Below, piece after piece: positions 1 through 64,000 of a stretch of 64,000 nucleotides of DNA. Position numbers and translations under genes: made by a program. Origin of the DNA: Vicinamibacteria bacterium (GTDB lineage Bacteria; Acidobacteriota; Vicinamibacteria; Fen-336); the NCBI GenBank assembly GCA_016934575.1, contig JAFGSN010000121.1, forward strand, positions 37,309 through 101,308, written 5' to 3'. Each line of letters opens with the position of its first letter. Within the stretch, counting starts at the first letter, position 1. The notes beneath the pieces are model-generated. The model ran no database searches. It had not been told where the DNA came from and saw nothing but the letters and a program-made list of their open reading frames with translations.

Positions 1-2017
1 GCAGGACGAGTGAATCGTCGTTCCGAGCCGTATCAACCGTTGTTCGCCGGCAAGGCGGCCACACGACTTCGATCCGAATCCCATCTCGGATCTCTTCCAT
101 GCCCCGACAGACGCCCCTCCGGCCGACACGCCTCTGTTCGAGATCACGAGCGATCGTGGAGTAGTTCGGATCATCTCGAGGCGCGGGGCCCTCCCAGGCT
201 TCTTCGATTGGAAAAACCCGCGACAGGTACGACGCTCCGCCCACATGATCAAAGTGGGCATGCGAGAGAAAGAGCCGATCCGCTCGTCGAGCGCCGATCC
301 TCCAGAGAAACGGCGCAACGACGGCCTCGCCCATGTCACGCGTATATTCGGAGGCGCCAGTGCCGGCGTCGACGATCCAGATGCGTCCCCGCGGAGTCCT
401 GATAACAAGGCTGTCCCCATGACCGACATCGAGAACGGTCAAATGAAGCCGCCCGTCTCCGCGCGCCGTCGCCGGACCAAGGCTCAACCATGCCGTCGCC
501 AGACCAAGGAGCCCCAGGGCGCGACCGCCGTATCGCGTGACCGCCAGCCCGATGATACCCGCCGCATAGATCATCCATACGACGAGGCCGGGCGAGGGAA
601 CCCGGATATCCCAGATCGACCCGACTCCGCCAATGCTCCCGGTGTGCAAAAGAAGCCAGGCCGCCGCCTTCGCCAACCATCCGGCGAGCGGCGCCAACGC
701 CGGCATGAGCGCCGCCACGGCCAGCACGGCGACTCCAGCGAGCAGCACGGCGGAGGCCAATGGAACGGCGATGAGATTGAGCGCCACGGCCGCGGGCGCA
801 AGACGATGGAAATGAACCACAAGCAAAGGCGTCACTCCGATCTGCGCGGCGAGCGATGTCGCGAGCGGCAGCCGCAACCAACGCGGCAATCGACCGAGAA
901 TGCGCGCGATCGGGGGCGTCAATCGAATCAAAGCTAATGTGGCGGCGAAAGAGAGCTGAAATCCGACGTCGCCCACGCTTCCAGGATGCGAAACGATGAC
1001 GAGAAGCGCAGCCAGACCGAGCAGATTCGCCGCATCGGCTTCAAGATCGACCGATAACCCGAGGATAAGGACGATCGCCATGACGGCGGCGCGCGTGACC
1101 GGAATGTCGCCGCCAACGAACGCCGCATACAAAGCGATCATGGGGCAGACGATGACGGCGGTGACGGCAGGCCCGGCACGTGCTCTCCTCAGTACCCAGA
1201 TCAGAAGTCCGGCCACGAGCGCCACCTGAGCGCCGGAGATGGCGAGGATATGATAGGTTCCGGCGATCCGGAACGACTCTTCGGTCTCGGGTTCCAATCC
1301 CGTTCGGTCGCCCAAGACCATGGCGCGAACCAGTGCGCCCTCCTGCCCGCCGCCCACGAATCGATGGAGCCGCTCACGACTCCATCGACGAAGACCGGCC
1401 AAGGCTCCGGCGACGCCGGCCACGCTTTGACGCTCATCCCGCTTGATCATCAGCGCGCTCTTGCAGTGTCCCAGCGCATGGAAACGCCGGCGCCGAGCAT
1501 ATGCGGCCGTGTCGAACGATCCGGGATTCTCGAATCCTCTCGGGGATCTGAGGCGGACCCAGAGCGACAGATGATCGCCGAAAACAACGTCGGGCAGCGG
1601 CGCGGCGCCGCCGACGTAGACTCTCGCGCGACCAGGGATATCGTGCCTCGCGGCGGCGGCGTGTACGGCGTTCACGTCAACGACAAGCATCCATCGCGCG
1701 CCGATCATCACGGCGTCCTCGGCCAGCGAGCCGCTGATCAGCACAGGATCCTCTGTTCCAGCCTGCGCCCGCGTCCAGTGATAGAGCGGCGTCGTTTCAT
1801 ACGATCGGCGCTCCGCCGCCGCCGCGGCCGCGCCCGCAGCGACGCTCGCGCCGACGAGCGCGGCGCACGCCAGCCTGCCGTGAGGACATATGTAGGCGAT
1901 AAGCGTAAGAACGACGGCGAACCCGACAAGCAAAAGCGCCTGCGCACGACTCGCCGATCCTCCCAACGCGGCGCCCGCCCCGAACGCCACGGCGGCCCAT
2001 AAAAAGGGACGGCTCAC
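1..2017 (-). CDS. comEC: ComEC/Rec2 family DNA-internalization (competence) membrane protein. The C-terminal metallo-beta-lactamase domain runs off the window start, so the gene is partial.
   Basis: My own minus-strand translation is continuous from a GTG at 2017 down to position 1. It contains ComEC core motifs (TYHILAISGAQVALVAG, GFQLSFAATLAL) and an MBL domain (LTVLDVGHGDSLVI, FLSHAHFDHVGG). The GTG lies 33 nt after the rlmD stop, in the same frame as that stop. The gene is absent from the ORF track because its stop lies outside the window. Confidence 0.72.
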   Translation of the reverse strand, partial: MSRPFLWAAVAFGAGAALGGSASRAQALLLVGFAVVLTLIAYICPHGRLACAALVGASVAAGAAAAAAERRSYETTPLYHWTRAQAGTEDPVLISGSLAEDAVMIGARWMLVVDVNAVHAAAARHDIPGRARVYVGGAAPLPDVVFGDHLSLWVRLRSPRGFENPGSFDTAAYARRRRFHALGHCKSALMIKRDERQSVAGVAGALAGLRRWSRERLHRFVGGGQEGALVRAMVLGDRTGLEPETEESFRIAGTYHILAISGAQVALVAGLLIWVLRRARAGPAVTAVIVCPMIALYAAFVGGDIPVTRAAVMAIVLILGLSVDLEADAANLLGLAALLVIVSHPGSVGDVGFQLSFAATLALIRLTPPIARILGRLPRWLRLPLATSLAAQIGVTPLLVVHFHRLAPAAVALNLIAVPLASAVLLAGVAVLAVAALMPALAPLAGWLAKAAAWLLLHTGSIGGVGSIWDIRVPSPGLVVWMIYAAGIIGLAVTRYGGRALGLLGLATAWLSLGPATARGDGRLHLTVLDVGHGDSLVIRTPRGRIWIVDAGTGASEYTRDMGEAVVAPFLWRIGARRADRLFLSHAHFDHVGGASYLSRVFPIEEAWEGPAPRDDPNYSTIARDLEQRRVGRRGVCRGMEEIRDGIRIEVVWPPCRRTTVDTARNDDSLVL

Positions 2018-2050
2018 CGTCGCTCCACCCGCATCGAGGAGATCTCCGGG

Positions 2051-3412
2051 TCAGCGCGTGAGGCACGCCACGGTTTCGAAGTGAAACGTTCCGGGAAACA
2101 GATCGAATGCATCGATGCTCCGAAGCGAATAACCGACTCGCTGGAGTCGCACGAGATCGCGCGCCAGGGCCGGCGGATCGCACGACACGTAGACGATCAA
2201 GGCGGGGCGCCGTTCTCCAAAACGCTCGACAAGCTCGCGCTGGAGACCGCCGCGCGGCGGATCGACGACGACAGTCTCTTCATCGTCGAGAGGCAGACGC
2301 GCGTACGTCTGGTTCGCCTCGCCCCTGACGAACTCGACGTTCGTCAACTCGGACGCCTGCGCATTCGCTCGGGCGTCGTTCACCGCGCGGGGATTGATCT
2401 CCACGCCGAGCACTCGCCTCGCGCGCGAGGCGAGTGCGACCGAGAAAAGCCCCGCGCCGCAGTAAAGATCCAAAACGACCGCGGCCGCGGGCACGCTTTT
2501 TTCAACGGCGCGAACGAGATCGTCCGTCAGGTAACGGTTCGCCTGGAAGAAAGAGCGTGCGTGCGTCCTAAAAAGCGAGCCGCGTACTCGTGAAAACACC
2601 TGCGGCGCAGCGCTCCATGTCCCGTGTGTCCGCCGATCGCCTTCCGACACGACGCCGAGTACATCCACCGAATGGAGTCGGTCCTTCAACTCCAGCAATC
2701 GACGTCGCGTCATGTCGATGCGACCGCCGACGACCGTGGCGATGCGCCTCTCGCCGTCGTACGACTCCACGATCTCGATACGCCGCGATTCGCGCGTTAA
2801 TTCCGCGCATGATGCCAGCGCCTGCCGCAGATCAGAAAGCGCGGCGTTCATCGTCTCGGAGAGTTGAAGGCAGGATTCCGGTTCGACGACACGACGGCCG
2901 GCGGCTTCCTTGAATCCCATTCGCAGAGTCGTTCCCTGTCGTTCGAGATGCACGCTGGCGCGGCTGCGCCATCCGACCTCAGGGGACGGCGTCATCAGGA
3001 CGTCAGCCCGCCAGTCGACGCCGGCTCTCGCGAAGACGTCGGCCAGAACCGCTGTTTTCAGACGCAGTTGCGCCGCGTAATCCAGATCGAGATGCGCGCA
3101 ACCGCCGCAATCCGAAAAAACAGGACAGGACGGCGAACGCCGCGCCTCTATCCTGACAAGCGGCTCGACGCCCACGCCGTACGCATAGTCCTTCGACACG
3201 CCGGTGATTTGAACACGCCAACGCTCGCCGGGATAAACGTTTCTCACGAAGATGACTTGACCGCCGTGTCGCAGCAGTCCCAATCCACGGTACACGGCTT
3301 TCTCGACGGAGCACTCGATGACGTCGCCGTTTCGAAGCCTAGGCACGGAATCCGCGATTTCGACGGATCGCGACCTCGTCGAAATCGATTCGGGGCCGAG
3401 CTCACTCGCCAT
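2051..3412 (-). CDS. rlmD: 23S rRNA (uracil-C5)-methyltransferase, RlmD/RumA family (TRAM + 4Cys Fe-S + SAM MTase)
   Basis: 453-aa ORF with an N-terminal TRAM-like region, a Cys cluster (CPVFSDCGGCAH), the RumA signature FFQAN, and the MTase motif DLYCGAGLFS. Confidence 0.82.
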   Translation of the reverse strand: MASELGPESISTRSRSVEIADSVPRLRNGDVIECSVEKAVYRGLGLLRHGGQVIFVRNVYPGERWRVQITGVSKDYAYGVGVEPLVRIEARRSPSCPVFSDCGGCAHLDLDYAAQLRLKTAVLADVFARAGVDWRADVLMTPSPEVGWRSRASVHLERQGTTLRMGFKEAAGRRVVEPESCLQLSETMNAALSDLRQALASCAELTRESRRIEIVESYDGERRIATVVGGRIDMTRRRLLELKDRLHSVDVLGVVSEGDRRTHGTWSAAPQVFSRVRGSLFRTHARSFFQANRYLTDDLVRAVEKSVPAAAVVLDLYCGAGLFSVALASRARRVLGVEINPRAVNDARANAQASELTNVEFVRGEANQTYARLPLDDEETVVVDPPRGGLQRELVERFGERRPALIVYVSCDPPALARDLVRLQRVGYSLRSIDAFDLFPGTFHFETVACLTR

Positions 3413-4100
3413 GAAATAGACTCAGTCTCGGCAACAGGTGCCGATCCAGCATCGTTCTCGCCAGGGACTCGTTCCGCACCTGCTCGATCACCTTTTCCGG
3501 CATGCGGTCACGATAGGGCGCGAGACGAAGCTCGACATCTTGCCGAACAAGCGCGCATTCCGCGGCCGTCATGTCGTCGCAAAGCGCCTTGACAAGCTCC
3601 GCTTCCTGTTTTTGGAGCCAGACATCGAGCTCAGCGGTCTCTCCCGGGCGCGCGACGCGCCGCTCGATAGTCGCGACGATCCGATCGCGCAGTCGCGCGG
3701 CGCGCGGGCCGAGTCCCTGCGCCGCGATGAGAGCCTGCGCGCGTAACGCGAGAAAGTCGGACACGCGCGCGCGTTCATGCGGTTCAAAGGAGAGAGCGCG
3801 ATGCCAATGACGCCGAGCCTGCTCGACTCCGGCGGCGCAATACCGCAGGCTCCTCACGCGATTGCCGCGGCTCCATGAGAGATCATGCGCATCCATGGCG
3901 TCGCGGACTCCCCGCAGCACGATTCGCAGCGGCACTCCGGCGCGACGCCATTTCCGTATCAGCAGCCATTCGGCGTTCGAAAGAAACAACGGATCGCCGC
4001 GGCGGCTCACGAAGTACTCCTGGATCGACTGATAGTAGTCGGCCTCGGGATCGATATCGGTCGCGAGCGTTTCCGCCCGATCGTGGCCCAAGAGACTCAT
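3402..4100 (-). CDS. conserved hypothetical protein (232 aa), embedded in the coaX-rlmD operon
   Basis: Full ORF with high third-position GC. Its ATG overlaps the coaX stop (ATGA) and its 3' end overlaps the rlmD start by 11 nt. I recognised no family. Confidence 0.45.
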   Translation of the reverse strand: MSLLGHDRAETLATDIDPEADYYQSIQEYFVSRRGDPLFLSNAEWLLIRKWRRAGVPLRIVLRGVRDAMDAHDLSWSRGNRVRSLRYCAAGVEQARRHWHRALSFEPHERARVSDFLALRAQALIAAQGLGPRAARLRDRIVATIERRVARPGETAELDVWLQKQEAELVKALCDDMTAAECALVRQDVELRLAPYRDRMPEKVIEQVRNESLARTMLDRHLLPRLSLFHGE

Positions 4101-4894
4101 CCTTGCTCGTCCGGCCGATTTCGCTCCCAGATGAGTCGCAGTCCCGTGAGCGTCAAAGTCGGATCCAGGACGTCGATGGCCTTGATCTCGGGCGCCAGAA
4201 TCTCGGACAATCCTCCCGTCGCCACGACTCGTACGGATTCGTTAAGCTCCGCGCGTATGCGCTTCAAGACGCCCGCCACCATCTCCGCGTAACCGTAATA
4301 CAATCCGGACCGGATCGCCCCCACCGTGTCATGACCGATCACCCGGCCAGGCCGACGGATCTCCACTCGCGGAAGTCGTTCCGCTCTTTGAAACAAGGCG
4401 TCGGCGCTGATAGAGATCCCCGGACAGATCACGCCGCCAACGTACTCGCCTTTGCGAGTGACGACGTCGAACGTCGTGGCCGTGCCGAAATCGACAATGA
4501 CAACCGGCCCGCCATGGACGGCGAAGGCCGCGACGGCGTTGACGATACGGTCGGCGCCAACGTCGCCTGGAGGCTCGTACAAGATCGATATGCCGGTCTT
4601 AACGCCGGGCTCAACGACGAGCGGCTCACGTAACAGATGACGACGACTGAGCTGTGCCATGGCCGGTGTCAGAGACGGCACGACGCTGGCAATGACGACG
4701 CCGGACAGCTCCTCGGGTCGATGGCCGGAGACGGCGAACAGATTTCGAAAGAGAATTCCGTATTCGTCGGCGGTCTGATCACGGCGGGTCGTCAGTCGCC
4801 AATGAGTCTCGAGTTCGCCCTTTTCGTGAAACCCCAGGACGGTATTCGTGTTGCCGATGTCCACGGTCAGAAGCAGGTTCGAGTCGTTCTTCAT
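4097..4894 (-). CDS. coaX: type III pantothenate kinase
   Basis: N-terminal LLTVDIGNTNT motif, an ASKHA-fold (actin-like ATPase) glycine motif (VVATGG), and ~265 aa length typical of CoaX. It overlaps birA by 4 nt. Confidence 0.85.
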   Translation of the reverse strand: MKNDSNLLLTVDIGNTNTVLGFHEKGELETHWRLTTRRDQTADEYGILFRNLFAVSGHRPEELSGVVIASVVPSLTPAMAQLSRRHLLREPLVVEPGVKTGISILYEPPGDVGADRIVNAVAAFAVHGGPVVIVDFGTATTFDVVTRKGEYVGGVICPGISISADALFQRAERLPRVEIRRPGRVIGHDTVGAIRSGLYYGYAEMVAGVLKRIRAELNESVRVVATGGLSEILAPEIKAIDVLDPTLTLTGLRLIWERNRPDEQG

Positions 4895-5736
4895 CGTCCG
4901 TCCTCGGCCGAGATTCGCAGTCGCCGCGCCTCGTCCGCGTACAACTTCCGCATTGAACCGTTTTGCAGACGAAGGATCAGCTCGCCCTGTTCGCCCAGAT
5001 CCTCCATCACGCCGACGACTCTCTTTTCTCCCGTATACGCCTCAACGAGGCGCCCCCACCAGTGAACGGAAAAGCGACGCCATTCCATGAGCATCTCTTC
5101 CGATTCGTTTCGCGCGAGAGCATCATAACATTCGGCCATCCGTGCCAGGACCGTGGCGGCCACGTCCAGGCGATCGTGCACGACACCAGCCTCATCACGA
5201 AGAGTCGTCGCCCGATCGATCGACGAAGACGAGTCGAAATCCGGCGCAAGTCTCACGTTCACTCCCGCGCCAAGGACGATACTGTCGAGTCCACGCGGGC
5301 TCATGACGCTCTCGGCCAGAAGACCGGCGATCTTGCGATCACCGACAAGCACGTCATTGGGCCATTTGAGCCGCGGCCGCAGGCCCAATTGCGTCAAAGC
5401 GCGGGCCACGGCGACGCCGCCGGTCAGTGGCACGAGAAACGGCCGCTCCGCGGCCCAATCGCCGCGAAGAAGCAAAGAAAGATAGACGTTTCCCGGCGGC
5501 GAGAACCAGACACGGCCCCGTCTTCCTGCGCCAGCCGTCTGCTCGTCCGCGATGACGACAGCGCGGTCAGGAGCGCCGGCGCGCGACCATTCCTTGAGCC
5601 GACGATTCGTCGAGTCGATGCGTCGATGGTGCTCGATAGGCGCGGGCCACCGCCTTTCGTTTCGATCGAGCAGCATGAGCAGCCGGCGAACCGTCGCGGA
5701 TTCTCCCGTCCCGCCTGAATAAGACGAGTCCGTCAT
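4891..5736 (-). CDS. birA: biotin--[acetyl-CoA-carboxylase] ligase (BirA, group I, no N-terminal HTH)
   Basis: BPL/LPL catalytic motifs (GAGRRGRVWFSPPGNVYLS, KWPNDV). The birA-coaX pairing is a common operon arrangement. Confidence 0.8.
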   Translation of the reverse strand: MTDSSYSGGTGESATVRRLLMLLDRNERRWPAPIEHHRRIDSTNRRLKEWSRAGAPDRAVVIADEQTAGAGRRGRVWFSPPGNVYLSLLLRGDWAAERPFLVPLTGGVAVARALTQLGLRPRLKWPNDVLVGDRKIAGLLAESVMSPRGLDSIVLGAGVNVRLAPDFDSSSSIDRATTLRDEAGVVHDRLDVAATVLARMAECYDALARNESEEMLMEWRRFSVHWWGRLVEAYTGEKRVVGVMEDLGEQGELILRLQNGSMRKLYADEARRLRISAEDGR

Positions 5737-5752
5737 CGGACCATGGGCCTTG

Positions 5753-6661
5753 TCAGATGGACGCGATTTCGAGCGACACGTCGACGGCCGGCGCCGAGTG
5801 CGTCAGCGCGCCGATTGCGATGAAATCCGGACCGGCTTCGGCGAACGACCGCACCGTCTCGAGCCTTATGCCGCCGGACACCTCGATCGGAACCCGCTGC
5901 GCCACCAGTCGCACCGCTTCGGCGACCAAAGCGGGGCTGAAGTTATCGAGCAGAATCATTTCCGCGCCCGCATCGAGCGCATGAACGACTTCGTCCATCC
6001 TCTCGACCTCCACCTCCACGATGAGGCCATGAGAACACGCCAGGGCGCGCCGCGTCGCCTCCTGCACCGATCCGGCCAGTCGGATGTGATTCTCCTTGAT
6101 GAGAATGCCGTCGTCGAGCCCTGAGCGGTGCGGCGCGCCTCCGCCCAACGCCACGGCATGCTTCTCCAGGGCGCGCAGAAGCGGCGTCGTCTTGCGCGTG
6201 TCGCGAATGACCGCTCCCGTTCCCGCCACGGCGTCAACGAAACGACGAGTGATCGTCGCGACTCCGCTCATCCGCTGGAGGAAATTCAGAGCCACTCTCT
6301 CAGCCGTGAGGATCGGCCGCGCGTTGCCCTGAACGCGAGCGACGACATCGCCCGCGCTCAATCGTTGTCCGTCGACGCAACAAGCCTCCCAGGCGACTTG
6401 AGGATCGAGCACCCGGAACACCGCATGCACGGTCTCAAGGCATGCCACGATCATGGGCTGATTGGCGATGATCTCGCCGCGCGCCTGAACATGCGGCGGC
6501 ACGGAAGCCTCGGTCGTCGTATCCTGACCGCCGACATCCTCATCGAGCGCGACGCGCACGAGGCGCTCGATCTGCTGCCGGTTCGGGCCTGGAAACGCGC
6601 CCGGGATGATGCCCAGTTCGCGCGGTTTGCTCATTTCTCTCATCCCGTCAGCCTCGAACAC
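5753..6661 (-). CDS. nadC: nicotinate-nucleotide pyrophosphorylase [carboxylating] (quinolinate phosphoribosyltransferase)
   Basis: QPRTase family features (LALGGGAPHRSGLDDGILIKENH, ILLDNFSP). The true start may be an internal Met in the first ~10 codons. Confidence 0.82.
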   Translation of the reverse strand: MFEADGMREMSKPRELGIIPGAFPGPNRQQIERLVRVALDEDVGGQDTTTEASVPPHVQARGEIIANQPMIVACLETVHAVFRVLDPQVAWEACCVDGQRLSAGDVVARVQGNARPILTAERVALNFLQRMSGVATITRRFVDAVAGTGAVIRDTRKTTPLLRALEKHAVALGGGAPHRSGLDDGILIKENHIRLAGSVQEATRRALACSHGLIVEVEVERMDEVVHALDAGAEMILLDNFSPALVAEAVRLVAQRVPIEVSGGIRLETVRSFAEAGPDFIAIGALTHSAPAVDVSLEIASI

Positions 6662-6748
6662 ACGAACATTGACGCATCCCGCGGGATCACGCCCGCAAGA
6701 GCATATCCGAGACGCGGCCGCGGGGGTAATCGGTTCGCGCTGGAGACG

Positions 6749-7543
6749 TCAGCGTAACTCGCTCGTTGCGCCGATAGCGATCGTCTTCGAGCGTTTCCCG
6801 GGGAAAAAACGCCGCCGAGCCTGTCCGAAGAGGTAGGTTGCCGGAGCGAATAGTGTATAGAGACTCCCGGCCATGATCAGCGTCCATTCCGGATGGAGCG
6901 CGAGCAATGGAAACAGAAGCGCGACGCCCAGGACCGTGACGTAACTGCGCCGGCTGCGCAAATCCACGCTCTTGAAAGAAGGGTAACGCAACGTGCTCAC
7001 CATGAGGAAAGACAACGCCGTCATGATGAATACGATCATGAGACGCGCGGAAAGCGAATCAAGCGGCCTTGGAGCGAAAAGCACGATCACGGCAAGCTGT
7101 CCCGCCGCGGCCGGAATCGGCAAACCCACGAAGTGCCGTCCGTCGACGGCATGCTTCTGAACGTTGAAACGCGCCAATCTCATCACGCCGCAGACGACGA
7201 ACAGAAAGGCGGCCACCCAGCCGACAGGTATCACTGGACGGCAGGCCCATGTGTAGAAGAGCACCGCCGGAGCGACGCCGAATGAAATGGCGTCCGCGAG
7301 ACTGTCAAGCTCGCCTCCAAAGTCGCTGGCCGTGCCTGTCATGCGCGCGATCCGTCCATCGAGAATGTCGAGCAGGATCGCCCACAGGATCAGCGGCGCG
7401 GCCCTTTCATGCTGCCCCTCGATGGACGCGACGATGGCGCGAAAGCCCAGGAACAGGTTGCCCATCGTGAAGAAAGTGGGAAGCAGCGACACGCCCCGCC
7501 GAAATCTCCCCACCCGACGAAGCCCGCGCGTTTCCTCCCTCAT
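6749..7543 (-). CDS. pssA: CDP-diacylglycerol--serine O-phosphatidyltransferase (CDP-alcohol phosphatidyltransferase family)
   Basis: CDP-OH transferase motif DGRIARMTGTASDFGGELDSLAD. The track ORF (to 7705) has an Arg-rich N-terminal extension. I place the start at ATG 7543 (MREETRG...), 20 nt downstream of the psd stop. Confidence 0.75.
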   Translation of the reverse strand: MREETRGLRRVGRFRRGVSLLPTFFTMGNLFLGFRAIVASIEGQHERAAPLILWAILLDILDGRIARMTGTASDFGGELDSLADAISFGVAPAVLFYTWACRPVIPVGWVAAFLFVVCGVMRLARFNVQKHAVDGRHFVGLPIPAAAGQLAVIVLFAPRPLDSLSARLMIVFIMTALSFLMVSTLRYPSFKSVDLRSRRSYVTVLGVALLFPLLALHPEWTLIMAGSLYTLFAPATYLFGQARRRFFPGKRSKTIAIGATSELR

Positions 7544-7563
7544 GACGCTTCTCCGAGGCGCTC

Positions 7564-8196
7564 CTACTCTTCGGGCGACAGCTCCGCCAGAATCGATTCG
7601 CCGCCGTGAACGCGGTCGCCCAAGCCGACGAGTATGCGGGCGCGCACGGGCAGAAACACGTCGACGCGGCTTCCAAAGCGAATCATTCCGACGCGCTCGC
7701 CGCAATCGACGTTTTCTCCCAAACGTTTACGAAACACGATTCGACGCGCTATGATGCCCGCGATCTGCGCGAAGGCCACTCGCGTGACGCCGTTCTCCAA
7801 CGTCACAATGTTGCGCTCGTTCCTCTCAGACGCCGCGTGATCGAACGCCGGAAGAAACGATCCTTTGCGATACTCCACGCTTTTCACGCATCCGGCGATC
7901 GGCGCGCGATTGATATGTACGTCCAAAATCGAAAGGAAGATGGAGATCCTCCTCGCCGTCTCTCCCAGCGGGTTCTCGAAGCCGTCCTCCTCGATCCGCA
8001 CGATGCGGCCGTCGGCGGGCGACAGGACGAGGTCCGCGCGTTCGGGTATGCGTCTTTCCGGATCCCTGTAGAAATATGCGCACGCTGCGGCAAAGACAAG
8101 CGCGCCGCCGCCGATGATGGGACTGTAGTAGACAATAGCCAGTCCCAGTACCGCCGGTGGAACGATGAACCACAATCCTTCACGCGCTATCCGCAA
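7564..8196 (-). CDS. psd: phosphatidylserine decarboxylase proenzyme (short, archaeal/PSD-II type)
   Basis: 210-aa ORF with PSD family features. A membrane anchor is followed by FLSILDVHINRAPIAGCV and a GS cleavage-site region (YRKGSFLPA). Gene order is psd-pssA. Confidence 0.78.
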   Translation of the reverse strand: MRIAREGLWFIVPPAVLGLAIVYYSPIIGGGALVFAAACAYFYRDPERRIPERADLVLSPADGRIVRIEEDGFENPLGETARRISIFLSILDVHINRAPIAGCVKSVEYRKGSFLPAFDHAASERNERNIVTLENGVTRVAFAQIAGIIARRIVFRKRLGENVDCGERVGMIRFGSRVDVFLPVRARILVGLGDRVHGGESILAELSPEE

Positions 8197-8250
8197 TGGA
8201 ATTCTCCTCCTCTAAACGCCGATCGTCGGCTCGCATGCGACAGGTCGCGC

Positions 8251-8472
8251 TCAATGTCCCTGTGCATGACGCGCGATCGCCTCCATCCGGTCCTTGACCA
8301 GCAGTTTCTTCTTCTTCAACGTCGTCTCCTCGATCTGTTCTTCGTCCGTGAGCACCGCTTTCTGCACAAGCGCGGTCAGTCGGGACTCGTACTCTCGATG
8401 TTGCTCGCTCAGGCGCTGATATTCTTCGTGCCTGAGGAGCTCATCTTTGCCGGGGGCCAGATTCTCGGACAT
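8251..8472 (-). CDS. DUF465/YdcH family small coiled-coil protein
   Basis: ~73-aa ORF with the characteristic HEEYQRLSEQHREYE...LTDEE...KKKKLLVKDRME pattern. The family assignment is from memory. Confidence 0.5.
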   Translation of the reverse strand: MSENLAPGKDELLRHEEYQRLSEQHREYESRLTALVQKAVLTDEEQIEETTLKKKKLLVKDRMEAIARHAQGH

Positions 8473-8632
8473 GCGCACCTCCCTCCCGCCGGAGCGGTTG
8501 AGCGTTGAGCAAGAGACAGCGTGATTCCACTTTCTGGAGTCGGAAGCGACTTAGGAATCGCCCCATTAATGAAACGCTAGCATGTGCGCCCGCCGAATTC
8601 AAGGACATCTCATGACGCCATCGCCCGCCGAA

Positions 8633-9532
8633 TCAAGCGCGCGGATGGAAACGATCGTAGATGCGACGCAATCGCTCGCGAGTGACGTGCGTGTATATCT
8701 GCGTGGTCGAGATGTCCGCGTGGCCGAGCATGGCCTGCAAGGCGCGCAAATCCGCGCCCCGCTCGAGCAAGTGGGTCGCGAACGAGTGCCGCAGAACGTG
8801 CGGCGTCAGAATGTGCGCGACACCCGCGGACAACGCATGCCGTCTCACGATGCCCCATAACCCCATGCGGGACAACCGTCCGCCACGGCGGTTGAGAAAA
8901 AGCGCCGTTGACGACTTGCCGCAGGCGATTTGCCCTCGCGATTCGGACATATACCGCCGAATCCAACTCCGCGCAACGCTGCCGATCGGCACGAGCCTTT
9001 CCTTGCGTCCCTTGCCCAGGCAGGTCAGCACTCCCAACTCGAGATCAAGGTTTTCCGGCCGCAAATCGATGAGCTCTGACACACGCAGTCCGGTGGCATA
9101 CAGCAATTCGAGGATCGCCCGGTCGCGTATGCCCAGCCTCGTTCCAACGTCTGGCGCCGCCAGCAGCGCATCGATCTGTTCGATCGTGAGAAATCGAGGC
9201 AACGGCCGGAACGTTCGCGGCGCGCGAAGATTCTCCATCGGATCGTCATCCAGTCGTCCTTCACGTATTGCGAAGCGATACAACCCTCGCACGGCGTGCA
9301 CGACGCGCGCCGCCGAGCGCGGCGCCAGTCCGGAGACGCTCAGGCCGGCGATGAACTCGGTCAGGTCCGCTTGCCTGAGCTGCAAGACGTCACGACGACG
9401 AGAATCGGCGAAAGCCGTCAGCCGATCGAGATCACGACCATAAGCGTCCAGCGTATTGACGGCCAGCGCGCGCTCGATACGAAGGTGATTCAGATAATCG
9501 TGCTCTATGTGCGACGCATCGCGCCGATTCAT
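8633..9532 (-). CDS. xerD: site-specific tyrosine recombinase, XerD-like (chromosome dimer resolution)
   Basis: Xer N-terminal core-binding region (HLRIERALAVNTLDAYGRDL) plus catalytic R..HxxR..Y residues (LRHSFATHLLERGADLRALQAMLGHADISTTQIYTH). The ATG overlaps the murJ stop (ATGA). XerC and XerD cannot be distinguished from sequence alone. Confidence 0.7.
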   Translation of the reverse strand: MNRRDASHIEHDYLNHLRIERALAVNTLDAYGRDLDRLTAFADSRRRDVLQLRQADLTEFIAGLSVSGLAPRSAARVVHAVRGLYRFAIREGRLDDDPMENLRAPRTFRPLPRFLTIEQIDALLAAPDVGTRLGIRDRAILELLYATGLRVSELIDLRPENLDLELGVLTCLGKGRKERLVPIGSVARSWIRRYMSESRGQIACGKSSTALFLNRRGGRLSRMGLWGIVRRHALSAGVAHILTPHVLRHSFATHLLERGADLRALQAMLGHADISTTQIYTHVTRERLRRIYDRFHPRA

Positions 9533-11097
9533 TCCGGCGTCACCGTTTGACGCCGGCCATGCCGGCCCAGAAGCGCCATCACGACGCGCGCTTCAGGTAT
9601 GCGAAGCGCCAAAGCAGAAGCCAGGTACACGAAAACGCCGACGGCCACCGGCGCCGTTCCGGCGGCGATCTGCGCGAACAGACCGCCGGAGCCCCAAATG
9701 CCAACGCAGCCGCGTGCGGCGAGATGAACGCAGATGGCCATAACCGCGGCGGCCTGAGCCATGGCGAACGCCGCCTCGCCGAGGCCGGCGCCGCGCAAAC
9801 CTCCGACATGACGCTGAAAAGCGCACATCAGAACGCCGATATTCATGAAAGCCCCCACGCTCGTCCCCAGAGCGACGGCGGCGTATCCCATGATCGGGTA
9901 GCAGACCGCCATCACCGCGAGGCTCGTGGTCACGGCGGCCAGGCTGCCGAAAACAGGCAGGCGTGCGCGTTTCAGGCTGTAGAACGCCGGGACCACCACT
10001 TTCACGGCCGAGTATGCGACCAGCCCTATCGAATATACGAACAGAGCCAGGGAGGTTTTAGCGGTGTCCGCCGGCTGGTATCGGCCGTGTTCGAACAGCA
10101 TTCGAACGATCGGCTGCGCCAGGACCATCAATCCGGCGGTCGCCGGAATCGACACAAAGAACGCCATGCGCAGCGAGCGCCGCACGCATTGTCGCAATCC
10201 GTCGAGATCTCCCGCGGCGGCCTGACGCGCCGATTCCGCCGTCACCACTGTTCCGATCGCCACTCCAAAAAGGCCGATCGGCAGGTACAGGATGCGGAAG
10301 GCGTTCAACAGCCACGCTTGCGCCCCTTGCTCGTGTGACGCGAAATTGCTGCCGATGACGATATTGATTTCCACCGCCGCCAGCCCGATCGTGGCGGGCG
10401 CCATGAGCTTGAGAATCTGTCGTATGCGCGAGTCAAACGGCGCCCACTCGAATCGCGGCCGCCAGCCCAGCTTCAAGACGCCGGGGATCTGGATCGCCAA
10501 TTGCGCTAGCGCTCCAAGCAGCGCGCCGGCCGCCCATCCCATCACGACATGCCGGGGCGACAGCCCGAACCCCCACAGAGACACGCCGACGACGATCGCG
10601 ATGATGTTGAACATCGCCGGCGCAAAAGCCGGCGCTTCGTATCGCTGCTCTGTGTTCAGCACGCCCATCGTCACGGCCGCGAGAGAGACCAGCAGGAGAA
10701 ACGGCATCATGATGCGAGTCAGGAGAATCGTGAGCTCGGTCTTGCCGGTTATCCTCTCGAAGCCCGGAGCGAGAACATGAACAATGGCCGGCGCCGCCAG
10801 CCATCCCAACGCGATGAGCGCCGCCAGCGTTATTGTCAAGAGCGTCATCAGGCGCGCGATCAGCCGCTGGGCTTGCTCACGCCCGTCCTCCCGCAACGCG
10901 CACGCATAAGTCGGCGCCAGCGCGGCCGAGAGCGCTCCCTCCGCAAACAAATCGCGCAACAAGTTCGGAATCCGGAAGGCCACGAAAAAGGCGTCGGCAT
11001 GCATTCCCTGTCCGGCGCCGACCAGCGCCGCGAAAAGCTGATCGCGCGCCAGCCCCAGAACTCGCGACAGCAAGGTGAAACGCGAGATTCTACTCAC
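9529..11097 (-). CDS. murJ: lipid II flippase MurJ (MviN family)
   Basis: Polytopic MOP-superfamily protein with the MurJ N-terminus (SRISRFTLLSRVLGLARD). The track start at 11208 would overlap the divergent rpsT start and RBS. A GTG at 11097 gives the canonical MurJ N-terminus, so the exact start is uncertain. Confidence 0.78.
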   Translation of the reverse strand: MSRISRFTLLSRVLGLARDQLFAALVGAGQGMHADAFFVAFRIPNLLRDLFAEGALSAALAPTYACALREDGREQAQRLIARLMTLLTITLAALIALGWLAAPAIVHVLAPGFERITGKTELTILLTRIMMPFLLLVSLAAVTMGVLNTEQRYEAPAFAPAMFNIIAIVVGVSLWGFGLSPRHVVMGWAAGALLGALAQLAIQIPGVLKLGWRPRFEWAPFDSRIRQILKLMAPATIGLAAVEINIVIGSNFASHEQGAQAWLLNAFRILYLPIGLFGVAIGTVVTAESARQAAAGDLDGLRQCVRRSLRMAFFVSIPATAGLMVLAQPIVRMLFEHGRYQPADTAKTSLALFVYSIGLVAYSAVKVVVPAFYSLKRARLPVFGSLAAVTTSLAVMAVCYPIMGYAAVALGTSVGAFMNIGVLMCAFQRHVGGLRGAGLGEAAFAMAQAAAVMAICVHLAARGCVGIWGSGGLFAQIAAGTAPVAVGVFVYLASALALRIPEARVVMALLGRHGRRQTVTPE

Positions 11098-11196
11098 GTT
11101 GCGCGCGAGCGCGTGCGAACCATGATCGTCCTGCTTGTTGACGTTGCTCACCGTTTCCTTGTATATTATTTCTTTGTTTTCGGAAGGAGGATCCGA

Positions 11197-11466
11197 TTGG
11201 CTCATCATGCGTCAGCCCTGAAGCACATGAGACAGAGTCTCAAGCAACGGGCCTGTAATAAGCGAAATCTCTCGCAATTCAAGACCCAAGTCAAAAGGCT
11301 GCGCGCGGCCATTGACCGGGGCGACGTCGAGACGGCTCGAAAGCTGCTCCCGGAGACCGTTTCGGCCATCGACAAGGCCGCCAAGAAGGGCGTCGTTCAC
11401 GACAACGCCGCCGCGCGACACAAGAGCCGGCTCGCGCGCCGAGTGAACACGCTTTCCGCTGCCTGA
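11197..11466 (+). CDS. rpsT: 30S ribosomal protein S20
   Basis: Hidden inside the spurious ORF 10549..11466. TTG start at 11197, preceded by GGAAGGAGG (11183-11190). The translation MAHHASALKHMRQSLKQRACNKRNLSQFKTQVKRLRAAIDRGD...AAKKGVVHDNAAARHKSRLARRVNTLSAA aligns along its whole length to S20. E. coli rpsT also initiates at UUG. Confidence 0.82.
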   Translation: MAHHASALKHMRQSLKQRACNKRNLSQFKTQVKRLRAAIDRGDVETARKLLPETVSAIDKAAKKGVVHDNAAARHKSRLARRVNTLSAA

Positions 11467-11510
11467 CGCCATCTGGTCGCAAACGCAAGCATGCGTCGCA
11501 GGCCGGCGCT

Positions 11511-12530
11511 TCATCGACTCGGCCGGGTTTCGCTTCCACGGCCGGCGGCGACAATCGCGCCGGCAAGAACCGGTCTCGCTGGCGCGCCCATCTTGAGTCC
11601 GCGATCCGCTTTCGAGAACGCGCGTAGCGCGCGCCGGAGATCCTCTTCGGTCCAGCTCCGCGAAGCTTCGACAAGCGAGTCAAGCTTGAACGCCGGAACG
11701 CCTAGGCGCGCGGCGAGATCACCAGCGTTTCCTCGCCTGCATGAAACCTCCCGCGCGGCGCTGATCTGGCGCCAGGCCCGATGGAGCGTGGCCATGATCC
11801 GAAGAGGCGGCTCGCCTTCTTCAAGCAGCTCCTCAACCAGAGCCAGGACACGCGAAGTCTGACGCGCGCAGAGCGCATCAGCGACCTTGTAGAGCGGCGC
11901 AGCGAAGCCGCGACCGAGAACCCGAGCCACCTCCTCCGCGCTCATCCGCGTCTTCCGACCAAGAGCATAGGCTTCGAGCTTGTCGAGCTCGCCCATGAGA
12001 CGCCTGAGATCCGCTCCGACGCGGTCGAGCAGCTCTTGCAGACCGCTGTCGTCAAGAAGGATGCCGCGACGGCGGATCCGATCATTCACATTACTACGGA
12101 GCGCGCGACCCTTGAGCGGCGCGGCCGAGATCACGTTCGCCAGATCGGCGACGCGCCTCCAGACACCCCGCCGGCGATCAGGCTTGGCGGCGACCAACAC
12201 GAGCGTCGTGTCGGGATCAGGATCCGCGAGATATCCCACGAACGCATCCTCGGAGCCCTTGATCTCGTCGGCCCGCCGGACAACGACCGCCCGGCGCACG
12301 ACGAAAAGCGAACGGCTGCGCGCCGTGTCCGCGACGTTTGTCCAGCTACATTCATCGCCGTGCAGTGTCTCCACCGCGTCATCTGACGGAGAAGAACCCA
12401 GACGCGATTCGAGGATGCTTGCGACCTGCTCCTCCGCGAGGCAGGAATCCTCGCCGATGACGGCATGAACGGGCGACGCTCGGCGCGCGTTCATCGAATC
12501 ATGACGCGACCCGCGTCGGATACGCGACAC
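11511..12530 (-). CDS. holA: DNA polymerase III delta subunit
   Basis: HolA-like N-terminal region (PVHAVIGEDSCLAEEQ) and the conserved gene order leuS-lptE-holA. The start is either GTG 12530 or ATG 12494. Confidence 0.68.
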   Translation of the reverse strand: MSRIRRGSRHDSMNARRASPVHAVIGEDSCLAEEQVASILESRLGSSPSDDAVETLHGDECSWTNVADTARSRSLFVVRRAVVVRRADEIKGSEDAFVGYLADPDPDTTLVLVAAKPDRRRGVWRRVADLANVISAAPLKGRALRSNVNDRIRRRGILLDDSGLQELLDRVGADLRRLMGELDKLEAYALGRKTRMSAEEVARVLGRGFAAPLYKVADALCARQTSRVLALVEELLEEGEPPLRIMATLHRAWRQISAAREVSCRRGNAGDLAARLGVPAFKLDSLVEASRSWTEEDLRRALRAFSKADRGLKMGAPARPVLAGAIVAAGRGSETRPSR

Positions 12531-12543
12531 TCATCCGCGAATC

Positions 12544-13074
12544 TCAAAACGCCTCGAGCATCTCCGACACGAGCTGCCGGGCGAACGCCGTTGAAAGCCG
12601 CTCCATGGCCTGGTCGGATCCGATGAAGCTCTCCTCTTCTCCGTCGACGTCGTAGCTGTCCGCGAAAGAGAAAGAATCGCTCGACCAGATCGGCTCCTCC
12701 TGTCCAGTCTTCCGGTATCGGACGCTCGCCTCGAGCCGGATGGAATAGCGATTGGCCTGGACCTGTCCCGCTTCGCTCTGGGCGATCCCGACGGGCGTCT
12801 CGGTATATCTGGTCAGCTCGCCGTCCACGACCGCATCGACTCCGTCATTGCGCGGCACGACCTCGAAGCGTCCGCGCTTGAGCAATTCCTCGATCACTTT
12901 CTGCGTGATCTGCTGATCCAGTCCCGGCCTGCCGGTCGCGTCCTTGAAAACCGGCACTCCCACTCGTTTGATCGTGGGATCGATCGTCATGCCGCGCCCC
13001 ACGAGTGAGTATCCACAGGCGGCACCGACCAAGCCGCCCAGGAAGACCGTGAAGAGACGTCCTTCGATCCTCAT
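12544..13074 (-). CDS. lptE: LPS-assembly lipoprotein LptE (RlpB)
   Basis: The internal ATG at 13074 overlaps the leuS stop (ATGA). The signal peptide has a lipobox-like Cys (LGGLVGAACGY). It sits in the conserved leuS-lptE-holA position, and the ~177-aa size fits. The track ORF to 13356 is an over-extension. Confidence 0.62.
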   Translation of the reverse strand: MRIEGRLFTVFLGGLVGAACGYSLVGRGMTIDPTIKRVGVPVFKDATGRPGLDQQITQKVIEELLKRGRFEVVPRNDGVDAVVDGELTRYTETPVGIAQSEAGQVQANRYSIRLEASVRYRKTGQEEPIWSSDSFSFADSYDVDGEEESFIGSDQAMERLSTAFARQLVSEMLEAF

Positions 13075-15551
13075 GATCGCCTCGACGCGATGCTGACCAG
13101 ACGCCCCGGCACGACGACGACCCGTAGCACTTCCTGACCCTCGAGGTGCGCGCGAACCTTCGGCTCCGCCAACGCCCCTTGCCGTATCTCCTCCTCGCCG
13201 GAGGCCTGCGGCACGACGATATGCCCGCGTACTTTTCCGTTGACCTGTACCGCCATCTCGATCGTCTCCTCGCGCGCGATCTCCGGATCGGCGACCGGCC
13301 AAGCATGCCTGACGAGGTCTTCCTGATGGCCCAGACGCTTCCAGAGCTCCTCGCAAAGATGCGGCGTATAGGGATTCATGAGCAGAACGAGCGATTCAAC
13401 GGCCTCTCTGAGAACAACACGACCCGACTCGCTATCGAGCCGGTCCTCCAGCCGTTGAATCTCGTTGACCAGCTCGCTGAACGCGGCCACCGCCGTGTTG
13501 AGATGCATGCGTTCTTCGATGTCGCGAGTGACGCGCTGGATGGTCTGGTGCGTCTTGCGACGCAGATCGCGTTCGGCTTGTGAGTCGACGGACGCCGAAA
13601 AAGCAGATACGGCGGCGATGGTCTCGATATGGCGGTCGACGAGACGCCAGACCCGGTGGATCAGCCGTTGCGCGCCGCTGATGCTTTCGTCGCTCCACTC
13701 GAGAGCCATTTCCGGCGGAGCGACGGAGAGTATGTATAGCCGCAACGTATCGGCTCCGTACTCGGCGATCACTTCGTCGGGAGCAACGGTATTGCCCCTG
13801 GACTTGGACATCACTTCGCCCTCTTTGTGCACCATTCCCTGCGGAAACAGACGCACAACGGGCTCGGCAAAGTCAACCAGCCCGAGATCGCGCATCATCT
13901 TGGTCCAGAAGCGCGCGTAGACCAGGTGCAGAATGGCGTGCTCGATTCCGCCGACGTAGAGATCGATCGGGAACCAGTATCGAACCGCCTCCGGATCGAA
14001 GGGGCCGTCTTGCTTGCAGGGCGAAAGATAACGATAGAAATACCATGAGGAGTCGATGAACGTGTCCATCGTGTCGGTCTCGCGACGCGCGCGCCCTCCG
14101 CATCGCGGGCAGCGCGCCTCGACGAAAGAGGGAACCTTATCGAGCGGATTGCCGCCTTCGCCGGTAAAGGGCGCTCCTTTCGGCAACACGACAGGAAGAT
14201 CGTCATAGGACACGGGCACCATCCCGTCTTTCTCGCAGTAAAGAACCGGAATCGGCGTTCCCCAGAAGCGCTGGCGACTGATCAGCCAGTCCTTGAGGCG
14301 GTATGTGACCGCCGCTCTTCCGAATCCCCGCTTCTCGGCATGCTCCGTCATGAGACGGATGGCCTCATCGTTCCGCAATCCGGAGAAATCACCCGTGGCG
14401 CTGGTGACGCCTGTTCCCTCGTAGGCCTCCGCGAGCATGTCGCCATCGAGATTCTCTCCCGCAGGCTGGATGACGACGCGCACCGGCAGGCCGTACTTAC
14501 GCGCGAACTCGAAGTCACGTTGGTCGTGGGCGGGAACCGACATGATCGCGCCCGTGCCGTAGCCCATCAAAACGAAGTTGGCGGCCCAGATCGGAATCCG
14601 CTCGCCATTATAAGGATTGACGGCATATCGACCGGTAAAGACGCCTTCCTTCTCGACCTCTCCGGCTTGACGCGCGCGCCGATCCTGCGCGCGCAGGCGC
14701 GCCAGATCCTGGCGAATACAAGCCTCGCCGCTCGCGCCTCCGATGAGCTCCTCGATTCTAGGGTGCTCAGGCGATATCGCCATGAACGTCGCGCCGAAAA
14801 TCGTGTCAACCCGCGTGGTGAAGATCCGCAGCGGCGCGCCGCCTTCGACCATGAAGTCGATCTCCGCTCCTTCCGAGCGTCCGATCCAGTTGCGTTGTTG
14901 CAGCAGCACGCGCTCGGGCCAGGCCGTGAGCTGACGCATGTCGTCGAGCAACTGGTCCTGATAGTCGGTGATACGCAGAAACCACTGGTCGAGCTCGCGT
15001 TCTTCGACGGCGCTGTGACAACGCCAACATTCGCAGCCCTGAGCCTGTTCATTGGCCAGCACCGTATGACAGGACGGACACCAGTTGACGGGCGCCTTTG
15101 ATCGATAGGCGACGCCCTTCTCGAGCATCTTGAGAAAAAACCATTGATTCCAGCGGTAATATTCCGTATCGCAGGTGGCGACTTCGCGGCTCCAGGGATA
15201 ACTGAAGCCGAGACGCACGAGCTGTCGTTTCATGCCGGCGATGTTCTGCCGCGTCCACTGCTCGGGATGCACGCCACGCTTGATGGCGGCGTTTTCCGCC
15301 GGCAATCCCAGAGCGTCCCAGCCGATCGGATGGAGAACGTTGAATCCGCGCATCCACTTGAAGCGCGCCACGACGTCGGTGATGCAGTAATTGCGGACGT
15401 GTCCGACGTGTATGTCGCCCGAAGGGTAGGGCAGCATCTCGAGACAGTAGAACTTGGGTCGCGAGACGTCCACGTCCACCTCGAAGACGCGCGTCTCGCT
15501 CCAGCGCCGCTGCCAGCGGCTTTCGATGTCTTCGAATCTATACTCGCTCAT
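13071..15551 (-). CDS. leuS: leucine--tRNA ligase
   Basis: 826 aa with class I HIGH (PSGDIHVGHVRNY) and KMSKS (EVMSKSRGN) motifs and LeuS editing/anticodon-binding architecture. Confidence 0.92.
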   Translation of the reverse strand: MSEYRFEDIESRWQRRWSETRVFEVDVDVSRPKFYCLEMLPYPSGDIHVGHVRNYCITDVVARFKWMRGFNVLHPIGWDALGLPAENAAIKRGVHPEQWTRQNIAGMKRQLVRLGFSYPWSREVATCDTEYYRWNQWFFLKMLEKGVAYRSKAPVNWCPSCHTVLANEQAQGCECWRCHSAVEERELDQWFLRITDYQDQLLDDMRQLTAWPERVLLQQRNWIGRSEGAEIDFMVEGGAPLRIFTTRVDTIFGATFMAISPEHPRIEELIGGASGEACIRQDLARLRAQDRRARQAGEVEKEGVFTGRYAVNPYNGERIPIWAANFVLMGYGTGAIMSVPAHDQRDFEFARKYGLPVRVVIQPAGENLDGDMLAEAYEGTGVTSATGDFSGLRNDEAIRLMTEHAEKRGFGRAAVTYRLKDWLISRQRFWGTPIPVLYCEKDGMVPVSYDDLPVVLPKGAPFTGEGGNPLDKVPSFVEARCPRCGGRARRETDTMDTFIDSSWYFYRYLSPCKQDGPFDPEAVRYWFPIDLYVGGIEHAILHLVYARFWTKMMRDLGLVDFAEPVVRLFPQGMVHKEGEVMSKSRGNTVAPDEVIAEYGADTLRLYILSVAPPEMALEWSDESISGAQRLIHRVWRLVDRHIETIAAVSAFSASVDSQAERDLRRKTHQTIQRVTRDIEERMHLNTAVAAFSELVNEIQRLEDRLDSESGRVVLREAVESLVLLMNPYTPHLCEELWKRLGHQEDLVRHAWPVADPEIAREETIEMAVQVNGKVRGHIVVPQASGEEEIRQGALAEPKVRAHLEGQEVLRVVVVPGRLVSIASRRS

Positions 15552-16533
15552 CGATCACCGCGTCGGAAGCGACGTCTTCTTGAATGAACTCCTGGCCCAA
15601 GCGCCCCATGTTGCGAAACTTGCGATATCTTTCCGCGACAAGCGCCTCGGGACGCAGTGAGGCGAGCGTTTTCATCTGCTTCGCGATCACGGCGTCAACG
15701 TTCCTGAACGTCGTCTCGTGATCGAGGTGCGCGCCGCCGACCGGTTCGGACACGATTTCATCCACGACGCCCAGACGCTTGAGGTCGTTGGCGGTGATCT
15801 TCATCGCGAAAGCGGCCCTCTCCGCTTCGCGCGCGTCGCGCCAGAGAATCGACGCGCAACCTTCGGGCGAGATGACCGAATAGATCGAATGCTCGAGCAT
15901 GTTCACCCTGTCGCCGACGGCGATCGCCAGCGCTCCGCCGCTGCCTCCCTCGCCGGTCACGTTGACGATGATCGGAGTGCGCAGTCGGGACATCTCGCGC
16001 AGGTTGAAGGCTATGGCCTCGGCCTGTCCGCGTTCCTCGGCGTCGATGCCCGGATAGGCGCCAGGCGTGTCGACGAAAGTGATGATCGGCCGCCTGAATT
16101 TCTCGGCGATTCTCATGACCCGCAGCGCCTTCCGGTAGCCCTCCGGCTTGGGACAGCCGAAATTACGATAGATCTTCTGCTTCATGTCGCGCCCTTTCTG
16201 GTGTCCGATGACCGCCACGGGACGGCCCGCGTAAAGGGCAAATCCGCAGACGATCGCCGGATCGTCCGCGAAACGTCGATCGCCGTGCAGCTCCGTGAAC
16301 TCCGTGAAAAGCGCCTGCACGTAGTCAAGCGAATAAGGCCGATTCGGATGGCGCGCCACCATCGTCGTCTGCCACGGAGTCAGATTCGAAAAGATCTCGC
16401 GGCGCCGCTCTTCCAGCTCACGCCGCAGCCGGATCAGCTCGCGTTCCTTGTCCGGATCACCCGGATACTGCGCCAGTTCGTTCGATTGTTCGATCAGTTT
16501 CTTGAGCGGAGCTTCAAAATCCCATTCGGCCAT
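15538..16533 (-). CDS. accA: acetyl-CoA carboxylase carboxyltransferase subunit alpha
   Basis: 331 aa with a crotonase-fold CT-alpha signature (GGSGGALAIAVGDRVNMLE, PEGCASILW). Confidence 0.9.
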   Translation of the reverse strand: MAEWDFEAPLKKLIEQSNELAQYPGDPDKERELIRLRRELEERRREIFSNLTPWQTTMVARHPNRPYSLDYVQALFTEFTELHGDRRFADDPAIVCGFALYAGRPVAVIGHQKGRDMKQKIYRNFGCPKPEGYRKALRVMRIAEKFRRPIITFVDTPGAYPGIDAEERGQAEAIAFNLREMSRLRTPIIVNVTGEGGSGGALAIAVGDRVNMLEHSIYSVISPEGCASILWRDAREAERAAFAMKITANDLKRLGVVDEIVSEPVGGAHLDHETTFRNVDAVIAKQMKTLASLRPEALVAERYRKFRNMGRLGQEFIQEDVASDAVIDERV

Positions 16534-16540
16534 ACGCCTC

Positions 16541-19500
16541 TCACTCCCCTTCCCGCGCGACCGGCGCCGGAGCCCGGCCGTTTCCGCCGCGACCGCCGCC
16601 GCCGTTCAGAGTCAGGTTCAAGGCACCGGGGCCCAGGAGTCCTTCGATCGCATCCTGGAACGCCGCGCTGGGGCGAACTCGGAAAGTCGCGCCGGTGTTC
16701 AACGCGACGATGAACGCGCCGGTTCGCACGAGCTCGATCGCCACCGGGCAGTCGCCCGGATGCGCTTCGAGTATATCGCGGAGGCGTTCGCCTTTGGAGC
16801 GCGCCCAATCATCGCCCGCGAAACGGATCGTCACGTAGCGCGCGTCGGCCATCTTCGCCTCGTCCAGCGTGAGCGCGTCGCTTGCGAGAATCCTGGCCTT
16901 GCCGTCGTCGGGCACTTCGGCCTTGCCCTTAACGACCATGATGCGGTCTTCCGCCAGGCGTCCGGCCACCTTCTTGAAGGTCTCGGGGAACACGAGCACC
17001 TCGATGCCGCCATCCATGTCTTCGAGCGAAAACGTGGCCATGCGATCGCCTTTCTTCGTCTTGATGAGCCGCAAGCCCGTGACGATGCCGCCGATCGACA
17101 CTTCGCTCGGATTGCCCGCCTCGCGCAATCGGACGGACGATGTCGTGGTCAAGAGCGCAAGATCATCGCGGTGGCGTTCCAACGGGTGACCGGTGATGAA
17201 AAAGCCCAGCGTTTCCTTTTCATAGGAGAGACGCTCGCTATCGCTCCATTCGGGCGCATCCGGAATCGCGGCGAAATCAACGGGCGTTTCCGGCGACGGC
17301 TCGATGCTCCCGAACAGGCTCGTCTGGCCGTGCTCGCGGTCGCGCTGAGTTCTCTGGCCCGCTTCGATGGCCCGATCGACGACGGTTAGGAGCGCCGCTC
17401 TTCGCGCATCAAGCGAATCGAAGCAACCGCTCTTGATGAAGCTTTCGATGGCTCTGCGGTTCACGGCTTTCGAATCCACGCGCTCGCACAGGTCGTAAAG
17501 CGATCGGAACGCCCGCGATCGGCGCGCCTCGATCACGGCCTGCACCGCCCCCTCGCCCACGTTCTTGATCGCGGACAGACCGAACCGGATGTCGTCTCCT
17601 CTAACGGTGAAATACATTTCGGATTCATTGACGTCGGGCGGGAGGACGCGTATGCCCATCCCGCGGCACTCGCCGATGTACGCGACCATCTTGTCCGTGT
17701 TCGCGCGCTCTGAAGTCAGAAGCGCGGCCATGAAGTGCATCGGATAGTTCGCCTTGAGATAACCCGTCTGATAGGCCAACAGCGCATAGGCCGCCGAGTG
17801 CGACTTGTTGAAGCCGTATCCCGCGAACTGCTCCATGAGATCCCAGATCTTGCGGGCCTTCCGTTCGGCGACGCCGCGCGCGGCGCAGCCCGAGAGAAAT
17901 TTCTCGCGCTGGGCGGCCATGACCTCGACCTTCTTCTTTCCCATGGCCTTGCGCAGGATGTCCGCCTCTCCCATGCTGAAACCGGCCAGCGTCGAGGCGA
18001 TCTGCATCACCTGCTCCTGGTAGACCATGACGCCGTAAGTCCCGCTCAGGATCGGCTCGAGCGACGGCGTTTCATAGCTGACCTTCGTCGCTCCATGCCG
18101 GCGTCTGATGAAGTCCTCGATCATCTGCATCGGTCCGGGCCGATACAGAGCGTTGAGCGCCGTGAGATGCTCGAGCCGGTCGGGCTTGAAACGCCGCAGT
18201 ATGTCGCGCATTCCGTCGGACTCGAACTGGAACAGGCCCGAGGTCTGGCCTTTCGAGAACAGCTCATAGGTCTTGCCGTCGTCGAGCGGGATCTCCTGCA
18301 TGTCGACGCGCGCGCCGGTCTGTTCCGCGATCATCCTGACGCAATCATGAATAAGCGTCAGCGTCCTGAGGCCGAGGAAGTCCATCTTGAGCAGGCCGAT
18401 GCGCTCGACGCCTTTCATGTCGTACTGCGTCGTCACGTCGCCAGTGTTGCCCTTGAAGAGCGGCACGACGTCAGCCAGCGGCCTGGGCGCGATGACCACG
18501 CCGGCCGCGTGAGTCGACGCGTGGCGGGTCGTGCCTTCCAGCTTGCGCGAAATGTCGATCAGATCCTTGACGCGCGGATCCTTGTTATAGGCCTCGATGA
18601 GCGGCGGCGACTCTTCAAGCGCCTTGTCGAGGGTGATTCCGAGATCGTGCGGAATCATCTTCGCGATCTTGTCGACGTCGCCGTAGCTCATGTCAAGCAC
18701 GCGGCCGACGTCCCGCACGACCGCGCGCGCTTTCATCGTTCCGAAGGTGATGATTTGCGCGACGTTTTCCCTGCCGTACTTGCGAGTCACGTATTCGATC
18801 ACTTCGGCGCGCCGGTTCTCGCAGAAATCGATGTCGATGTCGGGCGGACTGATGCGTTCTTCGTTCAGAAAACGCTCGAAGATCAGATCGTTCTCGATCG
18901 GATCGATGTCGGTGATTTGCAGGCAATAGGCCACCAGGCTGCCGGCGGCCGAGCCGCGGCCCGGACCGACAGGCACGCCCCGCTCGCGCGCGAAGCGTAT
19001 GAAGTCCCATACGATGAGAAAGTAACCGGCGAATCCGACGCGGCGGATGACGGCGATCTCTTTTTCCAGGCGCTCTTCGTACACCGAAAGCGGGTAGCGC
19101 AGCCGTGCTCGAGCGCATAACTCCGCGAGCGCGTGACGCCTCCCTTCAAATCCTTCACGCGTCACGCGTTCGAAATAGCTCTCGACAGTGTGGCCGGGAG
19201 GCACCGCGAAATCCGGCAGCGTCTCGACGGCGCGCAGCGTGAAATCGCACATCTCCGCCACGCCGAGCGTGTTTTTGAGCGCCTCGGCGCCGTCCGGGAA
19301 CGCCTGCGCCATCTCCTCGGCGCTTTTCAGATAAAACTGCGGCGCCCCGAAACGCGGTCGATCGGCGTCATCGCGCTTCTTGCCCAACCCGATGCAAAGC
19401 AACACGTCGTGGGCCAGGTGATCGTCGCGGCTGATGTAATGCGCGTCATTGGTGGCCACGATCGGCAGTCCGGTCCGGTCGCGAATGCGCAGCAATCCCT

Positions 19501-20065
19501 CGTTGACGCGACGTTGCTCGGGTATTCCGTGATCCATCATTTCGAGAAAAAAGCGTCCCTTGTCGAAGATGTCGCCCAGCTCTCCGGCCACGCGCCAGGC
19601 GTCCTGGTCCTTGCCGTCGCGCAGGAAAGTCGCGATCTCTCCCGCCAGGCATCCGGAGAGGCAGACGATCCCCTCGTTGTGCCGAGCCAGAGCTTCCTTG
19701 TCGATGCGCGGCCGATGATAAAAGCCTTCCAGATAACCGATCGATACGAGCTTGACGAGATTGTGATACCCGGCGTCGTTCATCGCCAGCAGCGTCAGAT
19801 GGTGATAAGCCTCGCGGATGCCGCTGGCCGAGCGATCGTTCCGGCTGCCTTTGGCCGTGTAAGCCTCGCAACCCAGAAGCGGCTTGAGCCCCTTGGCGCG
19901 GCAGGTGTCGTGGAACTCCACGGCGCCGAACATATTGCCGTGGTCGGTGATCGCCAGAGCCGGCATTCCCAGGCGTACGGCCTGGTCGACGAGCTTGTCG
20001 ATGTGGCATGCTCCGTCAAGCAAGCTGTACTCCGTGTGCACATGAAGATGGACGAATTCAGGCAT
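16541..20065 (-). CDS. dnaE: DNA polymerase III alpha subunit
   Basis: 1174 aa with an N-terminal PHP domain (FVHLHVHTEYSLLDGA), polymerase core motifs and an OB fold. A 7-nt gap separates it from accA. Confidence 0.92.
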   Translation of the reverse strand: MPEFVHLHVHTEYSLLDGACHIDKLVDQAVRLGMPALAITDHGNMFGAVEFHDTCRAKGLKPLLGCEAYTAKGSRNDRSASGIREAYHHLTLLAMNDAGYHNLVKLVSIGYLEGFYHRPRIDKEALARHNEGIVCLSGCLAGEIATFLRDGKDQDAWRVAGELGDIFDKGRFFLEMMDHGIPEQRRVNEGLLRIRDRTGLPIVATNDAHYISRDDHLAHDVLLCIGLGKKRDDADRPRFGAPQFYLKSAEEMAQAFPDGAEALKNTLGVAEMCDFTLRAVETLPDFAVPPGHTVESYFERVTREGFEGRRHALAELCARARLRYPLSVYEERLEKEIAVIRRVGFAGYFLIVWDFIRFARERGVPVGPGRGSAAGSLVAYCLQITDIDPIENDLIFERFLNEERISPPDIDIDFCENRRAEVIEYVTRKYGRENVAQIITFGTMKARAVVRDVGRVLDMSYGDVDKIAKMIPHDLGITLDKALEESPPLIEAYNKDPRVKDLIDISRKLEGTTRHASTHAAGVVIAPRPLADVVPLFKGNTGDVTTQYDMKGVERIGLLKMDFLGLRTLTLIHDCVRMIAEQTGARVDMQEIPLDDGKTYELFSKGQTSGLFQFESDGMRDILRRFKPDRLEHLTALNALYRPGPMQMIEDFIRRRHGATKVSYETPSLEPILSGTYGVMVYQEQVMQIASTLAGFSMGEADILRKAMGKKKVEVMAAQREKFLSGCAARGVAERKARKIWDLMEQFAGYGFNKSHSAAYALLAYQTGYLKANYPMHFMAALLTSERANTDKMVAYIGECRGMGIRVLPPDVNESEMYFTVRGDDIRFGLSAIKNVGEGAVQAVIEARRSRAFRSLYDLCERVDSKAVNRRAIESFIKSGCFDSLDARRAALLTVVDRAIEAGQRTQRDREHGQTSLFGSIEPSPETPVDFAAIPDAPEWSDSERLSYEKETLGFFITGHPLERHRDDLALLTTTSSVRLREAGNPSEVSIGGIVTGLRLIKTKKGDRMATFSLEDMDGGIEVLVFPETFKKVAGRLAEDRIMVVKGKAEVPDDGKARILASDALTLDEAKMADARYVTIRFAGDDWARSKGERLRDILEAHPGDCPVAIELVRTGAFIVALNTGATFRVRPSAAFQDAIEGLLGPGALNLTLNGGGGRGGNGRAPAPVAREGE

Positions 20066-20319
20066 GATCGTTTTGTCGACTCCCGCGCCGAGTCATTGAA
20101 CGACGCGGAGGCCGGAGTCGATGATTATACCGCGCTCGGCGATCATCGCGACCCGGCGTTTCTCTCTCAACGACTCGCATTCCGGATCGTCATCGCTCGG
20201 CGCCGTCGTTTGTAGTCGCTCTCGGTTTGATGAATCATCTGGCGTCATGACGCGTGAAACCGGCCGGCGGCGGCCCAATGGCATGAACGGCCGCGACCTG
20301 TGATGATCATCCCTCCGCC

Positions 20320-22437
20320 ATGCGATCCTCCCGCCGCGAGCGACTGATCGCCGTCATCACCGCATACGCCGTCATCACGATCGCCATGACCTGGCCGGTC
20401 GCCGCGCGTATCGCTCATGATCTTCCCGCCGATCTGGGGGATCCGGTGCTCAACTGCTGGATCCTCGCTTGGGACGCGGACCACATCGTCCGTTTCATTG
20501 GAGGTGAATGGGAGGCTTTTCGCGGCTACTGGAACGCCAATATCTTCCATCCCGAGCCGCTGGCTCTGGCCTACTCGGAGCATCTCACGGCGCAGGCGGT
20601 CCAGATCGCGATTCCGTACGCGCTCACGCGGAACCCCATCCTGTGCCACAACCTGCTTTTCCTCTCGACGTTCTTTCTGTCGGCGCTGGGCGCCTTTTTT
20701 CTCGTGCGCGAGCTTTCGGGCGACGATCGCGCGGCCTCGATCTCCGGGCTGCTCTATGGTTTCGGCCTTTATCGTTTCACGCAGCTACCGCACTTGCAGG
20801 TCCTGTCCGCTCAGTGGATGCCTTTCGTCCTTCTCGGTCTTCGTCTCTTTGTCCGAAAGCGCTCGCGTCTCGCGTTGGCATTTGGGTGCTCGGCCCTGAT
20901 CATGCAGAATCTCTCATGCGGCTATCATCTGATGTATTTCTCCCCTGTCGCCGCGATTTACGTTCTTTTTGAGATGACGATCCAGGGACGACTCCGGGAC
21001 CACCGCGTCTGGACTGATCTGATGATCGCCGGGCTGACGATCATCGCGTTGTCGCTGCCGTTTCTTCTTCCTTACCTCGAGCTTCACGCGCGGAACGGCA
21101 TCGTGCGCCGACTCTGGGAAGTCAAGCTCTTTTCGGCCGACGCCTACTCCTATCTCACGGCCAACTCGTATTCACGACTCTGGGGAGGCGTGATCAGGGC
21201 CTATTCCAAGCCGGAGGGCGCGCTTTTCCCCGGCCTCTCGATCCTGATGCTTGGCGCGCTTGCCGTGCTCGGAGAGCTCATCGAGGCGTTTCGTCATGAG
21301 CGCCGCTCGACGGCCGTCGCGCCGGCGCACGGATTGGTCGATTGGCGATCCGTGATCATCATCACGGCGTGCCTCGTCATGTTTCTTCATGCCGTCGGCG
21401 GTCTCATGATCGCGTTGGGAGCACGCGGCCGTTTTTACGGCATTAATCGGATCGTGCCGTTACGAGACTTCAATTTCAATCTCGCGGCAGTCGTCGTTTC
21501 CGTCATCGTTCTCTGGATGATATCGGAGAATACGCGTCGCATGGCGGCCCGGTTCTTCCGTTCCGGAGTCGGTTTTTCCGTTCTTGCCGCGGCAACGGCC
21601 TTGCTGCTCTCCTTGGGTCCGACAATGCATTCAAGGGGCGTCGCCTTTGGCGGCGGGCCATATGCATGGCTCTATGACTTCGTTCCCGGCTTCGACGGAT
21701 TGCGGGTGCCCGCGCGTTTCGCCTGGGTGTCGTTCCTTTTCCTCGTCATCCTGGCCGGCCATGGCTCGGCACGTTTGATGCGCCGGTTTCCGGGCGGATG
21801 TCGGACGGCCCTGATCACGACGACTCTCGGCTTTCTGATACTCTTCGAATCCTTCGCCGCGCCTCTGCCGATGAATCTGCCCTACTGGACCGGCATACGA
21901 AGAATGCTGCCTCGCCGTCTCGAAACCGGCCCGCATCCCGCGGGCGTCTATCGCGCAGTCGCCGCCCTTCCGGCCGATTCCGTCCTGGCCGAGCTGCCGT
22001 TTGGCGAGGCGGCCAGCGATCTGCGTTACATGTATTCCTCGACGTTCCATTGGCGAAAGCTGCTGAACGGCTTTAGCGGCGCGTTGCCTCCGCGTTATCC
22101 CAAGCTGGCGGCGGATCTGTCGGGCGCTCTACGGGATCCGAACCGCGCCTGGCACGCGCTTGAATGCTCTCCAGCGACGCACGTCGTCGTCCACGAAGGA
22201 TTCTGGGGCATCCGCCGCAAGGGACGGCGTCTCACACGATGGTTGATCGAGAACGGTTGCGTCATCGTCGCGCGCGAGGGAGACGACGCGTTGCTCGCGC
22301 TTCCGCGTCGAAACCCGGCGTTCGCGCCAACAAGACGTCGAACGGCCCTTCCCGTCAATCGTGTGTGGCAGAATGTCGAGGACGAACGGCTGGCGCGCCT
22401 TTTGGCGCTCAACGGATCCTTCGCCTTGATGGAGTAG
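20320..22437 (+). CDS. large polytopic integral membrane protein. It has 12 or more predicted TM segments and a ~170-aa hydrophilic C-terminal domain. It may be a GT-C-fold glycosyltransferase-like protein, but its family is unknown.
   Basis: 705-aa ORF with many hydrophobic helices. An acidic motif (HDLPADLGDP) sits in the first extracytoplasmic loop after TM1, as in GT-C enzymes. The stop lies 5 nt before the downstream methyltransferase gene. Confidence 0.5.
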   Translation: MRSSRRERLIAVITAYAVITIAMTWPVAARIAHDLPADLGDPVLNCWILAWDADHIVRFIGGEWEAFRGYWNANIFHPEPLALAYSEHLTAQAVQIAIPYALTRNPILCHNLLFLSTFFLSALGAFFLVRELSGDDRAASISGLLYGFGLYRFTQLPHLQVLSAQWMPFVLLGLRLFVRKRSRLALAFGCSALIMQNLSCGYHLMYFSPVAAIYVLFEMTIQGRLRDHRVWTDLMIAGLTIIALSLPFLLPYLELHARNGIVRRLWEVKLFSADAYSYLTANSYSRLWGGVIRAYSKPEGALFPGLSILMLGALAVLGELIEAFRHERRSTAVAPAHGLVDWRSVIIITACLVMFLHAVGGLMIALGARGRFYGINRIVPLRDFNFNLAAVVVSVIVLWMISENTRRMAARFFRSGVGFSVLAAATALLLSLGPTMHSRGVAFGGGPYAWLYDFVPGFDGLRVPARFAWVSFLFLVILAGHGSARLMRRFPGGCRTALITTTLGFLILFESFAAPLPMNLPYWTGIRRMLPRRLETGPHPAGVYRAVAALPADSVLAELPFGEAASDLRYMYSSTFHWRKLLNGFSGALPPRYPKLAADLSGALRDPNRAWHALECSPATHVVVHEGFWGIRRKGRRLTRWLIENGCVIVAREGDDALLALPRRNPAFAPTRRRTALPVNRVWQNVEDERLARLLALNGSFALME

Positions 22438-22441
22438 CCCT

Positions 22442-24550
22442 GTGATAAATCTTCGTTTTCTGCGCCGCCTCGTTCGACGAATGATGACGCAAGAAGGCCG
22501 CGATCGCTTGTCGGGGATGGCACGGCGCCTTGTCGACGACAAAAAGCCCGCGTACTCCGAAAGCGAGCTTCTCGCCCGCACCGAGGAGTTCAATCGCGCC
22601 GCCGAGGCTTACTGGAGAAGCATCGCCGCCGATCCGGCCGGCCGGTCACACGCTTTCAACAAGCCGTTCAGCACTGTCAAGGACACCGGCGCCATTCTTT
22701 ACCGATTAGGGCTCGTGCTGAACGAGCTGGATCTCGGAGTGGGTCATATCGTGCTCGATTTCGGCGCCGGAAGCTGTTGGCTCTCCGCATGCCTCAATCG
22801 CCTGCGCTGCCGGACGATTTCCGTCGAAATCAGCGAAACGGCGCTGTCGCTCGGCCGCGAGCTTTTCGCCACGGATTCCCGGCTCACGGCCGATTTCGAA
22901 CCCGTTTTTCTTCCTTATGACGGCCACCGTATCGACCTGCCCCCCGAGTCCGTCGATCGAATCGTATGCTTCGACGCCTTTCACCACGTGCCCAATCAGG
23001 ACGCGGTGCTCGCCGAGCTGTATCGTGTTCTCAGGCCGGGAGGCCGCGCGGTTTTCGCGGAACCCGGGGAAGGGCACGCCCACTCGAATCAATCGCTCTT
23101 CGAGAGCGAGAAAACCGGCGTCCTCGAGAACGATCTCGACATACGCGAAATCGCCGCCAAGGCCCGCAAGGTCGGCTTCAACCGCGTTCTCTTGAAGCCT
23201 TATCCCGATCCGTCGGCGATCACCGTGACGGCCGACGAGTATCAACGGCTGATTGAAGGCTCGCGTAGAATCTACCCGCTGGACGTCTTGCGCGACAATC
23301 TGCGCCACTTTTATCTCTTCGTGCTGACCAAGGGAGAGCCTCGCCACGACAGCCGTAATCCACGACGGCTTCAGTCGACGATCGACGTGAGCGCCGAGTC
23401 GTCCGTCCTGCGCGGGCCGGCGGGCGCGAAGCGGACGTTCCATGCGCGGATCCGCAACACGGGCGACACGCTCTGGCTGCATGCAATCCACCCCGCGGGA
23501 GGATACGTCGGCCTCGGCGGACATCTGCTCGACGACAAACGCGAGGTCCTCGTCAGAGGCTATACGCGCGCATCGCTGCCGCGTGACGTGCCGCCCGGCA
23601 AGTCGGTGGATCTCGACGTGGATGTCGATCTGCCCGAGCATCGCGGCCGTTACACTCTCCAGTTGGACATGGTCGACGAATGGATCGCCTGGTTCGAGCA
23701 GGAAGGATCAAAGACGACGGAGATCGCTCTCGTCGTCGACTCCTATCCTGACAGCCGCGCGCCGCATCGTCTGGCCGCGGCCATCGAGCTGCTCTCGCCG
23801 CCTCCCGGCGCGGCGGTGCGCCCGGGCTCTCCTCTTCGCATCACGCTCCGGCTGCGAAACACCGGCGACACCGCTTGGCTCAATGAACCGTTCGGCGAAT
23901 TCGGCGCAGTCGCCTTGGGCGCCAGCCTGCTCGACGAGCTGGGCGCCGTGCGCTCGCGAGATCTTGCCCGCATGCCGCTTCCGCGCCCCGTCGCTCCGGA
24001 TGAAGCCGTCATGATGGATCTGCGCTTTCCCGCTCCGCCGATCCCCGGGCGCTTTGTCATCAAACTCGATCTCGTCGACGAAGGCGTGTGCTGGTTCGAG
24101 CATCACGGATCACCGACTATCGCGATCGCGGTGCAGACGAATGACGAGGTTCCGGACAGCCTGGCGCCCGGCACGCTTCTGGCGCGCATCGAGCCGACGA
24201 TCGTCGAAAACGCGCTGCAAGCCAAGGCGTCGACCGCTCTATGCTTCCATGCGCATGTCACGAACATCGGCAATACCCTCTGGCTGAGCGCTTTGAAACC
24301 GAGCCGGGGATACGTCGGCCTCGGCGCGCACCTCCGCAACGCCGACTTCGAGACGGTCGAGATGGATTTCTTGCGAGTCATGCTGCCTCGGGACGTTCCG
24401 CCGGGCGAGAGCGTCGACCTCGAATGTCGTTTCACCACCCCTCGAGAACCGGGCCGCTATGTGCTCGAGTTGGACATGGTGAACGAGCACATGTGCTGGT
24501 TCGCCGATCATGGTTCGGCTGTCGTTGGAATCGAGCTAAAAGTAAGCTGA
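22442..24550 (+). CDS. multidomain protein: N-terminal class I SAM-dependent methyltransferase followed by three tandem ~110-aa Ig-like repeat domains of unknown family
   Basis: MTase motif I (VLDFGAGSCW) and post-I/II motifs (VCFDAFHHV, LRPGGRAVFAEP). These are followed by three repeats, each carrying the signature N-[TI]-G-[DN]-T-x-W-L...G...LPR.V.P[GD]...DL...P...GR[YF]V..LD[ML]V.E..CWF..HGS. Confidence 0.55.
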   Translation: MINLRFLRRLVRRMMTQEGRDRLSGMARRLVDDKKPAYSESELLARTEEFNRAAEAYWRSIAADPAGRSHAFNKPFSTVKDTGAILYRLGLVLNELDLGVGHIVLDFGAGSCWLSACLNRLRCRTISVEISETALSLGRELFATDSRLTADFEPVFLPYDGHRIDLPPESVDRIVCFDAFHHVPNQDAVLAELYRVLRPGGRAVFAEPGEGHAHSNQSLFESEKTGVLENDLDIREIAAKARKVGFNRVLLKPYPDPSAITVTADEYQRLIEGSRRIYPLDVLRDNLRHFYLFVLTKGEPRHDSRNPRRLQSTIDVSAESSVLRGPAGAKRTFHARIRNTGDTLWLHAIHPAGGYVGLGGHLLDDKREVLVRGYTRASLPRDVPPGKSVDLDVDVDLPEHRGRYTLQLDMVDEWIAWFEQEGSKTTEIALVVDSYPDSRAPHRLAAAIELLSPPPGAAVRPGSPLRITLRLRNTGDTAWLNEPFGEFGAVALGASLLDELGAVRSRDLARMPLPRPVAPDEAVMMDLRFPAPPIPGRFVIKLDLVDEGVCWFEHHGSPTIAIAVQTNDEVPDSLAPGTLLARIEPTIVENALQAKASTALCFHAHVTNIGNTLWLSALKPSRGYVGLGAHLRNADFETVEMDFLRVMLPRDVPPGESVDLECRFTTPREPGRYVLELDMVNEHMCWFADHGSAVVGIELKVS
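23414..24541 (+). repeat. three in-frame tandem intragenic repeats (~330-400 nt each) encoding the repeated Ig-like domains of the MTase-repeat protein
   Basis: Repeat units at roughly 23414-23737, 23804-24136 and 24215-24541. Repeats 1 and 3 share exact 20-mers (for example gggatacgtcggcctcggcg) and a parallel cgcaacacgggcgacacgctctggctg-like segment. Confidence 0.6.
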
Positions 24551-24691
24551 ATGAGTCAATTCATCAGTAGCGCGACTCTATTAAGTGAAGCCGAATGAAC
24601 GCCGCCGCTTTGGACTCATTCCTATGCGCCTCAGTGACTTGGCGCCTTCGCGCCCATCATTGACTGGCGACACATCACGCACTTGTCGCTG

Positions 24692-25243
24692 TCAGAGACG
24701 GCGTTTCATGCGCGCGGACGCGCGTCGAACCGCCGGTTTGCTCTCCAGCAGTCGCTCGATCTGGACAAGATGGTTCAGATCGTGCGCCGCCTCCATCGTC
24801 ACGAACTCCGCGACCGTCTGGCGGCCGCGCTTTTCGTGAACGCCGTATGACGACTGCCAGACTTGCCTGGGCACCGCTTTCAACAACGCGAGATTGCTTT
24901 CGCGCAGAACGCGGAAAACCGTCACGGAGCGCCGTGGATCACTCCACGCGTAATTGCACTTCTCCGACCAAAGATGCTCATCCCACCACTGAAGCCGAAC
25001 GCCGGGGGTCGCCAGCATGTTACGAAACCGCCAGCCCATCGCCAATTCGGAGTCGGCCAGATGCGCGAGAATCTCGACGATCGACCACTTTCCCGGCGCC
25101 GGCCGGCGATCGAGCTTTCTGCGGGGAATGCCACGAATCAACCGTTCAAGTCTCGTGGGCGTGGCTTGAAGCAGCCGGATCGGGTCGCGGTCTTTCAAGT
25201 ATCCCAACACCCGTATCCGGTACTCCTCGATGGTTTCAGGCAT
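24692..25243 (-). CDS. DinB/YfiT-like (DinB_2 family) putative metal-dependent hydrolase
   Basis: 183 aa with a four-helix-bundle signature (WSIVEILAHLADSE...HDLNH). It is convergent with the MTase-repeat gene. Confidence 0.6.
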   Translation of the reverse strand: MPETIEEYRIRVLGYLKDRDPIRLLQATPTRLERLIRGIPRRKLDRRPAPGKWSIVEILAHLADSELAMGWRFRNMLATPGVRLQWWDEHLWSEKCNYAWSDPRRSVTVFRVLRESNLALLKAVPRQVWQSSYGVHEKRGRQTVAEFVTMEAAHDLNHLVQIERLLESKPAVRRASARMKRRL

Positions 25244-25395
25244 GCTCTTTCCTCGCGCTTATTCTAACTCTCATTCGAGAAAAGCCCGCCGGCGTTTAAG
25301 ACGTTCTTTCGGCAATTCGAAGCGCGCGCCCGTATCCTCGGCGCGTATTCGTGATAACTTTATGAGAGAAGGACCGCTGGCGGATAGAATCAATC

Positions 25396-25965
25396 ATGTC
25401 AGACAACAGCGCCGAGGCGGAGTTGTTGGTGAGGGCCAGTCGCGGGGATGAGACCGCGTTTCTCGTCATTTATGAGCGTCACTGTCACTCCATTTTTCGC
25501 TTTGCATATCGCTTGCTGGGATCCGTACAACTCGCGGAGGACGTCACGCACGACTGCTTCCTGGCGCTCCTTCGCCGGCCGGAAGGCTATCAAGCGGAAC
25601 GCGCATCCTTGCGGACATACCTCTGCGCGGCGACGCGAAACCTGGCGTTTCGTCTGCTGCGCAAACGCGGCGTCGAGACTCTGGTTGACGATGTCCCCGA
25701 ACCGCCGTCCTCGAATCGCACGCCCGAGCAGCTACGCAATCTTCTTGGCGACGAAATCATCCAGACGGTGCGGCAGGCCGTCGAAGCGCTGCCGCCTCTC
25801 CAGAGAGAAGCGTTGATTCTCTTCGAATACGAGGACCTGAGCCTGGCGGAAATCGCGCAAATCACTGAATCCGACGTCGGAACGGTGAAATCCCGCTTGC
25901 ATCGCGCTCGCCAACGCCTACGCCGCCGACTCGGACCATTATGCGCCCGGCCATCGATGGATTGA
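25396..25965 (+). CDS. RNA polymerase ECF-type sigma-70 factor
   Basis: 189 aa with region 2 (FRFAYRLLGSVQLAEDVTHDCFLALL) and region 4 (LSLAEIAQITESDVGTVKSRLHRARQRLR). Confidence 0.82.
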   Translation: MSDNSAEAELLVRASRGDETAFLVIYERHCHSIFRFAYRLLGSVQLAEDVTHDCFLALLRRPEGYQAERASLRTYLCAATRNLAFRLLRKRGVETLVDDVPEPPSSNRTPEQLRNLLGDEIIQTVRQAVEALPPLQREALILFEYEDLSLAEIAQITESDVGTVKSRLHRARQRLRRRLGPLCARPSMD

Positions 25966-25980
25966 ACGGAGATCAAGGTC

Positions 25981-26418
25981 ATGAAAGACGAGAAAACGAG
26001 AACTGCCGGCGAAAGAGAAGACATGGAGCATGATGATCCCGAGATCCGGCGGCTTCTGCGTCTCTGGGAATCGCCCGCCGTGACGTCGGAACTCAACGCG
26101 CGCGTCAGGGAAAGCTTCCGGCGACAGACCGCCGCGGCGACATACTGGCGGCGGCTCTTCGCGATATCGATACCGGTTCCTCTGCCGGTCGCCGCGCTCG
26201 TTCTGATCATGCTCCTGTTGTCGGCGACGTTCGCCTTGCGCAATCAATCAAAAGCGACGCAAGACGTTTCTCCGCTCGTCGAGGCCAGACTCACGGCGCA
26301 AAGCTCCGCGCCCGACATGAAGAACGACGCCCCCGTGGTGACTCGTACAAGCTTGGCCGGATTCGAGCCCGTGACCGATATGAATGTGGCCGTCGTCCCG
26401 GAGATCAGTATGCGATGA
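25981..26418 (+). CDS. putative single-pass anti-sigma factor
   Basis: 145 aa, 15 nt after the sigma gene. An N-terminal cytoplasmic helix region is followed by one TM helix (ISIPVPLPVAALVLIMLLLSATFAL). The stop overlaps the next gene's start (ATGA). Confidence 0.5.
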   Translation: MKDEKTRTAGEREDMEHDDPEIRRLLRLWESPAVTSELNARVRESFRRQTAAATYWRRLFAISIPVPLPVAALVLIMLLLSATFALRNQSKATQDVSPLVEARLTAQSSAPDMKNDAPVVTRTSLAGFEPVTDMNVAVVPEISMR

Positions 26419-27593
26419 ATCGAGCCCTCCTCTTCTCCGGATTCCTGGGCGCGAGTCTTGCGCAAGGGGCGGCTTTCTGCGCCAGCGGGCATTACGCCTT
26501 TGCCACGCTCGAGAACGGCGCCCATGTCGGTTTCGCGCTTCTCCGGACCGGAACCGCGAGCTCAACCACCATGATGGGGGAAGTCTCTTTGCCGCGCTCG
26601 AACGGCGTGAGCCGCGTCTTGGTGGACGAGAAAAGCCGCACCTACTTCGGTTATCGGCTCGAAGTCGAACTGAAGAATCGATCCGTATTCAAGGTCAGCG
26701 TCCAACCGCTGGCTTCCGACCTGGCGAAGGATCTGCGACGAATGTTCCCGTGCGAAAACTGCCCGCTCCCCAGTCTGCTCGCCCCAATTCCGCGAATTCC
26801 CGCGCCGCGCGTCGTCTCCGACGGAGACGTGTTCACTCTCGATCTGCTCGTGAATCCCAAGACGCAGGAAAAGATCATCGACATCGTCAAGATTTCGAAA
26901 TCTCCCATCAACGTCGAGACGATGAAGGTTTCATCGTCCAAAATCAGCGAGTCATTACGCGCGGTCAAAGACGCGGAGATCCACATGCTGGCCGGCCGAT
27001 ACACGAACGCGGTCAAGGAGTTCAAGAAAGCGTTGGACATCTACTCCGAAGACGCCATCGTTCACAACAAACTCGGCATTTGTCACCAGCGCAGCCAACG
27101 CATCAACGATGCTGAGCGTGCGTTCAAGGAAGCTTTGAAGATCAACCCGGATTATGCCGAGGCGTGGAACAACCTCGGCGCCCTCGATCATGGCCGGGGT
27201 GATTACAAACAAGCAATCAAGCATTATAAAAAGGCGCTTGCCGTCAAGGCCGATTTCGCGACGGCCTACAGGAACATGGGAACCGCGTATTTCGCTCTTC
27301 AACGCTTCGAGGAAGGATACGAAGCGTATCAGACCGCTTATCGCGTCGATCCCACGATCCTCGATGCCACCGCGACGATGCCCGTTGATGGAAGCCGCGA
27401 GTCGATTGCGATGCAATGCTTTTACGTCGCCAAGATCGCTGCGGCGAACGGCCAGACCAAAACGGCGCTTTTCTTCCTGCACAAGGCCGTGGAAGTAGGC
27501 TTCAAGGACTTCAAGCGGCTCAAGCGTGACCCGGACTTCAAGTCGGTCGTCGCGGATCCCCGCTTCAAACAACTCGTCGAGGAATCGAAGTAG
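26415..27593 (+). CDS. secreted TPR-repeat protein. An N-terminal signal peptide and Cys-containing domain are followed by 3-4 C-terminal TPR motifs.
   Basis: Signal peptide MNRALLFSGFLGASLAQGAAFC. TPR consensus residues appear in aa ~200-330 (AEAWNNLGALDHGRGDYKQAIKHYKKALAVKADFATAYRNMGTAYF). GC is lower than in neighbouring genes. Confidence 0.6.
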   Translation: MNRALLFSGFLGASLAQGAAFCASGHYAFATLENGAHVGFALLRTGTASSTTMMGEVSLPRSNGVSRVLVDEKSRTYFGYRLEVELKNRSVFKVSVQPLASDLAKDLRRMFPCENCPLPSLLAPIPRIPAPRVVSDGDVFTLDLLVNPKTQEKIIDIVKISKSPINVETMKVSSSKISESLRAVKDAEIHMLAGRYTNAVKEFKKALDIYSEDAIVHNKLGICHQRSQRINDAERAFKEALKINPDYAEAWNNLGALDHGRGDYKQAIKHYKKALAVKADFATAYRNMGTAYFALQRFEEGYEAYQTAYRVDPTILDATATMPVDGSRESIAMQCFYVAKIAAANGQTKTALFFLHKAVEVGFKDFKRLKRDPDFKSVVADPRFKQLVEESK

Positions 27594-28186
27594 TCGGCTC
27601 GGCGCCAGCGATGCAACGAACGGCGGCGTGCGTGATCACGCGCAAGAAGAGGCTGATCCACCGCGCGCCATGCGGCTCGGTCGCCGCCATGCCGATGAAC
27701 GGGATCTTGCTCTTCACTCCTGCCGCGAGCAATGCGGCCATCGCTATCAGGCGCCAGCGTCCGGCTTTGGCGGCGTTATGCGCGCTCCGCAAGAGCAGAT
27801 GATGCTGCGAGTCGCCCATTCGATCTTGAGCAGTTTCCCGCAGGCGGCGCAGCATAGGTACGTTCCTGGAGTGAAAACTGTGGCGGCCCGTCGCGGTGAA
27901 CGCTCAGGCATTGACGGTTTGACGGGAATCCGCCGCTCGGCCAAATCGATCTCTCCGCGACAAGCGCGTCCCGATCACGAGCCGCGCGCTTCTCCAGGCC
28001 CGCACGCGCGGTCACCGAATCATGTTTGCCGTATCTCTCCAGTCTATTTACGACCGCTCTTTTTTGCGGACAGCGCCGCTCGCTTACGGTCTTTTCGGCG
28101 GGACTGCTTGCGCTTTCGCCTGCGACGGATCTCCTTCATGCGTTCGATCATGCGTTCGATGCTCCTTGATAGAATAGAAACGAGTC

Positions 28187-29218
28187 CTAGGAAGTCTCTT
28201 GATTCGTGTCGATCTCGTCGGCGCCGGAATCGCCGCGGCCGCTCTCGCGCAGCTCTCTACGCGTCTCGGCGATGCGCCGGCGAATGATCCGCAGATAGGC
28301 GCGCGCCACCTTCTGGACGATGACGAGCAACTCGCCCATATTGGCCTTGACGGCGCCAGAGGCCCCGCCATCCCCGTAGACGAGATTGACGACCCGACCC
28401 CGCACGGCGATCGGGAACAGGGCCGCTGTCGCGCTCGGACGCTTGCCCAGCGTCTTCAGGAAACGCTGATTCTCCGCCTCTTGCCCGAGCCTTCCGATGA
28501 AGATCGTCTTGTCGCGCGTCACGATGCGAAACACCGAAGGCTGATCGAGAGGGATCTTGAAGCTGGCCGCCGTATGGCGATCGATGCCCTCCCCCAATCC
28601 GTTCCAACCCAGAATCCAGGGCTCGCGGACGATGAAGAAGATCACTCTTCGAAAATGATGAAGACACAACGCGAGAAGCGCGTCGACCACCTCGTCGCGA
28701 CTGGCGGCGGACTCGATCCGAGAGACCGCCGCCTGGGGGTCCAGCAGCGGCGGCGGCGCCGCCGCGTGATGCGTATCGGTGAATCGCCAGCGCTCGTCAA
28801 CGCCGTAAAAATCGCGCAGCAGGTGAATCATCCGCATCTCGGGGACAACGAGCGGGCGAATGATATAACCCAGGCGGAACCCCACTTCGGCCATCGCGGC
28901 ATGATCGTTCGGATCCACCATCAAAAGGTAGAGCGTCTTCCCGCGCAGCTTGAACGGGAACACTTTGTGTCGCGCCGCCATCGCCTTGGGAACGAGATCG
29001 ACGATCTCGGGCGTGATCTCGCGCATGTCGACCTTGACCGGAGGAACGCCGTGGATCTTGGCCAGGGCCTCCTCGAGACGCTCCTCGGTGATGAATCCCA
29101 GCTCAAAAAGGCTGGTTCCAAGCCGCCCGCCGTAAAGCACCTGATGCTGAACCGCCTCTTGGAGCTGCTGCTCCGTCACGATCCCGCGATCCCTCAGAAT
29201 GCGCGCCAGTATCGACAT
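28187..29218 (-). CDS. MshEN / T2SSE_N (GspE N-terminal) domain protein with a C-terminal domain of unknown function (possibly GAF-like). It is a putative c-di-GMP receptor.
   Basis: The N-terminal ~145 aa match the T2SSE_N fold. Two tandem 24-residue MshEN-type motifs are separated by a 5-aa spacer (LARILRDRGIVTEQQLQEAVQHQ-VLYGG-RLGTSLFELGFITEERLEEALAKI). There is no ATPase domain. Confidence 0.58.
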   Translation of the reverse strand: MSILARILRDRGIVTEQQLQEAVQHQVLYGGRLGTSLFELGFITEERLEEALAKIHGVPPVKVDMREITPEIVDLVPKAMAARHKVFPFKLRGKTLYLLMVDPNDHAAMAEVGFRLGYIIRPLVVPEMRMIHLLRDFYGVDERWRFTDTHHAAAPPPLLDPQAAVSRIESAASRDEVVDALLALCLHHFRRVIFFIVREPWILGWNGLGEGIDRHTAASFKIPLDQPSVFRIVTRDKTIFIGRLGQEAENQRFLKTLGKRPSATAALFPIAVRGRVVNLVYGDGGASGAVKANMGELLVIVQKVARAYLRIIRRRIAETRRELRESGRGDSGADEIDTNQETS

Positions 29219-29266
29219 CTTTATCTCGTCACCACCAGGCTATTCTAGAACAGACGCCGCCTTTTC

Positions 29267-30556
29267 GTGATGCTTCAACTGAGTTATCATTTTCAATCGT
29301 CTTTTTGGCTGTCACCGATGAACGGCAAGCAAGAATCGCTGACGTCTTATCATAGCCACCTGCCCCTTCTCACTTCCCAGCTCGTCGAAGTTGGAAGCTT
29401 CGGGATCATGGTGATCGACGCCTCGGCTTTCTCCGTCATCGAGCGCGAGTACGGCAGCGACACTTATGATCAAGTGCGCGGCCGCGTTCTCGATATTCTG
29501 CATGAGCATAGAGGCAAGGACTTCCGTCACGGAGACGTCGTCACGCTTGACGAGCCGCGCGGGCTGCGCCTGCTTCTGTTGCTCGAACGTAAACGGCTCG
29601 GTCCGTATCCTATCAGTCCCGCGGATTTCAAGATCGTTCGCGCGCGGCTCATCACGACCGTCGTGCCACGGCTGGCGCGGGCCGGCTTTCCCTACCTGAA
29701 AAATCCTCCGCGCATCGAGGTGGCATACGGCATGGCGCTCTACAATCCTCTCGTTCATCCAGAGAGCATCGTGCGCCGCACGATCGAGGAAGCCCTGGTC
29801 CAGGCGTCCCATCAACGCCTGGCCGACGAGCTCAACCAGCGCGAAAAGCTTCAGGACCTGATCATCCGTTCGCGAATCGTCACGGCCTTTCAGCCGATCG
29901 TTCTGCTCAAGGACCGCACGGTTCTCGGATTCGAGGCTCTCTCGCGCGGCGCTCGCGGAACCGGATTCGAGAACGCCGGCGATCTTTTCGGGACCGCCGC
30001 GCGTTACGCGCTCCTCGTGGAGCTGGACCGCCTCTGCCGGACGCGCGCTTTGCTGTCCTCCGGTCGCATCCCGACGAACGCCCGGATTTTCATCAACACC
30101 TTGCCGGCCACGATGCGCGATCCCCAGTTTCGCGGCAAGTCCCTGATCACGTTCCTCGAGCGCACTCAGGTCATGCCCGAGCGCCTCGTCATCGAAATCA
30201 CCGAGAAGCTCATCATCGAGAACTACGACGCCTTTCGTGAAACGCTCGCCTACTTCACCGATCTCGGCATTTCATTCGCGGTCGACGACGTCGGCGCGGG
30301 TTATTCCGGCCTGGAATCCATCGCCCGTCTCAAGCCGCACTACCTCAAGATCGACATGGCCCTGGTGCGCGACGTGCATTCGAGCGTCACCAGTCGCGCC
30401 ATGGTTCAAGCCATCCTCGCCATGGGACAGGACATCGGCTCCACGGTCATCGCCGAAGGAATCCAGACGCGGGAAGAGGCCGACACGCTCTTCTCCATGG
30501 GCGTCAGCATCGGCCAAGGTTTCTATCTCGCTCGGCCAGACATGGGACCCGAGTGA
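29267..30556 (+). CDS. EAL-domain cyclic-di-GMP phosphodiesterase with an N-terminal degenerate GGDEF-like domain
   Basis: C-terminal EAL domain with intact catalytic motifs (FEALSR, FQPIV, DDVGAGYSGL, KIDMALV, AEGIQT, GQGFYLARP). The N-terminal ~190 aa resemble a GGDEF fold (MVIDASAFSVIEREYGSDTYDQVRGRVLDIL) but lack GG[DE]EF. The start may be ATG 29318. Confidence 0.72.
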   Translation: MMLQLSYHFQSSFWLSPMNGKQESLTSYHSHLPLLTSQLVEVGSFGIMVIDASAFSVIEREYGSDTYDQVRGRVLDILHEHRGKDFRHGDVVTLDEPRGLRLLLLLERKRLGPYPISPADFKIVRARLITTVVPRLARAGFPYLKNPPRIEVAYGMALYNPLVHPESIVRRTIEEALVQASHQRLADELNQREKLQDLIIRSRIVTAFQPIVLLKDRTVLGFEALSRGARGTGFENAGDLFGTAARYALLVELDRLCRTRALLSSGRIPTNARIFINTLPATMRDPQFRGKSLITFLERTQVMPERLVIEITEKLIIENYDAFRETLAYFTDLGISFAVDDVGAGYSGLESIARLKPHYLKIDMALVRDVHSSVTSRAMVQAILAMGQDIGSTVIAEGIQTREEADTLFSMGVSIGQGFYLARPDMGPE

Positions 30557-30712
30557 GGCGAAATCGGCCCGGGAACCAGGGAAAAAACGACCCGTCGCAA
30601 CGCGCGCCCTGCGGAATGCCGCAACCCGCTCCTTTTCGAGCCATAATGAGCGCGACGCAGACGGCCACCTCTTCTGGTAGCCGCTCCGTATCGAATCCGG
30701 AGGGCAGACGTC

Positions 30713-32047
30713 ATGAGTTATCGCGCATGGTTCCAGTGCATCACGCCGGAGTGCGGACAGACTTACGCCCTGGAAGAAGTCGTCTATCTTTGTGCGCGCT
30801 GCGGCAACCTGCTCGAAGTGCGCCACGATCTCGATGCGCTGCGCAACCGCAGCGCCGTCTCATGGATGCGGCTGTTCGACGACCGTTACAAGACGGGCCA
30901 GTGGCCCTATGGCTCGGCCATCTGGGGAAAAAAGGAGTGGGTCCTGCCCGAGGTCGACAACGCAAACATCGTTTCAATGTACGAGGGCGGAACGAACCTC
31001 TACTGGACCGAACGTTTCGGGAAGATCATCGGCTTGCGCGATCTGTGGGTCAAGCAGTGCGGCAACAGCCATACGGGATCCTTCAAGGACCTGGGCATGA
31101 CCGTGCTCGTATCTCAAGTCAAGCACATGATCTCCAGAGGCAAGCCCATTAAGGCCGTCGCTTGCGCGTCGACCGGGGACACTTCGGCGGCGCTTTCGGC
31201 GTATTGCGCCGCGGCCGGCATTCCCTCGATCGTGTTCCTGCCGAAGGACAAGGTGTCGCTGGCGCAGCTCATTCAGCCCGTTTCGAACGGCGCCATCGTG
31301 CTTTCGCTCGACACCGACTTCGACGGATGCATGGCGCTCGTTAAAAAGATCACCGAGGACCAGACGATCTACCTGGCCAACTCGATGAACTCGCTGCGCG
31401 TCGAGGGCCAGAAGACGATCGCGATCGAGATCGTGCAGCAATTCGATTGGGAAGTCCCGGACACGATCGTCATCCCCGGCGGCAATCTCGGGAACGTCTC
31501 GGCGCTCGGCGCCGGTTTCGAGATGCTGGAGGAGATCGGCCTCATCACGCGCCGGCCGCGCATCGTCGTGGCTCAGGCTGAACGCGCCAATCCGCTCTAT
31601 CAGGCGTACAAGAGCGACTGGAAGACCTTCGAGCCGATCACGGCGCGCAAGACGGTCGCCAGCGCGATTCAGATCGGCAACCCCGTGAGCGTGCAAAAGG
31701 CGATACGAATCCTCAAGAAGTATTCGGGTATCGTGGAGCAAGCGACCGAGGACGAGATTGCCAACGCCGCCGCTCTCGCCGACCGCTGCGGCATGTTCAA
31801 CTGCCCACATACCGGCGTCGCGCTGGCGGCGCTCATGAAACTCAAAGAGCGCGACGCCATCGCCTCCGATGAGCGCGTCGTCGTGATATCGACGGCGCAC
31901 GGCCTCAAGTTCTCCGAATTCAAAGTCGGCTATCACCGCGGCATGCTCGAACACGTGACTTCCCGCCATGCCAATCCGCCGACCGAGCTGCCCGCCGAGC
32001 TCGACGTGGTCAAACGCACGATCGATGAAAAAATCGCCGGGATCTGA
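30713..32047 (+). CDS. thrC: threonine synthase (long form, with N-terminal zinc ribbon)
   Basis: 444 aa with N-terminal CxxC...CxxC (CITPECG...CARCGN), the PLP lysine motif GSFKDLGM, and ThrC fold-type II architecture. A GGAGGG RBS precedes it. Confidence 0.85.
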
Positions 32048-32160
32048 ACAGGGCGGCCCGAAAACCGCCACGCGCCACATACGTATATTCCATATTGGGA
32101 GCGTCCCTGCGCGATCATTGATCGTCCGGACTCTCCCTCTCTCCGCTGGAGCTTCTACCA

Positions 32161-33351
32161 ATGACGCCTGATCGAAAACCGCCCGTCGGCCTGTCGACCC
32201 TCTCCGTCCACGGCGGCGAGACGCGCCCCAAACCCGACTTTTCGATGACCCCGCCCGTGGTCTTCAGCTCGACCTTCACTTTCACGACAACACAAGACCG
32301 CATCGATCACGCCGAAGGACGCGTCAATCGCGGCGAGGAGTACGGCCGCTACGGAAATCCGACGCAATCGACGGTCGAAAACAAGCTCGCCGTCCTCGAA
32401 GGCGGCGAGTCGGCGTTGCTTTTCTCGACCGGCATGGCCGCGGTCACGACGACGCTGCTGGCGATTCTGGGCAAGGGCGCGCACGTCGTTTTCACGAGTG
32501 ACTGCTACCGAAAAACGCGCCAGTTCGCCACGGACGTTCTTCCGCGGCTTGGCTTCGAGCACAGCCTCGTCGCTCCCGACGTCTCAGCCGTGGAACAGGC
32601 CATCCGCGCCAACACGCAAGCGTTGTTCACCGAGTCTCCCACCAATCCATACCTGAACGTCATCGATCTCGAATCCTTCGCGGCGCTCGGCCGGAAACGC
32701 GGCTTGACGACGATCATCGATTCGACCTTCGCGACGCCGTTCAATCAACGCCCGATCGAGTTGGGCATCGATCTCGTGATCCATTCCGCAACGAAGTACC
32801 TGGGAGGCCACAACGATCTTCTCGCCGGATGCGTCGTCGGAGGACGCGATATCGTGGCGACGATCAAGGAATTCCAGGGCGTGCTCGGGCCCGTGCCCGA
32901 GCCAATGTCTTGTTACCTGCTCGCGCGCGGGCTCAAAACCCTCGCGCTGCGCATGGAACGTCACAATACCAACGCTCAGTCGATCGCCGCGCACCTCGCG
33001 CGTCATCCCAAGATCGAACGCGTCCATTACCCCGGCCTGTCCGATCACCCGAGACACGCGCTGGCGCGACGGCAGATGCGCGGATTCGGCGGCGTGATCA
33101 GCTTCGAGGTCCGAGGCGACGGCTTGAAGACCAGCCGTTTCATCGACGCCATGCGGATCCCTCAAATCGCTCCCAGCCTGGGCGGCGTCGAGAGTCTTAT
33201 CGAGCAGCCGGCGCTGATGTCCTTTTACCACATGGCGCCCGAGGAACGCCGTTCAATCGGCATCCTCGACAACTTGGTTCGCTTCGCGATCGGCATCGAG
33301 GACGCGGACGATCTGATCGCGGACCTCGACCAGGCGCTGGCCCGCCTGTAA
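32161..33351 (+). CDS. Cys/Met-metabolism PLP-dependent enzyme (cystathionine gamma-synthase/beta-lyase or O-succinylhomoserine sulfhydrylase family)
   Basis: 396 aa with the PLP lysine motif IHSATKYLGGHNDLLAGCVVG and the family signature DSTFATPFNQRP. Confidence 0.8.
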   Translation: MTPDRKPPVGLSTLSVHGGETRPKPDFSMTPPVVFSSTFTFTTTQDRIDHAEGRVNRGEEYGRYGNPTQSTVENKLAVLEGGESALLFSTGMAAVTTTLLAILGKGAHVVFTSDCYRKTRQFATDVLPRLGFEHSLVAPDVSAVEQAIRANTQALFTESPTNPYLNVIDLESFAALGRKRGLTTIIDSTFATPFNQRPIELGIDLVIHSATKYLGGHNDLLAGCVVGGRDIVATIKEFQGVLGPVPEPMSCYLLARGLKTLALRMERHNTNAQSIAAHLARHPKIERVHYPGLSDHPRHALARRQMRGFGGVISFEVRGDGLKTSRFIDAMRIPQIAPSLGGVESLIEQPALMSFYHMAPEERRSIGILDNLVRFAIGIEDADDLIADLDQALARL

Positions 33352-33503
33352 TGGACTGAAAGCAAGGGCAGAGCCGCAAGGAGCCCACCGCCGGCTTCGG
33401 CTCCGCTTCACGGTTGGGCGTTCGTCGCTTTCGGACAAACCACTATCATTTTCAGAATCCATCCTTGCTTAATTCAATTCTTACGTCTTTTTTTGGCCGC
33501 CTA

Positions 33504-34085
33504 CTACGAGCCGAGCAAGGATGGCGCCGGCCGTTCGTCGGACGCGCGCATCCGCCTGCCGATCCACCATCTGGTCGCGCTAGTCGTCGGAAACTGCGCC
33601 ACTGCCGGACCGACCATCAAGACGGCCAGCGCCAGGCTGATCGGAGATCGCTCGATAAAATAGGCCACGAGCGGCAAAAGCGAAGCCGCCTCGAGAACCG
33701 CCGTTCTCACGACCAACCACTGACGCATGACGAATAGAAGGCGCCGCGCTTCGCTCATCCGCGCATGATCGCGAACCTCCTCGCTTGCGCCGCTCTGATT
33801 CTCGTCCGATCGTGCAGGCGTGGTCGAGCGCATTCGAGATTCGACGAGCATGCGATCGACGAATCGCCGCGCCAGAAGACCGCCCGCGGCGACGACGGCG
33901 CCGGCGTACGTCCAGACGAATTGCCGTGTCGACCGAGCCGGCGATATTTGAACCGCTGCCAGGACGAGCAAGGCGGATATCAACCAGCCTGCCAGGAGGA
34001 ATCCGATCTGGATCTGCAGCTTGCGGATCGGGGAGGTCAGTTCACCGATCGGATCGCCCTGATGAGCGTCAAACATCGCCATCAT
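33504..34085 (-). CDS. hypothetical integral membrane protein (~4 TM)
   Basis: 193-aa ORF with 4 hydrophobic helices and ~75% GC3, as in neighbouring genes. I recognised no family. Confidence 0.35.
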   Translation of the reverse strand: MMAMFDAHQGDPIGELTSPIRKLQIQIGFLLAGWLISALLVLAAVQISPARSTRQFVWTYAGAVVAAGGLLARRFVDRMLVESRMRSTTPARSDENQSGASEEVRDHARMSEARRLLFVMRQWLVVRTAVLEAASLLPLVAYFIERSPISLALAVLMVGPAVAQFPTTSATRWWIGRRMRASDERPAPSLLGS

Positions 34086-34094
34086 CCATTCAAC

Positions 34095-34265
34095 TCAGAG
34101 CCTCTTCACGAAACAACCCAACGCCAGAAGGCAGAAGGCGATGGTCACGAACCAGAAGGGATCGATGCCCAATCCGGTCACATGAAGAACGCCGAAACGC
34201 ATCAGAATGCCGGCCGCCCCGAGAACGACGGCGACCAGCCACGTGCCGAAAGCAGGTCGTGACAT
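34095..34265 (-). CDS. hypothetical small membrane protein (57 aa, 2 TM)
   Basis: ATG at 34265 sits 8 nt downstream of GGAGGAG. The translation MSRPAFGTWLVAVVLGAAGILMRFGVLHVTGLGIDPFWFVTIAFCLLALGCFVKRL has two TM helices. Confidence 0.3.
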   Translation of the reverse strand: MSRPAFGTWLVAVVLGAAGILMRFGVLHVTGLGIDPFWFVTIAFCLLALGCFVKRL

Positions 34266-34376
34266 TTTCATCGCCTCTCCTCCGCAACGTTCGGTCCGCA
34301 TTGTACTCGACTTCTCGCGGGGATTATCCAGGAACGACTGCCGAGGCCCGGAACATCGTGCTAAGATCGCGCCGTT

Positions 34377-36455
34377 ATGAGCAGCCCAAAACCAAAACAA
34401 GAAAGGCTAGGCGGCCGGTTTCGACCCGTCGTCTCCCCCGATACGACGATGGCGGAGTTCACGGCCCGCGCCTTGCTCCTGGGACTCGCCATGTGCGTCG
34501 TGCTCGGCGCCGCCAACGCCTACCTCGGCCTCAAGGCCGGGATGACGATCGCCGCGACATACCCCGCGGCCGTCATCGGAATGGCCGTCCTGCGCCTTTT
34601 CCGCGGCAGCCTGCTCGAGGAGAATTTCGCCCGAACCGTCGGATCGATCGGCGAATCGGTGGCGGCCGGCGCGATCTTCACGCTGCCGGCTTTCGTCATC
34701 CTCCAGCTCTGGACTTTTAACAACACGACGGACTATTTACGCGCCACCGCGCTGATGATCGTGGGCGGTATTCTCGGAATCTTGTTCGTGACGCTTCTGC
34801 GGCGCGTCATGGTCGAGGATCCCGAGCTGCCTTACCCCGAGTCCGTGGCGGCGGCCGAGATCCACAAGGCCGGCCAGCGGGGTTCGGAAGCCGCCAGACA
34901 GCTCTTCACGGCCATGGGCGTCGGAGCAATCGTCCAGCTTTTCGCGAACTTCAAGGTTTTTTTCGCATCCAACGACTTTCTGCTTGGCCTGGGTGAGATC
35001 GGCCGGAGCGTTGTTCGCCTGGGATTCAAGACGACAGACCACAAGGTGGCGGCGGGCGGAACGTCTCTCTTTTCGGCGCCGGCCGTGAGCCCGGCCTATT
35101 TCGGCGTGGGATACATCATCGGCCCGGTGCTGGGTTCGTTAAACTTCGCAGGCGGTCTTCTGGCCTGGGGACTATTCGTTCCGCTTCTCGTGTTCTTCCT
35201 GGGCCCGAGCGTGATCGGTCCTTTTGCCGAGACCCAGGGTCTGACGACCGGCAGCGAAGAGGCGTGGACGGCTTTTTCGGTGGAGATCTGGAAAAACATG
35301 GTCCGGCCCATCGCGGTGGGCGGCATGCTCGTTGGAGCGTTCTACACGCTCTGGTGCATGCGCCGGAACCTTGCGATCGGAATGCGGCGCGGCATCGCCG
35401 ACCTCAAAAAGTCCGCCGGCGCCTCTGAAACGACGAGCCGAACGGAGCAGGATCTGAGTTTCAAAAAGGTTCTGATCGGAATCGGCGTGGTCTTCATCGC
35501 GATGATCGGATTGTACTTTTACTTCACCGGCGTCATCGGCGGCGCGATTCTGGCTGCGATAGTGATGCTCGTCACGGGTTTCTTTTTTGCCGCGGTCTCG
35601 GGCAACCTCGTCGGATTGATCGGCTCATCGAACAATCCGGTCTCGGGTCTCACGCTGGCAACGCTGCTGATCGCCGCGCTGACGATGGTCCTCGTCGGCG
35701 TCTCGGGCGACGCGGGAGTCGCGGCGGTGCTCGGCGTGGCGGCGGTCGTCTGCGTCGCGGCCGCCGTCGCGGGCGAGATGCTTCAGGACCTCAAGGTCGG
35801 GCACATACTCGGCGGCACGCCGTGGCGCATGCAGGTCGGCAACCTGATCGGCGTCGTCGTCGCCGGCGCCACGCTGTTCTTCCCGCTCTACTTCCTTCAT
35901 GCCGCGAACATCCAGCAAGGCGGATCGGGATTCGGAGATCGACAGTTGTCGGCGCCGCAAGCCGGTCTCATGGCGACTCTGGCCCGAGGGATCGTCGGCG
36001 GCGAGATGGCCTGGCCGCTCGTGATCGTGGGCATCGCGATGGGCGTCGCCATGATCCTGGTCCGGGTGAAAAGCCCCATGCTTTTCGCCGTGGGCATGTA
36101 CCTGCCGCTCGAGACGACTTTTGCGATCTTCGTCGGCGGCATGATTCGCGGTCTCGTGGACTGGTTCAGCGAGAGACGGAATCACAACGACGCTCAAAAG
36201 GCCCGCGTCGAAAACGCGGGCATCCTGACCGCTTCCGGCCTCATCGCGGGCGAAGCGCTCATGGGTCTGGCGGTGGCCGTGATCGTCTATTTCAGCGGAG
36301 GATTCCCTGAAATCGCCTGGGAAAAGACGTTAGCCGCCGCTCCAAGGCTGGTGGCGGCCGTCTTCGGCGCCGTCCTGCTGACATACATGACGATCGTTCC
36401 ATTGCGCAAGGCCGGCTCGCCTGACGAGCCTGCTCCGCCGACAATCGTGATGTAG
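34377..36455 (+). CDS. OPT-family oligopeptide transporter
   Basis: 692-aa polytopic protein with the OPT N-terminal signature (LLLGLAMCVVLGAANAYLGLKAGMTIAATYPAAVIGMAVLR) and 14-16 TM helices. The start may instead be ATG 34449. Confidence 0.8.
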   Translation: MSSPKPKQERLGGRFRPVVSPDTTMAEFTARALLLGLAMCVVLGAANAYLGLKAGMTIAATYPAAVIGMAVLRLFRGSLLEENFARTVGSIGESVAAGAIFTLPAFVILQLWTFNNTTDYLRATALMIVGGILGILFVTLLRRVMVEDPELPYPESVAAAEIHKAGQRGSEAARQLFTAMGVGAIVQLFANFKVFFASNDFLLGLGEIGRSVVRLGFKTTDHKVAAGGTSLFSAPAVSPAYFGVGYIIGPVLGSLNFAGGLLAWGLFVPLLVFFLGPSVIGPFAETQGLTTGSEEAWTAFSVEIWKNMVRPIAVGGMLVGAFYTLWCMRRNLAIGMRRGIADLKKSAGASETTSRTEQDLSFKKVLIGIGVVFIAMIGLYFYFTGVIGGAILAAIVMLVTGFFFAAVSGNLVGLIGSSNNPVSGLTLATLLIAALTMVLVGVSGDAGVAAVLGVAAVVCVAAAVAGEMLQDLKVGHILGGTPWRMQVGNLIGVVVAGATLFFPLYFLHAANIQQGGSGFGDRQLSAPQAGLMATLARGIVGGEMAWPLVIVGIAMGVAMILVRVKSPMLFAVGMYLPLETTFAIFVGGMIRGLVDWFSERRNHNDAQKARVENAGILTASGLIAGEALMGLAVAVIVYFSGGFPEIAWEKTLAAAPRLVAAVFGAVLLTYMTIVPLRKAGSPDEPAPPTIVM

Positions 36456-36569
36456 TCCATGCTTAATCAGCGGCGATTCCGGGGCGGTTTTGACGCCGCA
36501 TCCTTTTTATGGCGAGTTGATGAGTAGCTGCGGCCGCTTGGCCAACGGAATTGAAAGGAGTTGCTGAAA

Positions 36570-38201
36570 ATGCGCCTCAGGTTGACCCTCGTCATTCTTT
36601 GCCTGGCCGCCGCGGCGCCGGCCTCGCGTCCGGCCGCCGCCTGCACCAACATCCTCGTCGCCAAGGGCGCAAGCGCCGACGGCTCGACCTTCATCACCTT
36701 CTCGGCCGACTCGCACTCGCTGTACGGGGAGCTCGTCTTGACGCCCGCGGGCGTCTTCGGACCGGAGGCCACGCGCGATATCTTCGAATGGGACACCGGC
36801 AAGTTCCTCGGACGCGTCCCGCAAGCGGCCACGACTTACTCCGTCGTGGGACTCATGAACGAGCATCAGCTCGCCATCGGTGAAACGACGTTCACCGGCC
36901 GCAAGGAGCTCCATGGACCGGCGGGAATACTCGATTACGGCAGTCTCATGTTCATCGCGCTCGAGCGCGCCCGAACCGCGCGTGAAGCGATCAGCGTCAT
37001 TGCCGATCTCGTGGAGCAGCACGGCTACGCATCGACCGGCGAGTCCATGTCGATCTCGGATCCGAACGAGGTCTGGATCCTCGAAATCATCGGCAAAGGC
37101 GCGGGCCAAAAGGGCGCCGTCTGGGTGGCGCGGCGCGTGCCCGACGGTCACGTCTCGGCCCATGCGAACCAGGCGCGCATCCGCAACTTCCCGCGAAACA
37201 GCCCTGATTGCCTCTACTCGAAGGACGTGGTCTCGTTCGCCCGCGACAAGGGGTGGTTCGAGGGCCGCGACGAGGATTTCAGCTTCGCCGACGCCTATGC
37301 TCCCCTGAATTTCGAGTCGCAGCGCTTCTGCGAGGCGCGCGTATGGAACGTCTTCCGCCTCATAGCCCCTTCGCTCGGCCTTCCAGACGATTACGCTCGC
37401 GGCGTGAAGGGCGCGACTCCTCTTCCGCTATGGATCAAGCCTGATCGCAAGCTCGGCGTGCGCGACGTCATGGCGCTCATGCGCGATCATTTCGAGGGGA
37501 CGCCGTTCGATATGACGAAGGACGTCGGCGCCGGACCCTTCGCCTGCCCTTATCGCTGGCGGCCCTTGACCTGGGAAGTTGACGGCAAGAAATACATCAA
37601 TGAGCGCGCCGTCTCGACGCAGCAAACCGGTTTTTCATTCGTCGCTCAATCGCGCGACTGGCTGCCGGATCCCATCGGCGGGGTCTATTGGTACGGCGTC
37701 GACGACACTTACTCGACGGTCTATGCGCCAATGTACTGCGGCATACGTCGACCGCCGCGGACGTTCGGCCCGGGAGTCGCCTCGCTCGGCCGCTTCTCGT
37801 GGGATTCGGCGTTCTGGGTCTTCAACTGGGTTGCGAACTTCGCTTACTCGCGCTACAGCGACATGATCGTCGACATCCAGAACGTCCAGCGCGAGATGGA
37901 AGGACGCTTCCTCGCCGAGCAGCCGCACGTCGAGGAGGCGGCGCGCACCCTTTATCGGCAAGCGCCCGAGCTGGCGCGCGATTATCTGACTCGCCACTGC
38001 ATCGAGGCCGGCGACGACGTCACTGCGCGCTGGCGTCGGCTCGGCGAGGACCTTCTCGTCAAGTACATGGACGGCAACGTCAAGGACGCCAAAGGCGAGC
38101 CCACGCATCCTCCCTATCCCGACGCTTGGTATCGTCGCATCGTCCAGGAGCATGGAGACGTCCTGCTCGTGCCCGAGGAAGAGCAACAACTGACGCATTG
38201 A
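36570..38201 (+). CDS. secreted C69-family dipeptidase (Cys N-terminal nucleophile)
   Basis: A signal peptide ends ...PAAAC, immediately followed by TNILVAKGASADGSTFITFSADSH, a typical C69/Ntn start. The ATG at 36570 has an AAGGAG RBS 9 nt upstream. The track's TTG at 36561 is less likely. Confidence 0.75.
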   Translation: MRLRLTLVILCLAAAAPASRPAAACTNILVAKGASADGSTFITFSADSHSLYGELVLTPAGVFGPEATRDIFEWDTGKFLGRVPQAATTYSVVGLMNEHQLAIGETTFTGRKELHGPAGILDYGSLMFIALERARTAREAISVIADLVEQHGYASTGESMSISDPNEVWILEIIGKGAGQKGAVWVARRVPDGHVSAHANQARIRNFPRNSPDCLYSKDVVSFARDKGWFEGRDEDFSFADAYAPLNFESQRFCEARVWNVFRLIAPSLGLPDDYARGVKGATPLPLWIKPDRKLGVRDVMALMRDHFEGTPFDMTKDVGAGPFACPYRWRPLTWEVDGKKYINERAVSTQQTGFSFVAQSRDWLPDPIGGVYWYGVDDTYSTVYAPMYCGIRRPPRTFGPGVASLGRFSWDSAFWVFNWVANFAYSRYSDMIVDIQNVQREMEGRFLAEQPHVEEAARTLYRQAPELARDYLTRHCIEAGDDVTARWRRLGEDLLVKYMDGNVKDAKGEPTHPPYPDAWYRRIVQEHGDVLLVPEEEQQLTH

Positions 38202-38243
38202 CCCCGTATTCTCACGGCCCCGCTATCTCCTCTGGTCCGGTTC

Positions 38244-39389
38244 GTGGCTCGAATCACTCCTCTCACGCCGACGATCGATCTCACGCGGCGACGCGGCAAG
38301 CTCGGCTTTCGCAGCCGATTACGTCACGCGCATCGTCACGTCTTCACGCTCGATCTCTACTCGCACCTGAGAGAAAAGCATCCCGAAACGCACGTGGGCT
38401 GGTGGCGTTTTCCGCTTCCCGAGGGCGAGTCCGAGACGACAATCGGCATCGACCTCACGTCGATCGGACCGGATTCGCTCTGGAAGGAAGGGCCGATCGG
38501 ACGGGAATCAGCGCTCGACTCCTGGTCGAATCCTGAATACGCCTTCGATCCGATCATCGGGATTCAGCTCGTCCTGCGCTCGGCGAAGGGTCGCGTGGTT
38601 GAGAACCGCTTCGTGGCGGGCAGGATCGCCGATCCCGACGTGTTGCGCTCTTATTACCATCGAGTGCACGCCGCACACGGCTACACGCCGACCGAGCCGT
38701 TCCTCTTCGAGCTGCACGAAGCGATGCTACGCAGGTTGTCCGGATTGTTCTCACTCCATATCCCGCGGGGAGGCCGCGTCCTCGACGCGGGTTGCGGCCG
38801 GAGCCTCTTCACGGAGATTCGACCCGATTGGCCTTTCACGATCGTGGCCGCCGATGTCGACTACGACCTTCTTGCGGCTCGCAAGAGCGTCTTCCCCGCT
38901 TTACGGTGGACCGTGTCGGAAGCCAGTCCGCTCCCTTATCGCGACGGCGCTTTCGACGCGCTCTTCGCTGGAGAGCTGATCGAGCATCTCGACGATCCGA
39001 GCGCGGCCCTGGCCGAGTTCGGGCGTGTCTTGAAACCCGGAGGCGTCCTCATCCTGACGACTCCCAACCGCCTACGGTTGGCCAACGTCGCGGACCGCTC
39101 CGAACGTCCTTACAGCCCCGATCATCTGAGCGAGCTGTCCTTTGACGAGACACGCGACCTGCTGATCCGGGAGGGCTTCGAGATCCTGCGCGCCACCGGC
39201 GTCTATATCGAGTTGCTCCTCAACTGGCTTTCGGCGCTTCCCAAGCTTGACCGCCTGCAACGTCGCTGGAACAAACGCTGGGCGATTCCATTAATGCGGC
39301 TGCTGTTCTCTGCCGGCGCGCTGGCGCCGCGCTACGCCCTGGATCTCATCTTCGTGGCACGGCGGAAGACGGGCTCCGCGCCTAGATGA
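38244..39389 (+). CDS. class I SAM-dependent methyltransferase with an N-terminal ~160-aa domain of unknown function
   Basis: MTase motif I (VLDAGCGRSLF) and post-III (VLKPGGVLILTTPN) lie in the C-terminal half. The start is uncertain. Confidence 0.58.
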   Translation: MARITPLTPTIDLTRRRGKLGFRSRLRHAHRHVFTLDLYSHLREKHPETHVGWWRFPLPEGESETTIGIDLTSIGPDSLWKEGPIGRESALDSWSNPEYAFDPIIGIQLVLRSAKGRVVENRFVAGRIADPDVLRSYYHRVHAAHGYTPTEPFLFELHEAMLRRLSGLFSLHIPRGGRVLDAGCGRSLFTEIRPDWPFTIVAADVDYDLLAARKSVFPALRWTVSEASPLPYRDGAFDALFAGELIEHLDDPSAALAEFGRVLKPGGVLILTTPNRLRLANVADRSERPYSPDHLSELSFDETRDLLIREGFEILRATGVYIELLLNWLSALPKLDRLQRRWNKRWAIPLMRLLFSAGALAPRYALDLIFVARRKTGSAPR

Positions 39390-39780
39390 CTCGCAATAGT
39401 CGTAGGAAAATGACCATGAAGACAGCGCCCGTGGTAACGGCATCGATCGCCTGAACGTTGACGACCTTGACGATGGTCCGGATCCAACGCTCGCTATACT
39501 ATAGACAATCCTCGCGGCAATGAGAAAGTAAACAAGAACCGCGGCATGTATGATGGCGCTCACGATGTTGAGATCAAATCGCAGCAACGTCCTGACGCCT
39601 GTCATAGCGCTGGCGATGAGCATCCGTCGAGATGAACGGTCTCATGGAAAACGTCGTGAAAAATTACGAACGAGACGAATATCATCCCGCATCACACGCT
39701 TCTGGCCGCAAACGTGGCAATAATCGCCCGCGAGCGCGGCGCCGCAATTGGCGCACTCAGTGCCCATCGCCGTCATTCGT

Positions 39781-41238
39781 TCAAACGACGCTCTTGAGCA
39801 ACGTCGTCAGGAATTTCCAGAACTTCGGAACGCTTTCGATATGGATTTTTTCTTCCGGCGAGTGGACGTCCTGGAGCGTGGGCCCGATCGAGATCATGTC
39901 CATTCCCCGATATTTCTCGCCGATGATGCCGCACTCGAGCCCGGCATGAACGGCCTTGACCTCGGGCGCCTTTCCATAAAGCGATTCATATGCAGCGATG
40001 GCCCGCTTGAGAATGGGCGAGCCCATGTCGGGCTTCCACCCCGGATAACCGTCTCCTTGCGCCACTTGCGCGCCGCCCAGCTCGAAGACGACCTTCGCCG
40101 TCCGTGCGATCTCCTGGATCTCCGAAGCGACGGAGCTGCGCTGGCTGGTATCAAGCGCGATCCTGTCGCCGCTCGTCTTGATGACGGCGACGTTTGTCGA
40201 GGTCTCGACGAGTCCGGCGATTTCGGCGCTCATCTTGATGACGCCGTGCGGCAGGGCGCAGATCGTATGCATGATCTGCTTCTGCAGCTTGCGCTTCAAA
40301 ACGCGAGCGGCGGCGTCTTGTGCTTCCGTAAGAGTAACGTTCAAGTCGGGCTCGACCGCCTTGAACTCGTCTCGGATCGTCGTGTTCCATCCCGCCGTGA
40401 TTTTCTTGGCGCGATTGACGCGCGAACGCGGCACGAAGATCAACGCAAAAGCTTCGCGCGGTATGGCGTTGCGCTTATTGCCTCCGTCGATCCGCGCCAG
40501 CCGCGCGCTCACGGCGTCGGCCAGCGCCATGATGACGCGATTGACGATCTTCAGGGCGTTCCCGCGGCCCTTGTCGATCTCGAGTCCGGAGTGTCCGCCG
40601 CGCAAGCCGGTGACGCGCAAGTCGAGCGCGATCATATTCGGCCGGGCGTCCTCGAGAACGACATTCCAGGTTCCCATAGTGTCCAGACCGCCGGCGCATC
40701 CGACATAGATCTCGCCTTCCTCCTCCGAATCGAGGTTGAGCAGGATGCGGCTCTTGACGAAATCCGATTTCAGGTGATGCGCGCCCGTCAAGCCCGTCTC
40801 TTCGTCGACGGTGAACAACAGCTCCAGCGGACCATGATCGAGCGAGCGATCCTCCATCACCGCCAAGGAAGTCGCGACGCCGATGCCGTTGTCGGCGCCG
40901 AGCGTCGTGCCGTCGGCCTTCAGAATGTCGCCCTGTCGTACCAGCTCGATCGGATCCTTGGCGAAGTCATGCGCCTTGTCGGCGTTCTTCTCGCAGACCA
41001 TGTCGAGATGCGATTGGAGGCAGACGCCGGGCGCGCGCTCGCGACCGAACGAAGCCGGCTTGCGCACGACGACGTTGCCGAAGTCGTCGCGCTCGCCGTC
41101 AAGGCCCATCTCCCGGGCCGAGTCCAGCACGAATTGCGCGGCCGCGGCCTCGTTCTTGGATCCGCGCGGAATACGCGAGATCGCGGCGAAGTGCTTCCAC
41201 ACTAGTCCGGGCTCAAGCCCCTCGATCGCGGATGACAT
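39781..41238 (-). CDS. pepD: aminoacyl-histidine (Xaa-His) dipeptidase, M20 family
   Basis: PepD N-terminus (LEPGLVWKHFAAISRIPRGSKNE) and an M20 metal-binding region (HLDMV, DNGIGVA). The ATG at 41238 has AGGAGG 6 nt upstream. The track ORF is over-extended to 41322. Confidence 0.8.
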   Translation of the reverse strand: MSSAIEGLEPGLVWKHFAAISRIPRGSKNEAAAAQFVLDSAREMGLDGERDDFGNVVVRKPASFGRERAPGVCLQSHLDMVCEKNADKAHDFAKDPIELVRQGDILKADGTTLGADNGIGVATSLAVMEDRSLDHGPLELLFTVDEETGLTGAHHLKSDFVKSRILLNLDSEEEGEIYVGCAGGLDTMGTWNVVLEDARPNMIALDLRVTGLRGGHSGLEIDKGRGNALKIVNRVIMALADAVSARLARIDGGNKRNAIPREAFALIFVPRSRVNRAKKITAGWNTTIRDEFKAVEPDLNVTLTEAQDAAARVLKRKLQKQIMHTICALPHGVIKMSAEIAGLVETSTNVAVIKTSGDRIALDTSQRSSVASEIQEIARTAKVVFELGGAQVAQGDGYPGWKPDMGSPILKRAIAAYESLYGKAPEVKAVHAGLECGIIGEKYRGMDMISIGPTLQDVHSPEEKIHIESVPKFWKFLTTLLKSVV

Positions 41239-41365
41239 ATCAGACCTCCTTCTCGAACGGCGTTCGACGCCTTCGACAGACTCTATCACGCGCACAGCGA
41301 ATCGCGGAGCGTTCGCGCGCACGATCCGCTCGACCGTAGGCGCATGATTCGCCTATGATGTTTTG

Positions 41366-43009
41366 ATGACCATGGCGACTCCGTGTCCACGCACGCCGCG
41401 CCTGATCGATTTCGGCGATCTGCCCACGCCTCCCAGCGCGCTCTTTCGAGACTACGTGGCCAGCCGTTCCGGCGCCCTCGAGTTCTTTGCGAGCGACTGG
41501 AGCCCAGACGCGATTCTTGAAGCGGCGCGACGCGCCGTGTCACATGAACGCCCGCGCGCGGCCGTCGCCAAGGCGCTCGTCCGCCAACAGAGCGCTCGCG
41601 GCGCCAGGGCGGCCGAGTGCGCGGCGCGGTCCCTGGCCGACGACAGGTGCATCGCCGTCGTCACCGGCCAGCAGCCGGTTCTCTTTGGCGGCCCGATGCT
41701 CGTTCTATACAAGGCGCTCGCGATCAGGCGACTCGCCGCGTTCTTGCGCGAGAGATGGGACGGTCCGGTCGTTCCCGTTTTCTGGATTGCCTCGGACGAC
41801 CATGATTTCGAAGAGGTCCGGACAATCACCGTCTTCGACGCGGAAGAACGACCCGGGGAGCTACGATACGCTCCGCATGACGATCCGGGCGGACGTCCGA
41901 CGTCAAGCATCGTCCTTGACGCGACAATCACGGAAACGCTAAACATCCTACGCTCCTTGTTGCCTCGGACATCCTGGAGCGACGCCCTGATCGATCAGCT
42001 CGCGGCGGCTTATCAGCCCGGCCGGGCTCTTTCCGACGCCTTCGGCCTGTTGCTCTCCGCGCTGACGCCCGACGTCGTACTCCTCGATCCCGGCGACGCC
42101 GCGCTCAAGTCGCTCATGACGGAGCTGTTCGTCCGGGAGGCCGTCGAGCGCTCGCCGGTTTCGCGCATGGCCGCCGGCGTCGGTGAGCGTCTACGGGCTG
42201 CCGGTTATCATGAACAGGTTCCGCTCCGTTCCGGATATCTCAGCCTATTCTGGTCCGAGGACGGCGCGAGACGAGCGCTCGCCGTACACGCAGACTCAAT
42301 CGAGGTGCGCGGCACGAATCGGCGCCTGTCGTTCGACGATCTCGCGTCGCTCGTTCGCGCACGCCCCGAGCATTGGAGTCCGGGCGCTCTCCTGCGGCCT
42401 CTCGCTCAGGATCTCTTGCTGCCGACCGCCGTATACGTCGGCGGTCCGGCCGAGATCGCCTATCACGCGCAGCTCGGCGCCGCATATGCGGATTTCGGCG
42501 TCTCGCGCCCCGTCGTTTTTCCGCGTCCAAGCGTCACGTTGCTCACGCCGTCGAACGTCCGAGCGCTGGAATCGGAGAGGCTCTCGTTGACGCAGGCCCT
42601 GGGAGACGTCGAGCAACTGGTCTCCGAGCGGGCGCGCCAGGAGCATCCAGCGGTCGAGTCGTCGTTCGCGAGCATCCGGCGCGCTCTCGAACGCGAGATG
42701 TCAACCGTGAGCGCCGCCGTGAGCGCCGTCGACCCGACTCTCGAGGCGGCGGCCGAAACGACTCTCGGACGCGCTTGGCACCCGATCGCCGCGCTGCATG
42801 AAAAGGCCCTGCGCGCCGTCAAGCGCCGCGAGCAAACGCGCGCCACGCGGTTGCGACGCGCGCACGACATGCTGCTTCCGGGAAGCGAGCTTCAAGAGCG
42901 TCGCATCGCGCTGTGTTCGTATCTCGCGCGTCATGAACCGTCATGGATCGGCGACCTCGAAGCGCGTCTCGATCCATGGGCGCGCGCGCATCAGGTGATC
43001 GAGCTTTGA
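41366..43009 (+). CDS. bshC: bacillithiol biosynthesis cysteine-adding enzyme BshC
   Basis: BshC/YllA family signatures align to B. subtilis BshC: VVTGQQPVLFGGPMLVLYK, VPVFWIASDDHDFEE, LRPLAQDLLLPTAVYVGGPAEIAYHAQL. The start is ATG 41366 or 41372. The TTG at 41363 is less likely. Confidence 0.78.
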   Translation: MTMATPCPRTPRLIDFGDLPTPPSALFRDYVASRSGALEFFASDWSPDAILEAARRAVSHERPRAAVAKALVRQQSARGARAAECAARSLADDRCIAVVTGQQPVLFGGPMLVLYKALAIRRLAAFLRERWDGPVVPVFWIASDDHDFEEVRTITVFDAEERPGELRYAPHDDPGGRPTSSIVLDATITETLNILRSLLPRTSWSDALIDQLAAAYQPGRALSDAFGLLLSALTPDVVLLDPGDAALKSLMTELFVREAVERSPVSRMAAGVGERLRAAGYHEQVPLRSGYLSLFWSEDGARRALAVHADSIEVRGTNRRLSFDDLASLVRARPEHWSPGALLRPLAQDLLLPTAVYVGGPAEIAYHAQLGAAYADFGVSRPVVFPRPSVTLLTPSNVRALESERLSLTQALGDVEQLVSERARQEHPAVESSFASIRRALEREMSTVSAAVSAVDPTLEAAAETTLGRAWHPIAALHEKALRAVKRREQTRATRLRRAHDMLLPGSELQERRIALCSYLARHEPSWIGDLEARLDPWARAHQVIEL

Positions 43010-43028
43010 ACCGGAGAAGCGATCGATC

Positions 43029-44201
43029 ATGAGAATCGGAATCACATGCTACCCCACCGTCGGAGGGTCCGGAGCGGTCGCCGCGGAGCTGGGCAAACAG
43101 CTCGCCCGGCGCGGGCACTCGGTGCATTTCGTCTCGTACCGTTTGCCTTTCCGTCTCGGTGGATTCGACGAACATATATGTTTTCATGAAGTGGACGTCA
43201 CGACTTACAGTCTGTTCGAGTACCCTCCGCACGATCTCGCGCTCGCGGCCAAGATGGCCGAGGTTTCCCGAGATCAGTCGCTTGACCTCTTGCACGTCCA
43301 CTACGCCATCCCCCACGCCATCGCCGGTTTCCTTGCGCAGCAAATGCTGGGCGATGCGGCGCCGCGCCTCGTTACGACGCTTCACGGAACGGATATCACG
43401 CTCGTGGGCCAGGATCGCTCGTTCTTTGAAATCACTCGCTTCGGCATTGAGCGCTCGAACGGCGTCACGGCCGTCTCCCGATTCCTCGCGCGCATGACCA
43501 TGGACGAGTTCCAGGTCTCTCGCGATATCGAGGTCATCCCCAATTTCGTCGACGTCTCGCGTCACTGCGCCAATTGCTCCTGTTGTGACAGGCGCGCGCT
43601 CGCGCCGAACAGCGAGCGGATTCTGTTGCACATGTCGAACTTCCGCCCGGTTAAACGCGTCCACGACGTGATCCGCGTTCTCGAACGCGTGAACCGCGAC
43701 GTCCCCAGCGTTCTGCTCATGGTCGGCGACGGCCCGGAGCGCGCTTCGGCTCAGGCCCTGGCGCGGCGTCTGGGAGTGGCCGATCGCGTGCGTTTTCTCG
43801 GACGTCAGGACGCCGTCGAGGAGTTCACCGGCAAGGCCGACCTGTACCTCCTTCCGTCCGAGTTGGAGTCGTTCGGCCTGTCGGCGCTCGAGGCGATGGC
43901 CTGCGGCGTGCCGGTCATCGGCTCGGACGCAGGCGGCCTGCCCGAAGTGGTCGTGAACGGCGAGACGGGCTTTCTCGTTCCCGTCGGCGACATCGAGAGC
44001 ATGGCCGCGCGCGCGCGCGAGCTTCTGACGGACGAAACGCGGCGTCGTGAGATGGGAGCCGCCGCCTGCCGTCGTGTATCCAATCTGTTCAACGCCGAAA
44101 TGATCGTGACGCAGTATGAACGGCACTACGAGCGCGTCTTGGCGGGCACGACGAAAAAAGACGCCGCAGTCACAAGCGCTACTGATCGGAAAGGACAATG
44201 A
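43029..44201 (+). CDS. bshA: N-acetyl-alpha-D-glucosaminyl L-malate synthase BshA (GT4 glycosyltransferase)
   Basis: N-terminus MRIGITCYPTVGGSGAVAAELGKQLARRGH closely resembles B. subtilis BshA. The GT4 C-terminal E-x7-E region is present (ESFGLSALEAMACGVPVI). Confidence 0.82.
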   Translation: MRIGITCYPTVGGSGAVAAELGKQLARRGHSVHFVSYRLPFRLGGFDEHICFHEVDVTTYSLFEYPPHDLALAAKMAEVSRDQSLDLLHVHYAIPHAIAGFLAQQMLGDAAPRLVTTLHGTDITLVGQDRSFFEITRFGIERSNGVTAVSRFLARMTMDEFQVSRDIEVIPNFVDVSRHCANCSCCDRRALAPNSERILLHMSNFRPVKRVHDVIRVLERVNRDVPSVLLMVGDGPERASAQALARRLGVADRVRFLGRQDAVEEFTGKADLYLLPSELESFGLSALEAMACGVPVIGSDAGGLPEVVVNGETGFLVPVGDIESMAARARELLTDETRRREMGAAACRRVSNLFNAEMIVTQYERHYERVLAGTTKKDAAVTSATDRKGQ

Positions 44202-44204
44202 AGG

Positions 44205-44930
44205 ATGAGCCACGATTTCGACGTCGCCGCCATATGCGCCCATCCCGATGATGCGGATCTCATCATGGGAGGAACGCTGGCGCGCCAGACAAGGTTGGAC
44301 CGGCGCGTGGCGTTGGTGGATTTGACACGCGGCGAATCGGGCAGCCGTGGAACTCCCGAGACCCGCGCCGCCGAGGCCCAGGAAGCGGCGCGCATTCTCG
44401 GCGTCGCTCATCGCGAGTGCCTCGATTTGCCGGACGCATGTCTCGAGTCAAGCACGGAGCAGAAAAATCCCGTGGTCGAGGCGATTCGACGCCTCAGGCC
44501 GCGCGTCGTATTGCTGCAGCACTGGCGACAACGGCATCCGGATCATGCCGCCGCCGGACGGATCGCCTACGAGGCGTCGTTCCTGGCCGGCCTACGCAGT
44601 TACAGGCCTGATCTCGGTCCGCCCTACCGTCCTTTCAAGCTCATTTACGCGCTCGCGCTCACCGAGCACCATGACGTCATCCCGTCCTTCGTCGTCGACA
44701 TAACGTCGACCTGGGAAATCAAGATGAGGGCCGTACAAGCCTTTGCCAGCCAGTTCACGCCCGCGCCCGGTGAAAGCGTGCCCCTGGCCCTCGACCGCTT
44801 CCAACAGAACGTGGAGCTGGCGTCCCGCAGGCACGGCCAGCGAATCGGAGCGCTTTACGGCGAGGGATTCGTCATACGCGAGGGACTCGCCGTGAGCGAT
44901 CTGCTCTCTCTTGACGTGCCTTCTTTTTGA
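44205..44930 (+). CDS. bshB: N-acetyl-alpha-D-glucosaminyl L-malate deacetylase BshB (LmbE/PIG-L family)
   Basis: LmbE motif (VAAICAHPDDADLIMGGTLA) with His/Asp zinc ligands. It lies 3 nt after bshA. Confidence 0.78.
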   Translation: MSHDFDVAAICAHPDDADLIMGGTLARQTRLDRRVALVDLTRGESGSRGTPETRAAEAQEAARILGVAHRECLDLPDACLESSTEQKNPVVEAIRRLRPRVVLLQHWRQRHPDHAAAGRIAYEASFLAGLRSYRPDLGPPYRPFKLIYALALTEHHDVIPSFVVDITSTWEIKMRAVQAFASQFTPAPGESVPLALDRFQQNVELASRRHGQRIGALYGEGFVIREGLAVSDLLSLDVPSF

Positions 44931-45021
44931 TCCGTGTCGACCATGGTCGCGTGATTCGCGACTTCACCGTCTGTCTGGAATATAATGAAACGTCGTTCGT
45001 GACGGCCCTTCCGAACGCGTC

Positions 45022-45390
45022 ATGGTGCGGAAAACGATGATTCATCTGACGGCCGCGGCCATTGATAAAGTCAAAAACGCGATCGAGACGGAACGTGAAC
45101 GACTGCCCTCCGGCGGTCTGCGCCTCTTCATACTGGGGAACTGCTCGGGCGTTCGTCCCGGTCTTGCCCTCGATGAGGCCGCGCCCCGCGATGTCGTCTT
45201 CGAGCAGGAAGGCGTCAAGCTGATCGTCGATCCGCGCAGTCTGGAACTGCTCCAGGACGCCGTCATCGACTACCGCGAAAACGCGCTCGGAGAAGGCTTC
45301 TCGATCGAGACGGCGCATCCGCTGCCGGCCTGCGCTTGCGGCCGTCCCTGTGAAGCGAGAGTCGTTGAAGACAACGACCGTGCTTCTTGA
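45022..45390 (+). CDS. HesB/IscA-family Fe-S cluster A-type carrier-like protein
   Basis: IscA pattern LRLFILGNCSGV...VVFEQEGVKLIVDPRSLELLQDAVIDYRE...GEGFSIE...ACACG, with 3 conserved Cys. The start may be the second Met at 45037. Confidence 0.62.
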   Translation: MVRKTMIHLTAAAIDKVKNAIETERERLPSGGLRLFILGNCSGVRPGLALDEAAPRDVVFEQEGVKLIVDPRSLELLQDAVIDYRENALGEGFSIETAHPLPACACGRPCEARVVEDNDRAS

Positions 45391-45408
45391 GCGGCGGCGA
45401 AATGACTG

Positions 45409-45933
45409 TTGCTCAAAACGGCCCTGCCGGGCTCGCTGTTATGTGAGGCGCCAATGGGACTTCCTGCTGATTCGAACGAAAAGCCGAACGACGGGTTGCG
45501 GACCTTCCGCGTCATCGGCGAGACGATCCGTCTCGTGACGGATCGTCGTCTCGAGCTTTATGACCTGACCGAGCGCATCGCAGACATCGTCCGGCGCCAT
45601 GACATCAAGGAGGGCGTCGTGCTGCTCTCGTCGCTACACACGACGCTGGCCGTCTTCGTCAACGAGTGGCAGTCGGCCCTGCTCCACGATTTCAAGACGA
45701 TGCTCGAAAAAGTCGTGAGTCCGAGCGAATACTGGCGGCACAACGACCCGGAACATTCCGAATGCGACCGAGCCAACGCTCAATCTCATCTTCAGGCATC
45801 CCTGCTCGGACACGCCCTTTCCTGCCAGGTCGCCGCCGGCAAGCTCGTGCTCGGCCGCTTTCAGGCGATCATCGCCGCCGAGCTGGACGGTCCGCGCGAT
45901 CGAGATCTGGCGCTTCAGATCATCGGTCGCTGA
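45409..45933 (+). CDS. YjbQ/UPF0047 family protein (secondary thiamine-phosphate synthase-like)
   Basis: YjbQ signature TTLAVFVNEWQSALLHDF...HLQASLLGHALSCQVAAGKLVLGRFQAIIAAELDGPRDR. The likely start is ATG 45454. Confidence 0.62.
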   Translation: MLKTALPGSLLCEAPMGLPADSNEKPNDGLRTFRVIGETIRLVTDRRLELYDLTERIADIVRRHDIKEGVVLLSSLHTTLAVFVNEWQSALLHDFKTMLEKVVSPSEYWRHNDPEHSECDRANAQSHLQASLLGHALSCQVAAGKLVLGRFQAIIAAELDGPRDRDLALQIIGR

Positions 45934-46000
45934 ACGCGTCCGCGCCAGGCGAGAATCGATTCATCAAGCAAGCTGATCTCTTTTGGACGCCGTCTGCGTA

Positions 46001-46402
46001 TTAAATGCCGGCGGTCACGGTATCTCCGAAAATCTTTTTCATCACGTCCAACGCAAAGCGGGTCGAGACGGTCGCCGGCCCTCCGCCCATCTCCATTCCG
46101 ACCTCGATCGCCTCGAGAACCTCGCGCTCTGTCGCTCCTTCCTTCGCGGCTTGCGTGACATGCCACTCCATACAGGACGCACAGTCCTGAACGACGGAGA
46201 TGCCGACCGCGATCAGCTCCTTGTCCTTCTTCGTGAGCGCGCCGTCGGCGTAGGTCGCCTGCTCCATCGCCAGAAAGGCTTTGTAGACCTTCGAGTCGAG
46301 ATCGACAAGACGCGCGTGCGCCTCTCTCCTTCGCCTGCGAATCTCTTCGATTTGGTCCATGCGCGCTCCTCCTTTCCGATCGATCACCTTCGTTGTCGTC
46401 AC
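46001..46402 (-). CDS. carboxymuconolactone decarboxylase / AhpD-like family protein
   Basis: CMD-domain helix pair with a Cys-x2-Cys-x3-His motif (QDCASCMEWH). The ATG overlaps the metH stop (ATGA). Confidence 0.58.
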   Translation of the reverse strand: MTTTKVIDRKGGARMDQIEEIRRRRREAHARLVDLDSKVYKAFLAMEQATYADGALTKKDKELIAVGISVVQDCASCMEWHVTQAAKEGATEREVLEAIEVGMEMGGGPATVSTRFALDVMKKIFGDTVTAGI

Positions 46403-49400
46403 AGTTTTCCGCCGTCCAGAACCGGCGCCAGCCAGCGCGACGCTTCCTCCCGCTTCCAGCCCTTGCGTTGAGCATAATCCTCGGCCTGATCGCGTCCAAT
46501 CATGTCGATCTGGAAATACCTGGATTCGGGATGCGAGAAGAAATATCCGCAGATCGAGCTGGCGGGGATCATGGCGTAGCTTTCGGTGAGTTGCATGCCG
46601 ACGGCGCGCTCGGCGTCGAGCAGATCGAAAACCGTGCGCTTCTCGGTGTGATCAGGGCAGGCCGGATATCCGGGGGCCGGCCGGATGCCTCGATAGCGCT
46701 CGCGGATGAGATCCTCGACGCCAAGCCGCTCGGCTTGTCCAAAGCCCCATTCTTGACGCGCGCAAGCGTGAGTCCTTTCGGCGAGCGCTTCGACCAACCG
46801 ATCGGCCAGAGCCTTGACCATGATCGCGCCGTAATCGTCCTGTTCGCTCGCGAACCTCGCCAGCAGATCCATGATTCCGATGCCGCTGGTGACGGCGAAC
46901 AGACCGAGATAGTCGGACCGAACGGCGTCTTTCGGCGCGATGAAATCCGCAAGCGCCGTATTGGGACGCGTCCCGTATCCATCGGACTGCTGCCTCAATG
47001 TGTGAATCACCGCCCGCACCCGAGCGCATGACTCGTCCTCGAAGATCTCGATGTCGTCTCCGGCGGACCGGGCCGGAAAAAAACCGAAGACGGATCGCGC
47101 CTCGATAAGCTTCTCATCGGCGATGCGTTCGAGCTGGCGGCGCGCGTCGTCGAAGAGCTCGCGCGCCCTCACGCCCCAGCGCGGATGTTCGAAAATTCGC
47201 GGGTAGGCGCCGGCGAGGTCCCATGCGGCGAAGAACGGCGACCAGTCGATGTACGGAACGATCTCGTCGATCGACACGGCGCGCGCGACGCGCGCGCCGA
47301 AAAAAGACGGTCGCGGCGGCTCATAGTGATCCCAATCGATCGGCGTTCGGCGCCGGCGCGCTTCCTCGATCGAGAGAAGCCGTCGCGCCGCCTGTCGCGC
47401 CTGATGCCGCCGCCTCAGCCGCGCTTGCTCCTCTTCGTGATCACGAATGAAGGCGTCACGCTGCGCGTCGCGCATGAGCGAACCGACGATCGCCGCCGCG
47501 CGTGAAGCGTCGAGCACATGAATGACGGGGTGGCTGTATTCAGGCGCGATACGGACCGCGGTATGGGCCTTGCTGGTCGTGGCGCCGCCGATGAGCAAGG
47601 GAATGTCGAACTCCTGCCGCTCCATCTCACGCGCGACGCGCGCCATCTCCTCGAGCGAGGGAGTGATCAGACCCGACAGGCCGATGAGATCAGCCCGGCG
47701 GTCGCGGGCGGTTCGCAGGATTTTCTCCGCGGGAACCATCACGCCAAGATCGATGACCTCGTAGTGATTGCAAGCCAGGACGACGCCGACAATGTCCTTG
47801 CCGATGTCGTGAACGTCGCCCTTGACGGTCGCCAGCACGATGCGCGCCGGAGCGGCGCGCCCTCCGTCTTGCCGTTCCTGTTCAAGGAAGGGCAAGAGAC
47901 GAGACACGGCCGCTTTCATAACGCGAGCGCTCTTGACGACCTGTGGCAGGAACATCTTGCCCGCGCCGAACAGCTCCCCCACTCTGTTCATTCCCGCCAT
48001 GAGCGGGCCCTCGATGACCGCCAAGGACGAGCCTAATTTGATTCGCGCTTCCTCGACGTCGTCTTCGACATGGGCCGTGATCCCGCGCATGAGAGCATGA
48101 TCGAGCCGTTCCTCGACGGAGCCCTGGCGCCAGGCCGCCTCTTGTTCCTCGGCTCTGGCCGCGCCCTTGACCGACTCGGCGTAGCGCACGAGCCGCTCGG
48201 TCGCGTCCGTCCTCCGATCGAGCAGCACGTCCTCGACTCGATCGAGCAAGTCCTTCGGGATCTCCTCGTATACGGCGAGCTGCCCCGCGTTGACAATGCC
48301 CATGTCGAGCCCGGCGCGTATGGCGTGATAAAGAAATGCCGCGTGCATCGCCTCGCGCACGACGTTGTTGCCGCGAAAAGCAAAGGAGACGTTGCTGATC
48401 CCGCCGCTCACCTTGGCGCGAGGAAACGCCGCCTTGAGCCTGCGTGTCGCCTCGAAAAACTCCAGGGCGTAACAATCATGCTCCTCGATGCCGGTGGCGA
48501 CGGTCAGCACGGCCGGATCGAAAATGACGTCCTCGGGCGAGTAGCCGACCTCATCGATGAGGATGCGATAGGCGCGGGCGCCGATATCGAACTTACGCGC
48601 GGCGGACGTCGCCTGTCCTTGCTCATCGAAAGCCATGACGACGACCGCGGCGCCGTAACGACGAACGAGACGCGCCCGCGCGCGGAAGAGCGCTTCTCCT
48701 TCCTTGAGATTGATCGAGTTGACGACGCCCTTGCCCTGCAGACAACGCAAGCCGGCCTCGATGACCGAGAAATCGGAGCTGTCGATCATCACCGGCACGT
48801 GGGCGACGTCGGGCTCGACCGCGATGAGATTGAGGAAACGCGTCATCGCCGCGGCGGAGTCGATCATCGCCTCATCCATGCACACATCGATGATCTGCGC
48901 GCCGGCCAGGACCTGCTCGCGCGCCACTCCCACCGCTTCTTCAAAGCGCTCCTCGCGAATCAAACGGGCGAACTTGGACGATCCCGACACGTTCGTGCGT
49001 TCGCCGATATTGATGAAATTCGACTCCGGGCGCAGCACCAGCGCGTCCCATCCCGACAGGCGCATGAGCGAATCGGCCGGGGGCGGAACCCTTGGAGCGC
49101 AGTCACGCACGGCCTCGGCGATGGCATGAATGTGCGCCGGCGTCGATCCGCAGCATCCTCCGACGATGTTGACCCATCCTTGGCGCGCGAACTCTCCGAT
49201 GACGCGTCCCATGTCGGAAGGCGTCGCGGGGAAACCGGTCGGCAACAGCGGATCGGGCAAGCCCGCGTTCGGATAGCAGTGCACGGGGATCGGCGCCCAG
49301 CGCGCCAGATCCTCGACGTAGGGGCGCATCTCCTCGGGTCCCAACGCACAGTTGATGCCCACGCTCAGAAGCGGAAAGTGCGCGATCGAGGTCCAGAAGG

Positions 49401-50097
49401 CTTCGAGCGTCTGACCCGTGAGCGTGCGTTCGCTTCCCGGCTGGGAGAAAGTCACCGAGGCGATCACGGGCAGGCGCCGGCGCTTTTCCTCGAACAACTC
49501 TTCCATCGCGAAAAGCGCCGCTTTGAGGTTCAAGGCGTCGAAGGTCGTCTCGGCGAGCAGCAGATCGACGCCGCCGTCCACGAGACCGCGTATCTGTTCG
49601 AAATAACTTCGACGAAGGTCCTCGAAAGTCACGTCGCGAGCCGCCGGATCCTGCATGTCACGCGACATCGATGCCGATCTCGGCGTCGGACCGAGGACGC
49701 CCGCCACAAAGCGGGGGCGCGAAGGATCCCGGCCCATGACTCTTCCCACGGCTTCACGCGCCACGCGAGCGGCGGCCACGTTCATTTCATGAATCCAGGG
49801 ATCGAGACGATACTCGGCCTGCGAGAGAACGCTCCCGTTGAAGGTGTTTGTTTGAAGGATATCCGCGCCGGCCTCCAGGAATCGCTCACTGATGGTCCGG
49901 ACAACGTCGGGCCGTACGAGATTCAGCGCCTCGTTATCGCCCTTAAGATCTACAGGATGTGTTTTGTAACGCTCACCACGGAAGTCGTCCTCGCTCAGAT
50001 TCAAGAGCTGGATGTTCGTGCCGAATGGCCCGGCGATGACCAAAATTCGGTCCTTGAGGATCGCCTGAAGCTTTGAAAATGCGTCGTTCAACGTCAC
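46399..50097 (-). CDS. metH: cobalamin-dependent methionine synthase
   Basis: Hcy-binding, pterin-binding, B12-cap/B12-binding and AdoMet reactivation domains all align end-to-end with MetH (DRILVIAGPFGTNIQ ... GADILQTNTF ...). A GTG start at 50097 gives 1232 aa and E. coli-like N-terminal spacing. Alternatives are TTG 50091 and ATG 50175. The track ORF extends to 50214. Confidence 0.85.
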   Translation of the reverse strand: MTLNDAFSKLQAILKDRILVIAGPFGTNIQLLNLSEDDFRGERYKTHPVDLKGDNEALNLVRPDVVRTISERFLEAGADILQTNTFNGSVLSQAEYRLDPWIHEMNVAAARVAREAVGRVMGRDPSRPRFVAGVLGPTPRSASMSRDMQDPAARDVTFEDLRRSYFEQIRGLVDGGVDLLLAETTFDALNLKAALFAMEELFEEKRRRLPVIASVTFSQPGSERTLTGQTLEAFWTSIAHFPLLSVGINCALGPEEMRPYVEDLARWAPIPVHCYPNAGLPDPLLPTGFPATPSDMGRVIGEFARQGWVNIVGGCCGSTPAHIHAIAEAVRDCAPRVPPPADSLMRLSGWDALVLRPESNFINIGERTNVSGSSKFARLIREERFEEAVGVAREQVLAGAQIIDVCMDEAMIDSAAAMTRFLNLIAVEPDVAHVPVMIDSSDFSVIEAGLRCLQGKGVVNSINLKEGEALFRARARLVRRYGAAVVVMAFDEQGQATSAARKFDIGARAYRILIDEVGYSPEDVIFDPAVLTVATGIEEHDCYALEFFEATRRLKAAFPRAKVSGGISNVSFAFRGNNVVREAMHAAFLYHAIRAGLDMGIVNAGQLAVYEEIPKDLLDRVEDVLLDRRTDATERLVRYAESVKGAARAEEQEAAWRQGSVEERLDHALMRGITAHVEDDVEEARIKLGSSLAVIEGPLMAGMNRVGELFGAGKMFLPQVVKSARVMKAAVSRLLPFLEQERQDGGRAAPARIVLATVKGDVHDIGKDIVGVVLACNHYEVIDLGVMVPAEKILRTARDRRADLIGLSGLITPSLEEMARVAREMERQEFDIPLLIGGATTSKAHTAVRIAPEYSHPVIHVLDASRAAAIVGSLMRDAQRDAFIRDHEEEQARLRRRHQARQAARRLLSIEEARRRRTPIDWDHYEPPRPSFFGARVARAVSIDEIVPYIDWSPFFAAWDLAGAYPRIFEHPRWGVRARELFDDARRQLERIADEKLIEARSVFGFFPARSAGDDIEIFEDESCARVRAVIHTLRQQSDGYGTRPNTALADFIAPKDAVRSDYLGLFAVTSGIGIMDLLARFASEQDDYGAIMVKALADRLVEALAERTHACARQEWGFGQAERLGVEDLIRERYRGIRPAPGYPACPDHTEKRTVFDLLDAERAVGMQLTESYAMIPASSICGYFFSHPESRYFQIDMIGRDQAEDYAQRKGWKREEASRWLAPVLDGGKL

Positions 50098-50175
50098 CTT
50101 CCCCAACGCGGCCTGCCGGCCGCAACCGCGCTGATGTAATTCGTGGCCAGTTCCCCCAAAGGCCGCGCTGGCCAT

Positions 50176-50470
50176 GCATGCTGACTCGACCGGAACATTC
50201 GCGCGACAGCGCAAATGTCACCGGGCCATACTATCTCATTGAATGCAACGCCCACTCGACCGCCGGCGGCGCGCGATCGCGGTCCTGAGAAAAGCAAAGA
50301 ACGTCAGATCTCCTCGCCTCCAAGGAAGAGTGTCCCAAAATGTTGTCGAAGGCACACGAATCCGTCGCCTCCTTCGGTGTGATCCATCGCAGCCAGTCCA
50401 CCGCAACTCATTGAATTAATAGTGGTTCGCTATATATGTCACGAGTACAAATTGCTGGCATCCCATTTGC
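50176..50470 (-). promoter_or_regulatory. metH 5' leader: candidate sigma-70-like promoter plus a structured leader (possible riboswitch or attenuator)
   Basis: On the minus strand, GTGACA-N17-TTAATT maps to + coordinates 50404-50432. Downstream a 6-bp stem CGAAGG/CCTTCG encloses an 18-nt purine-rich loop (+ coordinates 50347-50376). The leader is AT-richer and ~220-300 nt long with no convincing ORF. Confidence 0.25.
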
Positions 50471-50754
50471 TCTCTATTTGGGCGTGACTGGACCGGATGA
50501 GGTTGAACATGACCCGGATCGAGATTCTCATCGCCCGCCAACTCTCATCGAGCTATGGCCCCCCTCTGACCTGGATCGAGCGCATCGAGCTCGCTCGCTC
50601 GCGTGAGATCGAGCCTCCCGCCCCCCAGCGTAACTCCAGTTCGAATGTGTCGCCGGTCCAGTCCGCATTATCGACGCCATTGTCCAATCACCGGGACCGG
50701 TCTGCTTCGCGAATTTCCTAGAAAACTCCTGGATAGCCGAATTATCATTGGACC

Positions 50755-51156
50755 ATGGCACGCCTCGGCGCCCTGATTCTCTCCGCCACCCTGTCCGGTA
50801 TCCCTCGTCTTTTCCAGCGCGCCGTCTTGAGCCTCCGAACCCGCCTGCCCTACGTCGCGGTGACGTCCGGTGATCCAGCGCTTCACGACTTCACGATGGA
50901 GCTGGCAAAGGCGATTGATCGTCACATTCATGCACTGGCGGAACAAAGATGGGACGACACGCTCATCGTGGAAGTGCATCGTCTAAGCCAAGTCGAAGCC
51001 CTGGATGGAACGTCTCCTTCCGAGGCTGTCAGCGTGACTCTTCGCGCTCATGATCGTATCCGGCCTCTGATTCTTCATTACCCATCCAACATGCGACACA
51101 ACGCCATAGAGGCGCTCATGCGCCGGCTGTCAGCTCAATCTCCGAAACCGAACTGA
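50755..51156 (+). CDS. hypothetical protein (133 aa), an orphan plus-strand ORF in a lower-GC spacer
   Basis: A plausible ORF with moderate GC3 and no recognisable motif. It sits between two minus-strand genes and may be non-coding. Confidence 0.3.
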   Translation: MARLGALILSATLSGIPRLFQRAVLSLRTRLPYVAVTSGDPALHDFTMELAKAIDRHIHALAEQRWDDTLIVEVHRLSQVEALDGTSPSEAVSVTLRAHDRIRPLILHYPSNMRHNAIEALMRRLSAQSPKPN

Positions 51157-51219
51157 TCGACTCGCTCTCCACGGTCTCGATGACGTCGGTCCAACCTGGC
51201 AACGATCGTGCGGAGCGGA

Positions 51220-52521
51220 TCACCTTTCGAGCAGTTCGTCGAACGCGGCGATCGTACGATCGCAGGCGCCGCGGTTGCGTTCGATGATCGTTCGGGCGCG
51301 CTCTCCAATCGCATGGCGTCGATCCTCGTCGGAGAGAAGATCGACGACGACGCGCGCGAGATCGGCTCCTGATCTCACCTGCACGATCGCTCCGTCCGCG
51401 CGGAACTCGTCGGCCATCTCCTGAAAATTCTCCATGTAAGGGCCGATGACGACGGCTTTCCCGGCCACGGCCGGCTCGAGTATATTGTGACCGCCGCGCG
51501 CGACAAGGCTGCCGCCGACGAAGACCAGATCGGCGAGCGGATAGACAGCGGCCAGTTCGCCGATCGTGTCGAGCAGCATGACGTCGCCGCTCGTCCACTC
51601 GCCGCTCGACAGGCGAGTGCGACGAACACACTCGAAGCCCGACGCGGCGACAAGCGCGAAAACCTCGTCGAATCGCTCGGGATGACGCGGCGCCACCAGC
51701 AAACGCGCGGCGGGAGAAGACGAGCGCAAAAGGCGAAAGGCCGCCAGGACTTCTTTCTCCTCTCCCTCCACCGTGCTTCCCGCGACCCACAGCGGCTTCC
51801 GCGCGCCGACGATGCGCCTCATCTCCGGACTCGGCGCGCCGTCGCCCAGGCAGTCATATTTGATGTTCCCGGGAACGCGCACACGTTCCGCAGGTGCGCC
51901 AAGCTCCACGGCGCGGCGAGCGTTGATCTCGCTCTGCATAAGCATGAGGTCGATTTCCGCCAATACCGGAGCCAGCAGCCGGCGGATGCGACGGTAACGC
52001 GGGAAGGAGCGCGGCGAGATTCGTCCGTTGACGATCGCGATTCGCGCGCCCTTGACGTGCGCCATGTGTATAAGATTCGGCCACAGCTCGGTCTCGGTAA
52101 GAACGAGCAACTCGGGATTCACCGTATCGAGCACATGACGGACGGACGACGAGAAATCGAAGGGCGCGTAGAAAATCGAGTCCACGTCGTGCGCCACGCT
52201 CTTCCTTGCGATAGCCTGGCCGGTATGAGTCGTCGTCGACAGGATCAGGCGGCGATCGAGAAATCGCGCGCGGAGGCGCGCGAGCAAAGGACGCACGGCA
52301 AGCACCTCGCCCACGGAAACGGCGTGTATCCAGATCGATCGCCGGCGCTCAGGATTGAGCTCGGCCGGCATGCGGCCCAATCGTTCGCGAAATGAAGAAA
52401 AGTACTTGCCCGTGACGCAGCCCTTGTAGAGGAAGTAGGGCAAGGCCAGCGCGAACATCAAGAGCAGCCCCAGGTTGTAGAGCTTATAGGGAAAAAACTG
52501 TTCGTGACGTTTCGTCGTCAT
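51220..52521 (-). CDS. waaA: 3-deoxy-D-manno-octulosonic acid (Kdo) transferase
   Basis: 433 aa with an N-terminal membrane anchor. GT30 features are IWIHAVSVGEV and the C-terminal LLDTIGELAAVYPLADLVFVGGSL...GGHNILEPA. Confidence 0.8.
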   Translation of the reverse strand: MTTKRHEQFFPYKLYNLGLLLMFALALPYFLYKGCVTGKYFSSFRERLGRMPAELNPERRRSIWIHAVSVGEVLAVRPLLARLRARFLDRRLILSTTTHTGQAIARKSVAHDVDSIFYAPFDFSSSVRHVLDTVNPELLVLTETELWPNLIHMAHVKGARIAIVNGRISPRSFPRYRRIRRLLAPVLAEIDLMLMQSEINARRAVELGAPAERVRVPGNIKYDCLGDGAPSPEMRRIVGARKPLWVAGSTVEGEEKEVLAAFRLLRSSSPAARLLVAPRHPERFDEVFALVAASGFECVRRTRLSSGEWTSGDVMLLDTIGELAAVYPLADLVFVGGSLVARGGHNILEPAVAGKAVVIGPYMENFQEMADEFRADGAIVQVRSGADLARVVVDLLSDEDRRHAIGERARTIIERNRGACDRTIAAFDELLER

Positions 52522-52658
52522 GAGGTCGGGTGCAGTATACGACCTGTCGGCGATCCCGTCATTAGCTCATCCACGAACGCGCGTTTTCTAAACGACGCTC
52601 GCCTCGATCCACAGTTCGCGCGTCCTTGATCCTTGCGCGCGCCGATTCCGTCGGATAA

Positions 52659-53798
<1,140 letters not shown>

Positions 53799-53815
53799 AC
53801 GGCGCCCAAAAGCAA

Positions 53816-53839
53816 GGGCGGCCGGCTTCGGCCGCCCTT
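53816..53839 (+). terminator. GC-rich hairpin between gap and pgk (possible partial terminator or attenuator)
   Basis: A 9-bp perfect stem GGGCGGCCG / CGGCCGCCC with loop GCTT, followed only by TT. Confidence 0.3.
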
Positions 53840-53871
53840 CATCGCATATCTCGGCATATCGGAGGACGACC

Positions 53872-55107
53872 ATGACCAAGCTTTTCATTGAAGATCTCGA
53901 TCTCAAAGGCAAGCGTGTCGCCATGCGAGTCGACTTCAATGTTCCGGTCAAGGACGGCAAGGTGGAAAACGACAAGCGCCTGCGCGCTTCGCTGCCGAGC
54001 ATTCGTTATGTGCTCGATCACGGCGCGAGTCTGGTGCTCATGAGTCACCTGGGCCGCCCGGACGGCAAGCGCGTCGAGAAGCATAGTCTGCGTCCTGTGG
54101 CGACCCGGCTGGCGGATCTGCTCGATCGGCCAGTCCGGTTCCTCGACGACTGCGTTGGCCCCGAGGTCGAGAAAGCCTGCGCCGCGCTTAAGCCCGGCGA
54201 GTTGATCCTGCTCGAGAACCTGCGCTTCCACATCGAGGAGGAAGGCTCGGCCAAGCAGGCAGACGGCGCCAAGATCAAGGCGAACGCCGACGCAGTGAAG
54301 ACGTTCCGGGCGTCGCTCTCGAAGCTCGGAGACATCTACGTCAACGACGCCTTCGGGACCGCGCATCGAGCGCACAGCTCGATAGTCGGCGTCGAGTTGC
54401 GACAGCGCGCCGCCGGCTACCTGATGCAGAAGGAGCTGGATTTTCTAGGCGACGCGGTCGACAACCCCAAACGGCCTTTCGTGGCGATCATCGGCGGCGC
54501 CAAGATCTCCGGCAAGATCGACGTCATCGAATCGCTGATACCTAAGGTGGACAAACTCATCATCGGTGGCGGCATGGCGTTCACGTTCTTCAAGGCTCAA
54601 GGCCTGGAGATTGGCGGATCGCTGCTCGAAACCGACCGGATTGAAATGGCCAGGAGCCTGATCGCGAAGGCCGGCGCCAAGCTCGTCTTGCCCGCCGATA
54701 TCGTCGTCACCGACCTCTTCGACTTCAACGCCCGCAAGGTTGGTTCCCTGAGAACGATCGCCGCGAACGCGATCGGCTCCAAGGATATCGGCGTGGATAT
54801 CGGCGAAAGGACGCGAACCCTCTTCACCGAAATCATCAAGGAAGCCAAGACGATTGTATGGAACGGCCCCATGGGCGTTTTCGAGATCGATGCGACGGCC
54901 GCGGGCACGCTGAACGTAGCTGAAGCGCTCGCTCGCGCGACCGATGCGGGAGCGATCACCGTCGTGGGCGGCGGAGACTCGGTGGCGGCTATCGAGAAAT
55001 GCAACCTGGCCGATCGGGTCACTCACGTCTCCACCGGCGGTGGGGCTTCGCTGGAGTTCCTCGAAGGCAAGCCGTTGCCTGGCGTGACGCATCTCAGCGA
55101 AAAGTAA
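53872..55107 (+). CDS. pgk: phosphoglycerate kinase
   Basis: The ATG at 53872 has GGAGGA 5 nt upstream. The N-terminus MTKLFIEDLDLKGKRVAMRVDFNVP matches PGK, as do hinge/C-terminal motifs (GGGASLE). The track ORF is over-extended from 53593. Confidence 0.9.
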   Translation: MTKLFIEDLDLKGKRVAMRVDFNVPVKDGKVENDKRLRASLPSIRYVLDHGASLVLMSHLGRPDGKRVEKHSLRPVATRLADLLDRPVRFLDDCVGPEVEKACAALKPGELILLENLRFHIEEEGSAKQADGAKIKANADAVKTFRASLSKLGDIYVNDAFGTAHRAHSSIVGVELRQRAAGYLMQKELDFLGDAVDNPKRPFVAIIGGAKISGKIDVIESLIPKVDKLIIGGGMAFTFFKAQGLEIGGSLLETDRIEMARSLIAKAGAKLVLPADIVVTDLFDFNARKVGSLRTIAANAIGSKDIGVDIGERTRTLFTEIIKEAKTIVWNGPMGVFEIDATAAGTLNVAEALARATDAGAITVVGGGDSVAAIEKCNLADRVTHVSTGGGASLEFLEGKPLPGVTHLSEK

Positions 55108-55200
55108 AGGCACGGCGTGCCGTGCAATGGACATTCTCATGCGATCGACAGCCATTCCTTACTCCTTGAAAGGGAGAGAAACCAGAAAGAGGTCAACATC

Positions 55201-55956
55201 ATGCGTCGTGCATTGATCGCCGGTAACTGGAAGATGTACAAAACAACGAGCGAAGCCGTAGCGCTCGCGAGCGAGATCAAGAAGGGCGCGGCGGGAGCGC
55301 CAAGCGACGTTCTGATCGCGCCGCCCTTTACCGCGTTGGCGCCCGTGGTTTCGGTTCTCGAAGGCACGTCGATCGCCGTGGCAGCGCAAAACATGCACTT
55401 CGAGAAAGAAGGCGCCTTTACCGGTGAAGTCTCTGCGCCGATGCTCAAGGATCTGAAGGTCGCCAACGTCATCCTTGGCCATTCCGAGCGACGGCAGTAT
55501 TTCGCGGAAACCGACGAAGGCGTCGCCAGGAAGACGAAGGCCGCGCTCGACAACGAAATCATGCCGATATCATGTGTCGGAGAAACGCTCGCCGAGCGCG
55601 AATCCGGCAAAACCATGGACGTCATCGGCCGTCAGGTGAATACAATCCTCAAGGCGCTCACCATCGCCGAATCGACCAGGATCGTCATCGCCTATGAGCC
55701 GGTCTGGGCCATCGGCACCGGGAAGGTGGCCACCCCCGAGCAAGCGCAGGAAGTGCATGCATTCATCCGTCAATGCATCGCCAAGTTCCATGGCGCCCAA
55801 GTTGCCGATGCTCTTCGAATTCTCTACGGAGGATCCGTTAAGCCCGACAACGTCAAAGGACTCATGAGTCAAACGGATATCGACGGCGCGCTTGTCGGCG
55901 GCGCATCGCTCAAGGCTGATTCATTTCTCAATCTCGTCCATTACGACAAGCAGTAG
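55201..55956 (+). CDS. tpiA: triosephosphate isomerase
   Basis: N-terminus MRRALIAGNWKM and active-site motifs (HSERR, AYEPVWAIGTG). The start is ATG 55201. The track ORF is over-extended from 55117. Confidence 0.9.
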   Translation: MRRALIAGNWKMYKTTSEAVALASEIKKGAAGAPSDVLIAPPFTALAPVVSVLEGTSIAVAAQNMHFEKEGAFTGEVSAPMLKDLKVANVILGHSERRQYFAETDEGVARKTKAALDNEIMPISCVGETLAERESGKTMDVIGRQVNTILKALTIAESTRIVIAYEPVWAIGTGKVATPEQAQEVHAFIRQCIAKFHGAQVADALRILYGGSVKPDNVKGLMSQTDIDGALVGGASLKADSFLNLVHYDKQ

Positions 55957-55979
55957 AAAGGTCGACGGACGCTCTGAAC

Positions 55980-56402
55980 TCATTCCGGCTCTCCCTGCTG
56001 GAGCCATCGGCGAAGCTTGATCAACGCGGAGAGCGCCCCATCCTGCTGAATCGCCTGAAGCTCGCCGCCGTCGAGCCAGACTCCCTTGCAGACAGGACAT
56101 AGATCCATGACGACACGCCGGTCTTCATGGCTTTCGACCTTCTCCATGACGGGTCCGTCAGGGCATTGGGGGCACTTCAGCGCCTTGCTCTGCGCATCGT
56201 GTCTCGGTATCCGTCGGATTTCCAGGATGACAAGCTCAGTCACGTTATCGAAGTGCGAGAGCTCGCCCTCATCGAACCATATTCCTTGACATGCCGGGCA
56301 CTCGTCGATCCAAACGCTGTATCGCACTCCTTCCCGATCGAGCGTTTCAAGCGACGTTCCCCGCATGCGTCGCGCGCATCGAGGACATTCAAGGATCGGC
56401 AT
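55980..56402 (-). CDS. tandem zinc-ribbon domain protein (two CPxC...CPxCxGxWxDxGEL modules, TFIIB-type zinc ribbon-like)
   Basis: Two repeats: CPRCARRM...CPACQGIWFDEGEL and CPQCPDGPVM...CPVCKGVWLDGGELQ. The likely start is ATG 56402. Confidence 0.55.
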   Translation of the reverse strand: MPILECPRCARRMRGTSLETLDREGVRYSVWIDECPACQGIWFDEGELSHFDNVTELVILEIRRIPRHDAQSKALKCPQCPDGPVMEKVESHEDRRVVMDLCPVCKGVWLDGGELQAIQQDGALSALIKLRRWLQQGEPE

Positions 56403-56525
56403 CCGACCGAGCTGCGCCACTGTTGAATGATACATGACAGCGAGCGGTGTAAGATTGAGGAAGACCCTTGTCGGATAAGATGATATCGTTACGACGGTCA
56501 AATACACGGCGAGGCGCTCGATCCC

Positions 56526-57893
56526 ATGAAACCGCGCGTTCTGTTGATCGACGATGATCCAGGCACCCTAGCATCACTCTCGCGTGCGTTTGCTCTTGAG
56601 GGTTACGTCGTCGACACGGCTTCAGCGGCGAGCCAGGCTTTCGAGCGGCTTGCCGCCGAGCCGGTCGAGGCGATTCTCTCGGACGTCGTCATGCCGGGCA
56701 TGAACGGACTCGAGTTTCTCGCGGAGATCCGACGCCGCGTGCCCGAAGTGCCGGTGATCCTGATGAGCGGTCAGGCGACGATCGAAATGGCCGTCCAGGC
56801 CACGCGGTTGGGCGCGCTCGATTTCGTCGAGAAGCCGGTCGGTCTTGAACGACTTCTGTTGACTCTTCGCAACGCCCTCCGACTCGACCGACTCGAGCGA
56901 GAGAACCGCGAGCTGCTTCATTATTGGCGAGACGAGTTGGCTCTCATCGGCGACAGCGCTCCGATGCTGGCTCTTCGCGCGCTCATCGAACGCGCCGCCC
57001 CTTCGGACGTCTCCATTCTGGTTCTCGGAGAGAACGGCACGGGAAAGGAGCTCGTGGCGCGCGCCATTCATGAATTGTCGTCGCGTCATGATCAGCCCTT
57101 CGTCAAGATGAACTGCGCCGCCGTTCCCGCCGACCTTATCGAAAGCGAGCTTTTTGGCCACGAGAAAGGCGCGTTCACGGGGGCGGTCGCTCAAAGGCGG
57201 GGTCGGTTCGATCAGGCCGACGGCGGAACCCTGTTCCTCGACGAAATCGGCGACATGTCCCTGGCCATGCAGTCCAAACTCTTGCGCGTGCTTGAGGACG
57301 GCGAAGTCCTGCGCGTCGGCGGCGCCAATCCGATACGCGTCGACATCCGTCTCATATCGGCGACGAATCGCGACCTCGGCAGGCTCCTCTCCGAGAATCG
57401 CTTCCGCGAGGATCTCTATTACCGCATCAGCACGCTCTCGATCCGGACGCCTCCTCTTCGCGAGCGACGCGAGGATCTTCCCGCGCTGGCGACTCACTTC
57501 ATACGCGGCGCCTGCCGGAGAAACCACTGGAAAGAGCCGCACCTCTCCCCGGAGGCCCTCGACATTCTCCGTGCCCAGCCGTACAAAGGCAACGTTCGCG
57601 AGCTCCGCAATCTCGTTGAGCGCCTTCTGATTCTGTCCGAAAGTGATCCCATCTCGACGGCCGATGTGCGCACGGCGCTGCCATCGCTCGCCACCTCTTC
57701 ACGAAGCGCCGTTCCCGGGGAGGGAACGCTCTATGATCTCACGCAGCATTACGAACGCGAAGTCATCAGAGAACGCCTACGACTCATGATGGGACATATC
57801 ACGAAGACGGCGCGTAGCCTCGGTCTCGAGAGAAGCCATCTCTATAAAAAATGCAGACAGCTCGGAATCGAAATGCGCGAGACCGGAGATTGA
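56526..57893 (+). CDS. sigma-54-dependent response regulator (NtrC family: REC + AAA+ + Fis-type HTH)
   Basis: REC domain with a phospho-acceptor Asp (ILSDVVMPGMNG). The sigma-54 interaction domain has Walker A (GENGTGKE), GAFTGA, Walker B (TLFLDEIGDM) and R-finger motifs. A C-terminal HTH is present. No adjacent histidine kinase was found. Confidence 0.85.
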   Translation: MKPRVLLIDDDPGTLASLSRAFALEGYVVDTASAASQAFERLAAEPVEAILSDVVMPGMNGLEFLAEIRRRVPEVPVILMSGQATIEMAVQATRLGALDFVEKPVGLERLLLTLRNALRLDRLERENRELLHYWRDELALIGDSAPMLALRALIERAAPSDVSILVLGENGTGKELVARAIHELSSRHDQPFVKMNCAAVPADLIESELFGHEKGAFTGAVAQRRGRFDQADGGTLFLDEIGDMSLAMQSKLLRVLEDGEVLRVGGANPIRVDIRLISATNRDLGRLLSENRFREDLYYRISTLSIRTPPLRERREDLPALATHFIRGACRRNHWKEPHLSPEALDILRAQPYKGNVRELRNLVERLLILSESDPISTADVRTALPSLATSSRSAVPGEGTLYDLTQHYEREVIRERLRLMMGHITKTARSLGLERSHLYKKCRQLGIEMRETGD

Positions 57894-57939
57894 GAACCAA
57901 TTCAAGTCCACCACATTATCCTTCAGCCGAGGTAAATCC

Positions 57940-58527
57940 ATGCGTCTAACAATACTCGCCGCGATATCGATCGCCATGCTTGCGGATGGAAGCGCAGCGT
58001 CCGAGGGCGATAGACTCGGCCTCAATATCGAGGCTGGCTCACGCACGTCCGTGGGCGTTACGTATCGAGCACATGAGAGGTTGGCATTACGTCCTTCGAT
58101 CACGTTCCAGTGGCTGCAAGCTGACAATGTTCCAACCTACATCGACCCCAATGAGGACTACCCCGTATTCAAGACAACAGAAAGAGTGCTTCAAGCGGGA
58201 ATCGGGGCGCTTTTTTATGCATTCCCCACAAACGACCATGGCATCCGCCCCTATATCGGCATCGATCTTTATCTGGGACATCAGAATCTACCGTATCAAA
58301 TAATGATCGATGGCGCCATCGTCTATCGCAATGGATCGCTTCATCAGATGTCCACACGAGGCTTTCTCGGTATGCAGCTCCCCCTTGTTCGGCGCATCTG
58401 TCTTTACGGAGAATTGGGAACCGAGTACTCGAAGCGAGAGCGTTTTGGGTACGGCGGAAAAAAGCTGGATATTCAGTATTTCGGCAGCTTCACATCCGGA
58501 ATTGGCGTCATCCTTTTTGTTTTCTAA
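57940..58527 (+). CDS. small outer-membrane beta-barrel protein (OmpW/OmpA-like 8-strand family)
   Basis: Signal peptide MRLTILAAISIAMLADGSAAS, alternating amphipathic beta-strands, and a C-terminal Phe. GC is lower (~48%). Confidence 0.55.
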   Translation: MRLTILAAISIAMLADGSAASEGDRLGLNIEAGSRTSVGVTYRAHERLALRPSITFQWLQADNVPTYIDPNEDYPVFKTTERVLQAGIGALFYAFPTNDHGIRPYIGIDLYLGHQNLPYQIMIDGAIVYRNGSLHQMSTRGFLGMQLPLVRRICLYGELGTEYSKRERFGYGGKKLDIQYFGSFTSGIGVILFVF

Positions 58528-58617
58528 AGTAGATTCTCTAAGATTAGTTCTATTTTCTACGCCTTAAAGTATGATTAATATTAACTTTATTCCGAAAAAC
58601 ATGATGTAAAGGTTGAG

Positions 58618-59463
58618 CTATTCTTCAAGTTTTTCTTGAGAAAGATTATCAATCACACTCTGTAGAATCCGAATGATCTCGCCTCGCTCAACCTCTGATT
58701 TACGAAAATGGACTGAAAGCCGGAATGATTTCTCCTGAGGTTGAAAATGAAACACATAGTTCTTGGGTCTGCCACGAGTAACGCCTTTTATCTGCTTCTT
58801 AATATGCCTGGCTTTCTCTCGTGTCAGCGGACCCTGTTGAAGTTGCTCGACGAGAGCGATCATTTCCTGTGGCGATTTCTGCCTAACAACCTGTAATAAC
58901 AACGACTTAGTCCGAATGTCGGCCAGCCGACATAGCTCTCTGACTTCATCCGGCATTCCGGAGATTGCCAGGGTCTCTGTAATCGACGTTCGGCTCTTAC
59001 CGATCTTTTCGGCAATCATCTCGTGGGTATAACCAAACCTGTCCGCAAGAGCCTTGAGTCCATCCGCCTCTTCAAACGGTTCGAGATCCTTCCTCTGAAG
59101 ATTCTCGACAAGAGCTAACTCCATCACTTCCGCGTCCGAGCTGGATCGTATAACGCACGGTATCTCGGCGAGGCTGGCATCAACGGCAGCGCGATAGCGT
59201 CTCTCGCCGGCAATGATCTGGTATCGACTACCGATTGGACGGACGATGATGGGCTCGATAACGCCCTTCTCCCGGATGGATTCTGTGAGCTCTGTAAGAT
59301 CTCCAAAACCTTGCCTGGGCTGTGTTGGATTGGGATCAATATCCTCAATGGGTAACAGTCGACCAATGGGATGTCCATTCGGGCGGGTTAATTGGTCGAC
59401 GAAGTGCAAATCGTGCCTCATTCTTTTGGCATCTGGTAAACCGATACGACGCGCGCTAGACAC
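58618..59463 (-). CDS. parB: chromosome partitioning protein ParB (Spo0J)
   Basis: ParB box (GVIEPIIVRP...YQIIAGERRYRAA) and an HTH. A GTG at 59463 gives MSSARRIGLPDAKRM..., a ParB-like N-terminus, with GAGGAGG 9 nt upstream and an 8-nt overlap with parA. The track ORF is over-extended to 59661. Confidence 0.8.
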   Translation of the reverse strand: MSSARRIGLPDAKRMRHDLHFVDQLTRPNGHPIGRLLPIEDIDPNPTQPRQGFGDLTELTESIREKGVIEPIIVRPIGSRYQIIAGERRYRAAVDASLAEIPCVIRSSSDAEVMELALVENLQRKDLEPFEEADGLKALADRFGYTHEMIAEKIGKSRTSITETLAISGMPDEVRELCRLADIRTKSLLLQVVRQKSPQEMIALVEQLQQGPLTREKARHIKKQIKGVTRGRPKNYVFHFQPQEKSFRLSVHFRKSEVERGEIIRILQSVIDNLSQEKLEE

Positions 59464-60217
59464 GTTCAATGACCTCCTCACAGAGGCGATAATACTCATA
59501 TGCACCACTCGACTGGGGTGCAAAGGTGAATATCGTTTCCCGATGTGCCGGACTCTCTTCGAGACGGATGCTCCGACTGATGATCGTTTCAAAAACACGA
59601 TCACCAAAGACATCGGCGATGGACTTCTGCACGTCACGAGACAACGTCGTACGCTTGTCATGCAACGTGATCAGCGCACCGAGAAGCTTGAGCTGCGGAT
59701 TGGGACGCGAACGGATTCTGTCAATCGTTTCAAGGAGATCGTCCGTACCTTCAAGCGCGAAGTAACTGGACTGAACGGGTATCAGGAGATGTGTCGCAGC
59801 CACGAGTGCATTCACGGTGATCAGGCCAAGGGCCGGCGGCGTGTCAATGATCACGAAATCGTACTGATCCTTAATGGACTCGAGACAATCCTTGAGTCGA
59901 AAATGGCCGTCGATTTCTCCAATGAGCTTGGCCTCGAGTTTGGCAAGCGATATCCTGGAAGGGGATAGATAAAGCTTGTCAATCGTTGTCGGGATGATGA
60001 TGCCGGAGAGAGGCATGCCATCCGCGAGCACCTCATACATCGTTCGATCGACAGCATGCGGCTCAACAAAGGTGATCGTCGAATTCGCCTGGGGATCCAG
60101 ATCGATGAGAAGGGTCCTCTGCCCGCGCATCCCCAAGGCGGCAGCGAGGTTGATCGCTGTCGTGGTCTTACCCACGCCTCCCTTCTGATTGGCGATGGCG
60201 ATGATTATCAAGGACAC
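59456..60217 (-). CDS. parA: chromosome partitioning ATPase ParA (Soj)
   Basis: Deviant Walker A motif IAIANQKGGVGKTTTAINLAAAL in a 253-aa ORF. Confidence 0.88.
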   Translation of the reverse strand: MSLIIIAIANQKGGVGKTTTAINLAAALGMRGQRTLLIDLDPQANSTITFVEPHAVDRTMYEVLADGMPLSGIIIPTTIDKLYLSPSRISLAKLEAKLIGEIDGHFRLKDCLESIKDQYDFVIIDTPPALGLITVNALVAATHLLIPVQSSYFALEGTDDLLETIDRIRSRPNPQLKLLGALITLHDKRTTLSRDVQKSIADVFGDRVFETIISRSIRLEESPAHRETIFTFAPQSSGAYEYYRLCEEVIERV

Positions 60218-60292
60218 CTCACTAGGCTCGGATTGTAAAGCAGGCGCATCATATGAAAGCTAAGAACCAACGTCAAGGGAAACAGGACGAAC

Positions 60293-60778
60293 TTACATCT
60301 TGTATTTTCCGAGATCCTCATCCGAAAGATTTTCAAGCCATCGGCGTAATCGACTCATTTCATCGACGTCTTTGGAGTTTTCCGCGCTTTTCGCGCCGTC
60401 GATCACCGATTCTTCGACAAAAATAGGCGAACTCGTTCGCAGCGCCAGGGCAATCGCATCCGAGGGACGAGCATCAATCGATTTCGATTTCCCTCGGACA
60501 TTGAGAATGATCACGGCGAAAAAGGTGTTGTCGCGCAGATCACATACAGTGATTCGTTCCACATTGGCTTCCAGATCAGCGATGACGTTCTTCAGTAAAT
60601 CATGCGTCATCGGTCGAGGAGTCTGAATATTTTCAATCTGGAGAGCAATGGCGTTCGCTTCGAAAACTCCAACCCATATCGGAAGCACTCTCTTTCCTTC
60701 AGTGTCCCGTAGAACGATAATCGGCATATTTGTAATGGGATCAATCATCAATCCCTTGATCGTCATTTCGATCGCCAT
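60293..60778 (-). CDS. bifunctional nuclease (BFN/DUF151) family protein
   Basis: DUF151 signature (PIIVLRDTEGKRVLPIWVGVFEANAIAL...RPMTHDL) in a 161-aa ORF. Confidence 0.6.
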   Translation of the reverse strand: MAIEMTIKGLMIDPITNMPIIVLRDTEGKRVLPIWVGVFEANAIALQIENIQTPRPMTHDLLKNVIADLEANVERITVCDLRDNTFFAVIILNVRGKSKSIDARPSDAIALALRTSSPIFVEESVIDGAKSAENSKDVDEMSRLRRWLENLSDEDLGKYKM

Positions 60779-60830
60779 TCAATACTCCTCATGACTGACG
60801 TCAGAAATATAGGTCGCAGAAAGAAACGTG

Positions 60831-62165
60831 TCAATGCGGTGCAACGCCTTCCACCCAACGACCCGTCAGAGAATTTGCACCAGCGTCAACAATCTCAACA
60901 CTCACGGTCTTCCCGATGAAAGATTCTGTTCCGTGGAAGTGAACGATCCTGAGATGTTTAGTTCGGCCGCAGAGTTGACCCTTCGAATTCACCTGATCGA
61001 CCAGCACAGATTCTTGTGTTCCGATGAACTCTCGATGACGCGCCCGTTGACAAGCTTGCTGCCATCCGTTCAACTCGTTCAGACGACGGCGTTTGGTCGT
61101 CAAAGGCACATCGTCATTAAAGGTTTGCGCCAGTGTCCCCGGCCGAGATGAGTAGAGAAAACTGAAAAGACCATCAAATCTCACTTCATTCAATAACCGC
61201 ATTGTCTCACTGAAATCGTCTTCTGTCTCTCCAGGATACCCGACGATGATATCGCTGGTCACTGCGATGTCCGGCACAATTCGTCTCAAAAGCGCGACTT
61301 TCTCGATGTAATCCTTGGAGGTATAACCTCGCCGCATAGATTTCAAGATTCTATCCGATCCGGACTGAACAGGCAGGTGGATCTGTGGACAGATGTTGGC
61401 ATGATCCCGCATGACTTCTGCCAGCTTCGTCGTGATATGAGTTGGATGATTCGACGTGAATCGTAATCGTCTCAGCTTTGGTATTGCCGCCACATGATCA
61501 AGAAGATCCGCGAGGTCTTTCTTTCCCCAGCGATATGCATTCACCATTTGGCCCAGGAACATGACCTCCTGAAAGCCTCGACGGATGAGTTGCTCAACTT
61601 CGGCGACGATTTCATTGTAAGGACGGCATCGTTCAGGCCCTCTCGTTCTCGGAACGACACAGTAGCTACAAACATGACTGCATCCTTCCATCACGGTTAC
61701 ATATGCCCGCACGGTGCTCGTGTGCGCAATGAGAGACGGCGGCATGCTGAAGAGATCTCGATCGTATCGCGACACGTCGACGATCTTCTCTCCCGTCTCG
61801 CCACCAAGTCTCTTCAATACATCGGGAATTCGATGAATACAGTGCGTCCCAATCACCGCGTCAATCTGAGGCGCGCGATCGAGCAGACTCCGGCCATGAA
61901 GCTGCGCCACGCATCCTCCGACAATGATGTTCATTCCCGGATGGTTGGTCTTTGATAGTCGTAAGCGACCAAGAAGAGAGAAGAGCTTTTTCTCTGCCTT
62001 TTCACGTACAGCGCATGTATGGATCAATACGAGATCGGACTGGTTGCGACTTGACGCAGGGACCAGGCCAGCGTGGCGCAATAAACCTGCCGACCGCTCC
62101 GAATCATTGACATTCATCTGGCATCCGAACGTATCAATCCAATATGTTGAAAATCCTTTTTTCAT
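60831..62165 (-). CDS. miaB: tRNA-i6A37 methylthiotransferase MiaB (radical SAM MTTase)
   Basis: N-terminal MTTase domain (YWIDTFGCQMNVNDSE), the radical-SAM motif CSHVCSYCVVP, and a C-terminal TRAM domain. Confidence 0.75.
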   Translation of the reverse strand: MKKGFSTYWIDTFGCQMNVNDSERSAGLLRHAGLVPASSRNQSDLVLIHTCAVREKAEKKLFSLLGRLRLSKTNHPGMNIIVGGCVAQLHGRSLLDRAPQIDAVIGTHCIHRIPDVLKRLGGETGEKIVDVSRYDRDLFSMPPSLIAHTSTVRAYVTVMEGCSHVCSYCVVPRTRGPERCRPYNEIVAEVEQLIRRGFQEVMFLGQMVNAYRWGKKDLADLLDHVAAIPKLRRLRFTSNHPTHITTKLAEVMRDHANICPQIHLPVQSGSDRILKSMRRGYTSKDYIEKVALLRRIVPDIAVTSDIIVGYPGETEDDFSETMRLLNEVRFDGLFSFLYSSRPGTLAQTFNDDVPLTTKRRRLNELNGWQQACQRARHREFIGTQESVLVDQVNSKGQLCGRTKHLRIVHFHGTESFIGKTVSVEIVDAGANSLTGRWVEGVAPH

Positions 62166-62181
62166 AATGAATTAACCTTGA

Positions 62182-63864
62182 TCAATTCATGTTTTTTCTA
62201 AGCATTGCGACAGCATGTCGATACGCTGTTTCTGATACGCTCTCTCCTCCCAGCATTCGAGCAATCTCTTGGACGCGGTCATCCCCATTCAGAGCCTGAA
62301 TCTTCGTAACCGTCCGTGTTCCATCTGTTTTTTTGATCACGGTGAAATGATGATCGGCCATTGCCGCGATCTGCGGCAGATGCGTGACGCAGAGAACCTG
62401 ATGACGTCGTGAAATGTTTTTCAGCTTCTTGCCCACGACCTCGGCCATTCGGCCGCCGATGCCCGCGTCGACCTCGTCGAAGACCAACGTACGATCCGAC
62501 GATTCGACGTCAGCCACCGATTTGAGCGCAAGCATGATGCGGGACAACTCCCCTCCAGACGCGATGCGTGCCAACGAACGAATATCCTCTCCTGGATTCG
62601 GCGAGATCATGAACTCGAGGCTCTCAAGTCCACACTCCCCTGTCTGCCATAACGAGGGGTCTCCCGGCAGATCTTCCGGATTGAAACGAATTTCAAAGAG
62701 CGTTTTTTCCATGGCCAGAGAAGCCAACTCGGTCCGAACCCGGCGCGAGAGATCCCGCGCCGCATCACGGCGAGCGCGCGATAGCTTCAAGGCGAGATCA
62801 CGATACTCGACTCCGGTCTTCTCGCGCTCGTCTTCCAGCGTCTTCTCCCTTTCTTCGGGAGAAGCCAGATCCGTCAGCTCGTCGCGACAACGACCGGCGA
62901 AAGCGATCACTTCCGCGACCGAGGCGCCGTACTTGCGCTTGAGTCGATCGAGGAGAGCCAAGCGACGCTCGACCTCTTCCAGACGCGCCGGACTCGCGTT
63001 CACGTTCTGTTTGTAGTCGCGAAGAAAGAGCGCCAGTTCCTCGAGATGCGCCTGCACAGACGGACGAGCTTCGGCAAACTGCGCGAATCGCGGATCGATC
63101 GTCGCCAGCTCATCGACGCGGCGAAAAACCCGGACCAGGCGTGAAAGCGCCGCCGACTCGTCGTCGTAGAGCATCTCATACGCCTCCTCCGCAAGTCCGG
63201 CCAGACGCTCGGCGTTGGCGAGCAGGCTCTTTTCCCTGAGCAGGACTTCATCCTCGCCCGGATCAAGACGAGAGCGCTCGATCTCATCGAGTTGAAACTG
63301 CAGGCTCTCCCGTCGGCGTTCGATCTCGCGTCGGTCTTGTCGCCATTCCTCGAGATTCGTTTCTGCGACACGCCAGCGTCGGTGACGATCCCTGACTTCG
63401 CCGGCCAAATCGCTCAAGCCCGCGAAGGCATCCAAGAGCTCCCGTTGCGTCTGAACGTCAAGCAGTCCCTGCGGCTCATGTTGACCGTGAATCGTCGCGA
63501 TGTTCGGCGCCAGCTCCTTGAGAAGCGAGATCGGCACCAGGGCGCCGTTGATGCTGGCTCTGCCCTTTCCGTTCGCCAGGATCTCTCGCCGAACGATGAC
63601 CTCATCGCCTTCCAGCGGCAAGCCATGCTGATCGAGAAAGGAACGAATCGAAGATGCATCAACGATCGCTTCGACAGACGCCATATCCGTTCCTGTGCGA
63701 ATCAGATCAACGGAACCTCGCGTCCCAATGATCAAACCCAGAGCGTCGATAAGAATGGACTTGCCGGCTCCGGTCTCCCCGGTTAAAAGAGTGAGTCCAT
63801 CGCCGAGTTCGATCTCGATGATCGGCATCAAAGCAATGTTCTTTATTTTCAGATACTTGATCAT
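62182..63864 (-). CDS. recN: DNA repair protein RecN
   Basis: N-terminal Walker A (LTLLTGETGAGKSILIDAL), a long coiled-coil, and a C-terminal SMC signature/Walker B region (GGELSRIMLAL...LVFDEVDAGIGG). Confidence 0.85.
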   Translation of the reverse strand: MIKYLKIKNIALMPIIEIELGDGLTLLTGETGAGKSILIDALGLIIGTRGSVDLIRTGTDMASVEAIVDASSIRSFLDQHGLPLEGDEVIVRREILANGKGRASINGALVPISLLKELAPNIATIHGQHEPQGLLDVQTQRELLDAFAGLSDLAGEVRDRHRRWRVAETNLEEWRQDRREIERRRESLQFQLDEIERSRLDPGEDEVLLREKSLLANAERLAGLAEEAYEMLYDDESAALSRLVRVFRRVDELATIDPRFAQFAEARPSVQAHLEELALFLRDYKQNVNASPARLEEVERRLALLDRLKRKYGASVAEVIAFAGRCRDELTDLASPEEREKTLEDEREKTGVEYRDLALKLSRARRDAARDLSRRVRTELASLAMEKTLFEIRFNPEDLPGDPSLWQTGECGLESLEFMISPNPGEDIRSLARIASGGELSRIMLALKSVADVESSDRTLVFDEVDAGIGGRMAEVVGKKLKNISRRHQVLCVTHLPQIAAMADHHFTVIKKTDGTRTVTKIQALNGDDRVQEIARMLGGESVSETAYRHAVAMLRKNMN

Positions 63865-64000
63865 CTTGCTTTAGAGTGAAGTTTGAGGATACCATATTGA
63901 CGATGGCGTTGTGTATTCATAAGCTTGCCCATCGAATAGTGATCGCGAGAATTGACACCCCCTACATGTTGTGGGATGCTTCGTCACGATAACGGTTTGA

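Follow-up and report, generated by a model that had tools for sequence, protein, structure and literature searches.

YfhO is the GlcNAc-transferase of LTA in B. subtilis and S. aureus and of WTA in Listeria. The methyltransferase WbdD serves as terminator in ABC-transporter-dependent O-antigen pathways, where it is recognised by Wzt. Other described glycosyltransferases of the GT-C class are the mycobacterial arabinofuranosyltransferases AftA and AftD, which use decaprenyl-phospho-arabinose as donor, the lipid A L-Ara4N transferase ArnT and the oligosaccharyltransferases AglB, PglB and STT3; the general mechanism of the class has been reviewed (PMC8035078). Eukaryotic FW (four-tryptophan) domains, such as those of NBR1 and ILRUN, are modules of protein-protein recognition in autophagy, not of glycan binding (PMC9233695). 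Bacterial FW domains are also known, usually near the C-terminus and in diverse architectures, the published examples being XRE-FW proteins (PMC3357945). In the FW-domain literature no description was found of a methyltransferase (MTase) carrying one to three FW domains.

A gene pair encoding a predicted GT-C enzyme and such an MTase was analysed in DNA of a Vicinamibacteria bacterium (Acidobacteriota; GCA_016934575.1, contig JAFGSN010000121.1). The 64,000-nt stretch studied, contig positions 37,309-101,308, is referred to as the window, and its features are listed in Table 1. A previous sequence-only reading had proposed that ORF1 and ORF2 form a dedicated two-gene system of envelope modification. 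The results described below suggest that the locus is probably a lineage-specific juxtaposition, likely to be co-transcribed, of two enzymes that belong to two large, separately distributed families.

Table 1. Features of the locus and of the surrounding window (numbering of the window)
Feature	Position	Strand	Remarks
MurJ gene	9529-11208		only flippase-type gene among scanned window ORFs
dnaE	16541-20065	-	divergent from ORF1
dnaE/ORF1 intergenic region	20066-20319	.	254 bp; presumed promoter region of the pair
ORF1	20320-22437	+	ATG start, 705 aa; predicted GT-C-fold membrane glycosyltransferase, uncharacterised YfhO/DUF6311-related family
ORF1 membrane module	20320-21852	+	residues 1-511; ~13 predicted TM helices, N-in (AF2 secondary structure, loop charge analysis)
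HDLPADLGDP acidic motif	20416-20445	+	residues 33-42, first extracytoplasmic loop (predicted); candidate catalytic/metal-binding site
ORF1 C-terminal soluble alpha/beta domain	21853-22434	+	residues 512-705; putatively periplasmic
GGAG, Shine-Dalgarno-like	22431-22434	+	within the end of ORF1, 7 nt 5' of the ORF2 GTG; direct sequence reading
ORF2	22442-24550	+	GTG start, 702 aa; class I SAM-dependent methyltransferase, predicted cytoplasmic, with three C-terminal FW (NBR1-like) domains
ORF2 N-terminal helices (family-specific) and Rossmann methyltransferase domain	22547-23341	+	residues ~36-300; alignment invariants
FW (NBR1-like) beta-sandwich repeat 1	23366-23746	+	profile match, structure, repeat alignment
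FW repeat 2	23762-24148	+	36% identical to repeat 1
FW repeat 3	24161-24547	+	43% identical to repeat 1
DinB_2 gene	24692-25243	-	convergent with the pair, 141 bp downstream
GT4 BshA-like gene	43029-44201		one of the two glycosyltransferases found besides ORF1
Kdo transferase gene	51220-52521		the other glycosyltransferase among scanned window ORFs

The gene models of ORF1 and ORF2 are identical to those of the NCBI annotation (P0001 and P0121; 100% identity and coverage). The TAG of ORF1 and the GTG of ORF2 are separated by 4 nt (22438-22441, CCCT); the close spacing reported before was thus right, and only its figure of 5 nt, a coordinate difference, needed a trivial correction. The position of the GGAG motif fits coupled translation, and even if ORF2 started at the alternative ATG at 22481, the gap of ~43 nt would be operon-like. 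Because of the close spacing and the Shine-Dalgarno sequence, co-transcription of the two genes is likely, as had been predicted, and the long upstream intergenic region and the convergent DinB_2 neighbor were found where they had been placed. An Rfam search of the intergenic region gave no match at E<=1. Scanning for the sigma-70 consensus gave no plus-strand match upstream of ORF1; the sole match between dnaE and ORF1 was a 9/12 site on the minus strand (20170-20142), and the number of matches across the region did not exceed that in shuffled sequences.

In the AlphaFold2 model of ORF1 14 long helices lie within residues 5-511. Judged by the positive-inside rule applied to the loop charges, 13 of these are best read as transmembrane, with the N-terminus in and the C-terminus out; they are followed by an alpha/beta domain spanning residues 512 to ~665 and by a low-confidence tail (the last ~40 residues). 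The model bears out the earlier description of at least 12 transmembrane helices and a soluble C-terminal domain of ~170 residues. A Foldseek search, which had been suggested as a check of the proposed GT-C fold, confirmed it: the top 16 matches, all with probability 1.00, were STT3, ArnT, DPY19 and AftA, whereas MFS and other transporters scored at most 0.23 (TM-score at most 0.12). Besides this polytopic membrane module, ORF1 has another feature of GT-C enzymes: acidic residues of the DxD-like kind are conserved in a loop predicted to be extracytoplasmic, and in classical cases this is the first such loop. The acidic motif directly follows TM1 (residues 5-23), and the Arg-rich N-terminus ahead of it is predicted to be cytoplasmic. 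In an alignment of 46 homologues D38 and D41 were invariant and D34, P36 and G40 at least 90% conserved, in agreement with the significance attributed to this motif before. Also conserved is the predicted periplasmic loop 432-462 (PGFDGLRVPAR), with P456, G457, R462, P464 and R466 invariant. Its modeled structure places ORF1 among the integral membrane glycosyltransferases of the GT-C(A) type.

No Pfam or NCBIfam threshold was reached by ORF1 (best match PTPS_related, E 0.36), and Pfam YfhO (PF09586) did not match it at E<=1. Weak YfhO matches were obtained with 21 of the 46 homologues (best E 5.8e-07), and for some relatives in the database matches to PF19830 (DUF6311) or PF09586 had been precomputed, YfhO and DUF6311 being the only curated sequence families touched by relatives of ORF1. 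The claim that no family motif is recognisable therefore holds for ORF1 itself but needs qualifying in view of its homologues. At the sequence level ORF1 is a distant relative of YfhO, not a demonstrable member of the YfhO family, as the curated threshold was not reached. The family to which it belongs is very large (~21,000 clusters at 50% identity, ~4,100 at E<=1e-30) and has no characterised member. Like YfhO, ORF1 is a polytopic GT-C protein with an extracytoplasmic acidic loop, and a C55-P-sugar, the kind of donor that YfhO uses (PMC8035078), would be its donor too; it differs in that it comes from an acidobacterium, a diderm that has no teichoic acids, and in that no CsbB-type GT2 or GtcA flippase gene lies nearby among the scanned window ORFs. 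Identity to AftA and AftD is 12-13%, DPA-pathway genes are absent from the scanned ORFs of the window, and AftD is far larger than ORF1 and bears carbohydrate-binding modules. ArnT is 11-14% identical to ORF1, which has a larger C-terminal domain and no arn-type donor genes in its vicinity.

The Pfam scan of the window comprised, on either side of ~57.9-62.4 kb, the major ORFs passing a codon-position GC3 filter, and in addition three ORFs near the pair. No GT2 polyprenyl-phosphate glycosyltransferase, GtrA-type flippase, UbiA or DprE1 was present among the scanned ORFs, and apart from the genes listed in Table 1 the window contains housekeeping genes. A three-component transmembrane glycosylation system (GT-C, GT-A/GT2 and GtrA/Wzx-type flippase) is not encoded by the scanned ORFs; the partners may lie elsewhere in the genome.

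ORF2 contains a methyltransferase domain with the class I features (Rossmann fold and glycine-rich motif I, VLDFGAGSCW), a Methyltransf_11 match above the Pfam threshold (residues 105-205), and FHHVPN and EPGEGH motifs that are invariant in the family alignment. Its nearest counterparts are generic enzymes acting on small molecules (MitM, RebM, phosphoethanolamine MTases, Coq5/UbiG), so that the structure does not identify the substrate. The C-terminal part folds into three all-beta (beta-sandwich) domains and matches N_BRCA1_IG (PF16158) in three stretches (52.3 bits, cutoff 28); at the DNA level repeat families are spaced by 402-405 nt. Two tryptophans, one in NxGxTxW and one in the C-terminal WF motif, occur unchanged in all three repeats, each of which has two or three tryptophans, not four. 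In fold and profile score these repeats resemble the FW domain of NBR1 and ILRUN, but they sit on a bacterial MTase, whereas the eukaryotic domain binds proteins during autophagy (PMC9233695). Most likely, the three FW domains of ORF2 bind a polymeric or protein partner. No signal peptide or transmembrane segment was found in ORF2, which should therefore be cytoplasmic, and is thus predicted to act on the membrane face opposite to the GT-C active site. Glycan MTases of the WbdD type, as described, are likewise cytoplasmic class I SAM-dependent enzymes with extra non-catalytic domains; ORF2 differs from them in lacking a kinase or coiled-coil domain, and there is no wzm or wzt in the window.

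The pair is kept together in only one close relative (locus L001), where the GT-C protein is 70% and the MTase 76% identical and the flanking synteny is the same. Among 79 loci of GTDB species encoding MTase-FW relatives (31-64% best-segment identity) none had the GT-C gene upstream, and in the reciprocal test none of 83 loci of GT-C relatives (39-47% identity) had the MTase. The next-closest MTase relatives (57-58%) lack the GT-C partner and are located beside an ATP synthase operon or unrelated genes. Mainstream GT-C orthologues have a synteny of their own: in 44 of 51 loci they are preceded by an alanine-aminotransferase-like gene, and in 40 of 50 a Kbl/BioF-like gene follows them. The sequence-only reading had made its proposal dependent on conservation of the pair in related genomes, which is not what was observed: the pair is no obligate conserved module, and its confinement to the closest relative indicates an ordinary local arrangement. 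Together with the predicted location of the enzymes on opposite membrane faces, this argues against a dedicated two-gene system.

In more distant bacteria a few MTase-FW genes are found in GT-C or glycan clusters. Co-directional adjacency to a GT-C gene was seen at four loci: L030 and L060, where it lies directly downstream, L069 and L065. At L060 and L069, both in Blastocatellia, the gene order is DprE1-like, decaprenyl-phosphate phosphoribosyltransferase (NF008977, 291-293 bits, cutoff 234), MTase-FW and GT-C paralogues that phmmer links to ORF1 (E 3e-09). The L065 cluster encodes Wzt (with a Wzt_C domain, which recalls the WbdD-type pathways), an MTase, a GT4 enzyme, MTase-FW, two MTases, another GT4 enzyme, YfhO, an acyltransferase and a GDP-mannose dehydratase. 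GT4 glycosyltransferases were the commonest immediate neighbors of MTase-FW genes (8 of 103), and GT-C or glycan genes were near MTase-FW at a minority of loci only, both by raw count. Such clusters make a loose functional link between the two families in envelope glycan synthesis plausible but unproven.

Taking these contexts into account, it is unlikely that the GT-C and MTase-FW enzymes depend on each other in decorating one and the same surface polymer with a methylated sugar. The 4-nt gap with its Shine-Dalgarno sequence, the retention of the pair in L001, the independent adjacencies at the four distant loci and the kinship of the L060 and L069 GT-C proteins with ORF1 all favor such a system, but the reciprocal context tests, the partnerless MTase relatives, the different synteny of the mainstream GT-C orthologues, the predicted separation of the enzymes by the membrane and the lack of donor-synthesis or flippase genes nearby among the scanned ORFs speak against it. 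Somewhat better placed, although still less probable than the preferred reading, is an accidental neighborhood, in which a rearrangement set a GT-C paralogue beside an MTase-FW gene and the MTase substrate (a small molecule, lipid or protein) has no connection with the GT-C product. The heterogeneous or different contexts of both families elsewhere, the similarity of the MTase domain to small-molecule MTases, the protein-protein recognition by eukaryotic FW domains (PMC9233695) and the diverse architectures of the bacterial ones (PMC3357945) fit this explanation; the tight spacing, which suggests co-expression, and the recurrence of co-directional glycan or GT-C contexts in distant lineages do not.

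As for ORF1 alone, it could glycosylate proteins, as oligosaccharyltransferases and PMT enzymes do, rather than modify glycans or lipids. ORF1 differs from AglB, PglB and STT3 in having no WWDYG-type motif (there is no WW dipeptide anywhere in its 705 residues) and no sign of a lipid-pyrophosphate oligosaccharide donor; we regard this assignment as quite improbable. A transporter or non-enzymatic membrane protein, which the polytopic character of ORF1 and a weak Mem_trans match of one homologue (E 0.005) might suggest, is refuted, within the limits of computation, by the results of the fold searches and has a very slight chance of being correct.

For a local juxtaposition of two enzymes, the following course of events can be envisaged. 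The D34/D38/D41 loop, the PGFDGLRVPAR loop and the C-terminal alpha/beta domain of ORF1 would all face the periplasm, where ORF1, if it works as all GT-C enzymes characterised so far do and as its fold suggests, would use a polyprenyl-phosphate-linked donor and pass the sugar on to an extracytoplasmic acceptor, which may be a glycan, a lipid or a protein. Since some distant family members are located in polysaccharide clusters, ORF2 would most likely act at the cytoplasmic face on either a sugar or a glycan that is nascent or lipid-linked. If the two enzymes cooperate, they may do so one after the other, each on its own side of the membrane: ORF2 might, for example, methylate a lipid-linked sugar or glycan that is then exported, and the GT-C enzyme would carry out the transfer outside.

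Even if nothing more is true, two acidobacterial proteins classified as 'hypothetical' have gained a fold-level annotation. Little is known of the envelope glycans of Acidobacteriota, which are abundant in soil, and the Blastocatellia clusters, a lead from outside the window, hint at glycan synthesis based on polyprenyl-phospho-pentose in this phylum. They also hint that the FW domain, so far understood only in eukaryotic autophagy receptors, has a role in bacteria. It is conceivable, though we would give it rather low odds, that MTase-FW proteins of Acidobacteriota and some other phyla serve GT-C-dependent glycan pathways as accessory enzymes in the cytoplasm, methylating either a nascent lipid-linked glycan or a polyprenyl-phosphate-linked sugar (such as a pentofuranose donor resembling DPA), with FW as a glycolipid- or glycan-binding or partner-docking module and ORF1/ORF2 as a minimal version of the Blastocatellia clusters. 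An arabinan-like, methylated envelope glycan would then be expected outside Actinobacteria.

The gene pair studied here, ORF1 (the upstream gene) and ORF2 (the downstream one), is in a Vicinamibacteria (Acidobacteriota) MAG, and each product corresponds to an NCBI entry at 100% identity, labeled 'hypothetical protein' (ORF1) and 'methyltransferase domain-containing protein' (ORF2). The sequence-only reading had proposed that the two genes form a two-gene system for envelope modification. Its description of the pair was accurate: the ORF coordinates, the 254-bp region upstream of ORF1 and the flanking genes, including the convergent DinB_2 gene, were as measured (table). The spacer between the two ORFs is 4 nt (22438-22441), the 5 nt of that reading being the difference of the coordinates. 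A GGAG sequence is present at 22431-22434, 7 nt 5' of the GTG start codon of ORF2. No regulatory RNA or riboswitch was matched with Rfam at E ≤ 1 in the 254-bp leader or in the rest of the pair region, and the whole 64-kb window yielded no Rfam or tRNA match. A consensus scan for promoters and terminators gave counts not exceeding the level obtained with shuffled sequence, and contained no terminator-like site between the two genes. In this genome ORF1 and ORF2 are probably co-transcribed.

Conservation of the pair was found to be very limited. The closest relative's locus (L001, GT-C 70% and MTase 76% identical), which belongs to the same narrow lineage, retains both genes as well as the flanking DinB_2, ECF sigma, TPR, MshEN and EAL synteny. 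Among 79 loci carrying relatives of ORF2 (the MTase-FW family; 31-64% best-segment identity; GTDB species representatives, flanks of up to 8 kb included) the GT-C of the ORF1 kind was never found upstream of the MTase gene, and the next-closest MTase relatives (57-58%) adjoin an ATP-synthase operon or unrelated genes. Conversely, no MTase-FW gene was found at any of 83 loci of ORF1 relatives (39-47% identity), 55 of which have at least 1 kb of downstream sequence. The proposal had itself named the absence of the pair from related genomes as evidence that would count against it, and the results at the 79 and 83 loci therefore do so: the ORF1/ORF2 pairing is lineage-specific, not a conserved two-gene system. 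When all ORFs of the 79 loci were clustered, no single conserved neighbor emerged; besides the MTase and its antisense shadows, every family was present in at most about 11 loci. P0122, a database protein 78% identical to ORF2, is encoded on a 3.6-kb contig, where its start is overlapped by an unannotated plus-strand gene of 334 aa, which could be a truncated GT-C.

Relatives of ORF1 have a different standard neighborhood. An alanine-aminotransferase-like gene lies upstream of the mainstream GT-C in 44 of 51 informative loci (in L083 the two overlap by 4 nt). On the downstream side, 40 of 50 loci have a gene for a BioF/Kbl-family PLP enzyme, and genes for a SpoIIE phosphatase and an M1 peptidase come after it. 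The BioF/Kbl-family acyltransferase scores above the TIGR01825 cutoff and also resembles serine palmitoyltransferases. ORF1 and its L001 counterpart share a mean identity of 44% with the mainstream family, compared with 52% among the family members themselves. ORF1 could be an orthologue of the mainstream GT-C that has moved to a new place, or a paralogue of it.

For ORF1, no curated family passed the threshold (best Pfam match PTPS_related, E 0.36; nothing in NCBIfam). The earlier statement that no family motif is recognizable thus held for ORF1 itself but not for its homologues, because 21 of the 46 aligned ones matched YfhO weakly. Some relatives carry PF19830 (DUF6311) or PF09586 (YfhO); a literature search for DUF6311 found no papers. 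The family is large, with 2,131 significant matches among the candidates scored in a 90%-clustered database, and with 20,926, 12,137 and 4,121 representatives at E ≤ 1e-3, ≤ 1e-10 and ≤ 1e-30, respectively, when its profile was searched over 1.84 billion 50%-cluster representatives. The same kind of comparison by sequence with PDB chains returned only spurious matches to caspase-7 (E ≥ 0.06).

The AlphaFold2 model of ORF1, built from a 46-sequence alignment, was confident (pLDDT 86.8, pTM 0.88), and the GT-C fold anticipated by the sequence-only reading was borne out by Foldseek, whose best 16 matches, with a probability of 1.00, were all STT3, ArnT, DPY19 or AftA. That ORF1 might be a transporter was ruled out by the fold searches, in which MFS, MATE and other transporters reached a probability of at most 0.23 and a TM-score of at most 0.12. 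The model helices and the loop charges fit a topology of 13 TM helices, N-in/C-out, in agreement with the earlier count of at least 12; the N-terminus is Arg-rich. In this predicted topology three segments would be outside: the first loop (residues 24-89), the C-terminal domain and, between them, a conserved loop (432-462). D38 and D41 of the first loop do not vary in the alignment, and three further positions there (D34, P36, G40) are at least 90% conserved; other invariant residues of the protein are E87, H88, Q160, P456, G457, R462, P464 and R466. As modeled, this anatomy (fold, topology and conserved loop residues) is that of a GT-C(A) enzyme, a class whose sugar donor is, as a general principle, linked to a lipid phosphate and used on the extracytoplasmic side of the membrane (PMC8035078). 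We assign ORF1 with high confidence to the GT-C glycosyltransferases, in an uncharacterized YfhO/DUF6311-related family.

ORF2 contains a class I SAM methyltransferase domain (Methyltransf_11, 63.3 bits, residues 105-205) and three N_BRCA1_IG (FW) stretches (52.3 bits, cutoff 28). In its AlphaFold2 model (pLDDT 91.1) a helical extension at the N-terminus precedes a Rossmann domain, which is followed by three beta-sandwiches. Pairwise identity among the repeats is 36-43%, and they can be made out in the DNA at intervals of 402-405 nt. No hydrophobic segment or signal peptide was found in ORF2, and as the enzyme is SAM-dependent it should therefore be cytoplasmic. We identify ORF2 with high confidence as a SAM methyltransferase of the cytoplasm that carries three FW domains. 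At least 938 proteins belong to its family, each having between one and three FW domains, and the family signatures FHHVPN and EPGEGH are strongly conserved. They belong to His/Glu-rich motifs adjoining the Rossmann fold (ORF2 residues 177-212): in D-x-F-H-H-x-P-N (consensus DAFHHVPN) D178, F180, H181, H182, P184 and N185 are invariant, and in E-P-x-E-x-H (consensus EPGEGH) E207, P208, E210 and H212. Together these motifs may be where a metal or the substrate binds. In the papers found, bacterial FW domains are described solely in other architectures, e.g. XRE-FW (PMC3357945); eukaryotic ones are described as protein-binding modules (PMC9233695).

MTase-FW genes at other loci show a repeated association with GT-C pathways. 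The commonest families among 103 immediate neighbors of MTase-FW genes were GT4 glycosyltransferases (8), other MTases (6), GH99 (3), and UbiA, PMT_2 and ABC ATPases (2 each). L060 (Pyrinomonadaceae) and L069 (Blastocatellia) share the order DprE1-like oxidase (NF053785, 443-460 bits, slightly below the cutoff of 500), decaprenyl-phosphate phosphoribosyltransferase (NF008977, 291-293 bits, cutoff 234), MTase-FW and GT-Cs. The latter are YfhO-like or ORF1-like, detectably related to ORF1 (phmmer E 3e-09), with further GT-C paralogues nearby. This gene content hints that Acidobacteriota make a glycan by way of polyprenyl-phospho-pentose (DPA-like) intermediates. In the cyanobacterial locus L065 the MTase-FW gene lies in a polysaccharide cluster, an ORF1-like GT-C immediately follows MTase-FW in L030, and PMT_2-type GT-Cs are adjacent in L004 (a three-repeat orthologue, 54% identical; divergent, TMEM260-like) and L045 (convergent). 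These adjacencies make a sugar or glycan the most likely substrate class for the MTase. Loci with such a context are a minority (about 7 of 81). Excluding the window and L001, GT-C genes of the ORF1 kind were observed near MTase-FW at 4 loci in ~1 Mb, against a roughly estimated ~2 genes expected per Mb from a background that is not unbiased same-taxa sequence. Because of this background, the minority of loci and the many GT-C paralogues carried by acidobacterial genomes, the enrichment is suggestive only. In L030, a long-read MAG with two divergent MTase-FW paralogues, the GT-C and one MTase are each split across two frames, probably by assembly frameshifts and not as pseudogenes. L021 has a candidate Wzt-like ABC ATPase near its MTase-FW gene, with ATPase motifs and a long C-terminal extension seen in the translation.

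Cooperation of ORF1 and ORF2 in envelope glycan synthesis, in which the MTase would work on the cytoplasmic side of the membrane and the GT-C on the outer side, appears possible to us but less likely than not, and the DPA-type MTase-FW/GT-C clusters of other Acidobacteriota are a better lead than the window pair. Among the major ORFs of the window scanned with Pfam, the pair is accompanied by neither a GT2 polyprenyl-phosphate glycosyltransferase nor a GtrA-type flippase, and UbiA and DprE1 are likewise absent. The presence of a Kdo transferase and MurJ indicates that the organism makes Kdo-containing LPS, a class of molecule that is one candidate for the acceptor of a GT-C enzyme in the periplasm.

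Apart from the pair, the window is housekeeping. On the 5' side are comEC-like, a tRNA/rRNA uracil-5-methyltransferase-family gene, coaX, nadC, a CDP-alcohol phosphatidyltransferase, xerC/D-like, murJ, holA, leuS, accA and dnaE, and on the 3' side DinB_2, ECF sigma, TPR, MshEN, EAL, PLP enzymes, an OPT transporter, peptidases, a second Methyltransf_11 protein, bshC-bshA-bshB, metH, waaA, pgk, tpiA and a sigma-54 activator. The second Methyltransf_11 protein follows the OPT transporter and a C69 peptidase and has an N-terminal extension without a Pfam match. The bacillithiol biosynthesis genes stand in a row. The 145-aa protein encoded after the ECF sigma gene, without a Pfam match, is a possible anti-sigma factor.

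Coordinates of the genes and gene clusters (window positions unless a locus is named)
Feature	Position	Strand	Remarks
ORF1	20320-22437	+	705 aa
ORF2	22442-24550	+	702 aa, GTG start
His/Glu-rich motifs of ORF2	22970-23080
dnaE	16541-20065		divergent from ORF1, 254 bp between them
DinB_2 gene	24692-25243		convergent with ORF2, 141 bp downstream
ECF sigma, 145-aa protein, TPR, MshEN-domain protein, EAL phosphodiesterase	25396-30556	MshEN-domain protein -	same order in L001
MurJ lipid II flippase	9529-11208
Second Methyltransf_11 protein	38244-39389		381 aa, MTase domain at residues ~180-271
Bacillithiol biosynthesis genes	41363-44930
BshC	41363-43009
GT4 BshA-like	43029-44201
PIG-L BshB-like	44205-44930
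Kdo transferase (WaaA-like)	51220-52521
DprE1/phosphoribosyltransferase/MTase-FW/GT-C cluster	L060:5639-11731 and L069:5617-16832		all co-directional
Cyanobacterial polysaccharide cluster	L065:2825-18114		Wzt (ABC + Wzt_C), MTase, GT4, MTase-FW, two MTases, GT4, 1003-aa YfhO, acyltransferase_3, GDP-mannose 4,6-dehydratase
MTase-FW paralogues with GT-C directly downstream	L030:6113-11839
Mainstream GT-C synteny	L083:5796-14165 and most of L084-L163		alanine-aminotransferase-like, GT-C, BioF/Kbl, SpoIIE, M1 peptidase

Follow-up and report, generated by a model that had tools for sequence, protein, structure and literature searches.

The locus and its product

The DNA analysed here (the window) is a stretch of 64,000 nucleotides from a Vicinamibacteria bacterium. 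ORF analysis indicated that the ORF at positions 22442–24550 of the plus strand is a genuine gene with a GTG start codon, encoding a 702 aa protein that combines a methyltransferase (MTase) with three FW (PF16158) modules. A GGAG Shine–Dalgarno-like motif is located 7 nt upstream of the GTG (22431–22434, plus strand), and the start position of the homologues coincides in the alignment with this GTG. Together with a Pfam match to Methyltransf_11 (E 3e-17), these observations confirm the 702 aa ORF with a class I SAM-dependent MTase N-terminus described in an earlier note on this DNA. The gene product is 100% identical to the NCBI entry [quoted passage not shown]. ORFs that overlap this gene in antisense, such as 22706–23641 on the minus strand, were regarded as shadow ORFs of high-GC DNA.

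The GGAG motif lies within the 3′ end of the upstream gene (20320–22437, plus strand), whose TAG stop codon occupies positions 22435–22437 and whose end precedes the MTase gene by 4 nt; no site resembling a terminator or a promoter was found between the two genes. This layout of the motif and the stop codon suggests co-transcription or translational coupling. The upstream gene encodes a polytopic membrane protein of 705 aa with about nine hydrophobic segments. The family to which this protein belongs is large and uncharacterised; as some of its members match DUF6311 or YfhO, the protein is possibly GT-C-like. It was rejected as a conserved partner of the MTase: an HMM of its family matches neighbours only in the window and in locus L004, a close relative of the window, and the distant MTase homologues lie away from this family.

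The protein begins with a basic amphipathic segment of about 35 aa (22442–22546, plus strand), modelled as helices with a pLDDT of 64–67. The segment is poorly conserved, and its net charge is +7 versus a family median of +6. It is possible that it serves as a peripheral membrane anchor or as a nucleic-acid-binding tail. In the latter case, the enzyme might be an RNA or other nucleic-acid MTase holding its substrate through this arginine-rich tail, as the consistently basic character of the N-terminal ~32 aa would allow. However, this is very unlikely: families of rRNA and tRNA MTases do not rank high, no RNA-binding domain was found in the protein, and a basic amphipathic helix fits peripheral membrane binding equally well.

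Neither a signal peptide nor a transmembrane segment was found in the 702 aa protein, the maximum 19-residue Kyte–Doolittle mean being 1.33. Given this and the requirement for SAM, the protein is predicted to be cytoplasmic and soluble, which speaks against an envelope-located enzyme. Any envelope substrate would thus have to be met at the inner face of the membrane.

The methyltransferase domain

The class I (Rossmann-fold) SAM-dependent MTase domain with its helical cap occupies aa ~40–300 (22559–23341, plus strand) and is the best-conserved part of the protein, with a mean identity of 63% to the homologues. The Methyltransf_11 match covers aa 105–205 and reaches 63.3 bits against a cut-off of 21.2, and Methyltransf_25 is matched with 52.5 bits against a cut-off of 27. 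In NCBIfam no family cut-off is reached, the best match being the DVU_1556 family with 32 bits against 155. The SAM-binding motif I, VLDFGAGSCW (aa 104–113; 22751–22780, plus strand), contains D106 and G110, which are invariant in 84 homologues. In the AlphaFold model, the pLDDT exceeds 90 over aa 40–300, and strands and helices alternate, in line with a seven-stranded Rossmann-like alpha/beta fold. A structure search with this fold returned 1,356 PDB matches at E ≤ 0.001, the top ones all being MTases. We assign the gene product to the class I SAM-dependent MTases of the RebM/AtmM/MitM/PMT-like “Methyltransf_11” type, with MTase activity as the predicted function.

The motif D178-A-F-H181-H182-V-P184-N185 (22973–22996, plus strand) is likewise invariant and contains a putative general base. 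D178 and H182 align with the Asp and His of the phosphoethanolamine MTase PMT-2, and H182 also aligns with a His of MitM. Judging from this alignment, the Asp...His-His motif probably supplies the general base for O- or N-methylation. PMTs are characterised by a catalytic Asp/His pair (D128/H132 in PfPMT) and Tyr19. Although D178 and H182 align with PMT-2, a PMT identity was not adopted, the identity being ~17% and no curated family threshold being reached.

By both sequence and structure, the closest solved enzymes are small-molecule O/N-MTases, namely PMT, TleD, AtmM/RebM, and MitM. The window MTase has the Rossmann fold and helical cap in common with the RebM/AtmM sugar O-MTases, MitM, TleD, and the phosphoethanolamine N-MTases; however, it is only 15–22% identical to them and reaches no curated family cut-off. 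To our knowledge, none of these enzymes carries Ig-like modules. Their substrates cannot be carried over to the window MTase. The fact that every nearest solved relative is a small-molecule MTase, along with NCBIfam matches of the BioC/UbiE type, is consistent with an alternative in which the enzyme methylates a small molecule or lipid (a phospho-base, quinone-type, or natural-product-like substrate). The only role of the FW modules would then lie in oligomerisation, scaffolding, or regulation, as has been suggested for XRE-FW regulators.

The three C-terminal repeats and their age

The C-terminal part of the protein consists of three FW/N_BRCA1_IG-type repeats, all on the plus strand: R1 (aa 312–434; 23375–23743), R2 (aa 446–566; 23777–24139), and R3 (aa 581–701; 24182–24544). 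The full-length structure predicted using AlphaFold (pLDDT 93.5) consists of a Rossmann domain and three beta-sandwiches, which bears out the Ig-like sandwich that had been suggested for the repeats. Their assignment to an unrecognised family has to be abandoned. The whole protein matches PF16158 (N_BRCA1_IG) in three stretches with 52.3 bits, the gathering score being 28, and the best single stretch lies in R2 (aa 455–547). Single repeats score below the 28-bit cut-off (19.3 bits for R1); among 33 repeat units, 28 match PF16158 at E ≤ 0.1, the best at 7e-7. A placement near CARDB/NEW-type modules failed in the Pfam profile comparison, where only weak NPCBM_assoc/NEW3 matches were obtained for 2 of the 33 repeats; Wzt_C (PF14524) was also matched weakly in 2 of the 33 (E ≥ 0.026).

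An exhaustive search of representatives with the repeat profile retrieved 13,526 proteins, and all 40 that were sampled match PF16158 (best E 1.3e-119); another homologue search with this profile brought up nothing but short fragments of genes and added no architecture. The FW domains of human NBR1 and ILRUN are among the best structural matches of the repeat beta-sandwich. The repeat sequence profile retrieved only spurious CCT-epsilon matches from the PDB chains, together with ILRUN at E 1.1, and by sequence the eukaryotic FW domains are remote relatives. Since the PDB search gave nothing firm, the link to FW comes from Pfam, the fold, and transitive profile searches. On this profile and model evidence, the repeats belong to PF16158, a known family that includes the “FW” domains of NBR1 and ILRUN. 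No other PF16158 repeats or MTase paralogues were found within the 64-kb window.

Every copy contains the three sequence motifs reported earlier, R2 and R3 carrying substitutions, and this signature is in essence the bacterial PF16158 consensus. In the order R1, R2, R3, the first motif reads NTGDTLWL, NTGDTAWL, and NIGNTLWL, and the second reads LPRDVPPGKSV, LPRPVAPDEAV, and LPRDVPPGESV; the third is GRY..LDMVDE..WF..GS and variants of it. The name “FW” derives from four conserved tryptophans, a feature that was not found in the window repeats. Three Trp-rich columns can be seen in the alignment of bacterial PF16158 repeats. Two of these are preserved in the window repeats, namely the Trp following NTG and that of the WF pair. 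The third column is occupied by Leu, which marks the window repeats as a divergent FW subfamily.

The repeats do form a tandem triplet; however, their period is not ~110 aa, as had been stated, but 134–135 aa (402/405 nt), made up of a domain of ~120 aa and a conserved DS(R/L)xPxxL linker. The identity of the linkers is 58%. Pairwise, the repeats are 35–43% identical (BLASTP E 3e-28, 2e-37, and 7e-25), while the nucleotide identity between them is 47–54% and the identity at third codon positions 36–42%. Of the shared 20-nt exact blocks of the earlier note, only one exact match could be confirmed, 19 nt long and shared by R1 and R3 (23501–23519 and 24308–24326); in the other two pairs, the longest shared strings are 12 nt. 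Tandem Repeats Finder found no DNA-level tandem array at the gene, and a DNA repeat search revealed only blocks of 62–76% identity. Given the low nucleotide identity and the lack of such an array, the DNA does not indicate a recent duplication. Position-specific HMMs indicated that the best match of each repeat in other species is the repeat at the corresponding position; R1, R2, and R3 are orthologous by position across species that share only ~45–55% identity. These comparisons contradict a recent intragenic duplication and show that the three-module form arose from an ancient one.

These results bear on the reading proposed at the outset, in which an enzyme located in the envelope would carry a new family of Ig-like adhesion or carbohydrate-binding modules that had been triplicated recently. 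The Ig-like fold is confirmed, and sampled PF16158 arrays occur mostly in secreted or cell-wall-type proteins, where they accompany Peptidase_S8 (subtilases), Amidase_2, F5/8-C (discoidin), PKD, CARDB, and SpoIID domains; the weak NPCBM_assoc/NEW3 matches also point this way. However, the family is known, the duplication is ancient, the architecture is widespread (see below), no signal peptide or transmembrane segment is present, and SAM dependence favours the cytoplasm, which makes this reading scarcely credible.

Distribution, possible function, and comparison with known systems

Relatives of the MTase-FW protein comprise 938 cluster representatives at E ≤ 1e-5 and occur in at least 146 species genomes, mostly of Acidobacteriota. 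The 81 loci examined carry 90 family ORFs; 74 of these, from an initial ORF set in which some loci were missing, comprise 46 one-repeat, 13 two-repeat, and 12 three-repeat forms and three partial ORFs without a repeat. R3 is missing from the two-repeat relatives, which correspond to R1–R2. A variant with two MTase domains, as in di-domain PMTs, occurs in Thermoanaerobaculia. Homology searches thus show MTase-FW to be a widespread bacterial family with one, two, or three FW modules, centred on Acidobacteriota. The architecture is common rather than rare; the claim that it is uncharacterised stands insofar as no experimental characterisation of it was found in the literature searched, where queries for PF16158/N_BRCA1_IG returned only eukaryotic NBR1 papers. 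The NCBI-style annotation (a methyltransferase with a known Ig-like domain) is correct but generic: the gene is an uncharacterised combination of parts already known and not a new type of system.

All-against-all clustering of neighbouring genes revealed no conserved operon partner, no cluster occurring at more than 12 of the 81 loci. Most loci sit amid unrelated housekeeping or metabolic genes. In a minority of lineages, glycan-assembly genes recur nearby, including Wzm-type ABC-transporter operons in Burkholderiales. An ABC-transporter-dependent (Wzm/Wzt) glycan cluster is present only at the distant one-repeat relatives L042, L053, and L057; neither an ABC transporter nor a glycosyltransferase cluster was found at the window locus. 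One family member, the one-repeat orthologue of the cultured Piscinibacter/Ideonella sakaiensis 201-F6 (L042, 7959–9155; contig NZ_BBYR01000014.1), lies within an ABC-transporter glycan operon. The enrichment of GT4 near the family rests partly on one lineage and lacks a proper genome-wide background. Large polytopic neighbours were considered as a general GT-C theme, which was rejected because they are heterogeneous (SSF, DctM, LptFG, FtsX, and one weak TMEM260-like match).

With low-to-moderate confidence, we propose as a best guess that the protein is an O-methyltransferase of the cytoplasm whose substrate, a glycan or another large molecule, is held by the FW modules. As a whole, a soluble cytoplasmic class I MTase with three FW modules that most likely modifies a glycan is the explanation we tentatively favour, while giving it somewhat less than an even chance. 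The FW modules would be non-catalytic binding or spacing modules which keep the large substrate or partner beside the active site. The most likely substrate would be a glycan under assembly at the cytoplasmic face of the membrane, and methylation of its sugar hydroxyls would modify or cap it.

The small-molecule or lipid alternative introduced above gains from the mostly metabolic or housekeeping contexts, from the resemblance of the Thermoanaerobaculia variant to di-domain PMTs, and from the dimerisation or small-ligand binding which Marchbank et al. proposed for bacterial FW domains (PMC3357945). However, one to three conserved, position-orthologous beta-sandwiches with 58%-identity linkers are heavy equipment for such an enzyme, no member was seen in the context of a biosynthetic gene cluster, and glycan genes recur across several lineages; we regard this alternative as a serious one, with perhaps one chance in a handful or slightly better.

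It is also conceivable, if rather doubtful, that the enzyme is a protein MTase whose FW modules bind a protein partner or substrate, e.g., an N-terminal tail as in Nbr1–Ams1, and present it to the MTase domain. The FW ligands established by experiment are all proteins or peptides, namely the Ams1 N-terminal tail, MAP1B, and TAX1BP1 (PMC9233695, PMC3357945, PMC9582228). The predicted cytoplasmic location would agree with such a role, as would Hvo_0019, a structural neighbour from the Trm112-activated MTase group. On the other hand, there is no conserved gene in the neighbourhood that might code for a dedicated substrate, known protein Lys/Arg/Gln MTases are more distant from the MTase domain than small-molecule O/N-MTases are, and the relationship to the eukaryotic FW domains is only a remote one. 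We know of no ligand for any bacterial FW domain. Nor do we know of any FW domain with demonstrated carbohydrate binding, which speaks, like the known protein and peptide ligands and the absence of a conserved neighbour family, against the glycan reading.

A bolder form of the glycan reading, which we consider improbable, is that the FW domains are cytoplasmic glycan-binding or length-measuring modules and that MTase-FW is an unrecognised, widespread class of polysaccharide-modifying or chain-capping enzymes, dominant in Acidobacteriota. If true, FW might originally have served for polymer recognition in bacteria, before the domain was taken up into NBR1, the autophagy receptor of eukaryotes. 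Acidobacteriota are abundant soil bacteria known for their extracellular polysaccharides, and MTase-FW could be a sign that their glycan assembly includes a methylation step which has so far gone unstudied.

The FW domains of NBR1 (PDB 4OLE), ILRUN (PDB 6VHI), and C. thermophilum Nbr1 have the same Ig-like beta-sandwich as the window repeats. Eukaryotic FW domains, however, are single, protein-binding, and located in autophagy receptors, whereas in the window protein three tandem copies are fused to a bacterial enzyme. FW function outside these receptors is still called enigmatic (PMC9233695), and a large conserved family of cytoplasmic enzymes with one to three modules offers a tractable bacterial system for studying FW binding. 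Tandem arrangement and near-C-terminal placement of bacterial FW domains were described by Marchbank et al. in 2012 (PMC3357945); the PF16158 arrays and XRE-FW regulators share this layout and the repeat consensus with the window protein. XRE-FW proteins are transcription factors, whereas MTase-FW is cytoplasmic and enzymatic; the MTase-FW fusion is not mentioned in the FW literature searched.

In logic, though not in ancestry, the favoured scheme would resemble ABC-transporter-dependent O-antigen pathways, where a methyl cap is added in the cytoplasm and recognised by a beta-sandwich: WbdD acts as a methyl (or methyl-phosphate) capping enzyme and Wzt provides a carbohydrate-binding domain (PMC3482155, PMC9445017). 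Neither a coiled coil (in the predicted model) nor a kinase domain (in Pfam) was found in the window protein. Beside its MTase, WbdD has a molecular ruler formed by a coiled coil and, in O9a, also a kinase domain, whereas in the window protein the MTase is followed by beta-sandwiches; the likeness to WbdD and Wzt is one of logic only, without homology.

Methyltransferase domain and predicted location of the MTase-FW protein

The MTase-FW gene (22442–24550, + strand) encodes a protein of 702 aa and starts with GTG, 7 nt after a GGAG sequence located within the 3' end of the preceding gene. The same start position is common to 69 of 84 aligned full-length homologues, which makes the start call credible. 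The identical NCBI entry (P0001) is annotated as 'MAG: methyltransferase domain-containing protein [Vicinamibacteria bacterium]'. The protein belongs to the class I SAM-methyltransferase (MTase) superfamily, as the earlier note had stated, and every feature that could be tested was found: the Pfam model Methyltransf_11 matches aa 105–205 (E = 3e-17), four sister models also match, and motif I reads VLDFGAGSCW. An NCBIfam scan of the protein gave no model at its cut-off.

The closest solved MTases are phosphoethanolamine MTases, TleD, AtmM/RebM, MitM, and Hvo_0019, all small-molecule O/N-methyltransferases with 15–22% identity. That MTase-FW likewise acts on a small molecule or a lipid, its FW modules serving for oligomerisation, is conceivable but not very likely. 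The CFDAFHHVPN motif, invariant in the family, holds D178 and H182, which align with the Asp/His of PMT-2; H182 also aligns with the His of MitM. The equivalent residues act as a base or relay in PfPMT (D128/H132) and in RebM, and PfPMT D128/H132 mutant entries are present among the PDB structure matches of the MTase. The conserved Asp/His is compatible with O- or N-methylation, which does not identify the acceptor, and the protein cannot be called a PMT.

The full-length AlphaFold model (pLDDT 93.5, pTM 0.78) consists of a basic helical N-terminus (aa 1–39, low model confidence), a Rossmann MTase with a helical cap (aa ~40–300), and three beta-sandwiches (aa 312–434, 446–566, and 581–701), in agreement with the three Ig-like modules proposed earlier. 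No hydrophobic segment was found in the protein; the Kyte-Doolittle mean over 19 residues peaks at 1.33, in motif I. On this basis a cytoplasmic location is predicted, as expected for a SAM-dependent enzyme. The first ~32 residues of the family (22442–22546 in the window) lack sequence conservation (23% identity), and the N-termini are always strongly basic, with a median net charge of +6 in the family alignment. The N-terminus is amphipathic as well (maximum hydrophobic moment 0.62 vs. 0.23 elsewhere in the protein). A helix for peripheral membrane association and a nucleic-acid-binding tail are equally conceivable; methylation of RNA by this protein is regarded as quite improbable.

Identity and age of the FW repeats

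The repeats, named R1, R2, and R3 from the N- to the C-terminus, had been assigned to an unrecognised family. In fact, the whole protein matches a well-annotated Pfam domain, PF16158 (N_BRCA1_IG, 'Ig-like domain from next to BRCA1 gene'), in three stretches with 52.3 bits against a cut-off of 28 bits. When single units from 11 family members were scanned, 28 of 33 matched PF16158 at E ≤ 0.1 (best 7e-7), each of them remaining below the cut-off by itself (R1, 19.3 bits). The runner-up families, NPCBM_assoc and Wzt_C, matched two of the 33 units each; a CARDB or NEW3 identity was rejected, and Pfam does not assign the repeats to Wzt_C. The top PDB match found by Foldseek for a single-repeat AlphaFold model (pLDDT 95.2) is the FW domain of human NBR1 (4ole; E = 1.3e-4, 20–21% identity), and the FW domain of ILRUN (6vhi) is also among the matches.

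An exhaustive HMMER search of 1.84 billion representatives with the repeat profile (E ≤ 0.001) retrieved 13,526 proteins with arrays of up to 14 copies, and all 40 sampled proteins were strong PF16158 members (best E = 1.3e-119). The bacterial PF16158 consensus, NTG..TW ... R..LP.DVAPG..V ... AP...G.Y.L..DLV.EGV.WF...G., is essentially the 'signature' described in the earlier note. The window repeats have Leu at one of the three Trp-rich columns of PF16158, keep the four-Trp signature of FW only partly, and reach the eukaryotic ILRUN domain by sequence profile at E = 1.1 only. The profile, fold, and transitive links together identify them as a divergent PF16158 subfamily. All ligands proven for FW domains are proteins, which speaks for a protein MTase whose FW modules recognise a protein; this possibility is considered unlikely. 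PF16158-type arrays (P0278–P0425) reach 14 copies, in proteins as long as 2,829 aa, and are combined with subtilase, Amidase_2, discoidin, PKD, CopC, GSDH, SpoIID, and cohesin domains. From the NBR1 literature one would expect bacterial 'FW' to be far rarer and less often extracytoplasmic than it is.

The tandem arrangement of three repeats after the MTase is confirmed by pairwise BLASTP (35–43% identity, E = 7e-25 to 2e-37), and the three motifs noted previously occur in every copy, with substitutions in R2 and R3. The unit is not of ~110 aa; it consists of a ~120-aa domain and a conserved DS(R/L)xPxxL linker, with start-to-start spacings of 402 and 405 nt (134–135 aa). Recent intragenic duplication, inferred from '20-nt exact blocks', does not hold. 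Only one 19-nt identity between R1 and R3 was found (23501/24308), and the remaining pairs have no common exact string longer than 12 nt. The 19-nt match encodes the conserved GYVGLG, arises by chance in ~0.3–3% of simulated 400-nt aligned pairs at 55–65% identity, and is no evidence of recency. The repeats have 47–54% nucleotide identity and 36–42% identity at third codon positions, and Tandem Repeats Finder detected no array in the DNA. Position-specific HMMs were built from R1, R2, and R3 of other species, the window protein and its two nearest relatives being excluded, and each of the three window repeats scored best with the HMM of its own position (166.8, 144.4, and 139.3 bits, vs. 113–132 bits for other positions). 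The triplication is therefore older than the split of lineages that are now ~45–55% identical. Two-repeat relatives correspond to R1–R2. A novel, recently duplicated, envelope-located family is hardly tenable.

Distribution and genomic neighbourhoods

A word-indexed search found 938 cluster representatives at E ≤ 1e-5. With each species represented by a single genome, relatives were detected in 146 genomes, chiefly of Vicinamibacteria and Thermoanaerobaculia, but also of Chloroflexota, Rokubacteriota, Myxococcota, Burkholderiales, Desulfovibrio, Verrucomicrobiota, and a Clostridia MAG. The 81 loci examined contain 90 family ORFs; in the first ORF set (74 of the 90, some loci missed), 46, 13, and 12 ORFs have one, two, and three FW modules, and three partial ORFs have no repeat. 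Conservation is highest in the MTase domain (63% mean identity to homologues), followed by the linkers (58%) and the repeats (42–48%). The family is ancient, widespread, and under purifying selection, and its members are class I SAM-MTases, predicted to be cytoplasmic, that carry between one and three FW-type Ig modules.

In a variant from Thermoanaerobaculia, the N-terminus bears an additional MTase domain. The arrangement of two MTase domains and then a single FW module was found at L068 (7176–9182, +) and six similar Thermoanaerobaculia loci; a small STAS-domain gene follows in seven loci and an isoamylase/CBM48 gene is nearby in six. The locus L084 of an Acidobacteria MAG has tandem one-repeat paralogues (8010–9218 and 9336–10556, +) and a third, weaker relative on the opposite strand (4002–5756).

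The window is ordinary chromosome, with murJ, holA, leuS, accA, and dnaE upstream of the MTase-FW gene and DinB_2, ECF sigma factor, TPR, MshEN, and EAL genes downstream. The order DinB_2 (24692–25243, −), sigma factor (25396–25965, +), TPR (26415–27593, +) is conserved in the close relative L004, where a YCII gene and a 144-aa ORF, possibly an anti-sigma factor, additionally lie between the last two. The GC content drops from ~0.62 to ~0.50 across 58000–62000; the genes concerned are parB (58618–59661), parA (59456–60217), a bifunctional-nuclease-domain gene (60293–60778), a MiaB-like radical-SAM methylthiotransferase gene (60831–62165), and a RecN-like SMC gene (62182–63864), all on the − strand. 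The ~200-nt overlap of the parA and parB ORFs probably reflects an over-extended start in one of them.

A polytopic membrane protein of 705 aa (20320–22437, +) is encoded 4 nt upstream of the MTase-FW gene, with no terminator-like or promoter-like site between them; the two genes are likely co-transcribed. It has no Pfam or NCBIfam assignment and belongs to a very large family of 'hypothetical proteins' (2,131 matches), a few of which match DUF6311 or YfhO, so that it may be GT-C-like. This pairing was found only in the window and in the 76%-identical relative L004. The strong negative AT skew (−0.286) at 20–22 kb is explained by the membrane-protein gene.

No neighbour family is conserved across the 81 loci. 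The most frequent are GT4 glycosyltransferases (12 of 81), which are immediate neighbours in a Vicinamibacteria lineage, a Desulfovibrio MAG, and bacterium UASB14. Among the 277 proteins encoded by the two flanking genes on either side, a Pfam census revealed Glycos_transf_1 in 11 proteins and scattered GSCFA, WcbI, Capsule_synth, ManC, polysaccharide deacetylase, hexapeptide transferase, and AlgX-like genes amid many unrelated housekeeping families. PMT_2 GT-C genes adjoin two three-repeat relatives; others adjoin MoaC, Peptidase_M15/DUF179, or transhydrogenase genes. In the Burkholderiales loci L042 (Piscinibacter/Ideonella sakaiensis 201-F6), L053, and L057, a one-repeat relative shares a co-directional operon with genes for an ABC-2 (Wzm-like) permease, GT4, ManC, and a WcbI+GSCFA protein. 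Such an operon is the hallmark of ABC-transporter-dependent glycan assembly. In raw counts, the glycan theme recurs in independent lineages, in a minority of loci.

Candidate function and comparison with known systems

The FW modules would play no catalytic part and would serve to bind a large substrate or partner, or as spacers for it. The candidate substrate with the best support is a glycan at the cytoplasmic side of the membrane, a reading that we favour tentatively. The MTase and FW parts are both known, and their fusion is common, being already abundant and generically annotated in databases; no characterisation of it was found in the literature searched. The cited FW-domain literature does not mention fusion to an MTase, and the only novelty is that this combination lacks prior description or characterisation.

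WbdD contains a coiled coil and a kinase, whereas the MTase-FW protein has neither, and a WbdD homologue was rejected. In ABC-transporter-dependent O-antigen synthesis, WbdD-type enzymes cap the chain with methyl or methyl phosphate in the cytoplasm (PMC3482155; PMC11231755), and the cap is recognised by a beta-sandwich domain of Wzt that is itself cytoplasmic (PMC9445017). Capping by WbdD and cap reading by Wzt provide a precedent for the logic of a glycan plus a beta-sandwich.

Follow-up and report, generated by a model that had tools for sequence, protein, structure and literature searches.

A MshEN protein with a cryptic GAF domain, encoded divergently from a putative c-di-GMP phosphodiesterase in Vicinamibacteria

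What does a c-di-GMP receptor domain do when no ATPase is attached to it and an apparent phosphodiesterase is encoded next door? Only one c-di-GMP receptor domain is more widespread than MshEN, and many bacteria encode a large set of MshEN proteins whose partner domains are 'unknown', Myxococcus xanthus alone having 17. To our knowledge, nearly all functional work on MshEN concerns ATPase- or glycosyltransferase-linked forms, and we are aware of essentially no studies of c-di-GMP signalling in Vicinamibacteria, which are abundant in soil. The question is raised by two divergent genes within a 64,000-nucleotide stretch of the genome of a soil acidobacterium of the class Vicinamibacteria (hereafter, the window), which the original prediction took for a compact module of a high-affinity MshEN effector and its dedicated phosphodiesterase. 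As a whole, that interpretation is partly supported.

Both open reading frames were recovered where they had been predicted. ORF A (28,187–29,218, minus strand) encodes the expected 343-residue protein, which is 100% identical to the NCBI entry 'hypothetical protein JXO72_08435' from a Vicinamibacteria MAG; hundreds of homologues of equal length, 63–88% identical, were found by database search. The N-terminal MshEN domain is real both by sequence and by fold. The NCBIfam model NF053729 ('c-di-GMP_motif, MshE-related') covers residues 6–54 (52 bits, with the cutoff at 38; E = 4.5e-14) and the Pfam MshEN model PF05157 covers residues 56–142 (57.4 bits against a cutoff of 23.1, E = 1.4e-15), both matches lying above the curated cutoffs and far exceeding chance. 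The predicted structure, which like all those behind the fold assignments is of a monomer, displays the four-helix bundle and alpha/beta subdomain of MshEN (PDB 5HTL), the latter spanning residues 56–143 (28,790–29,053, minus strand). The bundle (residues 1–55) is the best-conserved part of the protein, with a mean column identity of 0.91 versus ~0.80 for the other domains. As anticipated, Pfam and NCBIfam revealed neither a secretion ATPase nor any other ATPase domain in ORF A, and no family match at all over residues ~150–343; ORF A was shown to carry no enzymatic or DNA-binding output domain.

The guess that this C-terminal region might be GAF-like was borne out by fold search. Residues 161–328 (28,235–28,738, minus strand) comprise a GAF fold, a six-stranded antiparallel sheet between helices, together with a long C-terminal helix. 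The domain is cryptic: it matches none of the Pfam or NCBIfam models, GAF_2 is matched in just 1 of 114 family representatives, and a distant homologue (L049) matches PF01590 with 23.3 bits versus 22.4. The canonical cNMP 'NKFDE' motif was not seen in the GAF sequence of ORF A, whose residues R174, R191, G204-W205, G209, F230, G242, P269, Y281 and D283 are invariant across the family. This architecture is not peculiar to the locus but belongs to a large family of 2,449 representative clusters, with MshEN present in 89 of the 114 sampled members (78%), and the clusters, numbering in the thousands, are spread over Myxococcota, Acidobacteriota, Desulfuromonadota and Gemmatimonadota. The fusion of MshEN with a cryptic GAF domain is a new finding, a widespread and uncharacterised architecture; ten family representatives were checked for their source names, and all ten are called 'hypothetical protein'.

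The family probably extends to M. xanthus. MXAN_4436 and MXAN_2924, which Wang et al. 2016 (Suppl. Table 3) include among the MshEN proteins predicted to bind c-di-GMP, share with ORF A homologues the N-terminal signature Q-V/L-x-[HY]-G-G-R-L-G-[TS]-N-L and, judging from it, are probable members. Over the N-terminal ~72 residues that were compared, MXAN_4436 is 48% identical to ORF A and 83% identical to a family representative (P0332) that carries a GAF-like domain at its C-terminus. Unlike ORF A, MXAN_4436 has a canonical R-L-G at the start of its first motif, both M. xanthus proteins appear to be longer through Pro-rich linkers, and the Myxococcota homologues examined lack the linkage to EAL genes seen in Vicinamibacteria. 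A literature search returned nothing on the phenotype or biochemistry of either protein. A third M. xanthus protein, the 'MshEN-UNK-HEAT' protein FrgA (MXAN_1130), is required for developmental aggregation and was predicted by Wang et al. to be a non-binder; as in ORF A, its MshEN domain is followed by an unannotated domain. Because representatives with an MshEN-GAFlike-HEAT architecture exist (P0291, P0354, P0370 and P0381), the 'UNK' region of FrgA is probably GAF-like as well, which would make FrgA a family member, although this connection is an indirect one: its N-terminus, the only part compared, is just 34–43% identical over 50–70 residues, and FrgA has HEAT repeats in addition.

Whether ORF A could bind c-di-GMP depends on its two N-terminal motifs, whose predicted arrangement proved exact in the alignment: motif I (residues 3–26, ILARILRDRGIVTEQQLQEAVQHQ; 29,141–29,212), the five-residue spacer VLYGG (residues 27–31; 29,126–29,140) and motif II (residues 32–55, RLGTSLFELGFITEERLEEALAKI; 29,054–29,125), all on the minus strand and in the same register in 39 of 39 aligned homologues. 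The closest known receptors are Vibrio cholerae MshE and domains GSPII-B and GSPII-C of Thermus thermophilus PilF, from which ORF A differs in having no secretion or pilus ATPase, in a motif I that starts with I-L-A (or I-L-G in relatives) and has Arg/Lys at position 7, in a motif II without the final Gln, and in a spacer that is conserved as V-x-[FY]-G-G across the family and invariant within the Vicinamibacteria clade, where classical MshEN domains have a variable one. Specifically, motif I of ORF A has Ile3 for Arg (position 1), Ala5 for Gly (position 3) and Arg for a hydrophobic residue (core position 7) and retains its terminal Gln26, while motif II is canonical but for Ile55 in place of the final Gln, a position at which family members have Ala, Ile or Val. 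These departures are themselves conserved in the Vicinamibacteria branch: position 1 is Ile without exception, position 7 is strictly Arg or Lys, motif II never ends in Gln, and position 3 is divided, over 49 species loci, between Gly (23) and Ala (26). The Gly/Ala choice tracks the type of the neighbouring operon, Gly occurring mostly with the phosphodiesterase gene alone or with no operon and Ala with a kinase operon; this correlation most likely reflects phylogeny and was for that reason not used as evidence.

The high-affinity assignment is partly undercut by the original prediction's own refuting condition. ORF A does not match the strict pattern of Wang et al. 2016, RLGxx(L/V/I)(L/V/I)xxG(L/V/I)(L/V/I)xxxxLxxxLxxQ, in both motifs, nor fully the relaxed one, [RKPN]hGxxhhxx[GAS]hhxxxxhxxxhxx[QNKRYWST], to which motif I conforms at 8 of 11 positions and motif II at 10 of 11. 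Among the key Arg, Leu, Gly and Gln residues on which the original prediction had staked itself, Arg at residue 3, Gly at residue 5 and the Gln of motif II are missing. Retained are the Gln of motif I and both Leu triangles, formed by positions 2, 17 and 21 of each motif, which stack on the guanines (L4/L48/L52 and L19/V23/L33, V23 being Ile in most homologues and all six being conserved), along with Gly12, Gly41 and Arg32-Leu33-Gly34. The predicted c-di-GMP site therefore appears largely intact, and its position-1 Ile seems to fit, by chemical similarity, the later extended consensus (R/K/L)LG. Published mutagenesis of PilF, as we read it, points both ways. With Lys and Leu occupying position 1, GSPII-B has a Kd of 6 nM, and its K167L mutant one of 2 nM, so a hydrophobic residue there would be tolerated or even better; GSPII-B mutated at a single Gln retains binding at 0.5–1 uM, the loss of one Gln costing ~10^2-fold (PMC11731258). 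In PilF GSPII-A the position-3 Gly-to-Ala change costs ~10-fold, and detectable binding is restored only with a position-1 Arg and both Gln. This mutagenesis suggests that the departures in ORF A weaken rather than abolish c-di-GMP binding, and, given the degenerate motif residues, the 'high-affinity' label should not be assumed.

The same residues admit a different reading, in which MshEN in ORF A has degenerated into an interaction module that binds no ligand, while the neighbouring GGDEF*-EAL protein is the true c-di-GMP sensor or 'trigger' enzyme, docking on ORF A and controlling it as its own ligand state dictates. Models for such an arrangement are the N-domain of XpsE and, in the FimX-PilZ-PilB complex of Xanthomonas, that of PilB. 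The absence of Arg and Gly from motif I and of Gln from motif II is consistent with it, and XpsE and PilF GSPII-A are MshEN folds that, with a few such changes, do not bind. However, the hydrophobic clusters with which ORF A would contact its ligand are intact within the best-conserved region of the protein, nanomolar binding occurs in GSPII-B with a hydrophobic position 1 (PMC11731258), and there is no PilZ adaptor gene near the pair. The partner protein bears on this reading as well.

That partner, EAL1, is a 412-residue degenerate-GGDEF/EAL protein and a putative c-di-GMP phosphodiesterase (29,318–30,556, plus strand). The open reading frame is 429 codons long from a GTG, but homologues and the NCBI annotation begin at Met18 (window position 29,318). 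The EAL domain (residues 184–408; 29,867–30,541, plus strand) is assigned by Pfam (E = 1.6e-48) and by alignment, and the EAL motifs quoted in the original prediction are all present. By the competence criteria set by RocR (metal/catalytic E175, N233, E265, E268, D295, K316 and E352; recognition Q161, R179, D296 and D318; PMC2952852), the catalytic site of EAL1 looks intact: the metal/catalytic positions E206, N260, E293, E296, D323, K344 and E380 and the recognition positions Q192, R210, D324 and D346, 11 in all, are invariant in 42 sequences. Only the EGVE motif is incomplete, reading EGIQ in EAL1, with Gln or His replacing the second Glu across the EAL1 family. This single deviating residue is probably dispensable, since the equivalent E706A change in TBD1265 left activity unaffected, as quoted in PMC12943098. 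The best PDB sequence match of EAL1 is the active phosphodiesterase BlrP1, and altogether EAL1 appears to be catalytically competent.

The N-terminal domain of EAL1 (residues 9–147; 29,342–29,758, plus strand) has the GGDEF/nucleotidyl-cyclase fold and, as predicted, has lost the GG[DE]EF signature, the hairpin now reading DEPRGL. It was assigned by fold, with no Pfam match at E <= 10 in six family members or in the EAL2 paralogue. R70xxD73 is invariant and lies immediately ahead of beta-2, and may be a retained I-site, but the hairpin loop is ~2 residues longer than usual, which makes its spacing from the lost signature, five residues in an I-site, ambiguous. The nearest proteins of known kind are the degenerate GGDEF-EAL phosphodiesterases PdeA of Caulobacter crescentus and PA0575 of Pseudomonas aeruginosa, from which EAL1 differs in its lack of an N-terminal sensor domain and in a GGDEF domain that, too diverged for Pfam and with its signature changed, keeps the invariant RxxD. 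This RxxD at the I-site position would suit a trigger enzyme docking on a non-binding ORF A, but EAL1 keeps every catalytic residue, unlike FimX, and on balance we regard docking on a non-binding MshEN module as rather unlikely.

The divergent arrangement of the two genes is conserved within the class. Taking Met18 as the start of EAL1, as in homologues and the NCBI annotation, the genes are separated by an AT-rich region of 99 bp (29,219–29,317; 48 bp from the GTG, either figure agreeing with the ~50–100 bp predicted), which presumably holds the promoters of both; a promoter/terminator scan of it gave one weak sigma-70-like match, not above chance. A similar gap of ~80–170 bp is found in 19 of 22 loci with EAL1 alone. 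Among 48 informative species loci, all from Vicinamibacteria, 42 have a divergent EAL1 operon beside ORF A, and two more, truncated where the contig ends, have REC or HK adjoining, giving 44 of 48 (~90%), while the other neighbours change. The operon takes the form of EAL1 alone, REC-EAL2-EAL1, HK-REC-EAL1 or HK-REC-EAL2-EAL1 and always has EAL1 at its end; the kinase, a HAMP hybrid histidine kinase, and REC, a single-domain response regulator, are present in many species. The compact two-gene module originally proposed is true of the window's genome, which has the minimal form of ORF A and EAL1, but not of most relatives; in 18–20 species loci EAL1 closes an HK-REC-(EAL2)-EAL1 operon. Genes for a diguanylate cyclase, a pilus, secretion or polysaccharide, which might have hinted at an output, are absent from the vicinity of the pair, and in the window we detected no c-di-GMP riboswitch, other Rfam family or tRNA. 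A defence role was considered, and PADLOC matched neither protein.

Conserved adjacency could nevertheless reflect shared regulation or inherited synteny, and it is conceivable that the two genes have no more in common than a promoter region. ORF A would then act without the phosphodiesterase, for instance by sensing a metabolite through its GAF domain, with its MshEN domain following the global pool of c-di-GMP or no ligand at all. In four Vicinamibacteria species ORF A occurs without the operon, the cassette being cleanly missing between an FHA gene and ORF A, and thousands of MshEN-GAF members outside Vicinamibacteria lack linkage to an EAL gene. Distant members in Kofleriaceae have only housekeeping synteny as neighbours (QueC, CobT, GGACT and FecCD), which gives no functional clue and makes the EAL link clade-specific. 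Moreover, with all loci coming from one class, the counts lack phylogenetic independence. Against mere adjacency, the pair persists where all other neighbours have been replaced, as in the window, whose remaining neighbours (ThrS, TPR, ECF-sigma and others) are not conserved across relatives, and it persists through three different operon compositions, a pattern typical of functional coupling. We therefore consider it unlikely that ORF A is independent of EAL1. A comparable coupling is known from Escherichia coli, where the MshEN effector NfrB is genetically tied to one c-di-GMP-metabolising enzyme, DgcJ; NfrB is also the top NCBIfam full-length-model match for the MshEN region of ORF A. There the partner is a cyclase rather than a phosphodiesterase, and MshEN is joined to a glycosyltransferase instead of a GAF domain.

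Our preferred reading, to which we assign roughly even odds (probability about 0.5), is that ORF A acts as an adaptor responsive to c-di-GMP, with EAL1 setting the pool of ligand available to it and the GAF domain carrying its output. The ORF A family would consist of cytoplasmic signalling adaptors built from a nucleotide-binding MshEN domain and a diverged GAF domain. The N-terminal four-helix bundle would hold c-di-GMP, probably with lower affinity than a canonical MshEN domain, and ligand on MshEN would move the GAF domain or alter its oligomeric state; the GAF domain might then relay the signal by protein-protein contact or integrate a second small ligand. Within such a local c-di-GMP circuit, the input (the kinase, where present) would tune phosphodiesterase activity, the phosphodiesterase would lower the c-di-GMP reaching ORF A, and ORF A would turn the change into a cellular output.

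The ligand itself might be another nucleotide, linear pGpG or 3'3'-cGAMP, with the half-site of motif II intact and that of motif I altered. The two half-sites depart from the consensus unequally and in a strictly conserved manner (Ile at position 1 and Arg/Lys at position 7 of motif I, no final Gln in motif II), and EAL chemistry converts c-di-GMP to pGpG, so that the partner enzyme would make one of the candidates; we know of no MshEN domain that prefers pGpG or cGAMP. MshEN does bind cGAMP weakly (Wang 2016), but the deviations in ORF A do not go beyond what proven c-di-GMP binders tolerate (PMC11731258), and this idea of a different ligand, an inferred one, strikes us as highly improbable. 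Somewhat bolder than the adaptor reading, and in our estimate quite unlikely, is the proposal that MshEN-GAF proteins are second-messenger adaptors of a widespread class that has so far gone unnoticed, nucleotide binding at MshEN gating GAF, and that the Vicinamibacteria branch, with its asymmetric site and an obligate phosphodiesterase partner, senses pGpG or forms a direct complex with the phosphodiesterase rather than only following free c-di-GMP.

With these results, one large group of MshEN proteins with 'unknown' partners becomes the MshEN-GAF fusion, and in Vicinamibacteria this fusion is tied to a phosphodiesterase operon under two-component control. The ORF A locus offers a compact system of 2–5 genes for probing the role of non-ATPase MshEN proteins, and it would gain greater weight if it were true that the altered motif changes ligand specificity.

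ORF A (28187-29218, minus strand; 343 aa), encoded in a Vicinamibacteria (Acidobacteriota) metagenome-assembled genome, is 100% identical to the NCBI entry 'hypothetical protein JXO72_08435'. Residues 56-142 match the Pfam MshEN domain (E = 1.4e-15), and residues 6-54 match the NCBIfam model of the MshE-type c-di-GMP motif (52 bits against a cutoff of 38). Direct reading and a 39-sequence alignment place motif I at aa 3-26, the spacer VLYGG at aa 27-31 and motif II at aa 32-55, in agreement with the original prediction of two MshEN motifs separated by five residues, and the coordinates it assigned to both ORFs were recovered as well. Searches of Pfam, NCBIfam and the PDB sequences gave no match to residues ~150-343, and ORF A carries no enzymatic or DNA-binding output domain. 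Opposite to it lies EAL1 (29318-30556; 412 aa), a putative c-di-GMP phosphodiesterase with an intact set of EAL catalytic residues; its annotated and conserved start corresponds to Met18 of the ORF predicted earlier, leaving a divergent gap of 99 bp. The domain identities of ORF A and its partner are established. Within the otherwise unrecognisable GGDEF-like domain of EAL1, R70xxD73 (aa 70-73; window 29525-29536) is invariant and appears to lie where a c-di-GMP inhibitory I-site would be in the structure, so that the phosphodiesterase may itself be under allosteric c-di-GMP control.

One genome per GTDB species was scanned, giving 49 Vicinamibacteria-type loci and 31 distant homologues. The divergent linkage, whose conservation the original prediction had proposed to check, is conserved: of the window neighbours compared by tBLASTn, the EAL gene alone accompanies ORF A, in every case from an upstream position and in divergent orientation, and EAL1 lies opposite, alone or in an operon, in most of the 49 loci. 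EAL1 stands alone in 22 loci, with a gap of about 80-170 bp in 19 and of up to ~480 bp in three with fragmented matches. In 18 loci (two incomplete), exemplified by L047 (561-5852, equivalent to L081 4561-9852), ORF A faces not EAL1 directly but a four-gene operon encoding, in order, a HAMP-HisKA-HATPase-REC hybrid histidine kinase, a single-domain response regulator, EAL2 and EAL1. EAL2, a paralogue of 444 aa with 33% identity to EAL1, retains 'RGDKF' as a remnant of GGDEF. HK-REC-EAL1 occurs in two loci, a REC or HK adjoins ORF A at a contig edge in two, four have no operon and one is uninformative; a REC-EAL2-EAL1 form was seen in one metagenome contig. A second recurrent neighbour set comprises genes for a PEGA-PDZ-TPR protein and a small FHA-domain protein (upstream of 6001 in L027 and L037; 482-2979 in L081). 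Normally separated from ORF A by the operon, these genes directly abut ORF A in the two operon-less loci examined (of four), so that the operon acts as a cassette. No orthologues of the kinase, REC or EAL2 are present in the window, and this genome carries a stripped-down form of the operon. Homologues from Kofleriaceae show housekeeping synteny only, so the EAL link is clade-specific; linkage of ORF A and EAL1 without functional coupling is, in our estimate, unlikely. Contig CAXMOH010000078.1 (3.6 kb), assigned to a bin named 'uncultured Hyphomicrobium sp.', carries typical Vicinamibacteria ORF A and EAL1 (58-60% identity) and is probably a binning contaminant rather than a case of horizontal transfer.

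The remaining neighbours in the window are housekeeping genes or belong to an unrelated plus-strand operon (25396-27593), whose products are an ECF sigma factor, a small putative anti-sigma factor and a TPR protein; this operon runs towards ORF A's 3' end and is not conserved beside ORF A in other genomes. Further away, a SAM-dependent methyltransferase (22442-24550, plus strand; 702 aa) has in its C-terminal ~400 residues apparently three tandem ~125-aa repeats, with a faint Ig-like Pfam match and blocks of the form 'NTGDTLWL...GYVGLG.HL...LPRDVPPG.SVDL...GRY.L.LDMV.E..WF'. The region 58000-62000 has a GC content of about 0.50 versus about 0.62 elsewhere and encodes ParB-like (58618-59661, minus), MiaB-like radical-SAM (60831-62165, minus) and then RecN-like proteins.

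The model we favour, with a probability of about one half as a whole, is that the bundle of ORF A would bind c-di-GMP, the local level of which would be set by EAL1, in many species under two-component control, and that the GAF domain would relay the ligand state to a partner or integrate a second ligand. Motif I departs from the strict consensus at position 1 (Ile instead of Arg), position 3 (Ala instead of Gly) and position 7 (Arg instead of a hydrophobic core residue), and motif II at its last position (Ile instead of Gln); the relaxed Wang et al. pattern is matched at 8/11 and 10/11 positions, respectively. All 49 Vicinamibacteria species share Ile at position 1 of motif I and the absence of the terminal Gln of motif II, and position 3 of motif I varies between Gly (23 species) and Ala (26 species). 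In 47 of the 49 species, the residue right after motif II (aa 56; window 29051-29053; His in the window) is one of His, Lys, Arg, Tyr and Gln, a polar donor that may act as a displaced replacement for the absent Gln. Both guanine-stacking Leu triangles, both helix-turn Gly residues, the R-L-G of motif II and the Gln of motif I are kept, and the four-helix bundle is the most conserved part of ORF A (column identity 0.91 versus about 0.80 elsewhere).

In resurrected PilF GSPII-A, Gly to Ala at position 3 cuts binding about 10-fold (1.8 to 19 uM), and an additional Arg to Ser at position 1 abolishes it (PMC12002112). GSPII-B, whose position-1 residues are Lys and Leu, has a Kd of 6 nM (2 nM as K167L), which widened the consensus to (R/K/L)LG; single Gln to Glu mutants are 77-158-fold weaker, yet bind at 0.5-1 uM, and only the double Gln mutant is dead (PMC11731258). 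By analogy, we read Ile3 as no obstacle, whereas Ala5 and the missing Gln55 probably lower the affinity without abolishing it, making micromolar binding plausible. Thus, the binding elements of the predicted 'high-affinity' domain are largely retained, but with Ala5, Arg9 and the absent Gln55 in the site, high affinity is not established. A non-binding MshEN that would instead dock onto a sensor or 'trigger' EAL protein, as in the analogous FimX-PilZ-PilB, is a doubtful reading of this site, and a changed ligand, such as pGpG or cGAMP, a very improbable one.

The domain that would act as relay is widespread. An exhaustive HMMER search with ORF A aa 150-343 against 1.84 billion representatives retrieved 2,449 clusters at E<=1e-3 (670 at E<=1e-10). 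The GAF-like domain is almost always C-terminal, in proteins of 200-1,100 aa, and 89 of 114 diverse representatives contain Pfam MshEN; the family signature is a conserved spacer V-x-[FY]-G-G followed by R-L-G-T. A few representatives have HEAT repeats or a PilZ domain C-terminal to the GAF-like domain: P0279 and P0363 are MshEN-GAF-PilZ, with two putative c-di-GMP modules per protein, and P0291, P0354, P0370 and P0381 are MshEN-GAF-HEAT, the architecture listed for Myxococcus xanthus FrgA. Indeed, the 'MshEN-UNK-HEAT' entry for FrgA (Wang et al. 2016) fits this arrangement at the level of listed architecture. MXAN_4436 and MXAN_2924 of M. xanthus also bear the signature in the N-terminal sequences given in that study's supplement. 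The study listed both as predicted c-di-GMP binders; our literature search on the two retrieved nothing beyond this listing. The MXAN_4436 N-terminus is 83% identical to a 596-aa GAF-like-domain representative and 48% identical to ORF A.

All components of the ORF A-EAL1 pair are of known kinds, and MshEN joined to an unknown domain was already catalogued (Wang et al. 2016). New here are the recognition of that domain as a cryptic GAF, the extent of the MshEN-GAF family, its conserved coupling to a phosphodiesterase operon in Vicinamibacteria and the residue-by-residue assessment, which shows the binding site to be systematically non-canonical. The system would be of greater interest should its altered site change the ligand specificity or its two proteins associate in a complex.
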